Source: a candidate division FCPU426 bacterium
Lineage (GTDB): Bacteria; Oederibacteriota; PGYV01; Palsa-1178
Assembly: GCA_963840035.1 (NCBI GenBank)
Contig: CAWIXE010000001.1
Span: 1,171,065-1,235,064 of the forward strand
DNA length: 64,000 bases
Reading direction: 5' to 3'
Shown here: positions 1 to 64,000 of the stretch, in pieces
Layout of the letters: each line of letters begins with the position of its first letter
How positions within the stretch are numbered: the stretch's first letter is position 1
The notes under the pieces: generated by a model
Database searches by the model: none
The model's input: the letters and a program-made list of their open reading frames with translations, nothing else
Told to the model about the DNA's origin: nothing
Position numbers and translations under genes: made by a program

Positions 1-2
1 AT

Positions 3-722
3 TTCATAGGTATGACGCTCTTTTCGCAGCCTATCATTGCCGGCGGAATAGCGGGATTTATGTGCGGAGACCTGCGGACAGGCATAATCATAGGAAGCAT
101 TGTCCAGCTTATCTGGATATCGCCGCCTGTTGGCGCTTATGTGCCGCCTTCATCCACCGCCATTGCTTTTACCGCCACGGTTTTGAACGCTCAGAATATA
201 GGGCTTCACGCTATCGCGGACAGGGAGCCGTTGATGATGTTCTGCATCATAGCCGGCGCGGCTACCGGATATTTTGTGGGGCAGATGGATATATGGAACA
301 GGAAGCTAAACACACAGATTGTGCACATGTTTGAGCCCGGGATACTCAAAGGGCGCAGGCTTTATATGTCAGGGGCGCAGGCCACGGCGCTGGGCGCTAA
401 ATTTATAAGGGATTTTATTCTGTACGCCGCGATGTTTTCATATGGCGCCCACTTAACCGGCAAGATATTTGCCACGCTGCCGGTGGATATATTTCAGGGG
501 CTCACTATCGCCCTGTGGGCCGTGCCGGTTATCGGGCTTGCCGTTATTTTTGACCTGTACAGGTCAAAGCTCGGGGCGAATTTTCACGGCATAGTGTTCA
601 TATTATGTTACCTGGTGTTGTGGACCTATAAGTCCATAAACCCCGTATTTTTCATGCTTGCCATACTGACAGTATGCGCTTTTGTGATTTATAATTTTGT
701 CTGGAACAGGAAGGAAGCGTAA
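3..722 (+). CDS. PTS mannose/fructose/sorbose family IIC component (probably 5'-truncated by the window edge)
   Basis: Hydrophobic protein with SQPII...G...GDL..GIIIG...QLIW...PVGAYVPP motifs typical of EIIC-Man. The frame stays open upstream of ATG 12 to the window edge. It lies directly upstream of IID. Confidence 0.85.
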   Translation, partial: FIGMTLFSQPIIAGGIAGFMCGDLRTGIIIGSIVQLIWISPPVGAYVPPSSTAIAFTATVLNAQNIGLHAIADREPLMMFCIIAGAATGYFVGQMDIWNRKLNTQIVHMFEPGILKGRRLYMSGAQATALGAKFIRDFILYAAMFSYGAHLTGKIFATLPVDIFQGLTIALWAVPVIGLAVIFDLYRSKLGANFHGIVFILCYLVLWTYKSINPVFFMLAILTVCAFVIYNFVWNRKEA

Positions 723-1502
723 ATGAGAAAAGTATCGATTCCGTCCCTTATCTGGAGCGGTATCAAGCTTAATTTTCTGCAGGCTTCATGGAACTTTGAG
801 CGGCTGCAGAACGCCGGCTTTTTATTCTCAATAATAAACCTGCTGCGCGGCATATATAAGGACGACAGGGAAAAACTTACGGCGGCGATAAAGCGCCACA
901 TGGTTTTTTTTAATACGCACATATTTTTCTCGGCGGCCGTGCTTGGAGTTATGGCGAGGCTGGAGGAAGAACTGCCTGACGACGACCCTAAGAAAAAGGA
1001 CGCGGAAATCGAAAGCTCAAAGATGGGGATGATGGGGCCTCTGGCGGCAATAGGTGATTCGCTTTTCTGGTCGGGCCTGAAACCGCTGGCGCTTTTGACA
1101 GGTACAGGCATAGTATGGCTTTACAGGTTCAGCGTGGAAGGATGGCTCATCGCGTGCGGGGTATCTTTGTTGATATATAACGGGCCCAGGGTGGTAATAA
1201 AGTATTACCTTCTTATGAAGTCGTATTTTCAGTATAAAGAGCTTTTTGTCCTCATACAGAGGGTTAAATTTCAGGAAATAATGAAGTCCATTAAGGTGGC
1301 AGGCATGGGCATACTCGGGGCGGTCACGGCCCTGTATTTTGCGAGGAAGGAACTTACTATTATTGACAAGCGCTGGCTTGATTCGGCATTTCTCTTTGCG
1401 GCGTTCTGGCTGATAACAGTGGCCTTAAGAAGGAAGAAGTCGGTATCATACATATTTTCCATGGTGATTTTCATATCCGTGGTCCTGGCTTATATTATAT
1501 AA
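723..1502 (+). CDS. PTS mannose/fructose/sorbose family IID component
   Basis: QASWNFERLQNAGF, RHMVFFNTH and MGPLAAIGDSLFW are EIID-Man signatures. Confidence 0.95.
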   Translation: MRKVSIPSLIWSGIKLNFLQASWNFERLQNAGFLFSIINLLRGIYKDDREKLTAAIKRHMVFFNTHIFFSAAVLGVMARLEEELPDDDPKKKDAEIESSKMGMMGPLAAIGDSLFWSGLKPLALLTGTGIVWLYRFSVEGWLIACGVSLLIYNGPRVVIKYYLLMKSYFQYKELFVLIQRVKFQEIMKSIKVAGMGILGAVTALYFARKELTIIDKRWLDSAFLFAAFWLITVALRRKKSVSYIFSMVIFISVVLAYII

Positions 1503-1518
1503 CTAAAGGGAGAATGTC

Positions 1519-1791
1519 ATGGAGTATAAAAGGAAAGTGCTGATAGTAAATAACGCGGGGTTCCACCTAAGGGCCGTTGCCGTATTTGTCAAGGAGGCCG
1601 AGAAGTTCAAGTCGGACATAAAGGTGAAAAACGGGGAAATTGAGGCAGAGGGAAAGTCCATCATGGGCTTAACCACGCTTGGCGCGGGGAAAGGCGTGGA
1701 AATTGAGATTAAAGCCAACGGGCCTGACGCTAAAGAGGCCATTACAAGGCTCGCTAAAATAATAAGCGATAAATTCGGGGAGAAAGAATAA
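1519..1791 (+). CDS. ptsH: Phosphocarrier protein HPr
   Basis: 90 aa with GFHLRA (phospho-His) and GKSIMGL (Ser46 motif), directly upstream of EI. Confidence 0.93.
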   Translation: MEYKRKVLIVNNAGFHLRAVAVFVKEAEKFKSDIKVKNGEIEAEGKSIMGLTTLGAGKGVEIEIKANGPDAKEAITRLAKIISDKFGEKE

Positions 1792-3539
1792 TGTACAGGG
1801 GGATTGCTGCGTCGCCGGGCATCGTCATAGGGCCGGCATATGTGCTTACAAAAAGGTCGGCTGAGATAAAGAAGGAAAACATACCGGCGTCAAAGGTGGA
1901 GGCCGAGGTAATACGGCTGAAAAACGCCGTTGAAAAGACGCGCATGGAAATACTTGTCATAAAGGAAAAAGTCATTCATGACATAGGAAACGCCGAGGCG
2001 GAGATATTTAACGCGTATCTCATGCTGTTATCGGACCCGACTTTCGCGGGAAAAGCCGAAGATATGGTGAAAAAGCACGTAATCAATTCCGAGTACGCCT
2101 TCCACAAGGTACTTGATGACTACGCGGAATTTTCAAACAGGATAGCGGACAGCTATTTAAAGGAAAGAAGCAGGGACATTAATTCCCTGGTGGATAAGAT
2201 AATAAGGAACCTGGAAGGCTCCTCCGGAAGGTCTGAAGATGAGCCTGAGGAGAAATACATAATAATCGCGCAGGACCTATCCCCGGCTGATACGGCCGAC
2301 ATGGACAAGGACAGGGTGCTGGGTTTTGTGACGGAAATGGGCGGGGCCACTTCGCACACAGCCATAGTGGCGCGGTCGCTTGAAATCCCGGCCATTGTGG
2401 GCGTCAGGGACATAACAAAAACAGCCAAGACAGGCGACCTTCTTATCATTGACGGTGAAAAAGGGATTGTTGTGGTAAACCCCAACCCGAAAATACTGGC
2501 CGCTTACAAGGAAGAAAGAAAAAAGCACCTGCTGAAACTGAGGATGTTAAAAAGGCTTAAAAAACTTGACGCGATTACCGGGGACAGGCACAAGATAGAC
2601 CTGTCGGCGAATATTGAGTTTCCTGAGGAAGTCGGTTCGGTGCTTGAAAATAACGGCGAGGCAGTCGGGCTTTTCAGGACGGAATTCATATACATAAACA
2701 AATCAAACCTCCCGACTGAAGAGGAGCAGTTTGAGGCGTATAAGGCAGTGGTCCAGAAAATGAACCCGCGGCCGGTATGCTTAAGGACACTGGATATAGG
2801 AGGGGATAAATTTCTTCCGTATTTTAAGATACCGCCTGAACAAAACCCGTTCCTTGGGCTCCGGGCAATCCGGCTCACGATGGCAAACATAAATATATTC
2901 AAGCTCCAGCTGCGCGCCATACTGCGCGCGTCGGCTTTCGGAAAAGTTAAACTGATGTTTCCCATGATTACAGTACCGGAAGAGATAGAAGAGGCAAAGA
3001 AGATATTGGAAGAGGTAAAGAACGACCTGAAAAGGAAAGAGGTAAAGTTTGACGCGAACATGAAAGTCGGCGTCATGATAGAAGTCCCGTCCGCGGCGCT
3101 AATGTCGGATGAGATAGCCAAAAAGGTGGATTTCTTTTCCATCGGGACCAATGACCTGATACAGTATACAACGGCAACAGACAGGGGAAATGAGGCGGTA
3201 TCGTACCTGTACGACCCGCTTAATCCGGCTGTTTTAAGGCTGATAAAGATGATCGCGACAAACGCCCATAAAAACGGCATAAAGGTTTCCGTATGCGGCG
3301 AGATGGCGGGCGAACCGCATCTGGCGTTCCTGCTCATTGGCCTCGGCATAGACGAACTTTCAGTCAGCCCGTCCTCAATCCTTTCGGTTAAAAAACTTAT
3401 CAGGTCCATAGATTTTAAGGACGCGCTTGAGATCGCGGACGCGGTTTTAAAGGAAGACAGGGGTACGGCCATAAAGGAAATAATACTTTCAAAACTCAAC
3501 AGCATATTATATTCCAAGGAAAAGGGGAAAAAAGAATAA
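1791..3539 (+). CDS. ptsI: Phosphoenolpyruvate-protein phosphotransferase (PTS enzyme I)
   Basis: GIAASPGI N-terminus, GGATSHTAIVAR phospho-His motif, VGLFRTEF, NPFLGLRAIR, DFFSIGTNDLIQY, VCGEMAG. Confidence 0.98.
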   Translation: MYRGIAASPGIVIGPAYVLTKRSAEIKKENIPASKVEAEVIRLKNAVEKTRMEILVIKEKVIHDIGNAEAEIFNAYLMLLSDPTFAGKAEDMVKKHVINSEYAFHKVLDDYAEFSNRIADSYLKERSRDINSLVDKIIRNLEGSSGRSEDEPEEKYIIIAQDLSPADTADMDKDRVLGFVTEMGGATSHTAIVARSLEIPAIVGVRDITKTAKTGDLLIIDGEKGIVVVNPNPKILAAYKEERKKHLLKLRMLKRLKKLDAITGDRHKIDLSANIEFPEEVGSVLENNGEAVGLFRTEFIYINKSNLPTEEEQFEAYKAVVQKMNPRPVCLRTLDIGGDKFLPYFKIPPEQNPFLGLRAIRLTMANINIFKLQLRAILRASAFGKVKLMFPMITVPEEIEEAKKILEEVKNDLKRKEVKFDANMKVGVMIEVPSAALMSDEIAKKVDFFSIGTNDLIQYTTATDRGNEAVSYLYDPLNPAVLRLIKMIATNAHKNGIKVSVCGEMAGEPHLAFLLIGLGIDELSVSPSSILSVKKLIRSIDFKDALEIADAVLKEDRGTAIKEIILSKLNSILYSKEKGKKE

Positions 3540-4399
3540 TGAAGATAAAAAAAGCCGTAATACCCGTGGCGGGCCTTGGCACCAGGTTCCTGCCTTACAC
3601 CAAAGCCATTCCCAAGGAAATGCTACCGATTATCGACCTGCCGGCCATTCACTTCATAGTAAAAGAAGCCATAGACTCAGGGATAGAATCCATACTTTTT
3701 ATAACTTCCAAGGAAAAATACAGCATAGAGGATTATTTTGACAGGAATTTTTATCTGGAATATTTTCTCAACAAAAATAAAAATGCAAAGGGTCTTGAGG
3801 AAATAAAAAGGATACCTGAGAATGTGAATATATTTTCCGTGAGGCAAAAAGAGGCCATGGGGCTCGGACACGCCATACTTCACGCCGAGGATTTCATAGG
3901 CAACGAGGATTTTGCCGTGTTCCTTCCGGATGACCTGATATTTTCGGATAAGCCGGTTATGAAGGAGATGATATCCATCCATGAAAAACACGGCAAGGGC
4001 GTCATCGCCGTTGAGGCTGTGGCAAAGGAAAAGATAAGTTCTTACGGCATAATTAAACCCAAAACCATATCAAAAAGGATATTTGAAGTGCTGGACCTGG
4101 CGGAAAAGCCCCCGGTTAAAAAGGCTTTTTCAAACCTCGGCATAGTGGGCAGGTATGTAATGCCGGCATCCATATTCACCTATATCAAGAACACAAAACC
4201 CGGGGCCAAGGGCGAGATACAGCTGACTGACGCGTTAAAGACCTTAATGACTGTTGAGGGGCTTCTTGCGCATGAATTTGAAGGCACCAGGTGCGACACG
4301 GGCGATAAATTCGAGTACATAATGGCCATATTAAAATACGCCAGCATGCAGAAAGAATACAGGGACAGGCTTAAAAAAGAGATAAAAAAGATATTTTAA
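3539..4399 (+). CDS. galU: UTP--glucose-1-phosphate uridylyltransferase
   Basis: KKAVIPVAGLGTRFLPYTKAIPKEMLPIID, VRQKEAMGLGHAI, GEIQLTDAL. Its start overlaps the ptsI stop (TAATG). Confidence 0.95.
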   Translation: MKIKKAVIPVAGLGTRFLPYTKAIPKEMLPIIDLPAIHFIVKEAIDSGIESILFITSKEKYSIEDYFDRNFYLEYFLNKNKNAKGLEEIKRIPENVNIFSVRQKEAMGLGHAILHAEDFIGNEDFAVFLPDDLIFSDKPVMKEMISIHEKHGKGVIAVEAVAKEKISSYGIIKPKTISKRIFEVLDLAEKPPVKKAFSNLGIVGRYVMPASIFTYIKNTKPGAKGEIQLTDALKTLMTVEGLLAHEFEGTRCDTGDKFEYIMAILKYASMQKEYRDRLKKEIKKIF

Positions 4400-4433
4400 T
4401 AAAGCGTTTTTTGCTTCAACATTCGTGTCTGTC

Positions 4434-4548
4434 TGTCATTGCGAGGAGGCGTTTTTAGCACTCTGCCGACGAAGCAATCCTGTTGTTTTAGAGGGCGGAG
4501 CGAGATTGCTTCGTCACCATGGGGCAGAAACGGTTCCTCGCAATGACA
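4434..4548. repeat. Nested palindromic intergenic element (REP/RPE-like)
   Basis: Perfect 14-bp outer IR TGTCATTGCGAGGA/TCCTCGCAATGACA (4434-4447/4535-4548) and 12-bp inner IR GACGAAGCAATC/GATTGCTTCGTC (4468-4479/4504-4515). Confidence 0.85.
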
Positions 4549-4605
4549 ACCTGTGATTATGCGGGTTTTATGAAATAAATTAAAATCGTATCAGGGAGGA
4601 ATTTT

Positions 4606-5115
4606 ATGGTAAAAATGTTCGTTAATCTTTTAAGCATCCTGAATTCAAACACGAAGCCGGGTGAAATTGCCCTTGGCGCGGTGCTCGGTATGTTTGCGGC
4701 TTTTATGATGCCGGCGCCTGTGGCCTTTTGGGGAATATTTTTAATAGCCCTGCTGCTCAACTGCAACTACTCATTCTTCCTTTTAAGTATCCTTATATTT
4801 AAAGGCCTTGCTTTCGGCATAGACCACATAGGCGACAAGATCGGTTATGCCGTGCTTACGGCGCCGTTCTTTGAACAGCTGGGGTCAAAACTCATGGCAA
4901 TGCCGGTGGTGCCGTTTTCCAAGTTTAACTATACCGTCATCATGGGGGATTTTATTATCGCGATAGTATTAACCCCGTTTGTCTGGATAGCAATGGCGGG
5001 GTTCGTGCCTTTTTACAGGAAGAACATGCAGGCGGCCGTGGATAAGTTTAAAATTGTAAAAATGGTAAAGATGACAAATTTCTATAAAATTTATGAAAAC
5101 TTCAAGGGGGAATAA
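4606..5115 (+). CDS. TIGR03546-family membrane protein
   Basis: LNSNTKPGEIALGAVLG N-terminus and FNYTVIMG motif; hydrophobic; adjacent to a TIGR03545-like gene. Family recognised from memory, not by search. Confidence 0.75.
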   Translation: MVKMFVNLLSILNSNTKPGEIALGAVLGMFAAFMMPAPVAFWGIFLIALLLNCNYSFFLLSILIFKGLAFGIDHIGDKIGYAVLTAPFFEQLGSKLMAMPVVPFSKFNYTVIMGDFIIAIVLTPFVWIAMAGFVPFYRKNMQAAVDKFKIVKMVKMTNFYKIYENFKGE

Positions 5116-5116
5116 T

Positions 5117-6973
5117 ATGTTCAGAAAAAAAGGGCTCATATACGCCGGGATTATCCTGGCAATCATTATTATATTTGACGTTTTCTTTTTAAACTCCCTC
5201 GTGAAGGCGGCCCTCATTTGGCAGGGCAAAAGCCTTTTCATGGCAAAGGTAAGCATTGCCTCGGTTAAGATCGACCTGCTGAAGTCTAAAACCACAATAA
5301 AAGGGCTGGTTGTGGCTGACAGGAATAAGGAATTTAAAAATCTTTTTGAGACCTCCGAGATTACCGCGGATTTCATGTTCCTGCCCCTGCTGGAAAAAAA
5401 GTTCATCATAGACAATGTTTCGGTGATAAACCTCGCGGTTGGCACGGACAGGAAAGACTCCGGGTTCCTCGCGCCCGCTGACGCGAAAAAGATAGAAAAA
5501 GAAAAGAAAGACGCGAAAAACAGCTTCGCGGCCAAGCTGCTTGATAAGGCCGCTGACAAGGCCTCAAAAGAGATACAGAAGATGCCTGTGGCGAAATTGT
5601 CGGACCTAAAGGACGTCAAGAACCTGGATTATAAAAAGTATATTAATAAGGAAACGCTTGAGTCATATAAAGCCGCGGATTACGCCGCTAAAAACGTTAC
5701 GGCCGCCAAAACAGCCGCTGAAGCCTCGATTAAAGCCGTGGACGCTGACGCCAAGTTAAAGGCAGTCCAGGAATCCATAAAGAAGGTAAAGGAAACAAAG
5801 ATAGCAGGAGTGCAGGACCTGGCAAAAGGCCAGCAGGCTTTGGCGGAACTTGATAATATCAAAAAGACTGCGGACGAACTGACTAATAGCGTAAATAAAG
5901 CCAAAGACGACGTAAAGGCAGTGGCTGATGTAACAAAAGCCTCTTATGACGCAATTAACGAAGGCAAGGAAAACGACATAAAAAAAGTGATGTCAGCGGT
6001 AAATATAAACATTCTTGACGCCAAATCAGTTGAAAAAGCCCTCATAGGCCCTGTGTGGTATGACAAGGTAACCAGGATACTGCAGTATATTGACATGGCG
6101 AATAAATACATTCCCGTGATGAAAAAGAAGGATAAGAAGGCCACGGTGGTTAAAAGGGGCGTGGGAAGGGAAGTAATTTTCTCATATGACGCCAGGTATC
6201 CGGGATTCTGGATAAAAAAGATGGTCCTCTCTGTTGACGGGAAAAACAACACTGCTGGTTATTTCATGCGCGGCGAGATAGACGACATCGCCATAGAGCA
6301 GGGGATTACAGGAAAACCGCTTAAGGTGTCGCTGCAGCTTGACAATCCTTCGCAGACAATTTCCGTAAAAGCATCCATATACCACGTGGAGGAGCGCGAT
6401 GATTCCATAGTTGTTGAAGTGGCCAACCTGCCGGCGTCGGCAGCCGGGCTTAATAAGGTGGATTTCGGCGGCATCACCATACCAAAGGCAAAAACCGCGT
6501 ACATGATAAAAGTACGCTCGACAGACGCGGCGCTGACGGTTAACGGCGAAATAAGGGAAAAGGACGTGGAGTTCGCTTCCGCGGATAAGAACAACCTGAC
6601 ATACCAGGTGCTAAGCAATATTGACGCTTTCCAGATAGATATCATGATGAGGGGCGCGGAAAAGGATTCATCCATCAGCGTCACATCGGACATAGGCGAG
6701 AGGCTGAAAAAAGCCGTGGATAAGATATACGGAAAGAAAGTGGCCGAAGCAAAAGCCGCCGTGAACAAGGCCATAGAGCAGGCGATAAAGGACAAGATGA
6801 AAGAGGTAACAAAACTGGCTGACGGAGCAAAAGCCGAAGCGGACAAACAGATAAAAGGGATAACGGACAAGATATCCGCCAACAATAAGGACATAGACAA
6901 AGCCAAGTCCGACATAACTAAAAAGATAGCCGGCGGCGGGACGAATAACCTGCTGAAAGGTTTATTTAAGTAA
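5117..6973 (+). CDS. TIGR03545-family protein (N-terminal anchor, beta-rich ends, central coiled coil)
   Basis: One N-terminal TM helix, a ..KNLFE...DF..LPLLEKKFIID region and a K/A-rich coiled coil; paired with TIGR03546. ATG 5117 follows GGGGG and is preferred over 5093. Confidence 0.7.
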   Translation: MFRKKGLIYAGIILAIIIIFDVFFLNSLVKAALIWQGKSLFMAKVSIASVKIDLLKSKTTIKGLVVADRNKEFKNLFETSEITADFMFLPLLEKKFIIDNVSVINLAVGTDRKDSGFLAPADAKKIEKEKKDAKNSFAAKLLDKAADKASKEIQKMPVAKLSDLKDVKNLDYKKYINKETLESYKAADYAAKNVTAAKTAAEASIKAVDADAKLKAVQESIKKVKETKIAGVQDLAKGQQALAELDNIKKTADELTNSVNKAKDDVKAVADVTKASYDAINEGKENDIKKVMSAVNINILDAKSVEKALIGPVWYDKVTRILQYIDMANKYIPVMKKKDKKATVVKRGVGREVIFSYDARYPGFWIKKMVLSVDGKNNTAGYFMRGEIDDIAIEQGITGKPLKVSLQLDNPSQTISVKASIYHVEERDDSIVVEVANLPASAAGLNKVDFGGITIPKAKTAYMIKVRSTDAALTVNGEIREKDVEFASADKNNLTYQVLSNIDAFQIDIMMRGAEKDSSISVTSDIGERLKKAVDKIYGKKVAEAKAAVNKAIEQAIKDKMKEVTKLADGAKAEADKQIKGITDKISANNKDIDKAKSDITKKIAGGGTNNLLKGLFK

Positions 6974-6974
6974 T

Positions 6975-7107
6975 TAATTTTGAATTTTCAATTTTATATT
7001 TTCAATTGGAGATAATACCCGGTTGCCTTTATTCGATGTTATTAAACTAACAGCATGTTGGCTATTTTACTATTAATTGAAAATATAAAATTCAAAATTG
7101 AAAATTA
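6975..7107. repeat. Heptamer-periodic inverted repeat element (ATTTTCA type), copy 1
   Basis: 33-bp arms at 6975-7007 and 7075-7107 are reverse complements with 2 mismatches. Confidence 0.85.
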
Positions 7108-7153
7108 TCCCTATTGATAAAAATCCGTAAAAGTGTATAATTTTTTAGCGGTA

Positions 7154-7184
7154 AATCCAGAATTTAGAATCCGGAATATAGAAT
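7154..7184. repeat. Heptamer tandem array (AATCCAG type), single arm
   Basis: AATCCAG AATTTAG AATCCGG AATATAG AAT just upstream of polC; the same type occurs at 22059-22159. Confidence 0.65.
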
Positions 7185-7202
7185 ACATTTAAAGGATATT
7201 AT

Positions 7203-10200
7203 ATGGCTTTCAGCTATAACCTTAACATAAACGATGAAGAGACAAAAACCGCCATTAAAGACTTATATGGGGCGGAATCCACGGATGAGTTCTTCTCATC
7301 TGTTAAGTTCAATTCCCTTGAGTTCGCAGACAATGAAAGCGGCGAGATACTCGTAAAAATGGACGTTTTTAAGCCGTTTAACACAGCCCAGCTCGAGAAA
7401 TTCGGGGCCTATATCCTCAAATCAGCCAATAAAACACCTGTATTCCGTTTTAATTTCTCTAAAGATATGAAACCAGCGGCTATTATAAGCTCTTTCTGGC
7501 CCTTTTTTAAGGAACTGCCGGGCGTTGAAAAGACGTGGCTTGATTACGCTGTGGCTGAAGAAAAAGATGGCGCTGTAGTCGTTAAATGTTTTACGGACCT
7601 GGCTTACACAAAAATAACGGAAAAGAAAGCAATTCAGCAGTTAAAGAAGAAAATGGCGGAGTTTGGCGGCGGGCCCGTGGAAGTTGCCGTTGAAGTGGCT
7701 GAAAAGACCGAGGCCGATAAGAAGCCGGTAAATATTGTAAGGACCATGGAAGTCGCGAAACCCAAAGTCCCGCCCAGCAAGATACTTAAGGATGAGGAAA
7801 TACCCGGAGAAAAAATAGCCCTTGAGAATATACTGGGTAAGGGCAAGTATGTCATAGAAGGCAGGGTCTTTGTCGCGGATGAAAAGAAGTACTGGCGTGA
7901 CATGCAGGGCAGGGAAGGCAATAACGCGAAAATAATATTTTTTTATATGACAGATGAAAAGGAAACCATAAAACTTTCATGCTGGCTTGATGATGATGAC
8001 GGATTATTTAACGCGATAAAGGACATAAAATATGCAAGGGTCCTTATTGAGGCGGATTATTACCCCAATGAGATGGAGATAACCGGCAGGGTCAAGAAAA
8101 TGCAGCTGACAAAAGAGCCGGTTATGGCTGATACGGCACCGGAAAAAAGGGTGGAACTCCACGCCCACACGCAGATGAGCGCCATGGACGCGCTTATGAG
8201 CGTGAAGCAGTACTTAAGGACAGCCGCGGCCTGGGGGCACCCGGCAGCCGCCATAACAGACCATGGAGTCGTGCACTCATACCCGGAAGCGTATCAGATA
8301 GTAAACGACAGGAAATCACCCCTCGCGCTGAAGCTGATACTCGGCATGGAAGGCTATCTTATGGAACAGAACATTAAGATAGACAGGGAGGATAAGGATG
8401 GGGAAAAATTCACGGAAAAACCTTTTCATATGGTACTGCTGGTAAAAAACAGCGCGGGCCTGCGCAATCTCTACAGGCTGGTATCGCTTTCGCACCTGGA
8501 GCATTTTTATAAGAAACCTAACATTCCCCGTGAACTTCTGATGAATAACAGGGAAGGGCTGCTCGTCGGGTCCGCGTGTTATTTGGGAGAGGTTTACCAG
8601 GCTATACTTAACAGGAAAACCCCGGAGGAAATAAAACAGATAGCTTCGTTCTATGATTACCTTGAGATACAGCCAAATGAAAATAATAAGTTCTTAATCA
8701 GGTCGGGCAGGGTGGATTCAGAGGACAGCTTAAACGCCATAAACATGCAGATATGCGCCCTCGGCGCCGAACTGGGCAAGCCTGTGGTCGCCACCGGCGA
8801 TGTGCATTTTTTAAAACATGACGATAAGATCTACAGGGAAGTAATAATGTCGGGCCAGGGATATGATGATATCGGAGATACGGGTACCGCGGACTTATCC
8901 TTCAGGACCACGGATAACATGCTAAAAGAATTCATGTACCTTGGTTCGGAAAAGGCCCATGAGGTCGTGGTGAAGAACACCAGGTTAATCGCGGACATGA
9001 TAGAGGCAAACATCAGGCCTGTGCCCAAGGATTTAAACCCGCCAACCATAGATAACTCGGACGATGAGATAAGGGACGCTTCATGGAACAGGGCCGCTGA
9101 GATATACGGAATAAACCTTCCTGAGATAGTCAGGGAGCGGGTGGACAGGGAATTAAACGCCATCATAGGAAACAAGTATTCGGTACTTTACCTGATCGCT
9201 AAAAAAATGGTGGAAAAATCCAACAGCGACGGTTACATCGTAGGGTCCAGAGGCTCGGTTGGGTCTTCAATGGTGGCGTTCCTTTGCGGCATATCAGAAG
9301 TAAACCCCATGCAGGCGCACTATGTGTGCCCCAAGTGCCAGCACAGTGAGTTTGTCCATACCGACCTGGTAGGCGTGGATCTGCCGGAAAAGGCCTGCCC
9401 CGTGTGCGATGAAAAGACCGTTAGGGACGGTTTTAACATTCCTTTTGAGACATTCATGGGGTTCAAAGGCGAAAAAGTGCCTGATATAGACCTTAACTTT
9501 TCCGGGGAATACCAGGAAAAGATACATAAATTCATAGTCGAGCTTTTCGGTTCGGACAAGGTCTTCCGCGCCGGCACAATAGGCACCATACAGGAAAAGA
9601 CCATAAAAAAGGAATACATACCCAAGTATGAGGAAAAGACCAAAAGAAAGCTAAAGGAAGCGGACAAGGAACGCGTGGCCAAGGGGTGCGCCGGGGTAAA
9701 AAGGTCCACAGGCCAGCACGCGGGCGGCATGATGCTTGTGCCTAAGGCAAAGGACATATACGATTTTACGCCGGTCCAGAACCCGCCTAATGATTTTCAG
9801 ACAATTACAACGCATTTTGATTATGAATACATACACGACGCGCTGGTAAAAATTGACGCGCTCGGACATGACCTTCCGACAAGCTTAAAAAGGATATGTG
9901 AAGAGTTAAAAATTAACGTAAATGACATACCCTTAGACGACAAGGACACCATGAAGCTCTTTTCCGGGGTGTCGGTGCTGAAGGTGGACCCGAAGAATTA
10001 TACGCCGCCCATAGGCACGCTTGGAGTGCCTGAGTACGGCACCAGGTTTACCAGGGAAATGCTCGCTATGACAAAGCCAAAAACATTCAGCGAGCTTGTA
10101 TATGTGTCGGGGCTCTCCCACGGCACTGATGTGTGGCGCGGCAATGCCGAGGACCTCATAAAGAATAAGACCGCCACGTTAAAGGAAGTCATATCCGTCA

Positions 10201-10916
10201 GGGACGACATCATGACCTTTCTCATAGGAAAAGGCATTGCCAAGGACGTCTCTTTCCAGATAACCGAGAGCGTCAGGAAGGGCAAAGGCCTGACCCCTGA
10301 ATGGGAAGACATCATGAAAAAACACAAGGTGCCCGAGTGGTACATAGCGTCGTGCAAAAAAATACAGTACATGTTCCCGAAGGCGCACGCGGCCGCCTAT
10401 GCCATAATGGCATTCAGGATAGCCTACATGAAAGTGCACCAGCCCCTCTATTTCTATTCTGATTATTTTAACAGGGACAAAGAGGGTTTTGAATATGATT
10501 TCGCCTTCATGGACATGAAAAAACTCGGCCACGCCAAGCGCGAGCTTGAGATGAAGATGCGCGAGAAAAAGGATAAAAGGCAGAACGCCAAAAAGGAAGA
10601 GGACCAGATAGGGGTGGTGGAGGTCATACTGGAAATGAAGGAACGCGGTTTTGACTTCCTTAACGTGGATATTTATACGTCCGACCCGTTCTTGTTTACG
10701 GTTGACTCGGGTAAAATAAGGCTGCCGCTGACGATCATCCCGTCGCTGGGCGGCGTGGTGGCTGAAGCCATAGCAAAAGAGCGGGTTAAGGATAAATTCA
10801 AGTCCATAGAGGATATTATCAAAAGGACGAGGATAAATAAAAACGTTGCTGAATTCCTGAAGCTAAACGACATATCAGGATCGCTGCCGAACTCGGATCA
10901 GACAGAGCTTTTTTAA
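7203..10916 (+). CDS. polC: DNA polymerase III PolC-type alpha subunit lacking the 3'-5' exonuclease insert
   Basis: OB fold precedes the PHP domain (RVELHAHTQMSAMD, AITDHG). Also GSRGSVGSS, a CPKC..CPVC Zn finger, KVPDIDLNFSGEYQ and KIQYMFPKAHAAAY. Confidence 0.95.
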   Translation: MAFSYNLNINDEETKTAIKDLYGAESTDEFFSSVKFNSLEFADNESGEILVKMDVFKPFNTAQLEKFGAYILKSANKTPVFRFNFSKDMKPAAIISSFWPFFKELPGVEKTWLDYAVAEEKDGAVVVKCFTDLAYTKITEKKAIQQLKKKMAEFGGGPVEVAVEVAEKTEADKKPVNIVRTMEVAKPKVPPSKILKDEEIPGEKIALENILGKGKYVIEGRVFVADEKKYWRDMQGREGNNAKIIFFYMTDEKETIKLSCWLDDDDGLFNAIKDIKYARVLIEADYYPNEMEITGRVKKMQLTKEPVMADTAPEKRVELHAHTQMSAMDALMSVKQYLRTAAAWGHPAAAITDHGVVHSYPEAYQIVNDRKSPLALKLILGMEGYLMEQNIKIDREDKDGEKFTEKPFHMVLLVKNSAGLRNLYRLVSLSHLEHFYKKPNIPRELLMNNREGLLVGSACYLGEVYQAILNRKTPEEIKQIASFYDYLEIQPNENNKFLIRSGRVDSEDSLNAINMQICALGAELGKPVVATGDVHFLKHDDKIYREVIMSGQGYDDIGDTGTADLSFRTTDNMLKEFMYLGSEKAHEVVVKNTRLIADMIEANIRPVPKDLNPPTIDNSDDEIRDASWNRAAEIYGINLPEIVRERVDRELNAIIGNKYSVLYLIAKKMVEKSNSDGYIVGSRGSVGSSMVAFLCGISEVNPMQAHYVCPKCQHSEFVHTDLVGVDLPEKACPVCDEKTVRDGFNIPFETFMGFKGEKVPDIDLNFSGEYQEKIHKFIVELFGSDKVFRAGTIGTIQEKTIKKEYIPKYEEKTKRKLKEADKERVAKGCAGVKRSTGQHAGGMMLVPKAKDIYDFTPVQNPPNDFQTITTHFDYEYIHDALVKIDALGHDLPTSLKRICEELKINVNDIPLDDKDTMKLFSGVSVLKVDPKNYTPPIGTLGVPEYGTRFTREMLAMTKPKTFSELVYVSGLSHGTDVWRGNAEDLIKNKTATLKEVISVRDDIMTFLIGKGIAKDVSFQITESVRKGKGLTPEWEDIMKKHKVPEWYIASCKKIQYMFPKAHAAAYAIMAFRIAYMKVHQPLYFYSDYFNRDKEGFEYDFAFMDMKKLGHAKRELEMKMREKKDKRQNAKKEEDQIGVVEVILEMKERGFDFLNVDIYTSDPFLFTVDSGKIRLPLTIIPSLGGVVAEAIAKERVKDKFKSIEDIIKRTRINKNVAEFLKLNDISGSLPNSDQTELF

Positions 10917-10930
10917 GGGCAATTAATTAA

Positions 10931-11050
10931 GGCAATTACTAATTACCAATTACTAAGTTACCAATAAAGGTGCGTGATCGCGTTTTATTATAATAATGCG
11001 TGAAAACACTCCTTGATTCGTAATTAGTCATTATAAATTAGTAATTGCCT
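10931..11050. repeat. Heptamer-periodic inverted repeat element (AATTACY type)
   Basis: Left arm GGCAATTACTAATTACCAATTACTAAGTTACCAAT; right arm ATTCGTAATTAGTCATTATAAATTAGTAATTGCC. Confidence 0.75.
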
Positions 11051-11120
11051 TTTATATTTTAATCACTATAATAATAACGGGATAAAATACGCGGGGATAC
11101 CGCGATAAACGCAGGCGGAA

Positions 11121-13064
11121 ATGACAAAAATATCAAAAACTGTACTGGCTTTTATACTGCTGGGGCTGATTTTATTGGCCTCACTTGACGCCATATTCAG
11201 GGAAGTGATTTCTTATAAGCTGATAATTGTATATCTGATTCTTTTATGCCTGGCGCCTTATGCCGTGAATGACGCTAAGGTTGAAAAAAAGGATGTTTTA
11301 CCGTCGTTATTCCTGGTTTTTTCCCTTATAGCGGTTTCCGCCGGGCAGTATATTATGTCTTTCCATTCCTTTATATGGCTCTGGCTCGGGATAACTTTCA
11401 TGGCTGCCGGCCTGGTTTTCGCGGCATTTAGGCCTGAGGCAGGGGAGGCAACAGGCGGGGAAGTAAAATTAAGCAGGGCAGCCGAGTTTATGATTTTTTC
11501 AGGGATTATGCTGCTGGCTTTCGGCTTAAGGTTCTATGACCTGGCAGGCCTGCCGGCTGGAGTCTGGTATGACGAGGCGCAGAACGGAAATGAAGCCTTA
11601 AATATAATTGAAGGCAGGCTTCCCGGGATATGGATAGCAAGGCTCACCGACATGCCGGCCATGTTTTTCTACATGGCGGCCGCCTTTATGAAGGCTTTTG
11701 GCGAGGACGCTGTTTCCATGAGGTATATTTCCGCCTTAACCGGGTCTTTAAGCGTGGCCGCGTTTTACTTCCTTCTCCGGGCGTTTTTGAAGGATAAACC
11801 CCTGGCCTTGGCCGGAGCGCTTTTGCTGTGCCTAACGCGCTGGCACATAACATTTTCCAGGGTGGCTTTCCTGGGCATGCCCACGCTCATGCTGGAGGTA
11901 CTGACATTATATTTTTATGTAAAGATAAAAGACGGCAGGAAACCGTTTTACGCAATCGCGGCCGGGGCAGTAATGGGGCTGAATTTTTACTCCTTCAGCG
12001 CGGCATATTTTGTCCCTTTAATTATAGCTGTTCATGCCCTGATAATATCGCTCACAGGATCCGATAAAAAGGAAAAGATTCCGCTTATCCGTATTTTCTG
12101 CCTTTTTGCAACAGCGTTAGCGGTATCTCTGCCGCTGCTGGCTTTCGCCGCGGTCAACCCGGCAATCTTTACCAAGAGGATAAATGACATAAATATCCTT
12201 AAAGACATTAAGAACGCGGGCGGACTTGAACCGCTTTATAAAGCCATAAGCACGCACCTGCTGATGTTTAATTTTGAAGGGGATTATAACGGCAGGCATA
12301 ACCTTTACAAAAAACCCATGCTTGACGCGGTTTCCGGGGCGCTTTTTGCCTTTGGACTGTTCTCCGGAATGTTCAGGAGAAGGAATATTCTGTTAACAAT
12401 TTGGTTATTTGTTACTCTTGCGGCGGGGATGTCCGCCATAAGCGTGGAAGCGCCTCAGGCATACAGGATACTGGGGCTTGTCCCGGCGGTATGCGCGTTC
12501 ATGGTAATAGGGTTAAGGGAAATACGCGCCGTACTTGTCATGTTCAATAAAAAACAGGCATATTTTTTCCTGCTGGCCGGTGTAATAATAATCTCGGCGG
12601 GTTTTATTAATGTTAAGCAGTATTTTATTGAATATCCAAAGGAAGCTTCCACATTTTCCTCGTTCTCCCCGGAGGCAAACGCGATTGCTGAAGTTTTGAT
12701 AAAAAAAAGCCCTGAATATTACGGCTTAATATCAGTGGCAAAAGAAATCTACGGGTTTTATCCCTGGGAACAGAAAGTGGTATGCGAATTTTTAACGAGG
12801 AAAAAGGCGTCATTTGGATACATTAACGGTGAAGTAAAGGTTTTTAATGGCCAGCTTGAAGGGCGCAAAGGGGTAATGCTGATAGTCAGGCCATCCGACG
12901 TAAGCGAGATAAAACGGATAGAAGCGCTGTACCCGCGTGCGGTTAAGGAAGCGCACCCGAATCCGCATGCTGACGAAAATATGTTTATATGTTATTATGT
13001 GAATAAGGAAGATATAAAAGGGTACAAGGTACAAGGTTCAGGGCCCATACAGGTTTTACCCTGA
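11121..13064 (+). CDS. GT-C membrane glycosyltransferase, GT39/PMT_2/ArnT-like
   Basis: Multiple TM helices; LRFYDL...PAGVWYDEAQ acidic loop; SMRYISAL.G; WHITFSR. Confidence 0.85.
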   Translation: MTKISKTVLAFILLGLILLASLDAIFREVISYKLIIVYLILLCLAPYAVNDAKVEKKDVLPSLFLVFSLIAVSAGQYIMSFHSFIWLWLGITFMAAGLVFAAFRPEAGEATGGEVKLSRAAEFMIFSGIMLLAFGLRFYDLAGLPAGVWYDEAQNGNEALNIIEGRLPGIWIARLTDMPAMFFYMAAAFMKAFGEDAVSMRYISALTGSLSVAAFYFLLRAFLKDKPLALAGALLLCLTRWHITFSRVAFLGMPTLMLEVLTLYFYVKIKDGRKPFYAIAAGAVMGLNFYSFSAAYFVPLIIAVHALIISLTGSDKKEKIPLIRIFCLFATALAVSLPLLAFAAVNPAIFTKRINDINILKDIKNAGGLEPLYKAISTHLLMFNFEGDYNGRHNLYKKPMLDAVSGALFAFGLFSGMFRRRNILLTIWLFVTLAAGMSAISVEAPQAYRILGLVPAVCAFMVIGLREIRAVLVMFNKKQAYFFLLAGVIIISAGFINVKQYFIEYPKEASTFSSFSPEANAIAEVLIKKSPEYYGLISVAKEIYGFYPWEQKVVCEFLTRKKASFGYINGEVKVFNGQLEGRKGVMLIVRPSDVSEIKRIEALYPRAVKEAHPNPHADENMFICYYVNKEDIKGYKVQGSGPIQVLP

Positions 13065-13101
13065 AACAATAACTTTGCACCCGGAACCCTAAAGGAGCCC
13101 T

Positions 13102-14064
13102 ATGCCACAGATTTTTGATTATGAGATGGAGAGCAACTATATAGCTGTGCCTGAGACAACCACTGCCGGCGAAACAATAAAGCTGCTGCGCGAGGCTGCC
13201 AGCGAGGACATGATATTCTACACATATGTGGTTAATGAATTTAAGATACTGAAAGGCGTCCTGCCGCTGCGCAAACTGCTCATGGCGCCGCCTGAAAAGG
13301 CCGTAAGCGCGATTATGAACACGGCCTTAACAGTTGTGAACGCAAAAATGACGCAGGAAGAGGTAAATGAGCTCTTCAGGAAGACAAAATACCTCGCCAT
13401 CCCGGTAGTGGATGACGCGGAGCGTATAATGGGGACGGTGACCCTTAAAAAGGCCGTGGATGACATGGCCATGGAAAACGCGGATGAGGTGCTGAAAATT
13501 CAGGGCGCTGACATCAATGTCTTTGACGCCTCATTTTTTACCAGGCTGAAGGTCAAATTGCCGTGGCTTATTACGACCGTCATATCGGGCCTTACATGCG
13601 GATTCATAATGCATTATTTTGAAAAAACGGCGCTCTCTAAGGTGCTGGCACTGGCGTTTTTCATACCGCTGATTACGGCCATGGGCGAAAGCGTCGGAGG
13701 GCAGTCTTCCGCGATTATCATAGAGGGGCTGATCCTGGGAAAATTAAAAGGCCAAAAGGTCATTAATATATTATTCAATCAGCTGCTTGAAGGCCTGGTC
13801 ATGGCCCTGATAATCGGCGGGCTGGTGGCGGCAATCACCATACCGTGGCTTAACAGCCCCATGATAGCGGTATTGACGGGGTTAACGATATTTACCACGG
13901 TGCTTATAGCCACACTCAACGGAACGCTCGTTCCGCTTGTCTTAAAAAATATGGGCATTAATCCGGTAGTATCCACGAACCCGCTGGTTTTCGCCATTAC
14001 CGACATAATGGTTCTGATATTTTACTTCCTTCTGGCCATCATGCTCATGAGGCACATGTCCTAG
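13102..14064 (+). CDS. mgtE: Magnesium transporter MgtE (CBS pair plus TM domain, no N-domain)
   Basis: YTYVV..LKGVLPLRKLL and LAIPVVD CBS pair; KLPWL, LAFFIPLITAMG, INPVVSTNPLVFAITD TM motifs. Confidence 0.85.
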   Translation: MPQIFDYEMESNYIAVPETTTAGETIKLLREAASEDMIFYTYVVNEFKILKGVLPLRKLLMAPPEKAVSAIMNTALTVVNAKMTQEEVNELFRKTKYLAIPVVDDAERIMGTVTLKKAVDDMAMENADEVLKIQGADINVFDASFFTRLKVKLPWLITTVISGLTCGFIMHYFEKTALSKVLALAFFIPLITAMGESVGGQSSAIIIEGLILGKLKGQKVINILFNQLLEGLVMALIIGGLVAAITIPWLNSPMIAVLTGLTIFTTVLIATLNGTLVPLVLKNMGINPVVSTNPLVFAITDIMVLIFYFLLAIMLMRHMS

Positions 14065-15107
14065 TGAAAAAATACCTTGCGGCCCTGGCAATGTTGCTTG
14101 TGTGTTCCGCTGTTTTTGCGGCTGATGAACAGGCGCTTACGGCGCATAAGTTCAGGATATATTACCTTGTAAAAGGCGAGATGGCGAAAAAACCGGCCAT
14201 GCCTGATTTCGGGTATATGATACAAAAAACATTTCCGCTGCGGGCGAAAGAATTCCTGCTGCCGGCCAGGTACTCTGAATTTTCAAAGCCTGTAATATCA
14301 AAGACAGCCGCAGCCATCCTTGAAACCCTGCCTGAACACAGGCGCAAAAACGCTGTTTACGCGTCTGAAGCCGTATTTAATTATGTAAAGGCGTCAATTA
14401 CCGCAAAGGCTGAGCCGGAAGGGGTATTTTCAAATCCGCATGAAGCGTATTCATCGGGCGCCGAGGCCATCGGCAATGGCAGCGGAAACAACCTTGAAAA
14501 ATGCAGGGCAGCCACAGCCCTTTTGCGCTCAATTTCAATTCCGGCGAGGATATCATACTGGAGCGGGCATTATGTCGTGGAATATTATATTAAGCCCCTT
14601 GAAAAGGGGAAATATGACCCTGACTGGCACATAATGGATTTTACTGGCGCATATGATGCCGCGGAGGGAAGAGTTGAGCCGATATCCTGGAATCCCGTGG
14701 ATTATAAGGAACATGTAAACGAGGAATGGTCCGGCAATTCCATGAATGTAAGGGTTGTATCGGTTAAAAATACGCACATGGAACTAAATGAAGCCGAGTC
14801 AATGGCCCTGTTTTCAAACATTGTTTCCGGAGCTGAGCCGGATGTGAAGGGAAATACAACCTTGAATAAATTCTTCCTTTTAAAGGAAGTTGATTATGAA
14901 CTTACCCTTCCGGATGGTATTACCGCGGCCATGGCGGAATTCACCATGCCTTTTAATGAAACCCGTTATTTTAAGACTTTCAAGTTTTATGTCAGGCCCC
15001 TTGACCCCGGGCTGAAAGTCTCCCAGAAAAGGACCCACACCTACATAAATCCGTATGTCAAAGGAATGATATATACACTGCCCGTGGAGTTCAGTATTTC
15101 CAAATAA
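14064..15107 (+). CDS. Secreted transglutaminase-like core domain protein
   Basis: Signal peptide; ALLRSISIPAR, GHYVVEYY and WHIMDFT match the transglutaminase-like fold. The canonical Cys position holds Asn. Confidence 0.6.
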   Translation: MKKYLAALAMLLVCSAVFAADEQALTAHKFRIYYLVKGEMAKKPAMPDFGYMIQKTFPLRAKEFLLPARYSEFSKPVISKTAAAILETLPEHRRKNAVYASEAVFNYVKASITAKAEPEGVFSNPHEAYSSGAEAIGNGSGNNLEKCRAATALLRSISIPARISYWSGHYVVEYYIKPLEKGKYDPDWHIMDFTGAYDAAEGRVEPISWNPVDYKEHVNEEWSGNSMNVRVVSVKNTHMELNEAESMALFSNIVSGAEPDVKGNTTLNKFFLLKEVDYELTLPDGITAAMAEFTMPFNETRYFKTFKFYVRPLDPGLKVSQKRTHTYINPYVKGMIYTLPVEFSISK

Positions 15108-15201
15108 AGCGGATAACCCGCGTGTAAAGGCTGAATTTTACCCTTGAAAAAAACGTGTGATTCTAATATCATATAGTAACCAATTAAACGGAGGTGTTTA
15201 C

Positions 15202-15621
15202 ATGAAAAAAGCTGTTGTTGCTTCTATCATCGTAATATTTATGCTGTTATTTTCAGGCTGCGGCCAGGAACTTAAAATCACGGTTTATAACGCTACCGGC
15301 TATTCAACAGCGTCAAGCGGCTGGGTGGCGATTAACGCGCATTCCGAGTCGTTTGACCAGTGGATACTGCCCACGACTTATGCCGTAAGCGACGCTTATT
15401 GCGACGCCAATAACAGCTATACATTTACAGCAAAGGAAAATGATACCATTGAGATCGGCGGAAACGGCGCGGAGTATACGTTTGACAGTACGGGAAACGT
15501 GATAGGGCAAAATCCGTTCACGCTGCCGAACGGGACCAAAACCATTTATGGGGATTTTTTAAGCACCCCGACATGGTATGCGGCTGTTAATATGGAATCA
15601 ATTATCTTCTATAAAAAGTAA
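15202..15621 (+). CDS. Putative lipoprotein
   Basis: GGAGGT RBS before ATG 15202; MKK, hydrophobic stretch, then the FSGC lipobox. Confidence 0.75.
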   Translation: MKKAVVASIIVIFMLLFSGCGQELKITVYNATGYSTASSGWVAINAHSESFDQWILPTTYAVSDAYCDANNSYTFTAKENDTIEIGGNGAEYTFDSTGNVIGQNPFTLPNGTKTIYGDFLSTPTWYAAVNMESIIFYKK

Positions 15622-16421
15622 TGAAAAAGCTGCTTGAAAGCATATTTAAGGATGCCCGCCGCTCTATCTTAAAGGGCCTGCCTGCGGGTAAGACAGGGAT
15701 AAATAACAAGGGTGACATAACAAAATATTTTGATGCCTACACTGAGAAAAAAATAATTTCCGCGCTTAAAAAACATTCCGGCATAAAAGCCTCAATAATT
15801 TCCGAAGAACTGCGTGTTCCCATGGTTATAAACAGCCGCTTAAAAACGCCCATGCGTTATGTCATTGTTGACCCCGTGGACGGCTCGGATAATTATCTAA
15901 GCGGCGTGCCTTTTGTGTGCCTTGGCATAGCGGTGTTTGATGAAGACATGGAGCCGTTATATTCGCTGGCGGGGAACTACTACACAGGTGATTATTTTTA
16001 CGCGGACAGAAAAAATCTTCTATTAAACGGCCGGAAATTTGACGCTTCAAAGCATTCCAAGGCGCCATGCGACATATTGTACTTTGCCTTTACCGATACT
16101 GCCGTGGAAACAGGCGGGGAATTCAGGAAGGTGTTCCTGCACTCGGGAAAAGTCAGGTCCCTGGGAGCCACCATAGGGGAGCTGATGCTGGTCATAAAAG
16201 GCGGGGCAAAAACATTTGTGGATGTACGCGGAAAACTCACCCCGGAAAACTTCGCCCCGTTCTTTCTTATAACAAAACATACAAAAGCGAAATTCACGGA
16301 CGAATACGGCAGGGATTTTGTGTTAAGGAGCAAATTGCTTACGGATGAGTATAATGTGGTTTTTTCCAACAATGAAATGGAACACAAGAGGACGATCCAA
16401 AAATTGAAAAAATTCCTGTAA
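15621..16421 (+). CDS. Inositol monophosphatase/FBPase family protein
   Basis: IISEE, IVDPVDGSDNY, KVRSLGA and FVDVRGKL motifs. Confidence 0.85.
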   Translation: MKKLLESIFKDARRSILKGLPAGKTGINNKGDITKYFDAYTEKKIISALKKHSGIKASIISEELRVPMVINSRLKTPMRYVIVDPVDGSDNYLSGVPFVCLGIAVFDEDMEPLYSLAGNYYTGDYFYADRKNLLLNGRKFDASKHSKAPCDILYFAFTDTAVETGGEFRKVFLHSGKVRSLGATIGELMLVIKGGAKTFVDVRGKLTPENFAPFFLITKHTKAKFTDEYGRDFVLRSKLLTDEYNVVFSNNEMEHKRTIQKLKKFL

Positions 16422-16467
16422 ATCCCGGCGTATAAAAGCGTGGATGCCAAATATCCATAAAACACAA

Positions 16468-16944
16468 TTATTTGAAGATCTTTTTAACCAGTCCGTACAT
16501 ATTAACCGTATTTTTATCAAAAAGCACCAGGCTTCCGGACATGCCCAGCAGCACCAGGTCCCTTATTATTGCCGGCCAGCCCACTTTCAGCTCCATCCAC
16601 TCAATCAGGTCAAAGCACCCGCATTCTATCTGCATGCCCCGCGCGAAAGCCTGTGCTATGGCTACGGTGTAGACTAAAAGAAGCCCTGAAATAATGACTG
16701 CCGAGCTCTGGACAAAAATATCAAGCAGAAGGAACAGCCCTGCAATGACCTGCAGCCACGGGATGACAAGGGCCATGGGGGAGACAAACATGTGCGGGAC
16801 CATCTTATACGCTTCGATTGAATCCATCATTTTCGCGGGATTTGTTATCTTTGTAATGCTGGAAAAAAGAAAAAGCACCCCGAGGGCCACCTTAAAAAAG
16901 GCAAGCGTCCCGGGGTGTGATAATACTTTTATGACTGTTTTCAT
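16468..16944 (-). CDS. DoxX/MauE-family membrane protein
   Basis: Four TM helices, LGVLFLFSSITKI, IECGCF and IIRDLVL motifs. Confidence 0.88.
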   Translation of the reverse strand: MKTVIKVLSHPGTLAFFKVALGVLFLFSSITKITNPAKMMDSIEAYKMVPHMFVSPMALVIPWLQVIAGLFLLLDIFVQSSAVIISGLLLVYTVAIAQAFARGMQIECGCFDLIEWMELKVGWPAIIRDLVLLGMSGSLVLFDKNTVNMYGLVKKIFK

Positions 16945-17786
16945 TATTTCTGCGGGGCGGGTGAAAGCTGTGCCGCAGGCGCTGCAACTGCCGGCGCCGC
17001 AGCAGCGGGAGCCGCCGCCCTGACTGTTATGGGATATTTATGTTCGTTCCATTTGGGCCAGCCGCCGAAGAAAATAGCGACCTTCCTGAATCCGTTGTCA
17101 TATAATAAGTACGCTGTCTTGTCTGAAAGGTGGCATCCGACGCCGTGGCAGTATGTCACTGCTACTTTATTGCCGATCTGTTTCCTGAACTTTTCCACCA
17201 GTTCAACAGGGCTTCCGGCAGGGATGTTTATGGAGCCTTTAATGTGTGATTCTTCATATTCGTTCGCGCCGCGGGCGTCAACAAATATCGCTTTGCCGCT
17301 GTCGTAGAGATACTCCGCGTCCTCTATGTCTATGCGGTGTATTTTGTCCTTTGAATCAAGGGGCTTAAAATATACTTTGCACCTTAACGGGATGTTTGAA
17401 GAAGTTGGGACCGGCCCGGGGGCTGAAGCAGCGGCGGCTGCCTGATTTGAAGTACTGGCAGAAGCAGGGCTGACAGGTACGGTTACTATTTTTCCGGTCT
17501 TGGGGTCTTTAATCTGGATGCTTGTGGTCGCGGGCACCGGCGTGGGAACCGAAGCGGTAGCTGTAGCAGCGGCGTTTGCCGCGTCTTTAGCGAGCTTGGC
17601 TGTCCTCATGTTGGAATAAACAATTCCAAGGACAATGGCCGCTATGAAGATGACAGAAGCAACAATGATTGGCTGAAGGATACTAGAGCCGGTTTTTGCT
17701 TTTACAGCTTCAGTTACAGGGACGGAATGTTTTACCGATCTTTTGACTGCTTTCTTTACTGCTTTTTTAACTGCTTTTTTTGCCAT
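16944..17786 (-). CDS. Membrane-anchored rhodanese-domain protein with a basic KKAV-repeat N-terminus
   Basis: FVDARG..EYEESHIKGSINIP, VTYCHGVGC and FFGGWPKW. The start is likely 17786 (MAKKAVKK) rather than 17882. The stop abuts the DoxX start. Confidence 0.85.
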   Translation of the reverse strand: MAKKAVKKAVKKAVKRSVKHSVPVTEAVKAKTGSSILQPIIVASVIFIAAIVLGIVYSNMRTAKLAKDAANAAATATASVPTPVPATTSIQIKDPKTGKIVTVPVSPASASTSNQAAAAASAPGPVPTSSNIPLRCKVYFKPLDSKDKIHRIDIEDAEYLYDSGKAIFVDARGANEYEESHIKGSINIPAGSPVELVEKFRKQIGNKVAVTYCHGVGCHLSDKTAYLLYDNGFRKVAIFFGGWPKWNEHKYPITVRAAAPAAAAPAVAAPAAQLSPAPQK

Positions 17787-18074
17787 ATTAACACCGCCTT
17801 CATAATGTATGTCAAATTGTCCGCGGTCACGAATAGCGCAGATATAAGTCCGCGGTTTGCTGACTGAATTATGATATTTCATTTTTTGCCTGTTGTCAAG
17901 TGGGTTTTATATCATTTTGCAGGCAAGCTTGATGAAACTTACAATTCAACGAAAAACCTTATTTTAAAGGCAGTTATCATTACAAGTGCCGAAATAGCGG
18001 CAATTATTAATATATTTTATAAAACCGGTTCAATTATAACGCCACTTTAATCGTGTAAATTGCAATCAGGGTAA

Positions 18075-18103
18075 TTGACAAAATATATTACATTTGATAT
18101 ACT
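18075..18103 (+). promoter_or_regulatory. Sigma70-type promoter for the MerR-GGDEF gene
   Basis: TTGACA-17 bp-TATACT. Confidence 0.7.
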
Positions 18104-18154
18104 AATATTAGTAACTGGAAATCTCCAAAATACAAACTCGAAAGAGGGGAAATT

Positions 18155-19027
18155 ATGAAAGAAAAACTAGTCGGGATAGGCGCAACAGCAAAATTATGCG
18201 GATTATCAGAAAGAACCCTGCGTTATTGGGAAAGCCTCGGGCTGATCAAACCGGTAAGGCTGCCTTCAGGCCACAGGAAATTTTCAAAAACCATGATCAA
18301 GAAAATAATCGCGATCAGGGATATCCTGGAAAAATACAATCTCAGAATCAATGACCTTATCACATCCTCGAAATTCCTTCAGGATGACCTTTTAAAGGAT
18401 AAAGTCGAATCGCCGGATGTATTTGACCTTAATATCACCCTTGATTCGGAAGTTTATGAATTCGCGAAAAAGAACGGCCGGATAAACCCGCTTTCCGGAC
18501 TGCCTGACGCGCTTTTTGTGCAGCAGGAAATGAACCGCAGGATGGATGACGACGCGAAGCTTGCGGTGTGCTACATAGATATGAAGGATTTCAAATATTA
18601 TAACAAACGTTACGGTTATGAAAAAGGCGACGCAGTCTTAAAATTCCTATCGGCCGTCATCTATGACGTTGTCAAGGAAAACGGGGAAAAGCAGGATATC
18701 GCCGGACACTGCGGCGGGGATAATTTTGTGGTCATAACCACCCACGACCGTTACGCCAAGATATGCTCGGAGCTTATCAAGTCCTTTGACCTGCTTATCG
18801 AACAGCATTATGAGAAACCCGACAGGGAAAAAGGCTATATAGTGACAAACTCAAGGCGCGGCGAGGAAATGAGGACCCCGCTTATGACCCTGTCCGTGAG
18901 CATAGTCTGGAACGTAAAAAGGAAGCTTTCGCATTTCGCGCAGGCCGCGGACATAGCCTCCGAGCTCAAACAGTACGCGCAGAAATTCCCTAAGTCGGAG
19001 TATGTTGTGGACAGAAGGACCAACTAA
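18155..19027 (+). CDS. MerR-type HTH fused to a GGDEF-like domain
   Basis: IGATAKLCGLSERTLRYWESLGLIKPVRLPSGHRKF (MerR HTH); NPLSGLP, YIDMKDFKYYNKRYGYEKGD, GHCGGDNFVV. Confidence 0.88.
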   Translation: MKEKLVGIGATAKLCGLSERTLRYWESLGLIKPVRLPSGHRKFSKTMIKKIIAIRDILEKYNLRINDLITSSKFLQDDLLKDKVESPDVFDLNITLDSEVYEFAKKNGRINPLSGLPDALFVQQEMNRRMDDDAKLAVCYIDMKDFKYYNKRYGYEKGDAVLKFLSAVIYDVVKENGEKQDIAGHCGGDNFVVITTHDRYAKICSELIKSFDLLIEQHYEKPDREKGYIVTNSRRGEEMRTPLMTLSVSIVWNVKRKLSHFAQAADIASELKQYAQKFPKSEYVVDRRTN

Positions 19028-19031
19028 AACA

Positions 19032-19064
19032 GCAATTACTAATTAATAATTACGAATTACCAAT
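19032..19064. repeat. Heptamer tandem array (AATTACY type), single arm
   Basis: GC AATTACT AATTAAT AATTACG AATTACC AAT; same type as 10931-11050. Confidence 0.7.
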
Positions 19065-19069
19065 ATATG

Positions 19070-19095
19070 AAGGCGGGCTGATGCCCGCCTTTTTT
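19070..19095 (+). terminator. Intrinsic terminator between convergent genes
   Basis: AAGGCGGGC-TGAT-GCCCGCCTT followed by a T tract. Confidence 0.8.
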
Positions 19096-21172
19096 ATTTA
19101 TTATTATTTATTCCGAGGGTGTCGAGTTTTTCTATGAAGGCTATATAGGGGTCCACGTCGGAGCGCGACGGGTTTAACTCCTTTATTTTCTTAAAGCAGC
19201 GCAGCGCTTCGGCATAATCCTTACGGCCGTAGCTTGTAACCGCAAGGTTGTACCAGCCGTTCTCATAATCCGGTTTTATGCGCACGCTCTCCCTGTACAT
19301 TTCCGCGGCTTTCTCCATATTCCCCGTGTTGTAGTAGCCGTTGCCCATGTTATAAATGTATTCGTGGTCTTCGGGGGCGAAGTAATGCGCCAGGGTAAAA
19401 TAGTAAAGGGATCTGTCGTTTAAACCGGCATCTTCAAAAAAAGTGCCGGTTGAATTAAGTGAAACGGAGTAGTCATGCACAAAAAGATCCAGGGTCTTTT
19501 TGTCGACTGTTTTCCCGCGCTTGTCAAAGATGCCGCGTAAATTGTAAAACTTCCAGATGCTGTCAAGGGCCGCGGCGTAATTATATGTGGGTACAGCCTG
19601 GTCAACGCGGAGCACCTTAAAAATAATGCCTTTGGGCATGAGCATAAGGCCGTCCTTCATGGCGTTTTCCTCGGGTTTGTTATATGAATAGTAAAGGGGG
19701 AAAGAGGAATAGTTCATCTTTATAATGGCGTTAATAATTAAACCCGTGGACTCGGTGCCGATTTGTTTCGTGGTGATGGCCGGCACGCGCACAGCGGGGT
19801 TCTGTTTTTTAATATTGTCCCTGACCCACTGCATTGGCAATACTGCCGAACCTACCAGCGTCACATCGGGCCTGTAATGTTTCACGTATTTAAAATACCA
19901 GCCCGGGAAAACTACGCCGTCACCGGTGGTAAAGGCGATGGAGTTATAATCCAGAGAATCCAGAAGGTTTTTATTATAGTCATACGTGTAAAAGTAGGAA
20001 CTCTTATCCAGCCGCGGATAAAACAGGAGGAGCTGCGCCGCTAACAGAGAGCATCCGAGGGCCGCGGCAATACCCCGCCGCCATTTTTTATGCGCCGGCT
20101 TGAGCAATGAATACAGGAAAATTACGCCAAAAGCGGCGAAAATTGAAAACGGGAAGTAAACCGGGGAGATATACGTCTCCATTATATAAAGCCTGTCTTT
20201 CTGCAGGTTAAGGTAAAGGGAGGTGATAAAAAGCAGCGTGGCGGGTATGGCTGTCAAAAATATGAAAAGGTTCCTGTCCCTGCGGAACATCATGAACATG
20301 CCCGCTATTACCAGCGCCGCGCCGGCGTAAGCGTAAGCGTAGGCTGACGAACTCAGGAACTTTAAAGCCTGGCGCAGGGAACCTTCAAGCGAACGGGTGC
20401 CCTCGCTTCTGACATACTGCCAGCGTGTGATTACTTCCATGAAATTTTCCGGGGTTGAAGGGGAGCCCCAGTTTAAGATAGCCGATTCCGCGCGTATGGG
20501 CAGGTAAAGGTAGGCGGTTAGCCCCAGCAGGAACAGGGCGGCGGCCGGAAGGTATTGTTTTAATCCTGATTCCCGGAATACTTTTGATTTAAATGCCATG
20601 AAGAAATAAGCGGGAACCATTATCAGCTGCGTCATGTGGTGGTGGCACAGGGACAGCCCGAAGATAAAAAAGAAAAGGTAAAAATACTTTTTGCTGTTAT
20701 GGCTTTTTGAGTACGTTTCTATAAGCAGCCATGAAAGAATGAGTATAAAAAGGATGTTCAGCATGTAAACCCCGCCCTTTGCTATGGTGGACTGCTCCCA
20801 CACCGTGAAGGAAAGGGAAAAGAAAAGAGGGGCCAAGACTCGTATAAAAGGCCCGGCTGACAGGGACATAAGCGGCAGTATCCTGGAGAATATGAGGTAC
20901 ACCATGAAAAAGCATGCCATGGAAATCAGCGCGGAAAAAACATATATTCTGTAACTCGTGTCGCCCAAGGGGATGTGTGTAAAGATGGCGCCGAGCATGG
21001 TATGGAGCGGGTAACCGGGCGGATGCTGGATTCCCAGGGTCTTTAAGCAGGTGATGGTCTCGCCGTCATCGCCCATGTAAACGGATGCGGGGACAGTGGA
21101 AAGATAAAAAAAGAAGACAAAAAGCGCGGCAGCCGCAGGGATAAGGATTGAAGAGTGTTTTTTAAGGTCCAT
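19094..21172 (-). CDS. DUF2723/TMEM260-like membrane glycosyltransferase with C-terminal TPRs
   Basis: GDDGETI...LGIQHPPGYPLH (DUF2723 signature), VWEQSTIAKGGVY, FGLSLCHHH, AYLYLPIRA, LNWGSP; TPR repeats at the C-terminus. Confidence 0.88.
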   Translation of the reverse strand: MDLKKHSSILIPAAAALFVFFFYLSTVPASVYMGDDGETITCLKTLGIQHPPGYPLHTMLGAIFTHIPLGDTSYRIYVFSALISMACFFMVYLIFSRILPLMSLSAGPFIRVLAPLFFSLSFTVWEQSTIAKGGVYMLNILFILILSWLLIETYSKSHNSKKYFYLFFFIFGLSLCHHHMTQLIMVPAYFFMAFKSKVFRESGLKQYLPAAALFLLGLTAYLYLPIRAESAILNWGSPSTPENFMEVITRWQYVRSEGTRSLEGSLRQALKFLSSSAYAYAYAGAALVIAGMFMMFRRDRNLFIFLTAIPATLLFITSLYLNLQKDRLYIMETYISPVYFPFSIFAAFGVIFLYSLLKPAHKKWRRGIAAALGCSLLAAQLLLFYPRLDKSSYFYTYDYNKNLLDSLDYNSIAFTTGDGVVFPGWYFKYVKHYRPDVTLVGSAVLPMQWVRDNIKKQNPAVRVPAITTKQIGTESTGLIINAIIKMNYSSFPLYYSYNKPEENAMKDGLMLMPKGIIFKVLRVDQAVPTYNYAAALDSIWKFYNLRGIFDKRGKTVDKKTLDLFVHDYSVSLNSTGTFFEDAGLNDRSLYYFTLAHYFAPEDHEYIYNMGNGYYNTGNMEKAAEMYRESVRIKPDYENGWYNLAVTSYGRKDYAEALRCFKKIKELNPSRSDVDPYIAFIEKLDTLGINNNK

Positions 21173-21179
21173 CGATAAA

Positions 21180-21554
21180 TCAGCTGAAATGCTCGACCAG
21201 CCTCTCGATGTCGTCCTGGTTTGCCTTGTCTATGTGGAGGCCGCAGGCATAGCGCCCGAAAATCTTATAGGCGTTTCTTTTTGTCCAGGCTATGCGCCCG
21301 GTAAAAGAGAGTTTCTTGCCGGAAAAAGATTTGTCATTAACGACTATCTTAAGGGTTGTGCGCTCGGGCAGGAGGTAGTCGCAGTTAATGAGCATGCCGG
21401 TCTCGCTTACGTTTATGGTGGTGGCCCTGAAATTGCCGCCAACTTTTAATTTGGCTTTTTCGCCGGTTAAATCGTCGGGAAAGCGGTCAACTTCGCAGTC
21501 CATCTGAATAATCTTTGTATAACGTGGGTGTTTCCTGGCTTCTTTGCTTTTCAT
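21180..21554 (-). CDS. Stand-alone PilZ-domain protein
   Basis: RKHPR (RxxxR) and NVSETG (D/NxSxxG). Confidence 0.85.
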   Translation of the reverse strand: MKSKEARKHPRYTKIIQMDCEVDRFPDDLTGEKAKLKVGGNFRATTINVSETGMLINCDYLLPERTTLKIVVNDKSFSGKKLSFTGRIAWTKRNAYKIFGRYACGLHIDKANQDDIERLVEHFS

Positions 21555-21694
21555 TTGATCACCCTTTTGTTTTTTTTGTAAGGCGCCGCTTTCAAGACTT
21601 TCGAAAATCGATAATCGAAAATTGACCGAATCGGCTTCTATACTGTATATATAATGATGCCGATTCTAGACCATATTTTGCCTTCGGCAAAATA

Positions 21695-21780
21695 TGGTGC
21701 CGGAGGTCGGACTCGAACCGACATGCCGTTGCCGGCGGAGGATTTTGAGTCCTCTGTGTCTGCCATTTCACCACTCCGGC
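21695..21780 (-). tRNA. tRNA-Leu(CAA)
   Basis: Minus strand GCCGGAG...GAGGA-CTCAAAA-TCCTC, long variable arm, GTTCGAGTC T-loop, CTCCGGC-A-CCA; 86 nt. Confidence 0.97.
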
Positions 21781-21801
21781 GCATGTCCGGCCGTGTAAGA
21801 T

Positions 21802-21829
21802 ATTATAATAGAATACGGAATATTGTCAA
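21802..21829 (-). promoter_or_regulatory. Sigma70 promoter of tRNA-Leu
   Basis: Minus strand TTGACA (21829-21824), 16 bp, TATAAT (21807-21802). Confidence 0.8.
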
Positions 21830-21861
21830 TAATCAAAAATAAAGGGTTATTGTATATAATC

Positions 21862-22030
21862 GTGTGTAAATTCATATTTGCTTATATTAAACGTGTTAAT
21901 TTTCTTCTACCACTGCTCCCCCTCTCCTCTTAGGAGAGGGGCTGGGGTGAGGTGAAACCAATTGTCTTATTCCCCTCACCCTACCCTCTCCCAAGGGGAG
22001 AGGGAAAAAATAACAAAACAATTTACACAC
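21862..22030. repeat. BoxC-like double-hairpin element bracketed by 11-bp inverted repeats (MITE-like)
   Basis: CCCCTCTCC..GGAGAGGGGCTGGGGTGAGG and the inverted CCCCTCACCCTACCCTCTCCC..GGGAGAGGG (21916-22004), inside GTGTGTAAATT/AATTTACACAC. Confidence 0.65.
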
Positions 22031-22058
22031 AATTCTTGACAATATCAAATAAAGGCGG

Positions 22059-22159
22059 ATTCTGAATTCTGGATTTTAGATTCTGGATTAATGGCGTTTT
22101 AGGGGAGTTTAGCAAATAACCAGTGTTGTTGGGTTTTTAATCCGGAATTCAGAATCTAT
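22059..22159. repeat. Heptamer-periodic inverted repeat element (ATTCTGG/AATCCGG type)
   Basis: ATTCTGA ATTCTGG ATTTTAG ATTCTGG ATT ... AATCCGG AATTCAG AATCTAT. Confidence 0.7.
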
Positions 22160-22230
22160 ATAACATATTTCTTCTTGCTATTTAAAATCTAAAGTTTATA
22201 ATTTAATATATTACAAATTCAGGAGGAATC

Positions 22231-23895
22231 ATGAAAAAAACCATTATTTTAACGCTTTTTACCGTGTTGTGGCTGTCATCATTATTTGCCGCGCAGGAGG
22301 CTGTAAAGCTGAATCCTGCCGTATCCAACGTTACTGTTTACCAGGGACGCGCGCTTGTGGAGCGGTTTGCTTCTGCGGACATCGCTGCGGGGGAAACTTT
22401 GTTTACCGTTACGGGGCTGCCTTACGATATGTACCAGAATACTTTGCTGGTTTACAAGAGCGATAAGGACGCGCCTTTCCTTATTAAGGAATTTGATTTT
22501 AAGGATGTAGAGGCTAACGTAATTCTCAGCGCCGAGGAAAAGAGGCTCAAGGCAAAACTTGAAAACCTCAATGAACTCTTTAAGTCAAAGCAGGACAGGA
22601 TAGAGGTATTGAAGAACAAGATGAAGTTTTACGCAGATATGTCAGCCAAGACATCCGGACAGTCAGGGGAGGCCATGGGCGTAAAGCCGGTTGACGTGAA
22701 AAATGCCGGGGATGTGCTCTCATTTATAAGCGCCGGCATAGAAGCCGCGCTTAAGGAAAAGCGTTCATGCGAGAACCAGATGATAAAGATACAGGACGAC
22801 ATAAACATAACGCAGTCGGAACTTTCAGAACTCTACACGCGCAATACAGGCACCGCAAAAGTGCTCTACATCAGGCTCGCGTCAAACAGCCAGGTTAAGG
22901 CGGGCATAAAGCTGAAATATATTGTGCCGAACGCGGGATGGTTTCCTTCATACGAGTGCAATTATGATTCTGCGGCGGGCGTCATAGAAGCCAAGTATTA
23001 CGCGAATATACAGCAGTCCACCACTGAAAAATGGAGCAATACAAAACTTTCAATTGCCACGGGTTCTCCATTATATGATGTGACCCTGCCCATAGCCCGG
23101 CCGTGGGTGTTATCAGAACAGCAGCAATACCGCGCAAACGGAAACGCGGGCATGATGATGAAGGCGGCGGCAGCCCCTATGGCCCTGAGTGAGGAAGCCT
23201 CCGCTGATTCGGCTGTAATGGAAAAAAGAAAATACGAAGCCGCACCGGAGGCAGTGGAAAACTACCAATACGACGAACTGGGCATAAAGGCAAACCTGAC
23301 AGGCAGGTTTGATGTCTTAAATACCGGCGAAGTGAAAAAAGCCGCGCTCAAAGAAATGAAGCTAAAACGCAAGGAGACATTCTACACGGCGATACCGTCG
23401 CAGAATGACTCGGCTTATCTTACGGTTGAGTTTGAAAATAACGACGATATGATAATGCTTCCCGGCGAGACCACTCTTTACATTGACGGCAACTACTCCG
23501 GAAAAGCCTCCATCGGCGAGAACATCCGCAAAGGACAGACCGTAAAGTTCGCCTTCGGCATTGACGAGAACTTAAAGATTAAAAAGGAAAAACTGCAGGA
23601 GAAAAAAGGCGAGAGCGGAATTTTCGGGTCCGAGAGGAAGGTTGACTTCGGCTACAGGCTTACAGCCGAAAACTACAAGGCAAAAGAGGCTGTCATATAT
23701 ATAAAGGAACCGCTTCCGTTTTCAGAGGATGACAGGATAAAAGTCGAGCTTTATGAGACGAGCGATAAGGTTACGTCCGAAGAGGACCGCGGGGTGAAAG
23801 TGTGGAAGATTACGTTAAAACCCGGCGACAAAAAGGAAATAACCTACCGGTTCAGGGTGACCTGCCCTAAGGATATGGCTGTAAACGGGCTTTAA
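22231..23895 (+). CDS. DUF4140/DUF4139 (MuiA-like, TIGR02231) secreted protein
   Basis: Signal peptide; VTVYQGRALVER, a coiled coil, YIVPNAGWFPSY, ANIQQSTTEKW, FAFGID. Confidence 0.88.
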   Translation: MKKTIILTLFTVLWLSSLFAAQEAVKLNPAVSNVTVYQGRALVERFASADIAAGETLFTVTGLPYDMYQNTLLVYKSDKDAPFLIKEFDFKDVEANVILSAEEKRLKAKLENLNELFKSKQDRIEVLKNKMKFYADMSAKTSGQSGEAMGVKPVDVKNAGDVLSFISAGIEAALKEKRSCENQMIKIQDDINITQSELSELYTRNTGTAKVLYIRLASNSQVKAGIKLKYIVPNAGWFPSYECNYDSAAGVIEAKYYANIQQSTTEKWSNTKLSIATGSPLYDVTLPIARPWVLSEQQQYRANGNAGMMMKAAAAPMALSEEASADSAVMEKRKYEAAPEAVENYQYDELGIKANLTGRFDVLNTGEVKKAALKEMKLKRKETFYTAIPSQNDSAYLTVEFENNDDMIMLPGETTLYIDGNYSGKASIGENIRKGQTVKFAFGIDENLKIKKEKLQEKKGESGIFGSERKVDFGYRLTAENYKAKEAVIYIKEPLPFSEDDRIKVELYETSDKVTSEEDRGVKVWKITLKPGDKKEITYRFRVTCPKDMAVNGL

Positions 23896-23898
23896 TGC

Positions 23899-23996
23899 GA
23901 ATTTTAAATTTTATATTTTCAATTTTCAATTAACGGCAGAGTACGGGGAGTTTTTTGGTTTTTAATTGAAAATTGAAAATATAGAATTGAAAATTC
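23899..23996. repeat. Heptamer-periodic inverted repeat element (ATTTTCA type), copy 2
   Basis: Arms at 23899-23933 and 23962-23996. Confidence 0.85.
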
Positions 23997-24087
23997 ATAG
24001 ACTAATCCCCACAAAAATGATATATTATTGATTAATTTGTGCGGGAAAATACTGCGTGGAAACGCGCTTAAATCATTGGAGGGTCAT

Positions 24088-25458
24088 ATGTTTATCAAAC
24101 AGAATCACAAAAAGTACCTGCTCACTGAAAAGGACATGCCTTCGGCCTGGTATAATATAATGGCTGACATGAAGAATCCCGTGGAACCGCCGCTTCATCC
24201 GGGAACGGGAAAACCTGCCGGGCCGGATGATCTGGCGCCGATATTCCCCATGGAGTTAATCGAGCAGGAAATGACCATGAAAAAGCACGTGGACATACCC
24301 GGCGAAGTCATAGATATTTTAAGGCTCTGGAGGCCGTCGCCGCTGTACCGCGCTTATGCCCTTGAAAAAGCCCTGGATACACCGGCTAAGATCTATTATA
24401 AATACGAAGGCGTATCTCCCGCCGGAAGCCACAAGCCGAACACGGCCATAGCGCAGGCATATTACAATAAGAAAGCGGGCATTACAAAACTTACAACAGA
24501 AACCGGAGCGGGGCAGTGGGGATCGTCAATATCATTAGCCTGCGCGCTTATGGGGCTTGAAGTGGAAGTATACATGGTTAAAGTGTCATACGAACAGAAA
24601 CCATACAGAAAAATGATGATGAATACATGGGGAGCGCAGGTATTTGCCTCGCCTTCAAACAGGACAGAAGCCGGAAAAAAAGTGCTGGCAGAGGACCCGA
24701 ATTCACCGGGCTCGCTTGGCATAGCCATTTCAGAAGCGGTGGAAGCGGCGGTAAAGGGAAAGAATTCCAGGTACTCACTGGGTTCGGTATTAAACCACGT
24801 AATGCTGCACCAGACGATAATAGGCATAGAAGCGCAGAAGCAGATGAAGATGGCGGGAGATTATCCTGATGTGGTCATAGGCTCCTGCGGCGGCGGCTCG
24901 AACTTCGCAGGATTATCTTTTCCGTTCCTCCAGGACAAGCTTACCGGGAAAAAACCGAAGCTCCGCGCCGTGGCAGTGGAACCAACAGCCTGCCCTACAC
25001 TCACTAAAGGCGAATTCGCGTATGATTTTGGCGATGAGGCAGGAATGACGCCGCTTCTTAAGATGTACACGCTCGGGCATAAATTCATGCCAAGCGCCAT
25101 ACACGCGGGCGGATTAAGGTATCACGGAATGTCCCCGATAGTTTCCAGGCTTTACGCGGATAAGATTATCGAGGCAGTGGCCGTGGATCAGATACCGGTA
25201 TTTGAGGCGGCGATACTTTTCTCCAAAACAGAGGGGATTATCCCGGCGCCGGAATCGGGCCACGCGATAAGGACGGCCATAGACGAAGCGCTTGACGCGA
25301 AGAAAAAAGGCGAGAAGAGGACGATACTCTTTAACTTAAGCGGACACGGGAACTTTGACCTTGGCGCTTATGACGCGTATCTCAGCAAAAAATTAAAAGA
25401 CGTGCCCCTTTCGCAGGAAGCCATAAATGAAGGGTTAAAGAGCATACCGAAAAGATAG
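24088..25458 (+). CDS. trpB2: TrpB-like PLP enzyme (tryptophan synthase beta, type 2)
   Basis: [70 protein letters not shown] precedes ATG 24088. Confidence 0.95.
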
Positions 25459-25460
25459 AA

Positions 25461-25566
25461 AATTTTAAATTTTATATTTGAAATTTTAGATTGGAATGCA
25501 GGACAGGGACTGTCTGATTGTCTTCCCTTCCTTAATTGAAAATCTAAAATTGAAAATCTAAAATTG
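25461..25566. repeat. Heptamer-periodic inverted repeat element (ATTTTCA type), copy 3
   Basis: Arms at 25461-25492 and 25534-25566, more degenerate than copies 1 and 2. Confidence 0.75.
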
Positions 25567-25579
25567 ATCCGGGGTGGTT

Positions 25580-26806
25580 ATGAAAAGAATATTAATGCTT
25601 GTTATTGCCGTATTTACGGCGTTTTCAGCTGTTTTTGCGGCTTTGGGCGGCGTACCTTTTGATGTGCTGCATAAGACGCTCGGCGCTCGCAATTTAGCCA
25701 TGGGCGAGGCCGCGGTGGCAAATTGCGGCGGGCCATCCACTATCCTGTGGAATCCGGCAGCCCTGGACTCGGTCAATAAAAATACGGTATACGCGGGCGC
25801 TGAGATGCTTTTTGAGGGAGCGCACATGGAATACATTTCTTACTACATGCCCGTGGGAAAATACGGCGGGCTCGCGTTCCTCGCGGGGTTTCAGGGTTAC
25901 GGCGGATATGAGGCTGCCGACGGCGGCGGTATAGAAGGGGTTTTAACCGACGACATAAAAGATATTTTTATTTCAGCCGGTTACGGCAAGTCATTAATAG
26001 CCGGGGTGCAGGCGGGCCTTACGGCCAAGGTTCTTTTAAAATCCCTTCCTGACGGGACATATCCCGCTTTTAATTCGGACATAAGTTTTTTCAAGTCGTT
26101 TGACATGATAGACATCGGGCTCGCGTTTAAGAACATAATCCCGATGGCTGTCGCGTACTCTTCCCAGGATGAGAAATTTGTTTCCACCATGAGGCTGGGA
26201 TTCGCCTTAAAACTGCTGGACAACAACCTGAAAATCGCGGCTGACATGGAAAAATATTTCATAAAAGAGAATCCGGTATTTTTTGCCGGCGCGGAATACA
26301 GGATAATAAACGCGCTGTGCGTGCGCGCAGGTTATAATACGCTCTCAGAAATAAGCGGAGGGATCGGGTTAAACTATGAGAATATCGGCGTGGACTATGC
26401 CGTCGTGTATAATGAGCTTGGCTTAAGCCATAAAGCCGGCATCTCATATGCCTTCGGCGGTTACGGCCTGGAATTAAAGGCTGAGCCTTCGACATTCTCG
26501 CCAATGGGGGCGTATAAAAAGACTTATATAAGGGTTTTAGCGTCGTCAAAATATGAGATGTATAAGTGGTCCATAGACCTTAAAAACAGCTCCAGCGAGC
26601 TCATACGGAACTGGTCAGGGGCAGGCAAGCCTGACGATGAGGTTATCTGGGACGGATTACGCACGGACGGAATGCCATATCCTGACGGCATGTATAACGC
26701 GGTCTTAACCACGGTGGATGAAAATGATGTGACCTCAAAATCAGATGTAATAACAATACAGCTCGGGGGGAACGAGTCGAAGTCGCTTCCGCTGTTTGGG
26801 GAGTAG
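25580..26806 (+). CDS. PorV/PorQ-like outer-membrane beta-barrel with a C-terminal FlgD-like Ig domain
   Basis: Signal peptide; GARNLAMGEAAVA...WNPAAL (PorV/FadL-type N-terminus); GAEY, VRAGYN, VDYA strands; C-terminal TFSP...WDG...G..YPDGMY. Confidence 0.75.
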   Translation: MKRILMLVIAVFTAFSAVFAALGGVPFDVLHKTLGARNLAMGEAAVANCGGPSTILWNPAALDSVNKNTVYAGAEMLFEGAHMEYISYYMPVGKYGGLAFLAGFQGYGGYEAADGGGIEGVLTDDIKDIFISAGYGKSLIAGVQAGLTAKVLLKSLPDGTYPAFNSDISFFKSFDMIDIGLAFKNIIPMAVAYSSQDEKFVSTMRLGFALKLLDNNLKIAADMEKYFIKENPVFFAGAEYRIINALCVRAGYNTLSEISGGIGLNYENIGVDYAVVYNELGLSHKAGISYAFGGYGLELKAEPSTFSPMGAYKKTYIRVLASSKYEMYKWSIDLKNSSSELIRNWSGAGKPDDEVIWDGLRTDGMPYPDGMYNAVLTTVDENDVTSKSDVITIQLGGNESKSLPLFGE

Positions 26807-26809
26807 AAC

Positions 26810-26911
26810 GAATTTTCAATTCTAAATTTTCAATTTTCAATTAAAAAAGGCCGGTTAATATAACCGGCCTTTTGTTTTTTATTGTTAATTGAAAATTTAA
26901 AATTGAAAATT
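26810..26911. repeat. Heptamer-periodic inverted repeat element (ATTTTCA type), copy 4
   Basis: Arms at about 26810-26844 and 26886-26911 enclose a terminator hairpin. Confidence 0.8.
26845..26880. terminator. Bidirectional intrinsic terminator
   Basis: AAAAGGCCGGTTA-ATA-TAACCGGCCTTTT between convergent genes. Confidence 0.8.
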
Positions 26912-26915
26912 ATGT

Positions 26916-27239
26916 TTAAATCTGTTTCTTCCTTCTGTCCGCCGTGACTGTTTTTCTTTCTTTCCTTCTGTCCTTGGCGTAGAGCACAAAGTTAGCGCCT
27001 GTCTTCCTGTAGAGCTGGCGTGTGTGTTTGTCAAAGTATAGGGTTCCCTGAACCAGCAGGAAATTCTTTGAGAATTTATCCTCGGCGCGTTTTCCCTCTT
27101 CCACGGATTTTTGTTTTGTGCGCCTGTCGTGGCGCATGAATACAAACCGGTTGCCCAGGTTCTGTACTATGACTTTGTCCTTATTGTCGTAATAGATGTT
27201 TCCTTTTAAATGCGTGTAGCGCGGGTCTGATGCGGCCAT
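26916..27239 (-). CDS. Small basic hypothetical protein with two internal repeats ending in DRR
   Basis: GGAG RBS; duplicated GxxYxD...GxxFVxxxxDRR units. Confidence 0.7.
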   Translation of the reverse strand: MAASDPRYTHLKGNIYYDNKDKVIVQNLGNRFVFMRHDRRTKQKSVEEGKRAEDKFSKNFLLVQGTLYFDKHTRQLYRKTGANFVLYAKDRRKERKTVTADRRKKQI

Positions 27240-27252
27240 AGTAAGTCTCCTT

Positions 27253-27346
27253 TAATTTTATATTTTCAATTTTAAATTTTCAATTAAACCCTTTAAAACA
27301 GCCTGTTTTGTATTTAATTGAAAATTTAAAATTCAGAATTGAAAAT
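27253..27346. repeat. Heptamer-periodic inverted repeat element (ATTTTCA type), copy 5
   Basis: Arms at about 27253-27288 and 27313-27346. Confidence 0.8.
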
Positions 27347-27784
27347 CTATTTATCAAACTTCATCTCCGTTATATGGTTCTCTATTCTTTTTAAATCGGA
27401 TTTGCTTACCGAGAGTATCTTTACCCCGGATTTATATGAGGCCGCGCCTTTAACCACGGTTTCCACGTTCCTTACCTCTGCAAGCAGCTTGACCGGCTTG
27501 GCGATGCGGGGCAGGAATAAATCTATCACAACCAGCTGTTTTAAGGCAAGCGGTTTGTCGGTAATTATCGACATGCCGCCTTTGCTTATGTCGTCTGTCA
27601 TGGCGTTAAGGTAGGAATTTCTGGACCTTGTGGCCGTCAGTTTTTCTATGGTGGTATCCTTATAGTCGTCAGTGGCTGTGGCCTGGTCTGCCGAGCCTTC
27701 AATCGGATAAAAAGATATTTTCAGGACATCCTGGACGCGTTCAAACTGGCGCTGTTTTTCCAGCCAACCTTTTTCCATGGTCAT
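27347..27784 (-). CDS. Stand-alone PilZ-domain protein
   Basis: RQFER (RxxxR) and DISKGG (DxSxxG). Confidence 0.85.
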   Translation of the reverse strand: MTMEKGWLEKQRQFERVQDVLKISFYPIEGSADQATATDDYKDTTIEKLTATRSRNSYLNAMTDDISKGGMSIITDKPLALKQLVVIDLFLPRIAKPVKLLAEVRNVETVVKGAASYKSGVKILSVSKSDLKRIENHITEMKFDK

Positions 27785-28422
27785 TTTATAGCCTTCTTTA
27801 ATTTATAGTTTTTAGGGTGTATGACCCCGAGGGAAATAACGGTTTTTAAACCTTCCTCAATGGACATATCAAGGTATATTATGTTTCTTTTGGGAACTAA
27901 AAGCACAAAACCCGAAGTCGGGTTTGGCGGAATGGGTACAAGAACGTGAAGCAGATCATCGGTTTTTTTCCCCATTTTTGCCCTGACAACCTCGGCGGAT
28001 GTGAGGAAACCAATGGTGTAGAAGTCATAAACAGGGTTGTGGGCAAGGACAACCTGCTTAAAAGAGGTGCCTTTCTCCGACAGCAGGTTTGAACTTAAGT
28101 CCTTAAGGCCCCCAAAAATGGAGTTTAATATGGGGATTTTAGCTATTATTGACTCGTAAAGCTGGACAAACTTTTTTCCAAAAAAGTTTGTTGTAAGCAA
28201 ACCAACCAGCCAGACGGCAAGGAAAAGGATGATTACCCCCAGGCCCTTTATGTAATACCGGTCAAGGTATGTCTTTAAAAGGTCTCCAAGGATGGAATCC
28301 AGTTTCTGAAAAAGGAAGATTATTATCATAATACTCAATGAAAGCGGGAGGATAACGATAAGTCCGGCAAAGAATTGTGACCGTATCTTCACGCCAAAAC
28401 TGGAAAACATTTTCTTTGCCAT
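27781..28422 (-). CDS. DUF502-family membrane protein
   Basis: FFAGLIVILPL, KIPILNSIFG, FKQVVL, IGFLT, VPIPPNPTSGF, LDMSIEEGLKTVISLG. Confidence 0.9.
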   Translation of the reverse strand: MAKKMFSSFGVKIRSQFFAGLIVILPLSLSIMIIIFLFQKLDSILGDLLKTYLDRYYIKGLGVIILFLAVWLVGLLTTNFFGKKFVQLYESIIAKIPILNSIFGGLKDLSSNLLSEKGTSFKQVVLAHNPVYDFYTIGFLTSAEVVRAKMGKKTDDLLHVLVPIPPNPTSGFVLLVPKRNIIYLDMSIEEGLKTVISLGVIHPKNYKLKKAIK

Positions 28423-28565
28423 AAGGCCTCCTTATATAATAGCGACCAAACATCAAATATATTGACTAAAAACATGTAATAAGGTGCGGCTTTTAAAAGA
28501 CTACAACCGTAATTATATATTAAAAACATGCATAAAACAAGTTTTTTTTATGTAAAGAATTAAGT

Positions 28566-28648
28566 TTGACAAAAATACCTCTTTGAAGTATAATTATAAA
28601 TGGAAAAGTCATGTGTAATAGAATAGAACATATCATAAGGGACAGTAA
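28566..28648 (+). promoter_or_regulatory. Consensus sigma70 promoter plus downstream boxes for the A-B-C operon
   Basis: TTGACA (28566)-17 bp-TATAAT (28589). The boxes are shared with 44937-44976. Confidence 0.75.
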
Positions 28649-28713
28649 GGTAAAATAATAAGGTAAGAAAAAGTATAGAGATATTTTTTCAGAGCATTGA
28701 TTGAGGTGGTATT

Positions 28714-31700
28714 GTGTTTTTGTATATTGAACCTTACAAAAAACCTGCTATCTCAAAAAGGAGTTTCGTACCCTTGGCAAGAATTTCAATTTTAAAAGGC
28801 CAAAGAGAGGGTAACTTAAAAAAACTCATAGGGATATTTCTGTCCCTGTTGATTCCTTTCTGCCTATACGCTTTTACTGATGACGGAAGCGCAACAGTAT
28901 CACCGTCTGTAATCGCAACTGATTCAACGGGTAATGTTGTAACCATAGAATACACCGCGGCCACTACTGTATGGGCAAGCGGCGGTCAGTTGAAGGTCAC
29001 GGTGCCAGCCGGTTGGCCAACGCCCACAAACAGCACAACAAATTCCCAGGGATACTACACGGTAGCGGTTTCAGGAGGCACTAAACTTGTTGATTATGTT
29101 TCTGCAAGTGATATTGTTGTGGTCATGTCATCGCTTAATTCCGCAGGCAAGATTACAATTACTTATGGAAGCAAATCAGGAGGAGGACCGGGCATAACTG
29201 CTCCGTCCGTTGCAGAGACCGCGGGTTTCGCTGTTTCAAGCCAGCCAAATCCGGCAACAGACCTTTTACAGCCGCTGACAGGGGGAAGCCCGTTCCAGAT
29301 AGATGTTAAGGCTCCGACTCCCACGGCCACGCCGACTATCACCGCAACGTTCTCATTTTCTCCAACGGAAACCCCTTCATATACAATAACTGAGACCCAG
29401 ACGATATCGCCGACATTTACAGTAACATTGACCCACTCGCAGACTTATACAGTGACGCCGACCAATACGCCTGTACGCGGCGAGGGAAGCGCGGTTGTAT
29501 CACCGGCAAATGTCATAACCGGCGCAACCGGAAACACCATGATTATTACTTATACCGCGGGGGCGTCCTCATGGGCGGCTGATCCCGGTTACGGCACAAT
29601 AAAAATAACAATACCATCAGGATGGTCCGCGCCCAGCAATACACCTAACGCGCCGGGATACTATACTGTTGATGTAAAAGGCGGGACGGAAAACAGCAGG
29701 TCGGTATCAGGCCAGATTATTACTTTGAAAGTATACGGGCTGCCTGCGGATTCCGGGGAAATAATCGTAACATACGGGGATAAAACATTCGGAAGCCCGG
29801 GCGCGACTGCGCAGGGCGCGGCGGGAACTGCCGCGTTTAATATCAGCACTACGACGAGCGGCGATACAGTGTTTCCCATTAACGAGCAGCCTTCTGTAAA
29901 CGTAAACGCGCCGACGCCGACTTACACTCCGTCATATACCGTGACTGTTACGGATACAATGACGGTAACCGGCACCCCGACCATTACCCCTACAGACACT
30001 GCCACCCAAACCATAACCGAGACCTATACGTATACAGAAACACTGACTTCAACTTTTACCATGACATATACGCCTACGTCCACTGTCACGCCGTCATTTA
30101 CTCCAACATTAACCGCCACTGCCACAAATACGCCGGTACGCGGCGAGGGAAGCGCCGTAATTTCTCCGCTTTCGGCGGCGGCTGGAGTCCCGGGAAATAC
30201 CATGGTAATTACTTTTACCAACGGCGCTGTACCATGGGCAAGCGGCGCCAATAACGGCATCATAAGATTTGTCATACCCGCAGGATGGTCAGCCCCGAGT
30301 TATTCCGCGGCAAACCCCGGATATTTTACTGTCGACATTACGGGAGGGACGGAAGTCGGCAGGGCGTTAAGCGGACAGACCATAAAAATATCCATAGACG
30401 GTTTAGCCGCCGGCGGCCAGGTTGTACTGACATATGGCGCGAGTGCCGGCGCGGTTTCACAGGGTACCACGGGTACCGCTTTATTTGGAGTTGAAACGAG
30501 TTCTGATAATTCCATAAATGAACTGACGTACCCGATAAACGCAAGCCCGCTCAGCGTCGGCGTGCTGGACGCGACGGCCACGGCAACTGTTACACCTACG
30601 GATACGCCTACTTTTACCTCAACTATAACCAGGACTGTTACGCAGACTTACACCGCAACCGAAACATTTACCCCGACACACACGCAGACAAATACCCCTA
30701 CATTTACGGTTACACAGACGGCAACTCAGTCTGTCACGCCGACAAATACCCCGACATTTACCGTGACACAGACAGACACCCCGACATTTACTGTGACGCA
30801 GACTGTAACGCAGACTGCAACACAAACTGTCACACCGACTTATACGGTCACGGGAACATTCACGGCCACGCCTACAGTTACTTGCACGTCCACATTCACG
30901 GTAACCCAGACCATAACGCCGACAAATACCCCGATAATAGGTGAAGGTTCGGCAACAATAAACCCGGTTACGGCAGTTGCAGGTTCGCCGGGAAATACTT
31001 TGGATATAAATTATCTGCCGGGCGCCACAGCGTGGAGCAATGGACAGCTGGAAGTAACAATACCTTCGGGATGGAGCGTCCCAAATAAAACAATAACCAC
31101 CGCCGACGGGTATTATACGGTTAACATAACTAACGGAACGCTGATTACAGACTATGTTATAGGCAACAGGATAGTTATTATTTTAAGCACCCTGCAGACA
31201 AACGGCAGTGTGCAAATAGTATACGGCAGCAAAACCGGCGGCGGGAACGGGGCCACGGCCCAGGGCGCGGCAGGAACGGCCGTGTTCGTGATAAAAACTG
31301 ACCCGCTTGGTTCAAGCGTGCATGAGATTATGGGAAGCCCTTCGGTTGACGTAATAGAGCCGACGCCTACAAGCACAATAACTCAGACAGGGACACCTAC
31401 AATTACACAGACGGCAACCGAGACTGTTACGGAAACAGTTACACAGACAATGACGGAGACGGCAACAGAGACTGCGACACAGACAGCTACGCAGACCGGG
31501 ACACAGACGGTGACGCAGACAGTTACTCAAACAGCAACTGAAACGGCAACTGAAACAGCCACGCAGACAGTTACACAGACAGCGACAGAGACTGTCACAA
31601 CGACTGTGACAGAGACAGCGACTCAGACAGCCACTGAAACTCAGACAGAGACAGTGACTGAAACGGCCACGGAAACCTGCACGCAGACAAATACACAAAC

Positions 31701-34700
31701 TGTTACCACGACATATACCGCTACGCAGACAATAACTGAAACCGTGACTCAAACAGCCACGGAGACTATTACGCAGACAGCCACGGAGACTGTTACACAG
31801 ACAGTGACGGAGACTGTAACGCAGACAGCCACGGAGACTGTAACGCAGACAGCCACGGAGACTGTAACGCAGACAGCCACGGAGACTGTAACGCAGACAG
31901 CCACGGAGACTGTAACGCAGACAGCCACGGAGACTGTGACGCAGACAGCCACAGAGACTGTAACGCAGACAGCCACGGAGACTGTAACGCAGACAGCCAC
32001 AGAGACTGTAACGCAGACAGCCACGGAGACTGTAACGCAGACAGCCACGGAGACTGTGACGCAGACAGCCACGGAGACTGTAACGCAGACAGTGACTGAG
32101 ACCGCCACACAGACAGTTACGGAAACTGAAACACAGACGGTGACACAGACATCGAGCCAGACTGCGACTGAAACCGCGACCCAGACTGCGACTGAAACTG
32201 TGACCCGGACAATAACACAGACCGGAACGCAAACGATTACGGAAACCGGAACCCAGACAGCGACCGAAACCATGACACAAACAGCCACTGAAACCGCAAC
32301 GCAGACAATCACTAAAACTTCTACGGAAACGGCAACAGAGACTGCCACGCAGACTAACACGGAATTTGCATCACCGACATATACTCAGACCGCGACTGAA
32401 ACAGTTACACAGACCGCCACGCAGACAGTCACTGAAACCGCAACGCAGACAATAACAGAGACAGCGACACAGACCGTGACTGAAACCGCAACACAGACCG
32501 CGACTGAAACCTCCACGAAAACTCTCACGCAGACACAGACTCAGACAGTAACGCAGACCAGCACTGCAACACAGACAATGACTGAAACGGCGACACAGAC
32601 TGTTACTGAAACCGCAACCCTGACAATAACTGAAACGCATACACAGACCGTTACCGAGACAGAAACCCGGACAATAACGGAAACAGTGACTCAGACAATA
32701 ACGGAAACAGCCACTCAAACTATAACTGAAACACAGACACAGACCATAACTGAAACACAGACACAGACCATAACTGAAACACAGACACAGACCATCACGG
32801 AAACAGCAACTCAGACCATAACTGAAACACAGACACATACCATCACCGAAACGCAGACACAGACCATAACGGAAACAGCGACACGGATCATAACGGAAAC
32901 AGCCACTCAGACAATAACTGAAACAGCAACACAGACCATAACGGAAACAGCCACTCAGACAGCAACTGAAACAGCAACACAGACCATCACGGAAACAGCC
33001 ACTCAGACAGCAACTGAAACAGAAACACAGACCATCACGGAAACAGCCACTCAGACAGCAACTGAAACAGCAACACAGACCATCACGGAAACAGCCACTC
33101 AGACAGCAACTGAAACAGCAACACGGACCATCACGGAAACAGCCACTCAGACAGCAACTGAAACGGCAACACAGACCATCACGGAAACAGCCACTCAGAC
33201 AGCAACTGAAACGGCAACACAGACCATCACGGAAACAGCCACTCAGACAGCAACTGAAACGGCAACACAGACCATCACGGAAACAGCCACTCAGACAGCA
33301 ACTGAAACGGCAACACAGACCATCACGGAAACAGCCACTCAGACAGCAACTGAAACAGCAACCCAGACTGTTACGGAAACAGCAACCCGGACTATAACCG
33401 AAACTGTAACACAGACCATCACGGAAACGGAGACACAGACTATAACTGAAACTGTAACACAGACCATAACTGAAACACAGACCCGGACTGTAACTGAGAC
33501 CCAGACACAGACTGTAACGGAAACTGAGACCCAGACTGTAACACAGACGCATACACAGACTGCAACGGAAACAGTGACGCACACAATAACTGAAACACAG
33601 ACGCAGACAGTGACTGAAACACAGACTCAGACAATAACTGAAACGGTTACGCGGACAATAACTGAAACCGTGACACAGACAGTAACAGAGTCCGAAACAC
33701 AGACAGCCACGGAAACAGCGACACAGACAATTACCGAGACGGCATCCCCTTCACTTACCGCAACTTATACCCCGACAGCCACAATGACTTCCACACCCAT
33801 ATGCGGGGAAGGTTCGGCAAGCATCAGCCCGCTGCAGGCTGTTGAAGGCTCGGCAGGGAATACATTTATCATAACTTATACCAACGGAGCCACTTTATGG
33901 GAAAGCGGCGCGGACCACGGGACACTCAGGATAACAGTGCCTTCAGCATGGTCTACCCCGGATCCTACGGATTCAAACGCACCCGGATATTTTTCAGTAG
34001 CCGTGACAAGCGGAAGCGGTACGGTTTTTGCCGCAAATAAGGGAAGCGGGCAGGTAATTGAAATATGGGTCAAAGGTTTCAGCGCAGGCGCGCAGCTAGA
34101 GATAACCTACGGGGACACAAGTTACACCAGCCCGGGGGTATTAATACCGTCCGGAACGGGATCCAGAACTTTTACCGTCGAATCAGACCCTGATTCTTCA
34201 GACGCCGGAGGGGTGAATCCGTGCCCGATTACAGCAAACCCGGCGGTTGATATTATAGCGCCCACTGAAACTGTCACTCCGACTGATACGCAGACAGCAA
34301 CCAGGACTGTAACGCAAACTTCAACACAAACACAGACACAGACGATAACTGAGACGGAAACTGAGACAATAACGCAAACAATAACAGAGACCGCGACGGA
34401 AACTGCCACGCAGACTGCAACAGAAACGGCTACGCAGACATCAACTCAGACAATAACTGAAACAATGACGCAGACAATAACGGAAACCGTGACGCAGACT
34501 GTGACGCACACCGTTACGGAAACTTTCACACAAACTGCGTCAGAAACAGTAACTCAGACAATAACTGAGACCGCCACTCGGACAATAACCGAGACATCCA
34601 CACAGTCAATAACACAGACAAACACGCAAACAGCGACAGAAACAGCAACACAGACCGTTACGGAAACGGCAACACAGACCATAACTGAAACTGTGACGCA

Positions 34701-37700
34701 GACCATAACGGAAACAATGACGGAAACAATAACACAGACCATTACACATACGTCAACCCAGACCGCGACTGAGACTGCGACACAGACGGTTACCCCGACA
34801 TATACCGCCACAGAGACATCGACAGACACCCCTCAGGACACGGCGACCGCAACGCAGACAATAACTGAAACAGCCACGCAGACCGTAACGCAGACAATAA
34901 CGCAGAGTGTAACTGAAACCGCGACACAGACAATAACTGAAACAGCAACCCAGACGATAACGCAGACCGTGACTGAAACAGCCACGCAGACAATAACTGA
35001 AACAGCCACGCGGACCGTAACGCAGACAATAACGCAGACTGTAACTGAAACCGCGACACAGACAATAACTGAAACAGCAACCCAGACGATAACGCAGACC
35101 GTGACTGAAACAGCCACGCAGACAATAACTGAAACAGCCACGCAGACCGTAACGCAGACAATAACGCAGACTGCAACTGAAACCGCGACACAGACAATAA
35201 CACAGTCTGTAACTGAAACCGCGACACAGACAATAACTGAAACAGCAACCCAGACGATAACGCAGACCGTGACTGAAACAGCCACGCAGACAATAACTGA
35301 AACAGCCACGCAGACCGTAACGCAGACAATAACGCAGACAATTACACTGACTGTCACCCCCACATATACGGTAACTGAGACTTCTACGGACACGCCGGTT
35401 GACACGGCCACAGTTACACAGACCATTACAGAAACAATTACACAGACTGTAACCCGGACAGCAACGGAAACGATTACGGGAACGGTAACGCAGACATCCA
35501 CTCAGACTGTAACAGAAACATATACTGTCACGCAGACAATAACGGAAACTTCCACACAAACGTTTACTGAAACAATAACGCAGACATCAACCCAGACTAT
35601 TACGCAAACCGCCACGCAGACTATAACCGAGACGGCAACTCAGAGCGTGACGCAGACTGTTACCCAGACCGCCACGCAGACTTCAACCCAGACTGTTACA
35701 GAGACCGCAACCCCGACATACACGATAACGGGGACCGTTACGCAGACGGTAACAGGGACATCCACACAGACAATAACTGAAACTATTACAGAAACGGCGA
35801 CTCAAACCGTATCACAGACCATTACGCAGACCGCGACTCAGACAATTACGCAGACCCACACATTTACCCCGACCCCGACGGATACCCCGACCTCAACTGC
35901 TACACCTACATTTACAAATTCGCCTAATGATACTGCGACACATACTCCGACATTTACGATGACACCGACATATACTGTTACCCAGACAAATACACCGACA
36001 TTTACAATAACAAGCACCGGGACACCCACATCAACGGACACTAAAACCATTACGCCGACATTTACTGCAACGGTTTCGTTTACGCCGACATATACGGTGA
36101 CCCCGACATTTACTAAGGCGGTAGGCGAGGGTTTATGTGTGGTCTCGCCGCTTGATTTCATAGCAGGGAATCCGGGATATGTTTTGAAAATCACATATAC
36201 TGCGGGAGTTCATTCATGGGACGGCGCGCCGGGCAACGGCACGCTTAAAGTGACAATACCGTCAGGATGGACCGTACCGGACGCCTTTACACCTGGCGCA
36301 GACGGGTACTTCTCAGTTACAACGACTGGGGGCGCTGAGCTAGTATCAGTGGGAACTGACGGCGGTATGGCAATGATAATAGAAGTAACCGGACTTACTG
36401 CAAATACAGGCGAAATAATAATTACTTATGGCGCGGGTTCAGGCGTAGTACCGGCGGGCCCTGCGGGCAGCCAGGAATTTAAGACGGAGATGGCCTTCAG
36501 CGGCGGGGTTGTTGAAGGGATACAGGTACAGCCTGCCGTTAATGTAGTCGCGCCGACACCTACGATTACGCCGACTAACACCCCTGTAATCGCAGAAGGC
36601 AGCATAACAATAGCGCCGGGAACAGTGGCGGCGGGAATAAACGGATATGAAATGACATTTGCCTATACTGCAGGGGCAACACCCTGGGGATCAGGGGCGT
36701 ATTATGGAACGCTTGACATAACAATACCCGCGGGATGGACGGTACCAAGCACTAACGGAGCGGATCCCGGATATTACTCGGTCACTTATACTTCAGGAAC
36801 GCTCTTTACAAAAGGGTTTGTCGCGGGCGACCCGATGACCTTAAGAATCAGGCTTCGCGGACTGCTGCCGGGAGGGACCATTACGGTCAAATATGGCCTT
36901 GCCATAAATGGAGGAACAACACCGCAGTCTTCAGCGGGGAATGTAACATTCATTACAAAATGCGACGTGACAAGCCAGGATGGCAACACGACATATCCGC
37001 TTATGGTTCAGCCAACAGTGCTTGTTGTAATACCCACAGCTACTGTTACTCCGACCATAACGGAAACATCTACGTCAACGCCGACCTTCACAGTTACTGT
37101 TACGTTTACTCAGACACAGACAGTCACACAGACAGTGACGGAAACTATTACCGAGACATATACTATCTCTGAAACCCCGACAATATCGCCCACAGGGACC
37201 ATAACTGAAACTCCGTCAGGAACGCCGACAATAACGGAAACTGAAACTTCCACCGACACACCTACGGATACAGCCACTCAGACCATAACTGAAACAGCCA
37301 CACAGACGGTTACGCAGACAATGACCCAAACAGCCACGGAAACCGCGACGGAGTCCGTGACAGAAACAGTTACGCAGACTGTAACGGAAACTGACACACA
37401 GACTGTGACACAGACAGCGACACAGACAGCGACAGAAACCGTAACGCAGACAATAACGCAGACCGGTACGCAGACAATAACACAAACTGTGACACAAACG
37501 GACACGCAGACTGTGACAGAAACAGCGACGGAAACAATGACACAGACAATTACTCAGACAGACACGGAGACAATAACACAGACAATCACACAGACTGACA
37601 CTCAGACAGTAACCCAGACAGTGACGCAGACGGCCACGCAGACAGCGACGGAAACAGTCACGGAAACGATAACCCAAACAATAACGCAGACAGTTACTGA

Positions 37701-40077
37701 GACAGTAACGCAGACTGTTACTCAGACAGACACGCAGACAGTAACCGAAACCATAACCCAAACAGTAACGCAGACTGTTACGGAGACTGTAACGCAGACA
37801 GTAACACAGACAGACACACAGACCACGACTGAGACTATCACGCAGACTATTACGCAGACGGATACACAAACTGTTACACAGACTATTACAAAGACAGCCA
37901 CACAGACCATAACTGAAACTGCTACAGAAACAATAACTCAGACCGTAACACAGACAGCTACTGAAACCATTACTCAGACGGCAACGCAGACTATAACCCA
38001 AACAGTGACGCAGACCATAACGCAGACAGATACTCCGACGTCCACGGCTACTCCTACGGACACCCCGATAATAGGAGAAGGAACCGCGATTATTATACCT
38101 GTGCAGGCATCTTCAGGCACTTCAGGAAATACCCTGCAGATAATATATACTTCCGGGCTGACAACCTGGTCTGCCGGCGGAGGGACATTACGGATTACTG
38201 TCCCGGCCGGATGGACAGCGCCGAGCACGGATTCCGCTAATGACGGATTCTTCTCCGCCACTTGTTCAGGCGGATCCATAGACGGGACAAGCGCAGCAGG
38301 TATGAATATGTTTATAACAGTCTCAAGCCTGCCGGGCAGCTATATCGGAACTATAACGGTAACATACGGGGATAAGTCAGGCGGCGGAAATGGAGCTGTT
38401 TCCCAGATGGGAACAGGTACGGCAGTATTTGAAGTTTGGATGGCCACAAGCGGGACAGATGTACATGCAATCCTTTCGCATCCGACAATCAACATGGTAA
38501 CGCCGACCTCCACGTCCACATCAACGCCGACATCCACTCCTACATTTACTGTAACGCTTACGTCAACTCCTATTATAGGCCAGGGTACTGCCATGGTGAG
38601 CCCGGGAACTGTTACAGCGGCAAGCGTTGGAAATAAAATGGCCATAGAATTTACCAACGGCCCAAATCCGTGGGCTTCATTCCCGGACTATGGCGCGCTT
38701 AAAATACACATCCCGGCCGGGTGGTCAGCGCCGAATGCCGTGGACAGCAACGCAGACGGATACTTTACAGTATCAGCTGACAGCGGTTCTAATATGATGG
38801 CAATAGCGGCAGGACAGGTAATAATAATTACATCAGAAGGACTTGCCGCGGGCGGAAAGATTACAATAACCTATGGAGACTCGGTACAGGGCGCAGTGGC
38901 GCAGGGGTCGCCAGCCACTGTAGATTTCATAGTTGAATCTTCGCTTAATGGGGACACCACTTATCCTATCATGTTGATGCCGCAGGTTGTAGTGCTTGCC
39001 CCGACGGAAACAGTAACATCAACAAACACACCTACAGCTACAGAGACATTTACAATAACGCCGACGGACACGATAACCGAGACTGTAACGGAAACATCGA
39101 CGCAGACCATTACTATGACGGTTACACCTACGATTACGATGACATTTACTCCTGCTGCTTCTCCTGTAAAGCCGGCGGGTTTATCAGTCGCTCAAAACGG
39201 CCTGAACACTACCCTGCAGTGGGGCACTGACCCGAATGTGAATTCATATAATATTTATGCAGCGACCGGGGCGCTTGGCAAATTTAACACCTTCCCCGGA
39301 GGATGGTCCATTATCGCAACTGTGCTGCCTACACCGGTCACTTCAAGCTATACATACGCTGACGCGGTTACGAATACATTCTGCTTCTATTACGTGACAG
39401 GAACGAACGCGGCCGGCGAAGGCGCGGCTTCGGTAATGGGGGCAAAGACCACCTTCAGATTCAAGTATAACGCCGGTGGCAAAAACGCGTATATTATTTC
39501 CCTGCCATACAGCTCGAAATTCGCGAAAGCAAGCAACATAATAACGGATATAGAAGGAAGCCTGCTGACAGCGCCGGTGAAAGTGGACCTCATATCAGTT
39601 TGGTATCCGGGCATGCAGTCCTTTATAGCGTACAGGTACATAGCCCCTTCATGGAGGGTGCCAAACTGGAACGTGGACGCAGGCACGCTTTCATCAAATG
39701 CCATTTACTTAAATGTAATCTCTGATTTTGACTGGACAGTCGCTGGTGTTGATACCGAAACGCAATTATTCTTTAAATACAACTCGGCAGGCCAGAGCGT
39801 GAACCAGAGGATGCTGCCGTATACTTCAAAATATAAGAAAGCTTCGGATATTGTAAAGGAAATTGAAGGCGGGACAGGGATAGGGACAAATACAAAAATA
39901 AGCGTTGTCGCAAAGTGGTATCCTGAGTACCAGTACTTCGTAGGGTACCTGTATAATGGAAACAGGTGGGTGACGGATTTTGACATAAAACCGGGTGACG
40001 CGGTAAGCCTGTACATGAGCGGCAATACAGCCGAGTTTAACTGGCTGCCCGGGCTTGTTCCTACGCCTGTACCATAA
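28714..40077 (+). CDS. Protein A: giant secreted Thr-rich protein with 9 repeated beta-sandwich-like domains and C-terminal module X
   Basis: Signal peptide [18 protein letters not shown]; nine ~140-aa GEGSA..SP...GNT..I.YT...IPxGWSxP...GY[YF]TV domains separated by TxTx tracts. Start uncertain (GTG 28714, or TTG 28774 after AGGAG). Confidence 0.9.
31807..32094 (+). repeat. Coding tandem repeat, 24-nt unit (TETVTQTA), about 12 copies
   Basis: Near-perfect ACGGAGACTGTAACGCAGACAGCC array. Confidence 0.9.
32941..33360 (+). repeat. Coding tandem repeat, 48-nt unit ([16 protein letters not shown]), about 9 copies
   Basis: Near-perfect ACGGAAACAGCCACTCAGACAGCAACTGAAACRGCAACACAGACCATC array. Confidence 0.9.
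34861..35340 (+). repeat. Coding tandem repeat, 132-nt unit
   Basis: Units start at 34861, 34993 and 35125; later copies are rearranged. Confidence 0.75.
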
Positions 40078-40099
40078 AATCTTTAGAGGAGAAATAAAA

Positions 40100-41356
40100 G
40101 TGAAAAAAGCCATCATTCTATTGACTGTGTTGTTTGCCGCTGCCGGACATACTTACGGCAGCGCCGGCGATTTCCTATACGGCGAGGTATACGCGGCTGA
40201 CGGTTCGTCAGGCACGGCATCCACAGAAAACAGCTACGGAGGATTGATAGCATACAGGATAGGCGTATCCGGGGAAATCGCCACTGAGCACGCTGACTGG
40301 GCTTCGCACCCTGAATTAACCCCGGGGCAGATTTACCTGGCAAATTCGGATTCCGGAACTGATTACCCGGCGTCTTTTAACACAAGTGTGAACGCGGACT
40401 GGACCGTTCCGGTATCGGCAGGGCAGGAAGTTGTCGCAATTATTCAGACATACAGCGGACAGTTCGGCTGGGGCGGGGATTCATATTGCGCGGCGGCAAA
40501 AGGGGTAATTGCGGCAAGCACGCCCATTACCATTTTTCATGATATGCAGCTCGGAAAAATACCGCGGCCCCAGGCGGAAACCATTTCATCCACTTCGGTG
40601 GCGTTGACCTGGACAGGTATGTCAAATGACCCGGATAATCTGATAATGGGCTACACAGTTTACAGATCTTTAAGTCCTGACGGGACATATGAACCCTCAA
40701 CAACAATAGCCCCCCATACAGCGGGAGGAACTGTAACATTTTCTGATAACGCTGTTACAATGGGCGCGAGTTATTATTATAAAATAGCGGTCAATTATGA
40801 ATGGGATGGTGTTGGAAATACAGTGCCGGCTTATGTGACCCTGGCAAAATCAGAGCACAGCGATGAAGTGGCGATACCGGGAGCGACAAAAACTTTCACC
40901 CCGACAAATACTGTCTCACATACTGCTACCGCTACGCAGACAATTACACAGACAGCGACGACAACAGCTTCGCCAACATTTACGGCAACCGTGACAATAA
41001 CTTCCACGGTTACGGTGTCTCCGACAAAAACTGCCACTTTGCAGCCCACGGCCACGGCGACTAAGACGGCGGTTCCTGCGCATTCCGTCATAATAAAGGA
41101 AAAAGTAATTGTGTTCAATAACCCGGTGAAAAACAGCGTTATTAAAGTCGGGTTTATGGCGGAAAATGACGGCGAAGCCATATTTGAATTTTTTGGCATT
41201 AGCGGGGAGCTTATCCGGAAGGAAAGAGTCAACGCTGTAAAAGGCGCGAATATTTTTGAAAGAAAATTCGAAAAAATGGCCCCGGGCGTATATATAGTAA
41301 AGATCCGTGTGGACGGCAGGTTCCTGCCGGACAGAAAAATCGGTTTTATAAAATAA
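40100..41356 (+). CDS. Protein B: secreted protein with N-terminal module Y (including an FN3-like part), Thr linker and T9SS type-A CTD-like tail
   Basis: GAGGAG RBS before GTG 40100; signal peptide; C-terminal VFNNPVK...ISGELIR...MAPGVYIVKI...KIGFIK. Confidence 0.85.
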   Translation: MKKAIILLTVLFAAAGHTYGSAGDFLYGEVYAADGSSGTASTENSYGGLIAYRIGVSGEIATEHADWASHPELTPGQIYLANSDSGTDYPASFNTSVNADWTVPVSAGQEVVAIIQTYSGQFGWGGDSYCAAAKGVIAASTPITIFHDMQLGKIPRPQAETISSTSVALTWTGMSNDPDNLIMGYTVYRSLSPDGTYEPSTTIAPHTAGGTVTFSDNAVTMGASYYYKIAVNYEWDGVGNTVPAYVTLAKSEHSDEVAIPGATKTFTPTNTVSHTATATQTITQTATTTASPTFTATVTITSTVTVSPTKTATLQPTATATKTAVPAHSVIIKEKVIVFNNPVKNSVIKVGFMAENDGEAIFEFFGISGELIRKERVNAVKGANIFERKFEKMAPGVYIVKIRVDGRFLPDRKIGFIK

Positions 41357-41381
41357 TTAATACATCAAAAGGAGAAAAGAA

Positions 41382-44300
41382 TTGAAGGGAAAATTCTTCG
41401 GGCACATGAGGCCGGCTGCTTTTGTCGCTGCGTTTATTATTGCCTTTGCCTTTGTCCTGCAGGCCGACATTATAAACCTTAACGCGACAGGCGAAATGTC
41501 GGGAAAAATACAGGGCTGGTATGATTCTGTGAGCATCGCGGCATATGATTCGGACAGCGCTTATACGTCGGTCAGCGGTACAAGCCTATATACTGAATTT
41601 GACAACTCAACATACCTCGGGCCCGTGAACACGGTCACGCTTCATATATTTCACAGCGCCACAGGCAGCACTGCGGGAGATACTCTTGAATATAATCTGA
41701 GCAATGACGGCGGCACAAACTGGTTTTCCGCGGTGGATACTTTTGATGCTTTTTCAGAGGCGCTTATTCTTGACGCTCCGGTTATGACTGATGCTGAAAC
41801 AGAATACACGCTTGAGATTTCGCCGATATACAGCGCGTGGGACTGGAATAAAGTAAATAATCTGGGTATGGTAATCAGGGCTATGGGAACAACTTTTACC
41901 CAGGCGAAGATAAACTATGTTTACCTTGCTGTGGATTATACTGCCGAGTCGCCGACGATAACACCGACATTTACAGATACGCCGACGGAAACCCCCACCT
42001 GGACAAGTTCACCGGATTATTCCGCGACTGATACGCCGTCTATTACAGATACTCCTACGGGCACTCCTACCCCGACCGGATCTGCAACTGTCACAGTTAC
42101 GGGAACAGATACTCCAAGCATTACAGCGACAGATTCCGGAACCCCGACAGATACGTTCACGGCAACATACACTGCTACGGACACTTCGACACCTTCAGCA
42201 ACATGTACCGGAACCGGGACAGACACCAATTCAGCAACACCTACTGGTACAACCACAATATCACCAACACCAACGGATACAGGCACTGTCACGGCGACTC
42301 CGACGGATTCGCCGGTTTCCTCGGCAACAGACACGCCGTCTGTTACGGGGACATTTACTGCGACAGGAACATCAACCGCGACATTCACCGGTACTGTTAC
42401 GCCCACTTCCACGGATACCGGAACGCAAACCATGACAGATACGAAAACATTTACGCCCACGGCAACTCAGACTGTTACCCGGACAAACACAAACTCTCCG
42501 GTAAATACAAATACTTTTACACAGACTTCTACACCGACAAATACCGCGACGCCATCCAGGACTGTAAGCGATACGCCGACTGCTACAGGGACAGGAACAA
42601 TAACTCAGACAAATACAATAACGCCAACATTTACCGACAGCCCGGTTGCAACAAATACGCCTTTCGGCGAAGGCAGCGCGATTATCAATCCGGGTTTTGC
42701 CGCGGCAGGGACATCAGGAAATACCATGACCATAGTATATACGGCCGGGGCAACCACGTGGGTTAATGGGGTTTTAAAGGTCATAATACCATCAGGCTGG
42801 TCAGCGCCGAGCGCAAATACTGTTGATCCCGGATACTTCAGGGTTACTGTTTCAGGAGGCTCATCTTCAGGATCTTCAAAAAGCGGACAGACAATAACTG
42901 TTAATATTAATTCACTTACCGCATTTTCAGGGACAATAACTGTTGTCTATGGAAGCAAAGCCTCAGGCGGGCCGGGCGCAACATGCCAGCCATTGCCGGG
43001 AACACCCGTATTTACAGTTGAAAGCAATCCAACAGGGGCGGTCACATATCCGATTACAATATTGCCGCAGGTTACAGTTACTAATCCAACGGCAACAGCT
43101 ACATATACATATTCAAATACATTCACCAGCACTATCACTCAGACGCACACCGTATCACCGACATATACAGCGTCGCCGACCCCGATAACAGGGGAAGGCA
43201 GCGCGGCGATAATACCGGCAGGAGCAGTAGCCTGGTCGACAGGGAATACTTTTTCAATTGAATACACCGCGGGCCCATCAAACTGGGCGGCGTCTCCGGG
43301 ATTTGGTTCAATGAAAATATCAATCCCCGCAGGCTGGCCGGCGCCGGTGACAACGTCATCAGCACAGGGTTATTATACGGTAGTATTAACCGGAGGAACT
43401 CTTGCCGGGAAAAGTTCCTCGGGGCAGGATATCAGGGTGTCGGCAAGCGATGTCTTAGCGGGCCAGAAAATAATTGTGACATACGGGAACAGGGCTGGCG
43501 GCGGACCGGGAATTACAGCGCCTGCAGGCGGCACGCATATTTTCCGCGTGGAAGCAGCCACAAGCGGATTAACGACGCACCCGATAGCGGTTTTTCCTGT
43601 GGTGAACCTTTCAACCCCTACATCGACTCCGACCGCTTCTGTTACGATGACATATACCAGCACTCCAAATTCAACTCCGGTACCACCCCCGGCTTTTGCA
43701 TCACAGCAAAGCGGCGGGAATACAACTTTAAGCTGGACAAGCGGTGCCAATATTGATTATTACAAAATATACCTTGCGACAGGCCCTTCAGGAAGGCTTT
43801 ATTCTTTCCCGACAGGATGGACGCTTGTTGCGACAGTGGTCCCGACCCCGGGGACAAGTTCATACAGTGACGCTTCAAATCCTCAAACATACTGTTTTTA
43901 CCGTGTTTCCGCTGTAAATGGAGCGGGAGAAAGCCAGCCGGCAGCGATGGCCTCAAGAATAAAATATGTTTTTAATTATAATGCCGGCAGCCAGAATTCC
44001 TACAGGATAGGGCTTCCTTTTAATTCGCCATACGGCACTGCGTCCGCTATAGTCACAAGTATTGAGGGAAATCCTGTAACCGCTTCAAGAATAAATAATA
44101 TCGCTTTCTGGGATCCTTCACAGCAGTCGTACATCGCGCGCAGTTATATAAACGGATCGTGGAGGGCGCCTGACTGGACAGTGGATGCGGGTACTCTTTC
44201 GTCGAACGCTATATTTGTTAATGTGGTTTCGGCTTTTACCTGGAATGTGACAGGCACGGATAAATCAGCGCCGCTTTTCTTCAAATATTATCCCGGCAAA

Positions 44301-44585
44301 CAAAACATGCAGGAGAGGATGATTCCGTACGCTTCGGCTTATCAGAAGGCGTCGGATATAGTAAGAGATATAGAAGGAAATACCGCGACCGCGAACAGGA
44401 TAAACCTGATAGCTGTCTTTAATCCGGCGATGCAATCATACACAGCATACGTCCATAATGGAACCATATGGCCGGCTCCTTCGAATTTTAATGTAGTGCC
44501 CGGGGATATCATACAAATACGCTTAAGCGGGACTACTTCTGAGTTTACATGGACACCGAAAATGGCTGGAACTCCTATACCGTAA
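41382..44585 (+). CDS. Protein C: secreted Thr-rich paralog of A with two GEGSA domains and C-terminal module X
   Basis: AGGAG before TTG; signal peptide; distinct N-terminal beta domain; the C-terminal ~300 aa align with those of protein A (for example [11 protein letters not shown] is identical). Confidence 0.9.
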   Translation: MKGKFFGHMRPAAFVAAFIIAFAFVLQADIINLNATGEMSGKIQGWYDSVSIAAYDSDSAYTSVSGTSLYTEFDNSTYLGPVNTVTLHIFHSATGSTAGDTLEYNLSNDGGTNWFSAVDTFDAFSEALILDAPVMTDAETEYTLEISPIYSAWDWNKVNNLGMVIRAMGTTFTQAKINYVYLAVDYTAESPTITPTFTDTPTETPTWTSSPDYSATDTPSITDTPTGTPTPTGSATVTVTGTDTPSITATDSGTPTDTFTATYTATDTSTPSATCTGTGTDTNSATPTGTTTISPTPTDTGTVTATPTDSPVSSATDTPSVTGTFTATGTSTATFTGTVTPTSTDTGTQTMTDTKTFTPTATQTVTRTNTNSPVNTNTFTQTSTPTNTATPSRTVSDTPTATGTGTITQTNTITPTFTDSPVATNTPFGEGSAIINPGFAAAGTSGNTMTIVYTAGATTWVNGVLKVIIPSGWSAPSANTVDPGYFRVTVSGGSSSGSSKSGQTITVNINSLTAFSGTITVVYGSKASGGPGATCQPLPGTPVFTVESNPTGAVTYPITILPQVTVTNPTATATYTYSNTFTSTITQTHTVSPTYTASPTPITGEGSAAIIPAGAVAWSTGNTFSIEYTAGPSNWAASPGFGSMKISIPAGWPAPVTTSSAQGYYTVVLTGGTLAGKSSSGQDIRVSASDVLAGQKIIVTYGNRAGGGPGITAPAGGTHIFRVEAATSGLTTHPIAVFPVVNLSTPTSTPTASVTMTYTSTPNSTPVPPPAFASQQSGGNTTLSWTSGANIDYYKIYLATGPSGRLYSFPTGWTLVATVVPTPGTSSYSDASNPQTYCFYRVSAVNGAGESQPAAMASRIKYVFNYNAGSQNSYRIGLPFNSPYGTASAIVTSIEGNPVTASRINNIAFWDPSQQSYIARSYINGSWRAPDWTVDAGTLSSNAIFVNVVSAFTWNVTGTDKSAPLFFKYYPGKQNMQERMIPYASAYQKASDIVRDIEGNTATANRINLIAVFNPAMQSYTAYVHNGTIWPAPSNFNVVPGDIIQIRLSGTTSEFTWTPKMAGTPIP

Positions 44586-44877
44586 AGTAATTGTGGTTTT
44601 AGAAATTTTTCCGGTGAAAAACACGAAAAATTTTGAAAATGTTTATAAGTCGGAAAAAAATGGCAAGAATATGAATTTTTGGGTTATGTGTTGTGGATAT
44701 GTGTATAAACTGAATTACCTAATCAAAAACAATAATAAAAAAATATTTGACTTATAAACAAGGAGAAAAAGCAAAAAATGAAAATATTTTCGTTTTTAAA
44801 AAAGTTCCAAAATAGGCGTAAAATAAGGCTTTCCAGCACCTTTTTTAGCCATATTTCATTGGGAAAACAAATTTCGT

Positions 44878-44976
44878 TTGACAAAAAAACTACAATATTG
44901 TATAATTTACCCGTGGGTCGAGGTGTAAATATTTATTAAATGGAAACAGAGTGTAACAGACTATAACGGATAGTAA
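44878..44976 (+). promoter_or_regulatory. Consensus sigma70 promoter plus 10-bp-spaced direct repeats for the HTH-D unit
   Basis: TTGACA (44878)-17 bp-TATAAT (44901); AAACAGA/TAACAGA/TAACGGA at 44944, 44954 and 44964. Confidence 0.75.
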
Positions 44977-45003
44977 ATCATTAACAAGGAGAAAGAATCC
45001 GGT

Positions 45004-45216
45004 ATGAAAGAAGAACAACTGGAGATTATGACAGTTAAAGATGTGGCGGTTTATCTAAAAATGAAACCTGTCACTATTTATAAGCTTGCGAAAGAGGGAC
45101 GAATTCCCGCTTTCAGGGTTGCTTCATTCTGGCGTTTTAAAAAAGACCTCATAGATAAGTGGTTATCTGACGAATCAAGGAAAAATCTCGATACAAGCAA
45201 GCAGGCGAAATCGTAA
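45004..45216 (+). CDS. Small excisionase/BldC-like (HTH_17) DNA-binding protein
   Basis: MTVKDVAVYLKMKPVTIYKLAKEGRIPAFRVASFWRFKKDLIDKWL; AGGAG RBS. Confidence 0.9.
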   Translation: MKEEQLEIMTVKDVAVYLKMKPVTIYKLAKEGRIPAFRVASFWRFKKDLIDKWLSDESRKNLDTSKQAKS

Positions 45217-45268
45217 GTCGTACTATATATAAAGGAAGACAGCTTTAATTCCCCTAAACGGAGGATTA

Positions 45269-48200
45269 ATGCAAAGAAGTACGCGGGAAAAAAAGTTTAA
45301 GAGGATCTTGCTTCTATTGACAGCCGTTATTGGTCTGTCTTTTGGCATATCAGCGTCTGCCCAGGCGTTTTACTATCTCTTCGGGGATGTTTACACTTCA
45401 ACAGGCGTATTCGGTACTGCAGCGACTGAAAACAGCTACGCAAGCCTAAAAGCGTACAGGATAGGAATTTCAGGCCAGGTTGGGGTTGAGCACTCAATTA
45501 ATCCTTTCCCGGAGCAGATTTACGCCGCATACACTGATTCAGGCACTGATTACCCGGCCAACTTTAACTCCGAAGTGGGTTCTGACTGGTCATTAACACC
45601 TCCGCAGATTGGCGATAATATAGTAACCCTCGTACAGACATATAACGGGCAGTTTGGCTGGGCTGGAAATTCATACGTAGGCGCTTCTTCGCGCGTTATA
45701 ACAGCGGGGGATTATTCAGGGTATTCAAGCACCATGCCGAACATCAGGATGGAACAGATTCCAAACCCGGCCGCGCAGACAGTAAATTATTACGACGCCA
45801 CGCTTACATGGACAGGACTTTCACAGGACCCCCAGAATCTTGTAACCGGATACACGGTCTACAGGGCCACGCAGGCGTCATTCGGACCCAATACAGTCAC
45901 ATTTACCGCAGGCCAGGTAAAAGGAGGACTCGTTACATTTGTTGATTCCTCCGTAAGTACCGGAACTTCATACTATTATAAGCTTGCGGTTAATTATGAA
46001 TGGAACGGCGGCACGCTCGCGGCTTATACCACCCAGGCAAATTCCGCAGTCACATCACTTACAACAAAAACAGCGGTATTAAACCAGCTTATTTTATCCC
46101 TTGATTTCAGCCCCAGCAGCCCTTTGACGGCAAGCACCGGACAGACCATAACAATAATCGGCCAGGCACTTAACATAAGCGGCGAGCAGATTAATAATGT
46201 AAACCCGGTACTCGGGTTGTCCGGCGGCGCCCAGACTACGCTGGTTCAGCTGTCAAACCCCGGCACAGTAAATATCCCGGGCGGAATTTCTTATCTTACA
46301 TGGACTTATTCGGCAAACGCGTCAGGCATTGTAACAGTAACGGCCGCAGCGAGTGGCGTTGGCGCCGGTTCATCAAACTTATACATCGGAAATGTTACGG
46401 CGTCAAAACAGATAACGGTAAAAACAAAGGCGTCCCTTTCAGCGCAGTCATCGGCCCTGCCTGCTTCGGCCTCTGTCGGCCAGCAGATAACTGTAATACT
46501 CACGGCGACAAACAGCGGACAGTCTGACTGCAACGCGGGCGCGCCTTCAATGACGGTGCTTGGAAATACCTCGGCAATATCAATTGCCACTACGCCTGGT
46601 TCAGCGATTATTTCAGGCGGCAGCGGCACGCATACTTACACCTGGATTTATAACACCCTTTCAACCGGAACAGTTTCATTCAGCGCTTCAGTTTCAGGGA
46701 CGGACCAGTACTCGGCTGTTGTTGTAGCAGCGATCGCGCCGGTCACAGGAAATGTCCTGATACAGACGCCGGCGTCAATTGCCTCTGATATTTCAGCGCC
46801 TGCCAAGGTAAGCTTAAACCAGGTATTTACGGTGCAGATGACACTTACAAATACAGGCGGCGCATCTGTTGTGAATTTCTACCCGAACATCATAACAAAT
46901 ACAGCAACGGTGCTTAACCTTACAAAGCCCTCAACTACAACACTGCCGGGCAATTCAGTCACCACTCTCCAGTGGACATACTCGGCGCTTGCTTCCGGCA
47001 CCAATATTTTCAGCGGCCGCGCCACGGGAACCGACGCGAATTCAGGAAGCGCGCTTTCGACAAACTGGAAGAATGTTTCCACGCTTATTCAGACAAGGCC
47101 GAACCTGCAGGCTTCGCTCACATGCGCGCCGCTGCAGGTTTCCATAAACCAGCTTATAACTGTGGTGATGACAGTATCAAACCTGGGGCAGGCGACCGCG
47201 GACCTGCTTACTCCGGACTCCATCGCGTTCAGCGGGCCTGTAAGCTACCAGGCCGGGCCGATTCCTTCGCAGTATATTTACATAACCGGCAACACAATGC
47301 AGGATTTTACATGGCGCTTTACCGCGACAGGCCCTGGTATTGCTTCATTCAGCTGCAGGGCTTTCGGCATAGATGAAAATGAAAGATCCGGTGTGACATC
47401 GACCGCTTCAACATCGCCGTCTGTTAATATAGAAGTAGGGGCAAACCTGATTTCGTCCCTGACCGCCTGGCCGCTGAAGGCTTCCACCGGACAGAACATA
47501 ACAGTCGCCCTCACCGTAACAAATACAGGCGCTTCAGGAGCCAATAACGTTATACCTGAGCTTTTCCCGACAGGAACAGGTTCTATTGTTCCTGTGTCCA
47601 CCCCAAACCCGACATCATACAGCCTTGGCGGAAGCACAAGCGGAACATTCCAGTGGGTGTATACGGTGAACGGACCCGGTTCGCTTAATTTTCAGGCAAG
47701 AGGAGCCGGAGTGGACGCAAATGCCGGCTGGAATGTATACTCGTCGTATTCACAACTATCCATAACAGCGCAGGATAAATCAGCCCTTGTTTCAATAATT
47801 GCCGTGTCGCCGGAAAATGTCGGGTTGTTCGGATTCATAACGGTTGTAATGAACGTGGTCAATAACGGACAATCAACGGCAAATAATGTCACCCCCGAGT
47901 TCATGGCCGTACCGGGCTTTGCCACACAGCTTACCGCACCGGTTCCTCCAGCGGTTAACATCACGGGAGGAAATTCATATAACTTCACATGGACATACAG
48001 CGCGACGGCATACGGCGCCATTGCATTCTCAGGCAGGGCAGCCGGCACGGACGACAACAGCCTGCTTCCGGTTTATTCATTATATACTTTTGCGGTATCA
48101 AACATACAGACACCGGCTACGCTCATCTCCGATATGCACCTGCTGCCCACCTCAATTTCCACGGGGCAGATGTGCACTGTCAGGCTTGTTGTTACAAACA

Positions 48201-51200
48201 CCGGCATGGCGACCGCGACCGGGGTAACACCCAATTCCATTATTAAAATTGGCGCGCCGGGCGCCGCTGTTCAGACAGGGCCGCTGCCCGCATCGGCGGA
48301 TATTGCCGGCGGAATGTCAGCAACTTTTGAATGGACTTATCTTGTATCGCTTCCCACAGGCACCCTTGCTTTCAGGAATAATGCTTCAGGCACAGACACG
48401 CTTACCGGAGGAACGGTAACCTCCACGCTTACTTCTTCAGAAACAAGGAGTGTTATTAAGGGAGCAAGCCTTGCGGCAAGTTATTACGCGGCGCCTTCAT
48501 CGGTTAATATGGGCGGAATTATTACGGTAAGGATGGTTGTCACAAACACCGGGGACGCGACAGCCCAGAATGTACAGATAACAACCGTAAACTTAATCGG
48601 CAGCGCCGGAATTTCACCGAATACATCGCCGCTGCCGTCCTTAAGGTCGATAGCAGGAGGAGCTTCTGAAACCTTTACCTGGACTTATGACGCGCTCGGG
48701 ACAGGAAATGTAATATTCTCCGCAAGGGTCACGGGCCAGGACGCGAATTCACTTGCAGCCATTGCCTCAGCTTATCAGCTTTCGAACCAGGTAAACGTCG
48801 AGACAAGGGCGATTCTTTCAGCCGGAGCTTATGCGCAGCCGGCCATCGCGAATGTCGGGCAGGCAATCACATTATTCTTAAGGGTCACGAACACGGGGCT
48901 TGGCACCGCTGACATCACTACACCGAAAAAACCGGGGCTTTCAAATGCAAGCCTTGCAACTTATTTTTCAGGCCCGTCGCCTGCGGACGCTTCTATTGTA
49001 TCGTCAACAACACAGGAATATACCTGGGTTTACTCCGCAGCCAATACAGGTGTCCTGACTTTCACGGTTTCAGCCAGAGGCACTGACCATAACTCAGGGG
49101 ATATACTTGATACAAATTCAGGGACTACCAATGCCGTTACAATACAGAACGCATCAAACTTAAACTGCACGATTGCGTCATCCGCGCCATCTGTTAATTC
49201 GGGCCAGGACTTGACCATAACAATGACCATACATAATTCAGGACAGTCTGGATGCGCCGGAGTTACTCCAAATATTATACCTGTCGGCACAGCAGGCTTC
49301 AGCGCGCCGTCTATTAATCCTGCAAGCGCCCCGATTGGCGGAGGCGCCACGCAGATATTTACTTTTGTATATAACGCCACAACCCCCGGGACCATGGTGT
49401 TCTCGGGCACGGCTTCAGGCACTGACGCAAATGACGGAACAGTAAAAATATCAAACTTTGGAATTACACCACAGGTGCTTGTCCAGACAGGCGCGCAGCT
49501 TGATATAGACGTGACAGCGCTTCCGGCGCTCGTTGCTACCGGCCAGAGGATCACGGTTACAATGTCTGTCACAAATCTTGGACAGGCTTCCGCAAACGGC
49601 GTTATCCCGAGCCCGCTGCTTGGCGCTATAAATAAAACAGGCACAGCGGACGCGACTTTAATAGGAACTGTAAACCCGGCAAGTTATACAATACCGGGCG
49701 GGCAGACAAGGATATTCACGTGGACTTATTCAGCGGACGGAACCGGAACACTGCAGTTCTCGGGCAGCGCGAGGGGGACGGACGCCAACACTGGCGCTGT
49801 TGTGGCATCACCACAAAGAAATTCGGCGCAGGTTGAGATTAAGCAGCCTTCACCTTCACTTGCGGCGGAGATTTATCTTCCTTTAACGGTGGTATCCGTA
49901 CAGCAGCAGTTTACGGTTATCATGACAGTGACCAATACGGGGTTGATTGACGGAACACTCGCGGACCTTTATACTTGCGTATCCACGACCTCCGGCGCGG
50001 CAGTCACGCAGCTTTCAAATCCGGGTATCGGCCAGATAATAGCCGCGCAGACAGGCGTCGCGCATTTTACATGGACTTATTCGGCAGCCTCATCGGGCGT
50101 GCTTAATTTCTCAGGAGCCGCAAAATCAAATACGGGCCTGGGTTCTACCGCGGCCGCGGTTTCACAGAATATAACCATACAGACACAGGCTGCGCTTTCA
50201 GCTTCATTCCAGGCTCTGCCAGCAAATACGGATTCAGGCCAGCCGCTGACGGTGGTACTCGTTGCAAATAACAGCGGCCAGGCGGCGGCAAATGCTGTCA
50301 CGGTCAACCAGGACGTGGTCGGCACATACCTGACAAAACTCGGCACAGCAAATGTAACATTAATAAGCGGGCCATTGCCTGTATCACAGGGTATAGCCGG
50401 CGGAACAAACGGATATTTTACATTCACATACAGCCCGTCAGTCACAGGGTCTGTTGCCCAGCCGCTTTCGTTCCAGGGGTTTGTTTTCGGTTATGACGCG
50501 AATACCGGCGTTACCAAGACATCGGCTGATGCTGTATCGACAATTACCAATATACAGAATCCGGCAAGCCTGTCAGCCCAGTTTAACGGTCTGCCTGCTT
50601 CGGTAAATATAGGGGATACATTCGCGGTATCAATGACGGTTACCAATAACGGGAACGCGTCTGCACTAAATGCGGCGCCTGTACCCGCGCCCGGAATGAC
50701 AATAATAGGCACGGGTTCTGTGGTCAGGCTTACCGGAAACACGCCCGCGTCACAGACTCTCGCGGGCGGCGCGTCAGTCACATTTAACTGGACTTATTCA
50801 GCCGTGGGCACAGGGCTTGTAAGTTTCTCCGTACATGCGTCGGGCACTGACAGCAACACATCAGAAACCAGGGTTTCCGCCCCGCTTTTAAGCCAGTTTG
50901 TAGTGCTTGTCAGGGAAGCTGATATTGCGTCTTCAGTGATAGCATATCCGGCAACCGTGTCAGAAGGCGAATTCATAACGGTGTCAATGACAGTGACAAA
51001 TTCAGGCGAAGCAGCCGCGTTAAATGTATCGCCGGTTGCGATGCTGCTTACACCATCCGGCGGCGCAACGGTTTCACTAATATCCTCGCCGGCACCTCTT
51101 ACAGTGACTTCCATCAACGGAGCTTCAGCGCACACCTATATATGGATTTACAGGGCATTGACAGCTGGCAACATAACATTTGGAAATAAGGTTGTCGGAG

Positions 51201-54200
51201 CGGATTCAAATGACGGAAGAATACTTACAACAACACTCGGCACATCGCCTTCCATTACCATTATGCAGGCAGCAGTGCTTGCCTCGCAGATGACGGTTGC
51301 GCCATCATCGGCAAGTGTAGGCCAGGCAATAACCATGATCATGAGTGTAACAAATACAGGAACTGGCGCCGCTAACAACGTTTATCCGTCGGTTATAACG
51401 ACGTTCGGTTCCGCCGGTTTAAGTTTTACTTCTTCGCCGACAGCTTCAGTGCCATTAGCCGCCGGGGCAAGCGCGTACTTTACATGGAGATACAGCGCCG
51501 CTTCCATCGGCACTGTTTCTTTCAGCGGAAATGTATCCGCGGTTGATGTAAACAGCAGCAAAACAATTTCTTCGCCCATGGGAACATCCGCCTCAATTGC
51601 AATACAGACCGCGTCGCAGTTAACAGCCGCGTTCCTGCCGCTGCCTGCGAATGTTTCAACCGGACAGACTGTATATGTAGTGCTCCTTGTTTCTAACACT
51701 GGCGGAGCGACAGCAATAAGCGCGCTGCCTGAAACACCGGGCCAGTCAGGCACAGGGGCATTTACACTCGCGGCGTCACCCGGCACGCAGCCCATAGCAG
51801 GCGGAACGCTCGCGATGTATACATGGACTTATTCAGCGTCTGCCGCAGGAAACGTTGTATTTACTTCAAAGGTAAACGCTACGGACTTGAATAGCAGCCT
51901 CGGAATATCTTCAAATATTGCCTCATCATCACAGGCTAACGTTGTAAATGCGGCGGCATTCAGCGCCGGCATTATCGCGCCGCCCTCCATATCAAATAAT
52001 TCTACCGTCTACACGGTATACATGAGCGTTACAAATAACGGGCAGGCCTCGGCCAATAACGTATCCGCGCACATAAGCTATACATTGACAGACTCGCCGG
52101 CAGTTACATTCTATAAGCTCGGGCCGGAAACCACTAATATCAGCGGAAACTCCTCGGCGTCGTTCAGCTGGAGTTTCTCCGCAACAGGCACAGGCACTGT
52201 GCACTTCTCGGGATTTGCCACAGGCACTGATGTCAACTCAGGGCTCACAGTCACGCTGACCGCGCAGAACGCGGATTCCATAGTGCAGACTCCGGCGCCG
52301 GTATTAATAAGCCCGGCAATTTCAGCATATCCTTCACAGGTTTCCATCGGCCAGGTGGTCACGGTAATAATGAGGGTGACAAATAACGGACTTGCGAGCG
52401 CCGCAAACACAGCGCCCACAATCAATAACTACATAGGCAGCATGGTAAAGCAGTTAGGACCGCTTCCTGTTAACGCCACCATAAACGCCAACGGAGGTTT
52501 CGCCGTATTTACCTGGACTTATACCCCGTTTGCCGCGGGTAATGTTTCATTTACAGGTACTGCCACCAACGGCGTCGTCACAAGCGCTGAAGGACAGTCA
52601 AACACAATATCAGTCCAGACCAAACCGGTAATTACAATAACAGACACGCTTCCAAACTTACAGGTAAGCGTCGGCCAGAATATTACGGTTATTATGCACG
52701 TGGCTAATTCGGGAGGCGCGGCCATTGACGGTATGATGCCGAATTTAACCGCTGTCGGAGATTCAAGCAGTCTTGTTAAGATACTTGACGCGGTTACGGG
52801 CAATTCAATAGCCGCGGGCATGTCGCAGTCATATACATGGGCTTATAATTCCACGGGCGGCGGTACGGTTTCGTTCTACATGGAAGCCTGGGGCAATGAC
52901 GCCAATTCGGGCGAGGTGATTTTAGCCGCGCCTGTTACGACAGATGATGTAATCATGGAAACCCCGGCTACGCTTGCGAATTTCCTCACTGTGCCGCAGA
53001 CAGTAACCATCGGCCAGTGGTTCACGGTTTACATGATGGTATCAAATACCGGAAATTCCACCGCGAATAATGTAGTACCCACAAACCTTCAGCTTTCCGG
53101 AGTCGGCACAAGCATTAAGAAAACAGGCCCGACACCTGCAAGCCAGACAATAACTGGAAAACAGGCATTTACTTTTGCGTGGACATATTCAGCCGCCGGC
53201 ACAGGAACGGTAAATATCACAGGTTCGTCAACGGCGGTTGATAATAATTCCGGGTTCGCGGCCGCGTCAAACGTAGCAGCAGCCGGGTTGAATGTGAACA
53301 AGAAAGTAGAGCTTTCAGCGTCGCTTACTGCGTCGCCGTCACTGGCAAAAACAGGCTCTCAGATAACGGTTGTCATGCACGTTACAAATAACTTAAATTG
53401 CGCAAGGGCCATAAGCTTAAGCGTAACCCCCCAGGACCTCGGAAAGATTACGACAGGCGGGGCTTTCGCGGCTATAGCTGCCGCGCCGTCGCCGGTCTCA
53501 AGGATAGTCGACGGAAATTCTTCAACTGACTTTACTTGGGTATATGACGTGGGAAATGTTGTAGGCACCATTTCATTTACAGGAAACGCGATAGCCACAG
53601 ATTATAATACGGGCTGGGCAGCGTCCAGCACTGTCGCCACCAGCAACGTGATAACGGTGCAGGCAAGCGCCGTATTAAAATCAGACATTATAATACCTGT
53701 TACAAATGTGTCGGTGGGCCAGTTGTTCACCGTCATAATGAATGTGACAAATACCGGAGGGGCAGTAAGCAACTCTACAAACGCGTTGCCGGATTTCATA
53801 TTCTTCGGCAGCGGAAACGCCGCGAAGTTTAACGGCCCGCAGCCTGTTAATCAGTTAATGAACACAAATGATGTTCAGCAATTTACATTCAGGTATACTG
53901 CCACGGCGGCTGGAACGCTGGGCTTCTCGGGATACGCAACCGGAACTGATACTGTGTTTGGCGCCATACAGTCACCAAAGACCGCCGGCAGCCTGGTTGT
54001 CATAGAAAATTCCTCGGCCCTTACCGCAACCATGACGGCGAAGCCGTCAACAGCAAGCGTCGGCGAGATTATAACGGTAATAATGGTAGTTACCAATACA
54101 GGCGGAGCGACATCGATATCGGCTGCAGGAATTACGCCGACCACCGTGGGCAGCGGTTCTGTCGCGTTATTGTCCTCACCCGCATATTCTGATATACCCG

Positions 54201-57200
54201 GCAATAACTGGGCGCATGAATACACATGGACTTATTCCGCGACAGGCGCCGGAAATATCATTTTCACATCGCATGCGTTCGGGACGGACACAAACAGCGG
54301 CGCTGTGATTACCACGGCCCAGCTCGTATCTTCAAACATTGTTATTAAAACAGCGGCGGCCTTCAATTCAAAGATATGGACAAATTCGGTTATTGCCAAC
54401 GACGGCACTACATATAATGTATACATGACAGTTACCAATACCGGCGGAGCAGCTGCGGTTAACACAAACGCGCACTTAAGCTGGACAGGCACCGCGTCTA
54501 TAACAAATCTGACCGGGCCTGATAAAACATCAGTTACCATTGACGGTTTTGGAAACACTGTTTTCGCGTGGACTTATAAAGCAACAGGCTCAGGCAACGT
54601 GACTTTCACCGGATTTGCAGCGGGGACTGATGAGAACAGCGCGGTGTCGATTACTGACACGGCTGATGCCGCAACTGTCACGGTGCAGACACCGCAGCCG
54701 CTTCTGACAAAACCCTCGCTTGTAATTTCTCCGGCACAGGTTACAGTCGGCCAGCTCGTCACGGTTGTCATGGGAGTTACAAACACCGGGCTTGCGGACG
54801 CTGTGAATACCACGGCAAACGCATTTAAAGCTGATTTTGTTTCAGGCAATATAATCTTAAGCGGGCCGAATCCTGCCACTAAGACTGTTACAAACCAGGG
54901 CGGCTTCAGGACCTTCACATGGACTTATCAGGCAACAGCAAGCGGCCTGGCATGGGTTACCGGAACAGCGGCCAGCTTAGGCATTGTAAGTCCTGAGGCT
55001 TCCAGCAACACAATACTTATACAGACAGCGCCTTCACTTGCCATAACATACATACCGCTCACAACGCCGGTAAGCGTCGGACAGGATATATCCATAATAA
55101 TGAATATCGCCAATAACGGCGGCGCAACAATAACAAATACCGCTGCGGTATTGACACCCATAGGCGATGCCTCAAGCATATTGAAACTTATCGGGCCATT
55201 ACCGGCAAGCGCGGTAATTCCGGGCGGCGGTTCTTCGGTTGCTTACACCTGGGTTTACAGGGTTAATGGAAATGGAACAGTAAATTTCTACGGAGAAGCA
55301 GACGGCCGCGACGTAAATTCAAATGCCCTCATCACAGCCGCGCCTAATTCAACAAACGATGTAATTATGCAGACGCCGTCTTCGCTTGCGTCATCGATCA
55401 TAATGCCGGCGAACGTAAGCCTTTATCAGGTTTATACAGTGCTCATGTCGGTTACAAACACAGGCACGGCTGACGCTGTCAATGTAATCGCGCCGAATTT
55501 CTTTGACCTCTCGGGAAGCGTAGGCTCAAGCATAAAAACAATAGGCGGCGGCCCGGCGCCGGCGTCACAGACCATACCCGGCGGACAGACAAGGTATTTC
55601 ACATGGACTTATTCCGCGACAGGAACAGGAAATATGAACTTTAAGGGAAATGTTTCCGGCCAGGATGCAAACAGTTTGTCAGGCATATCCAGCGCCATTA
55701 CAAATACAAATATGCTCATACAAAAGGCGAGCAAGCTCACGGCTGTTATTGCTGCTGCGCCGTCACCGGCTAAAACAGGCGAGAACCTGACGGTAATCAT
55801 GGCCGTATCTAATGAATCGGGCTCTGCAAACGCGGTCAATGTATCAATCACGCCTGATACGCTTGAAGTAATAATGGATTCGCTTGCCAGGACTGAAACT
55901 GCCGTATCAACTCCGTCGCCGGTTATGCGTACAATAGCAGGCGCTTCAACAGAGTACTTCACGTGGGTATATAAATTAGGCAATGGCGCGGGTACTGTGG
56001 CCTTCTCGGCGCGTGCCATCGGACTGGATGGAAACGCCGGATGGGGAATAACCACATCAAAAGTTTCCAGCAATTCAGTGCCGGTACTCGCCAGCGCTAA
56101 CCTTGTAAGTTCGTTTATTCCCCTTGTATCCCATGTAAGCGTGGGACAGTTTGTCACAGTCCATATGTCGGTAACAAGCAACGGCGGCGCCACAAGTTCT
56201 AACACAACAGCGCCTTCATTAATAATAAGCGGAAACCCGGGTTCTTTAAGTTATATTTCAGGGCCTGTTCCCGCAAATGTCAGCCTTGTTGCCGACGCCA
56301 GAACGGTTTTTGAGTTTACATACAGCGCGGCCGGTTCTGGAACAGTGTGGTTCAGCGGAAACGCGACAGGCACAGACGTATCTTTTGGCGCCATCAATTC
56401 GCCGCTTTCATCCAGCAGCCAGGTTATCATAGAATCAGCGTCGCAGCTTTCAGCTGAAATATCGGGTGTGCCTTCACAGGTCTCCGTTGGACAGTTTATA
56501 ACAGCATACATGACCGTTACAAATACCGGAGAGGCAGTAGCCATGACAGTTGTGCCTGTAACGCCGAGCGCCGGGACAAACCTGGTTACACTTTCAGGGC
56601 CGGTACCGCTCTTTTCCGACCTTGCGCAGAATGCGTCGCAGGTATTTATGTTCACTTACTCCGCAAACGGGTCCGGCACAGTTAATATCACCGGCCTTGC
56701 AAAGGGTTATGACGAGAACAGCAATGTCACAAAAACAGCGTCGGCTTCATCAAACCAGATAATAATACAGAACCCGGTAAACCTGGCGGCTTCAGTTACA
56801 GCCCTGCCGGCTACCGCAAAGGTATCGGATGACACAATTACGGTTACCATGAGGGTTACAAATAACGGACAGGCTACTGTAAATAACGTGATGCCTACAA
56901 TAACAGGGACAGGCACGGGCGTAAACGCCAATTACATGAGCGGCCCTGTCCCGTCAAACGCCACGTTAACAGCAGGCGCGTTTGTTGATTTTGTATGGAC
57001 CTTTACAGGAATCGGAACCGGAAACCTTACATTCAGCGGACATGCTGCCGGACTTGATTATAACTCCGGCCTGCAGTATGCGGTTAATTCATCGACAGCG
57101 CTTGTTAATGTTGTCCCTAATAAACCTGTACTTGCCGCCTCAATGAGCGCGGTTCCGTCCATAGTAAGCAACGGACAGCGCTTCACTGTTATAATGACAG

Positions 57201-60200
57201 TTTCAAATATAGGCCTTGTCGACGCGGCTTCAGTTACGGTATCCGCGCTCGGCATTGGGCCGGCATTTAATTCCGCCCTGCCTAATTCGGGGCCTCAGCC
57301 TTTCGATCAGGCGATAAATGCCGGTAATTCCGGCAGATTTACCTGGGTGTTCACGGCAAACACAACAGGCAGTATTACTTTCAGCGGGAACGCGTGGTCC
57401 TTAACGGGTAATGTGCTTTCAAACGCGCCTTCAACCACTGTTACCGCGTTTGCGTTGCCTGACTTAAGCGCGACATCCATTGATATTTACGCTCCGCCTT
57501 CTGTATTCTCGGTCGGCCAGCTTATGACAGTGGTCATGACGGTTACAAATACGGGAGCGACAGACGCTGTAAACACTTCACCGATGGCGCCGCTGACAAA
57601 CATAGGTACCGGAAGCGCGACAGTTGTATCAGGGCCGGCGCCCGCATCCGCGACACTTGCCGCGGGCGGCGGTTACGCGTCATTTACTTTTGTATACAGC
57701 GCGGCGATTTCGGGAAGTTTTGCCGTAAACGGCAGGGCAGAAGGTTTTGACCCGAGGACAGGCCTGGCTTATCAGAGCCCTTATATCAGTTCAAATAATG
57801 TTGATATTGAAACGCCGACAAATATCGCGAGTTCCATAATGATGCTTGGGGCCTCGACGGTTAATTTAAAACAGCACGTAACGGTTGTCATGACCGTGGT
57901 AAATAACGGTGAAGCAGCGTCATTAACAACGGCGCCAAACTTTATCAATGTGGCGGCAGGCTCGACAGGCGGGCTCATATACTTAGACGGGCCGTCGCCG
58001 GCAAACGCGTCAATAGCGGGAAGCGGCGGAGCAGCAACATTTACATGGACTTACTCCGCGGCGGGCGTCGGAACCATAGCGCTCTCAGGAAATGCGCACG
58101 GTACAGATGAAAATTCTGGTTTTGCCGTTGTGTCGGGTTCAACCACCAGCAACACAATTACAATTCAGACTCCGTCCATTCTGGCGGCGTCATTATCAGC
58201 CGGCCCGGCAAGCCTCGGCACAGGCTCAACAATGAGCCTTGTAATGAGCGTTACAAATACAGGCGGCGCGACGGCAAATAATATCAGGCCAGACCCGGCA
58301 GGCATAGTCTATGTTGCCGGAGGCACAGTAACACCCGCAAGCGGACCTGTGCCGGCGGCGCTTACTCTTACAGCGGGAAGCTCCGGCTACTTCACATGGA
58401 TTTATAACGCGGTCGCAGCGGGAACCGTTAACTTTACTTCAACCGCAAGGGGAACAGACAGCAATGAGTTAATTGCCGTAAATACGGCATCAAAGATCTC
58501 AAACAATGTGGTCATATATCCTTCAGGTAACATAAGCGTAAGCTCAATAAACGCGTCGCCAATAACGGTATCAACAGGGCAGGATATAACGGTATTAATG
58601 AATCTCGCGAACAACGGCACGGGTACATCAAAATCCGTATTCCCGCTGCCTGAGACAAATAACGGAACAGCCGCGGTTGTAAGGATCTCAGGCCCGCTTC
58701 CCGGGACAGCCCAGGATATTCCTGCGCTGGGGACACAGACCTTCACTTATGTATATAACGCCCAGACCGCAGGTACTTTCATATTCAGCGGAGGCGCAAG
58801 AGGATATGACCAGTCAAGCGGGAATACATTAACCGCCTGCTGCCAGCTTTCAAACACGGTTACAATACTTAACAGCGCCTCATTGGCAATAACAGGCATG
58901 ACAGCTTCGCCTTCACAGGTTTCAACCGGCCAGCAGATTGAAGTAATAATGTCTGTCCAGAATAACGGCGATGTTACGGCGGAAGGCGCGATCGGAGTGA
59001 CCCCGGTTGTTACGGTTGGCGGCGGAGCGACAGTGTTCTCCTCGCCGGCTTCGGCGGATATAGCGGCAGGAGCGACGGTTAACTTCACATGGCTTTATAA
59101 TTCAACGGCCCTTGGGACGTCGGTATTCAGCGGATCCGCAAAGGGATATGATTTCTACAGCAAGATTACAAAGCTGGCTGCGTCATCTTCCAGCGGAAGC
59201 GTCCTTATACAGTCGCCGGCTTCATTAAGCGCGGTAACTACGGTTTCACCCGCAACCATTAAACAGACCGACGACACCGTAACGGTAATAATGACAGTGG
59301 CAAACAGCGGCCAGGCAATAGCGCAGAATGTGATACCTACAATTACAGGATACGGCGCAGGTACTGTGCCAAGTTTCGTAAGCGGGCCAGTACCGCTTTC
59401 AGCTTCAATTTCAAACGGCAGTCCTGTTTCTTTCACCTGGACATTTACCGCTGGAGGGCTTGGATCGCTTAATTTCAGCGGAAACGCAGCGGGCACGGAT
59501 ATTAACAGTTCCCTGCCGAAGGCCGCCAATTCAAATATCGCGGTTGTAAATGTGGTGCCGAACAAGCCTGTGCTTACGGCTGACTTAAGCGCGTTACCGT
59601 CGGCTGCAACAGTCGGGCAGAGGTTCACGGTAATAATGACAGTTACTAATATCGGCCTTGTGGACGCAATCAGCGTCACTGCAAACGCCAACCTGGTAAC
59701 AACCGCCACGCAGTTCAGCGGGATAACACCGGCGTCGCAGAGAATCAATGCCGGATTAACCGGGCACTTTACATGGGTATATACGGCAAACGCATCGGGA
59801 ATTATAACATTAAGCGGAAACGCGTTCTCAACCACGGGTTCAGTTTATTCAAACGGGCCTTCGACCACGGTAAACGCTTATTCAGTGCCGGATTTGTCTG
59901 AGTCACATCTTGACATAATAGGGCCGGTAACGTACTCGGTTGGCCAGACTATAACAGTCGTTATGACAGTTTCTAATAAGGGACAGACCGATGCCGTAAA
60001 CGCATCGCCGAACCTTCCTATAACTAAGATAGGTACCGCGAGCGCCACGTTGCTAAGCGGCCCGGTTCCGGCATCCGCGTCAATTGCCGGCAACAACGGG
60101 GTTTCAACATTCACATTCACTTACAGCGCCGACTCAACCGGAACTGTCGGATTTAACGGAAACCTGACCGGTTATGATTCAAGGACCGGAATTTCATACA

Positions 60201-63200
60201 ACAGCCCGCTTACCAGCACATCGCCGGTCACGGTTATTTCCCCGGCAAGCCTTGCGTCGGCTTTCAGTATTATAGGAAGCGGCAAATATAACCTGGTAGA
60301 GCAGATAACGGTTATTATGACTGTTACGAATTCCGGCGCTGCTGCAGCGGACAATGTCCTTCCAAACCCAATATTTGTGGCTGCCGGCTCTACGGGCGGA
60401 GCAATACTTCTTAACGCACCTGCTGTGGCTGTATCTGTGGCCGGCAACAACGGTGTCGCGCACTTCACATGGACTTATTCGGCGGCCGGAGCGGGAAGCA
60501 TATCTTTCAGTTCTAATGTTTCAGGAAATGATACAAACTCAAACATGACTGTTACATCAACTATGTCATCCTCGCCGGTTGTGCTCATCCAGTCAGCCGC
60601 GGCACTGACAGCGAACATAACAGCGTTAAACACGAACGTGGGAACGGGCGCGAATATAACGGTGGTAATGAATGTAAACAACACGGGCGAGGCAACAGCG
60701 AACGCGGTATCACCTGACCCGGTTGGAATATCATCGCCGGCAGCTGTGTTATTGTTGTCAGGTCCGTCACCGGTATCTGTAACACTGACAGGAAGCTACA
60801 GCGGATCATTCACATGGGTATACCGGGCAATAGCCGCAAACGCGGGAGTGATATTCTCCACAACGGCAAGGGCAACGGACGCGAATACGGGAGCTGCGAT
60901 AAACAGCGGATCAAAGACTACGCCGGTGGGAGTGGTAATATATAATTCAGCGAGTTTAAGCTTATCGCCGATATCGATACTACCCGCAGGGCCTATATCA
61001 GTGGGCCAGAACTTCACTATATTAATGACAGTGTCAAATAACGGAACCGGCCAGGCGGACAATGTAGTGCCGAATGGGGCTGCGATAGTAGGAGCGTCTG
61101 CGGTATTGGTAAGCGGGCCGGCACCTGCGTCATACGCGACAATGGCATCATCAGGGAACGGAACATTTGAATGGATATACACGGCAACGGGCGCGGGAAC
61201 AGTGGCGTTCAGCGGATCGGTAAACGGGATAAACAACTCGAACTCGGCGCCGATATCGGCCGGCCCCGGATTATCAGGTTTAGTGACAGTGGTGCCGGCG
61301 GCAAGCCTGGTAGCGGACAGCATAACAGCGTCGCCGTCGGAGATAACGGTAGGGCAGCAGATACAGGTGGTAATGCAGGTAAGCAACATAGGTACAGCGA
61401 ACGCGGAGATGGTGCTGCCTGTAACGCCGACAGCGTCGGGAGCAGTGGTGGTGACATCAGCGTCGCCTGTGACAATAACAGGCGGGACAAGCGCGAGCTT
61501 CACATGGGTATATAACACGACAACGACGGGCGCAAAGACATTCTCGACATACGCGGCTGGAGTGGACGCGAATTCAAGGATAGCAAAGAGCACAATAGGA
61601 ATAATAAGCAGCGCTGTAACGGTACAGAGCGCGCCGGTGTTGGCTGCGGTAATAGGGGCAGTACCTTCGACGGTAAGGCAGTCGATGGACAATATAACGG
61701 TAGTGTTAAATGTGGCAAACAGCGGCGAGGCGCAGGCTGTAAATGTAGTGCCTGCGATAACGCTGACCGGTGTAAGTTCGTCAGTGGTAAGCGCGATGAC
61801 ACCCGGGTCGGTGAGTGTGGCTGGCGGGTCAAGCGAGAATTTCACATGGGTATATATGGGGACGGGAATAGGGAACTTAAACTTCAGCGCGAACGTAACG
61901 GGTCAGGATGCGCACGGAGCTGCGAACGTGACAGTGACCTCAAACGCGGCTGATGTAAATGTGGTATCAAACCTGCCGATACTTGCGGCTGCAATATCAA
62001 CAATACCGAACGTTGTAAGTTTAAATCAGAACTTCACTGTAATAATGACAGTATCAAATACTGGATTGGTAAACGCAGCGAACGTAACGGCGGCGGATTT
62101 AGGAGTAGGCGCGCTTGGAACGGAAGCGGTAAAGCAGGGAATAGTAACGCCGGCGTCGCAGGCGATAAACGCCGGGCAGCACGGGTACTTCACATGGATA
62201 TATAAGGCGAACACGACGGGCGTGATAACGTTAACAAGCACAGCCAGCTCGACAACAGGGCCTGTGACATCGAACATAGCGACGGGAACAGTGACGTCGT
62301 ATACGCTGCCTGACTTAAGCGTGGCGCATATGGATATTATAGGGCCGGTAACATATTCGGTAGGGCAGAGCGTAACGGTAATAATGACGGTAAGCAATAT
62401 AGGCCAGACGACGGCAATAAACACAGCGGCGAACATGGAATTAACGAGGCTTGGAACAACAGCAGTGACATTATTAAGCGGACCGGTACCTGCATCAGCG
62501 ACGATAGTTGGAAGCGGCGGAGTGGCGGTATTCACATTCACATACAGGGCGGACACGGCCGGGACATTAGGGTTTAACGGAAACGCGACTGGATATGACG
62601 TAAGGACAGGAATCGCGTACAACTCGGGATTAGACAGCACGGATATGGTAACAGTGGTAATGCCTGCGACATTGACATCGGCAATAAGCGTAGTTGGGAC
62701 AGGCAAGCATAATATCAACCAGGTAATAACAGTGATAATGACAGTGACAAACAGCGGGACAGCAGCTGCGAACAATGTAAACGGAAACGCGATGTATAAG
62801 ACGTCAGGGTCGACAGGCGGAGTAATCCCGCAGACAGTGGCGTCGGTAGTTGGAACGATAGGAAGCGGAGCAAGCGCGTCATTTACATGGACGTATTTGG
62901 CGGTAGGAAACGGGAACGTAACGTTCAGCGGAAACGCGTCGGGAACAGACGCGAACTCTAGCGCGGTAGTATCGTCGCCGATGACGTTATCGACAACAGA
63001 ACTCATACAGTCAGCGGCAGTGTTAACAGGAAGCCTGACAGCGGTGAACACATATGTGGGAACCGGGGCGTATATAACGGTGGTAATGAACGTGAACAAC
63101 ACAGGGGAAGCGACAGCCAACGCGGTAACGCCGGACCCTGTAGGAATATCTGATTTAACGAGGGTAACGCTGGTATCAGGAACGCCTGCGTCAGTAACGC

Positions 63201-64000
63201 TGGCCGGAGCGACATCGGGGCAGTTCACATGGGTATACCAGGCAGTGGCGCAGACAGCGGGAATAGTATTTACGACAACAGCGAGAGGAACAGACGCGAA
63301 CAACGCAGCGGCGATAAATACGGGATCAAAGACAACGGCGTCGGTGCAGATATATAATTCAGCGAGCGTAAATCTGACATCAATAGTGATAACGCCTGCG
63401 GGAACGATATCGACAGGCCAAAATTATACAGTGGTAATGGCAGTAGCCAATAACGGATTGGGAACAGCGATAAATGTAGCGCCAAGCGCAGCTGCAGTAG
63501 TTGGAGCGGGATCTACAATAATAAGCGGACCGCTGCCGGCCGGAGGCCAGACAATAAACGCAGCCGGGACGCAGAACTTCACATGGGTATACAGGGCGGA
63601 CGCGGCAGGAACGGTATCATATAATTCATCAGTAGTGGGAACAGACCAGGCGAGTTCGACAGCGCTCTCGGCAGGGCCGGCAACATCCAACAGCATAACA
63701 GTAGTAGGAGCGGCAAGCCTGGTAGCGGACAGCATAACAGCGTCGCCGTCGGAGATAACGGTAGGGGGGCAGATACAGGTGGTAATGCAGGTAAGCAACA
63801 TAGGTACAGCGAACGCAGAGATGGTGCTGCCTGTAACGCCGACAGCGGCGGGAGCTGTAGTAGTGACATCAGCGTCGCCTGTGACAATAACAGGCGGGAC
63901 AAGCGCGAGCTTCACATGGGTATATAACACGACAACGACGGGCGCAAAGACATTCTCGACATACGCGGCTGGAGTGGACGCGAATTCAAGGATAGCAATC
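45269..64000 (+). CDS. Protein D: giant secreted protein (>=6,244 aa, truncated by the window end) with N-terminal module Y and about 52 tandem Ig-like (CARDB/DUF11-like) domains
   Basis: GGAGG RBS, ATG 45269, signal peptide MQRSTREKKFKRILLLLTAVIGLSFGISASAQA. Frame spot-checked at 50042, 55562, 60422 and 63902, and the track reports no ORF closing in this frame. The motif GQxITVxMxVTNTG...FTWTY..GxVxFSG..GxDxNS recurs every ~345 nt. Confidence 0.92.
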   Translation, partial: MQRSTREKKFKRILLLLTAVIGLSFGISASAQAFYYLFGDVYTSTGVFGTAATENSYASLKAYRIGISGQVGVEHSINPFPEQIYAAYTDSGTDYPANFNSEVGSDWSLTPPQIGDNIVTLVQTYNGQFGWAGNSYVGASSRVITAGDYSGYSSTMPNIRMEQIPNPAAQTVNYYDATLTWTGLSQDPQNLVTGYTVYRATQASFGPNTVTFTAGQVKGGLVTFVDSSVSTGTSYYYKLAVNYEWNGGTLAAYTTQANSAVTSLTTKTAVLNQLILSLDFSPSSPLTASTGQTITIIGQALNISGEQINNVNPVLGLSGGAQTTLVQLSNPGTVNIPGGISYLTWTYSANASGIVTVTAAASGVGAGSSNLYIGNVTASKQITVKTKASLSAQSSALPASASVGQQITVILTATNSGQSDCNAGAPSMTVLGNTSAISIATTPGSAIISGGSGTHTYTWIYNTLSTGTVSFSASVSGTDQYSAVVVAAIAPVTGNVLIQTPASIASDISAPAKVSLNQVFTVQMTLTNTGGASVVNFYPNIITNTATVLNLTKPSTTTLPGNSVTTLQWTYSALASGTNIFSGRATGTDANSGSALSTNWKNVSTLIQTRPNLQASLTCAPLQVSINQLITVVMTVSNLGQATADLLTPDSIAFSGPVSYQAGPIPSQYIYITGNTMQDFTWRFTATGPGIASFSCRAFGIDENERSGVTSTASTSPSVNIEVGANLISSLTAWPLKASTGQNITVALTVTNTGASGANNVIPELFPTGTGSIVPVSTPNPTSYSLGGSTSGTFQWVYTVNGPGSLNFQARGAGVDANAGWNVYSSYSQLSITAQDKSALVSIIAVSPENVGLFGFITVVMNVVNNGQSTANNVTPEFMAVPGFATQLTAPVPPAVNITGGNSYNFTWTYSATAYGAIAFSGRAAGTDDNSLLPVYSLYTFAVSNIQTPATLISDMHLLPTSISTGQMCTVRLVVTNTGMATATGVTPNSIIKIGAPGAAVQTGPLPASADIAGGMSATFEWTYLVSLPTGTLAFRNNASGTDTLTGGTVTSTLTSSETRSVIKGASLAASYYAAPSSVNMGGIITVRMVVTNTGDATAQNVQITTVNLIGSAGISPNTSPLPSLRSIAGGASETFTWTYDALGTGNVIFSARVTGQDANSLAAIASAYQLSNQVNVETRAILSAGAYAQPAIANVGQAITLFLRVTNTGLGTADITTPKKPGLSNASLATYFSGPSPADASIVSSTTQEYTWVYSAANTGVLTFTVSARGTDHNSGDILDTNSGTTNAVTIQNASNLNCTIASSAPSVNSGQDLTITMTIHNSGQSGCAGVTPNIIPVGTAGFSAPSINPASAPIGGGATQIFTFVYNATTPGTMVFSGTASGTDANDGTVKISNFGITPQVLVQTGAQLDIDVTALPALVATGQRITVTMSVTNLGQASANGVIPSPLLGAINKTGTADATLIGTVNPASYTIPGGQTRIFTWTYSADGTGTLQFSGSARGTDANTGAVVASPQRNSAQVEIKQPSPSLAAEIYLPLTVVSVQQQFTVIMTVTNTGLIDGTLADLYTCVSTTSGAAVTQLSNPGIGQIIAAQTGVAHFTWTYSAASSGVLNFSGAAKSNTGLGSTAAAVSQNITIQTQAALSASFQALPANTDSGQPLTVVLVANNSGQAAANAVTVNQDVVGTYLTKLGTANVTLISGPLPVSQGIAGGTNGYFTFTYSPSVTGSVAQPLSFQGFVFGYDANTGVTKTSADAVSTITNIQNPASLSAQFNGLPASVNIGDTFAVSMTVTNNGNASALNAAPVPAPGMTIIGTGSVVRLTGNTPASQTLAGGASVTFNWTYSAVGTGLVSFSVHASGTDSNTSETRVSAPLLSQFVVLVREADIASSVIAYPATVSEGEFITVSMTVTNSGEAAALNVSPVAMLLTPSGGATVSLISSPAPLTVTSINGASAHTYIWIYRALTAGNITFGNKVVGADSNDGRILTTTLGTSPSITIMQAAVLASQMTVAPSSASVGQAITMIMSVTNTGTGAANNVYPSVITTFGSAGLSFTSSPTASVPLAAGASAYFTWRYSAASIGTVSFSGNVSAVDVNSSKTISSPMGTSASIAIQTASQLTAAFLPLPANVSTGQTVYVVLLVSNTGGATAISALPETPGQSGTGAFTLAASPGTQPIAGGTLAMYTWTYSASAAGNVVFTSKVNATDLNSSLGISSNIASSSQANVVNAAAFSAGIIAPPSISNNSTVYTVYMSVTNNGQASANNVSAHISYTLTDSPAVTFYKLGPETTNISGNSSASFSWSFSATGTGTVHFSGFATGTDVNSGLTVTLTAQNADSIVQTPAPVLISPAISAYPSQVSIGQVVTVIMRVTNNGLASAANTAPTINNYIGSMVKQLGPLPVNATINANGGFAVFTWTYTPFAAGNVSFTGTATNGVVTSAEGQSNTISVQTKPVITITDTLPNLQVSVGQNITVIMHVANSGGAAIDGMMPNLTAVGDSSSLVKILDAVTGNSIAAGMSQSYTWAYNSTGGGTVSFYMEAWGNDANSGEVILAAPVTTDDVIMETPATLANFLTVPQTVTIGQWFTVYMMVSNTGNSTANNVVPTNLQLSGVGTSIKKTGPTPASQTITGKQAFTFAWTYSAAGTGTVNITGSSTAVDNNSGFAAASNVAAAGLNVNKKVELSASLTASPSLAKTGSQITVVMHVTNNLNCARAISLSVTPQDLGKITTGGAFAAIAAAPSPVSRIVDGNSSTDFTWVYDVGNVVGTISFTGNAIATDYNTGWAASSTVATSNVITVQASAVLKSDIIIPVTNVSVGQLFTVIMNVTNTGGAVSNSTNALPDFIFFGSGNAAKFNGPQPVNQLMNTNDVQQFTFRYTATAAGTLGFSGYATGTDTVFGAIQSPKTAGSLVVIENSSALTATMTAKPSTASVGEIITVIMVVTNTGGATSISAAGITPTTVGSGSVALLSSPAYSDIPGNNWAHEYTWTYSATGAGNIIFTSHAFGTDTNSGAVITTAQLVSSNIVIKTAAAFNSKIWTNSVIANDGTTYNVYMTVTNTGGAAAVNTNAHLSWTGTASITNLTGPDKTSVTIDGFGNTVFAWTYKATGSGNVTFTGFAAGTDENSAVSITDTADAATVTVQTPQPLLTKPSLVISPAQVTVGQLVTVVMGVTNTGLADAVNTTANAFKADFVSGNIILSGPNPATKTVTNQGGFRTFTWTYQATASGLAWVTGTAASLGIVSPEASSNTILIQTAPSLAITYIPLTTPVSVGQDISIIMNIANNGGATITNTAAVLTPIGDASSILKLIGPLPASAVIPGGGSSVAYTWVYRVNGNGTVNFYGEADGRDVNSNALITAAPNSTNDVIMQTPSSLASSIIMPANVSLYQVYTVLMSVTNTGTADAVNVIAPNFFDLSGSVGSSIKTIGGGPAPASQTIPGGQTRYFTWTYSATGTGNMNFKGNVSGQDANSLSGISSAITNTNMLIQKASKLTAVIAAAPSPAKTGENLTVIMAVSNESGSANAVNVSITPDTLEVIMDSLARTETAVSTPSPVMRTIAGASTEYFTWVYKLGNGAGTVAFSARAIGLDGNAGWGITTSKVSSNSVPVLASANLVSSFIPLVSHVSVGQFVTVHMSVTSNGGATSSNTTAPSLIISGNPGSLSYISGPVPANVSLVADARTVFEFTYSAAGSGTVWFSGNATGTDVSFGAINSPLSSSSQVIIESASQLSAEISGVPSQVSVGQFITAYMTVTNTGEAVAMTVVPVTPSAGTNLVTLSGPVPLFSDLAQNASQVFMFTYSANGSGTVNITGLAKGYDENSNVTKTASASSNQIIIQNPVNLAASVTALPATAKVSDDTITVTMRVTNNGQATVNNVMPTITGTGTGVNANYMSGPVPSNATLTAGAFVDFVWTFTGIGTGNLTFSGHAAGLDYNSGLQYAVNSSTALVNVVPNKPVLAASMSAVPSIVSNGQRFTVIMTVSNIGLVDAASVTVSALGIGPAFNSALPNSGPQPFDQAINAGNSGRFTWVFTANTTGSITFSGNAWSLTGNVLSNAPSTTVTAFALPDLSATSIDIYAPPSVFSVGQLMTVVMTVTNTGATDAVNTSPMAPLTNIGTGSATVVSGPAPASATLAAGGGYASFTFVYSAAISGSFAVNGRAEGFDPRTGLAYQSPYISSNNVDIETPTNIASSIMMLGASTVNLKQHVTVVMTVVNNGEAASLTTAPNFINVAAGSTGGLIYLDGPSPANASIAGSGGAATFTWTYSAAGVGTIALSGNAHGTDENSGFAVVSGSTTSNTITIQTPSILAASLSAGPASLGTGSTMSLVMSVTNTGGATANNIRPDPAGIVYVAGGTVTPASGPVPAALTLTAGSSGYFTWIYNAVAAGTVNFTSTARGTDSNELIAVNTASKISNNVVIYPSGNISVSSINASPITVSTGQDITVLMNLANNGTGTSKSVFPLPETNNGTAAVVRISGPLPGTAQDIPALGTQTFTYVYNAQTAGTFIFSGGARGYDQSSGNTLTACCQLSNTVTILNSASLAITGMTASPSQVSTGQQIEVIMSVQNNGDVTAEGAIGVTPVVTVGGGATVFSSPASADIAAGATVNFTWLYNSTALGTSVFSGSAKGYDFYSKITKLAASSSSGSVLIQSPASLSAVTTVSPATIKQTDDTVTVIMTVANSGQAIAQNVIPTITGYGAGTVPSFVSGPVPLSASISNGSPVSFTWTFTAGGLGSLNFSGNAAGTDINSSLPKAANSNIAVVNVVPNKPVLTADLSALPSAATVGQRFTVIMTVTNIGLVDAISVTANANLVTTATQFSGITPASQRINAGLTGHFTWVYTANASGIITLSGNAFSTTGSVYSNGPSTTVNAYSVPDLSESHLDIIGPVTYSVGQTITVVMTVSNKGQTDAVNASPNLPITKIGTASATLLSGPVPASASIAGNNGVSTFTFTYSADSTGTVGFNGNLTGYDSRTGISYNSPLTSTSPVTVISPASLASAFSIIGSGKYNLVEQITVIMTVTNSGAAAADNVLPNPIFVAAGSTGGAILLNAPAVAVSVAGNNGVAHFTWTYSAAGAGSISFSSNVSGNDTNSNMTVTSTMSSSPVVLIQSAAALTANITALNTNVGTGANITVVMNVNNTGEATANAVSPDPVGISSPAAVLLLSGPSPVSVTLTGSYSGSFTWVYRAIAANAGVIFSTTARATDANTGAAINSGSKTTPVGVVIYNSASLSLSPISILPAGPISVGQNFTILMTVSNNGTGQADNVVPNGAAIVGASAVLVSGPAPASYATMASSGNGTFEWIYTATGAGTVAFSGSVNGINNSNSAPISAGPGLSGLVTVVPAASLVADSITASPSEITVGQQIQVVMQVSNIGTANAEMVLPVTPTASGAVVVTSASPVTITGGTSASFTWVYNTTTTGAKTFSTYAAGVDANSRIAKSTIGIISSAVTVQSAPVLAAVIGAVPSTVRQSMDNITVVLNVANSGEAQAVNVVPAITLTGVSSSVVSAMTPGSVSVAGGSSENFTWVYMGTGIGNLNFSANVTGQDAHGAANVTVTSNAADVNVVSNLPILAAAISTIPNVVSLNQNFTVIMTVSNTGLVNAANVTAADLGVGALGTEAVKQGIVTPASQAINAGQHGYFTWIYKANTTGVITLTSTASSTTGPVTSNIATGTVTSYTLPDLSVAHMDIIGPVTYSVGQSVTVIMTVSNIGQTTAINTAANMELTRLGTTAVTLLSGPVPASATIVGSGGVAVFTFTYRADTAGTLGFNGNATGYDVRTGIAYNSGLDSTDMVTVVMPATLTSAISVVGTGKHNINQVITVIMTVTNSGTAAANNVNGNAMYKTSGSTGGVIPQTVASVVGTIGSGASASFTWTYLAVGNGNVTFSGNASGTDANSSAVVSSPMTLSTTELIQSAAVLTGSLTAVNTYVGTGAYITVVMNVNNTGEATANAVTPDPVGISDLTRVTLVSGTPASVTLAGATSGQFTWVYQAVAQTAGIVFTTTARGTDANNAAAINTGSKTTASVQIYNSASVNLTSIVITPAGTISTGQNYTVVMAVANNGLGTAINVAPSAAAVVGAGSTIISGPLPAGGQTINAAGTQNFTWVYRADAAGTVSYNSSVVGTDQASSTALSAGPATSNSITVVGAASLVADSITASPSEITVGGQIQVVMQVSNIGTANAEMVLPVTPTAAGAVVVTSASPVTITGGTSASFTWVYNTTTTGAKTFSTYAAGVDANSRIAI

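What the first reader, a model, noticed from the sequence alone, without database searches (positions are those of the whole stretch)
44878..45216. Shared cis-boxes at both promoters of the locus, and a BldC/Xis-like regulator inside it
Both promoters are perfect TTGACA-17-TATAAT in the context GTTTGACAAAAA. Each is followed by the same three boxes in order: TAAATGGAAA (28597 / 44937), GTGTAAYAGA (28613 / 44951) and ATAASGGAYAGTAA (28635 / 44963). In the second promoter they form 10-bp-spaced direct repeats. BldC/Xis-type small HTH proteins are known to bind direct repeats head-to-tail. Inference: the 70-aa HTH autoregulates and co-regulates A-B-C and D.
Basis: partly seen in the sequence, partly recalled or inferred. 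Interest (0 to 1): 0.7.

Follow-up and report, generated by a model that had tools for sequence, protein, structure and literature searches.

The report
Phased-repeat operator for giant surface proteins
Two promoters that drive giant predicted surface-protein genes in an uncultured Goldbacteria-type bacterium each carry a conserved row of four 10-base repeats, likely the docking site of a 70-residue BldC-type regulator encoded between those genes, so one small protein would tune the whole set.

Summary
The promoters and boxes are at the stated coordinates, but they are not three separate boxes. Boxes 2 and 3 are pieces of one array of four 10-bp direct repeats (unit about TAACAGAGTA). It lies downstream of both promoters: 28616-28655 and 44944-44983. 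It is conserved upstream of the HTH gene in 18 order-level leaders. A matrix trained only on relatives' HTH promoters ranks these two sites first and second in the 3.46-Mb genome. Box 1 at the HTH promoter is probably chance. The 70-aa protein is HTH_17, its top Foldseek match is BldC, and it keeps BldC's head-to-tail interface chemistry. HTH, the D N-terminal domain and the A/C C-terminal module occur in the same 9 of 24 genomes. Best reading (0.7): a BldC-type protein binds both arrays head-to-tail, probably repressing itself with D, and A-B-C. A model supports docking of C's C-terminal module on D's N-terminal domain (0.64 vs 0.00), a reason for co-regulation. Binding and sign are untested. 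The A-promoter array also scores in 3 of 7 genomes where no HTH was found. This is a new member of a known kind.

The parts
28566..28594 (+). PA: sigma70-type promoter (TTGACA-17-TATAAT) upstream of A-B-C
   Evidence: equivalent promoter opposite DUF502 in relatives
28597..28606 (+).
28616..28655 (+). PA repeat array: TAATAGAATA GAACATATCA TAAGGGACAG TAAGGTAAAA (predicted operator)
   Evidence: second-best site in the genome with a 4-unit matrix trained on 17 non-own HTH leaders, 18.5 bits; second of 189 promoters
28734..28743 (+). TTACAAAAAA element shortly before the RBS of A; unexplained, also seen in genomes without the HTH
   Evidence: read by eye; genome count
28774..40077 (+). Gene A, Thr-rich (32%) predicted surface protein of about 3,770 aa; likely start TTG 28774 after AAGGAG (longest ORF opens at GTG 28714); ends in FN3 plus a duplicated module shared with C
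40055..41356 (+). Gene B, 433-aa ORF; N-terminal domain 46% identical to that of D; C-terminal tail weakly like a T9SS sorting domain (TIGR04183 20.4 bits, cut-off 23)
41382..44585 (+). Gene C, 1,067 aa, shorter paralogue of A; C-terminal module 43686-44582 predicted to dock on D's N-terminal domain
44878..44906 (+). PD: sigma70-type promoter of HTH-D; spacer TTGACAAAAAA..TACAA also conserved
44944..44983 (+). PD repeat array: AAACAGAGTG TAACAGACTA TAACGGATAG TAAATCATTA (predicted operator), ending just before the RBS at 44986
   Evidence: best site in the genome, 34.3 bits; conserved in 18 leaders at offsets 34-41 after the -10
45004..45216 (+). 70-aa HTH_17 (PF12728) winged-helix protein of BldC/Xis type; predicted binder of both arrays
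45269..64000 (+). Gene D, open for 6,244 aa to the end of the contig; CARDB/DUF11-type repeats; matching repeats continue at the start of contig C2
27781..28422 (-). DUF502 gene divergent from PA (used as anchor to find PA orthologues)
27347..27784 (-). PilZ-domain gene following DUF502

Best explanation
Both promoters carry the same conserved array of four 10-bp direct repeats just downstream of the -10 box, and the co-encoded 70-aa BldC-type protein likely binds it as a head-to-tail row of subunits, one per DNA turn. Shown: the arrays, their 10-bp period, their conservation, their restriction to these two promoters, the protein's family and predicted fold, and its co-occurrence with A/C and D. 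Inferred: (1) the HTH is the binder; (2) binding is cooperative and head-to-tail as in BldC, with the wing in the AT-rich TATAA junctions and the recognition helix on the purine-rich half; (3) the effect is mainly repression, because the arrays lie downstream of the expected start site (about +15 to +55 at PA, +31 to +70 at PD, and over the start site in a distant clade); (4) the result is a negative-feedback loop that sets the level of HTH-D through the strong site and ties A-B-C to it through the weaker site; (5) this matters because A/C and B/D products are predicted to dock on each other in one surface assembly.
For: Conservation. In 18 HTH leaders A2 and A7 of units 1-3 are invariant, as are A7 and T9 of unit 4. 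Identity at lag 10 is 0.60 against 0.20-0.45 at the other lags from 5 to 15. Held-out test: a matrix from 8 GTDB orthologues scored 9 new metagenomic orthologue leaders at 14.4-34.3 bits, with 0 of 500 shuffles reaching each. Specificity. The 4-unit matrix without own sequence gives PD 34.3, PA 18.5 and next 15.7 bits over both strands of the genome. Among 189 promoters PD is 29.1 and PA 18.9; the other 187 have mean -6.7, sd 5.3, max 8.4. A promoter-plus-array pattern over 24 genomes gave 15 distinct promoters: 8 PD, 5 PA and 2 others, with 0 control hits. Co-occurrence. HTH orthologue, D N-terminal domain (E<1e-50) and A/C C-terminal module are in the same 9 of 24 order genomes. All 7 scorable PA orthologues from HTH-bearing genomes beat shuffles (p<=0.018); 4 of 7 from genomes without HTH score below 0. 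In G010 the A gene and HTH-D lie on different contigs among unrelated neighbours and both keep the array. A sister copy of D there without the HTH has none (-10.3 bits). Protein. PF12728 53 bits. Foldseek ranks 1-5 are BldC 6AMA, rmsd 1.5 A over 50 columns, E 8e-3. VIA Z 7.9 to BldC 6AMK. BldC interface residues L11, E16, F21, R22, V23, W31, I40, T42 (PMC5859096 section 9) map to I8, D13 (E in most orthologues), L18, K19, M20, L28, F37, V39 (alignment), all at least 90% conserved in 65 homologues. BldC's optimal site has a 10-bp period. Other candidate binders fit worse. Docking model C-tail with D-head: score 0.64, best control 0.00; this mark was reached by 116 of 157 solved and 2 of 215 mismatched pairs; runs agree in at least 85% of contacts; partner pLDDT at least 90.
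Against: No binding or expression data. The PA array also scores in 3 of 7 genomes where no HTH orthologue was found (G001 9.3, G019 13.7, G023 9.5 bits; 91, 84 and 96% complete). Four of the seven HTH-positive PA arrays are weak (7.6-10.8 bits) at scattered offsets. With 3-unit matrices PA ranks third, behind one site with no promoter upstream. A distant clade with the same recognition helix has only a weak 2-unit version at offset 7: 5 of 6 leaders with a promoter, 2.7-7.5 bits; 0 of 2,000 joint shuffles for 4 representatives. Omnitrophota-type homologues with the same helix score only about -2 to 6 bits. HTH and D are adjacent and the genomes are kin, so co-occurrence is not independent. 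Array registers were set by hand. The sequence match to BldC is itself not significant (E 0.7), and BldC's base-reading R30 and K26 are K27 and V23 here. BldC both represses and activates (PMC6428758), so the sign is inferred from position only. The predicted docking residues are not more conserved than average (0.50 vs 0.63; 0.51 vs 0.55).
Confidence: 0.7

Rival explanations
1. The HTH regulates only its own promoter and D. The PA array is a relic of a duplicated promoter, or is read by the PilZ-linked HTH_17 paralogue (C2:818956-819111), whose recognition helix is almost the same (KVKPVTVYK).
For: PA arrays persist in G001, G019 and G023 where the HTH was not found, and G023 has the paralogue. 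Own PA shares its first transcribed bases with relatives' PD (ATGG(G)AAAAG), and A-B and C-D are duplicated pairs. PA is weaker than PD.
Against: The PA array is strong in G002 (29.5) and kept in G010, where A is unlinked from HTH-D. The paralogue was not found in G011, G013, G014 and G017, which have PD arrays, nor in G001 and G019. It is present in G008, G018, G020 and G022, where the promoter-plus-array pattern found nothing. Its own operon region shows no array. The contigs of G001, G019 and G023 break within the gene after PA, so the HTH may be unassembled.
Confidence: 0.13
2. A different direct-repeat binder, such as an OmpR/PhoB-type or LytTR response regulator, reads both arrays and the HTH is a passenger.
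For: Such regulators bind tandem repeats (PMC5859096 discussion passage). This genome has two OmpR-type domains.
Against: OmpR-type domains are in 21 of 24 genomes, most without arrays, and were not found in G011 and G017, which have arrays. No LytTR was found in this genome. The array is lost from the D copy that lost the HTH.
Confidence: 0.08
3. The array acts on RNA, as a structured leader or a protein-binding site next to the RBS.
For: It lies in the transcribed leader, and at PD it ends 2 bases before the RBS.
Against: RNAalifold finds 0 pairs in 18 leaders. There is no Rfam match at either leader. The strict 10-bp period fits one face of a DNA helix. At PA the array is more than 100 bases from the RBS.
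Confidence: 0.04
4. The protein is an excisionase and the repeats are arm sites for recombination of a mobile cassette.
For: TIGR01764 46 bits. Xis and RdfS folds match. The HTH-D cassette sits in different neighbourhoods in relatives.
Against: The nearest tyrosine recombinase on this contig is about 490 kb away. The repeats keep a fixed distance from a promoter.
Confidence: 0.03
5. The PA-PD likeness is chance in AT-rich promoter DNA.
For: Perfect promoters are common here (37). 31 of 17,766 pairs match as well. Box 1 at PD is at chance level.
Against: A matrix that never saw PA ranks it second in the genome, and orthologous PA arrays are conserved.
Confidence: 0.02

Closest known systems
BldC of Streptomyces (68 aa; PDB 6AMA, 6AMK; PMC5859096, PMC6428758)
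   Same: Stand-alone MerR-like winged HTH of about 70 aa without effector or coiled-coil domain. Same predicted fold (rmsd 1.4-1.5 A over about 50 residues). Interface residues chemically kept. Two to four direct repeats one DNA turn apart.
   Different: Different base-reading residues and repeat (about TAACAGAGTA against AATTXXXXC). An apparent regulon of two promoters rather than a large developmental regulon. Sites lie downstream of the -10. Targets are giant predicted surface proteins. About 20% sequence identity. Binding not shown.
RdfS, Pukovnik Xis, GIsul2 Xis, P2 Cox (HTH_17/Xis-type directionality factors; PMC11963761 passages; PDB 8DGL, 4J2N, 8C3T, 4LHF)
   Same: Same fold (Z 6.7-7.2). 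RdfS forms head-to-tail oligomers and binds its own promoter.
   Different: No integrase nearby. A clear conserved repeat consensus exists here, whereas none was found for RdfS.
Mycobacteriophage D29 Gp36 (PMC12266134, abstract only)
   Same: Small MerR-like repressor binding direct repeats.
   Different: Phage protein with GC-rich repeats; not compared by sequence here.
MAD1 of the MADS defence system (NF047737)
   Same: Best NCBIfam profile score, 64.9 bits.
   Different: Below the cut-off of 80; neighbours are surface-protein genes.
Cohesin-dockerin pairs of cellulosomes (recalled; analogy for the predicted A/C-tail with B/D-head docking)
   Same: A duplicated terminal module on one secreted protein predicted to bind a module on another.
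   Different: No sequence match of the A/C module in the PDB. Only its FN3 part matched by fold. No evidence of homology.

Membership tests
BldC family | Small stand-alone MerR-like winged HTH lacking dimerisation coiled coil and effector domain | tested here: met
   70 aa; HTH_17 over residues 9-55; model H11-18, H22-31, E37-39, E42-46, H47-68; homologues 52-92 aa within the 38-123 aa range searched
BldC family | Fold superimposes on BldC | tested here: met
   Foldseek ranks 1-5 6AMA, rmsd 1.5 A, 50 columns, E 8e-3; VIA Z 7.9, rmsd 1.4, 51 aligned, tied with 6HN7 (8.9) and Xis proteins
BldC family | Head-to-tail interface residues (F21, V23, W31 against L11, I40, T42, L43, G44; R22-E16 salt bridge) | tested here: inconclusive
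   Eight map conservatively and are at least 90% conserved. L43/G44 lie outside the printed alignment, the alignment has E 0.7, and no oligomer was modelled.
BldC family | Target sites are direct repeats one helical turn apart | tested here: met
   Four units with 10-bp period at both promoters; that they are this protein's targets is inferred
BldC family | BldC's own specificity (R30, K26; AATTXXXXC) | tested here: not met
   K27 and V23 at those positions; unit consensus differs. It is not a BldC orthologue.
BldC family | Cooperative head-to-tail binding on DNA shown biochemically | not testable with these tools
   needs EMSA, stoichiometry or a structure
Excisionase / recombination directionality factor | HTH_17/Xis fold | tested here: met
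   TIGR01764 46 bits over cut-off 28.8
Excisionase / recombination directionality factor | Linked cognate integrase | tested here: not met
   4 PF00589 matches in the genome, none within about 490 kb on this contig; serine recombinases and att sites not searched
MADS MAD1 | NF047737 score at or above cut-off | tested here: not met
   64.9 bits against 80
MADS MAD1 | First gene of a mad operon | not tested
   no PADLOC scan run; the next gene is the CARDB-repeat protein D
Structured cis-regulatory RNA | Conserved, covarying secondary structure | tested here: not met
   0 consensus pairs in 18 leaders; no Rfam match at the leaders

The most novel reading that the evidence does not exclude
A dedicated two-promoter regulon builds one giant heteromeric surface structure. 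Thr-rich stalk proteins A and C clip through an undescribed C-terminal module onto the N-terminal domain of B and of a D protein of possibly more than 14,000 residues, which are exported by a T9SS-like route. A BldC-type mini-filament on phased repeats acts as a feedback governor that keeps the partners in proportion. This would be a cohesin-dockerin-like assembly logic with its own autoregulator in an uncultured phylum.
Probability: 0.3. Interest if true: 0.7.

Novelty: new member of a known kind. Interest (0 to 1): 0.5.

Why it matters
It gives a defined regulator-operator pair in an uncultured lineage, testable with a 70-aa protein and two 40-bp oligonucleotides. It extends BldC-type head-to-tail regulation from Streptomyces development to the control of a locus of at least 35 kb of predicted surface-protein genes. 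How cells budget such giant genes is little studied. The predicted docking of the A/C tail on the B/D head points to a protein-joining module with no PDB sequence match. The regulatory logic itself is known, and unchecked notes of this scan report the same pairing in other phyla, so the surprise is moderate. Not found in print with searches (open-access library only; supplements not read).

Tried and rejected
Direct MAFFT alignment of the two promoters did not line up the boxes. My first matrix had two rows out of register; corrected. A 17-mer pattern with 1 mismatch was swamped by chance hits, with controls of similar number. Its exact matches were 4 PD, 1 PA and 1 site with no promoter upstream. 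The two non-PA/PD hits are an internal promoter upstream of efp. Scored in 23 of 24 genomes it does not follow the HTH (best 12.0 bits in an HTH-negative genome), so it was rejected as a regulon member. RNA structure and Rfam: nothing. phmmer of the single HTH against the PDB: nothing. A pattern for the distant-clade site found nothing in 5 genomes, including G037 itself, so it was too strict and says nothing. No RNA holder was listed, so no TSS or expression data. Atlas searches of the two docking modules gave only hypothetical or FN3 clusters. Fold searches of the A/C module were filled by its FN3 domain, so the duplicated part is untested. RptR (PMC12255303, passages) binds palindromes as a dimer and is not a close model. 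The Goldbacteria paper PMC7031533 (passages) had no passage on this locus for the terms searched. PA orthologues left out: 6 of the 20 DUF502 loci (G008, G009, G021 truncated upstream; G016 at a contig end; G004 with hisG as neighbour; the own second DUF502 copy; the last two scored 0.8 and 11.4 bits). G006 and G014 had no DUF502 match. In one search, one of 20 close loci (L153) was too short to show a promoter and four repeated sequences already held. No homo-oligomer model of the HTH was made.

Full report
Observation. The perfect promoter is not unusual in this genome (37 copies). Box 1 occurs 22 times, box 2 seven times and box 3 only at these two promoters. The two leaders are reciprocal best matches among 189 sigma70-like promoters; 31 of 17,766 pairs score as high and 0.4% of shuffles do. 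So the likeness is modestly above chance on its own. The box spacings differ between the promoters, which suggested that the boxes were mis-parsed.

Context. PA (28566) precedes A (about 3,770 aa, 32% Thr), B (433 aa) and C (1,067 aa). PD (44878) precedes the HTH gene and D, which is open for 6,244 aa to the end of the contig. A and C share repeats and a C-terminal module about 45% identical; B and D share an N-terminal domain 46% identical. D carries CARDB/DUF11-type repeats. Near-identical repeats begin contig C2 and run about 23.7 kb to a PorV-family gene. If the contigs join there, D exceeds 14,000 aa, with two frame breaks in the assembly; the join is inferred. Relatives are labelled Ca. 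Goldbacteria / Goldiibacteriota.

The real element. Orthologues of the HTH (68-96% identity) were found in 8 other genomes of the order and one more distant genome among 41 searched. Upstream of the eight order-level ones lies TTGACAAA...TAYAMT followed by 10-bp direct repeats. Adding metagenomic loci gave 18 leaders. Unit 1 starts 34-41 bp after the -10, with registers set by hand. A2 and A7 of units 1-3 are invariant, unit 4 keeps A7 and T9, and identity at lag 10 is 0.60 against 0.20-0.45 at other lags. The unit consensuses are cAacAgAgTa, tAAcAgAGTA, TAAgGgAcTA and aAAAATAtTA. Nine new leaders not used in training scored 14.4-34.3 bits, with 0 of 500 shuffles reaching each. In the window the units start at 44944/54/64/74 and at 28616/26/36/46. 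Box 1 at PD sits 31 bp after the -10 and is absent as an exact word from 17 of 17 relatives. A similar word, ATGGGAAAA, follows the -10 in 8 of 17 relatives' PD, which is the position of box 1 at own PA. There is no conserved RNA structure and no Rfam match at the leaders.

Is PA a true second site? A four-unit matrix trained only on 17 non-own PD leaders gives PD 34.3 bits, PA 18.5 and the next site 15.7 over both strands of the genome. Three-unit matrices put PA third, behind one promoter-less site. Among 189 promoters PA is second; the other 187 average -6.7 bits, with maximum 8.4. PA orthologues were found through the divergent DUF502 gene (19 of 24 genomes) and 14 were scored. The seven from HTH-bearing genomes scored 18.9, 29.5, 15.1, 10.3, 8.9, 10.8 and 7.6 (all p<=0.018). 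The seven from genomes without a found HTH scored 9.3, 13.7, 9.5, -4.1, -5.8, -1.3 and -1.0. The three positive cases count against a strict link. Their contigs break inside the gene after PA and they lack the A/C module and D head too, so assembly gaps or recent loss are both possible. A hand-made promoter-plus-array pattern over 24 genomes hit 15 distinct promoters: 8 PD, 5 PA and 2 copies of an internal promoter before efp, with no control hits. Its recall is circular but its specificity is informative, and the efp site failed a follow-up. In G010, A and HTH-D lie on different contigs among unrelated genes and both keep the array. A sister copy of D without the HTH (tree support 100/97) has a promoter without it.

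Which protein binds? The 70-aa protein is PF12728 HTH_17. Its model (pLDDT 85) matches BldC first in Foldseek, although no match reached E 0.001. It matches 6HN7, BldC, GIsul2 Xis, RdfS and Pukovnik Xis at Z 7.0-8.9. I read sections 9 and 10 and selected passages of PMC5859096: BldC is a monomer that binds direct repeats head-to-tail, its optimal site has a 10-bp period, and four subunits bind four repeats. Its interface residues map to I8, D/E13, L18, K19, M20, L28, F37 and V39 (E 0.7), all at least 90% conserved in 65 homologues. Its base-reading R30 and K26 are K27 and V23 here, in line with a different repeat. HTH, D head and A/C module occur in the same 9 of 24 genomes; these are kin and the genes are adjacent, so this is not an independent test. 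The PilZ-linked paralogue was not found in four array-bearing genomes and is present in four where the pattern found nothing. OmpR-type domains are in 21 of 24 genomes and not found in two array-bearing ones. No LytTR was found and no integrase is near. As a control, HTH_17 proteins with a different helix and a longer C-terminal domain carry a different phased repeat (TGACAA) over their own promoters and do not score with this matrix. Against: a distant clade with the same helix has only a weak two-unit site at offset 7, and Omnitrophota-type homologues with that helix barely score.

Mechanism. Shown: arrays, period, conservation, genome-wide specificity, family and predicted fold. Inferred: subunits load one per turn along the array; binding downstream of the -10 blocks promoter escape at PA and early elongation at PD; the loop limits the HTH's own level and couples A-B-C to D. 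BldC can also activate (PMC6428758 passages), so the sign is the weakest step. No effector domain is present, so the input is unknown. A reason for coupling came from gene order. The A/C C-terminal module is repeatedly followed by a B/D N-terminal domain, also in two further copies in G010. A complex model of C's module with D's head scored 0.64 against a best control of 0.00. That mark was reached by 116 of 157 solved and 2 of 215 mismatched pairs; runs agree in at least 85% of contacts and partner pLDDT is at least 90. The interface lies outside the FN3 parts, which are the only parts with PDB matches. The interface columns are not more conserved than average, so this is support and not proof.

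Comparison and novelty. It works like BldC and meets the fold and repeat-architecture features, but it is not a BldC orthologue and binding is untested. It fails the excisionase (no integrase) and MAD1 (below cut-off) tests. Literature searches listed no description of this locus or of a BldC-type regulator of giant surface proteins. The library lacks most subscription journals and I read no supplements. Other papers seen: PMC11963761 (passages), PMC12255303 (passages), PMC7031533 (passages), PMC12266134 (abstract). Unchecked notes from this scan report BldC-like HTHs with phased repeats ahead of giant surface genes in other phyla; these are leads, not evidence.

Verdict. Observation confirmed and re-parsed; interpretation partly supported; best explanation 0.7; new member of a known kind; interest 0.5.

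Noticed in passing
window 28734-28743 and loci L032, L033, L035, L036, L038, L040, L041, L045-L048: A T(T/G/C)ACAAAAAA-like word lies about 15-40 bases before the RBS of the gene after PA in most PA orthologues, including genomes without the HTH (read by eye). A looser pattern is before an RBS at only 9 of 422 genome sites. Possibly an antitermination or translation signal; unexplained.
   Followed up: partly
window 44878-44906: The PD spacer is conserved (TTGACAAAAAAgcTACAA; 17 leaders), with ACAA repeated 11 bp apart; it could be a further binding site over the promoter.
   Followed up: no
window 43686-44582 with 45365-46075 (also 39175-40074 with 40172-40852): The A/C C-terminal duplicated module and the B/D N-terminal domain recur as an adjacent pair and are predicted to bind; neither non-FN3 part has a PDB sequence match.
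   Followed up: partly
window 45269-64000 and G000:C2:1-23686: D probably continues across the contig break to more than 14,000 aa, with near-identical repeats of about 808 aa, two frame breaks in the assembly, a tail recalled as FlgD/T9SS-like (no NCBIfam hit) and a PorV-family gene next.
   Followed up: partly
L017, L019, L027-L030: HTH_17 proteins fused to a C-terminal domain recalled as S24/LexA-like have their own 10-11-bp TGACAA repeats across their promoters, a second example of the same logic in this order.
   Followed up: partly
G000:C2:818956-819523 (L178): A PilZ gene followed by an HTH_17 paralogue ends an operon with a predicted kinase and response regulator; a second PilZ gene is divergent from PA (window 27347-27784). 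A c-di-GMP link to the surface locus is possible and untested.
   Followed up: partly
G000:C1:413515 (-), L201-L224: A sigma70-like promoter inside the peptidase gene about 420-460 bp upstream of efp is present in 23 of 24 genomes of the order.
   Followed up: partly
window 45217-45268: The word TAAGGAAGA(C/T) between the HTH and D genes recurs in L002, L003 and L004 and resembles unit 3; significance not tested.
   Followed up: no
window 28714-28776: The likely start of A is TTG 28774 after AAGGAG, not the ORF-finder GTG 28714.
   Followed up: partly
L123, L124 (G010): Extra units of A/C-type module, B/D-type domain and PorV-like gene occur away from the HTH, one with an open frame of 6,265 aa.
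   Followed up: no
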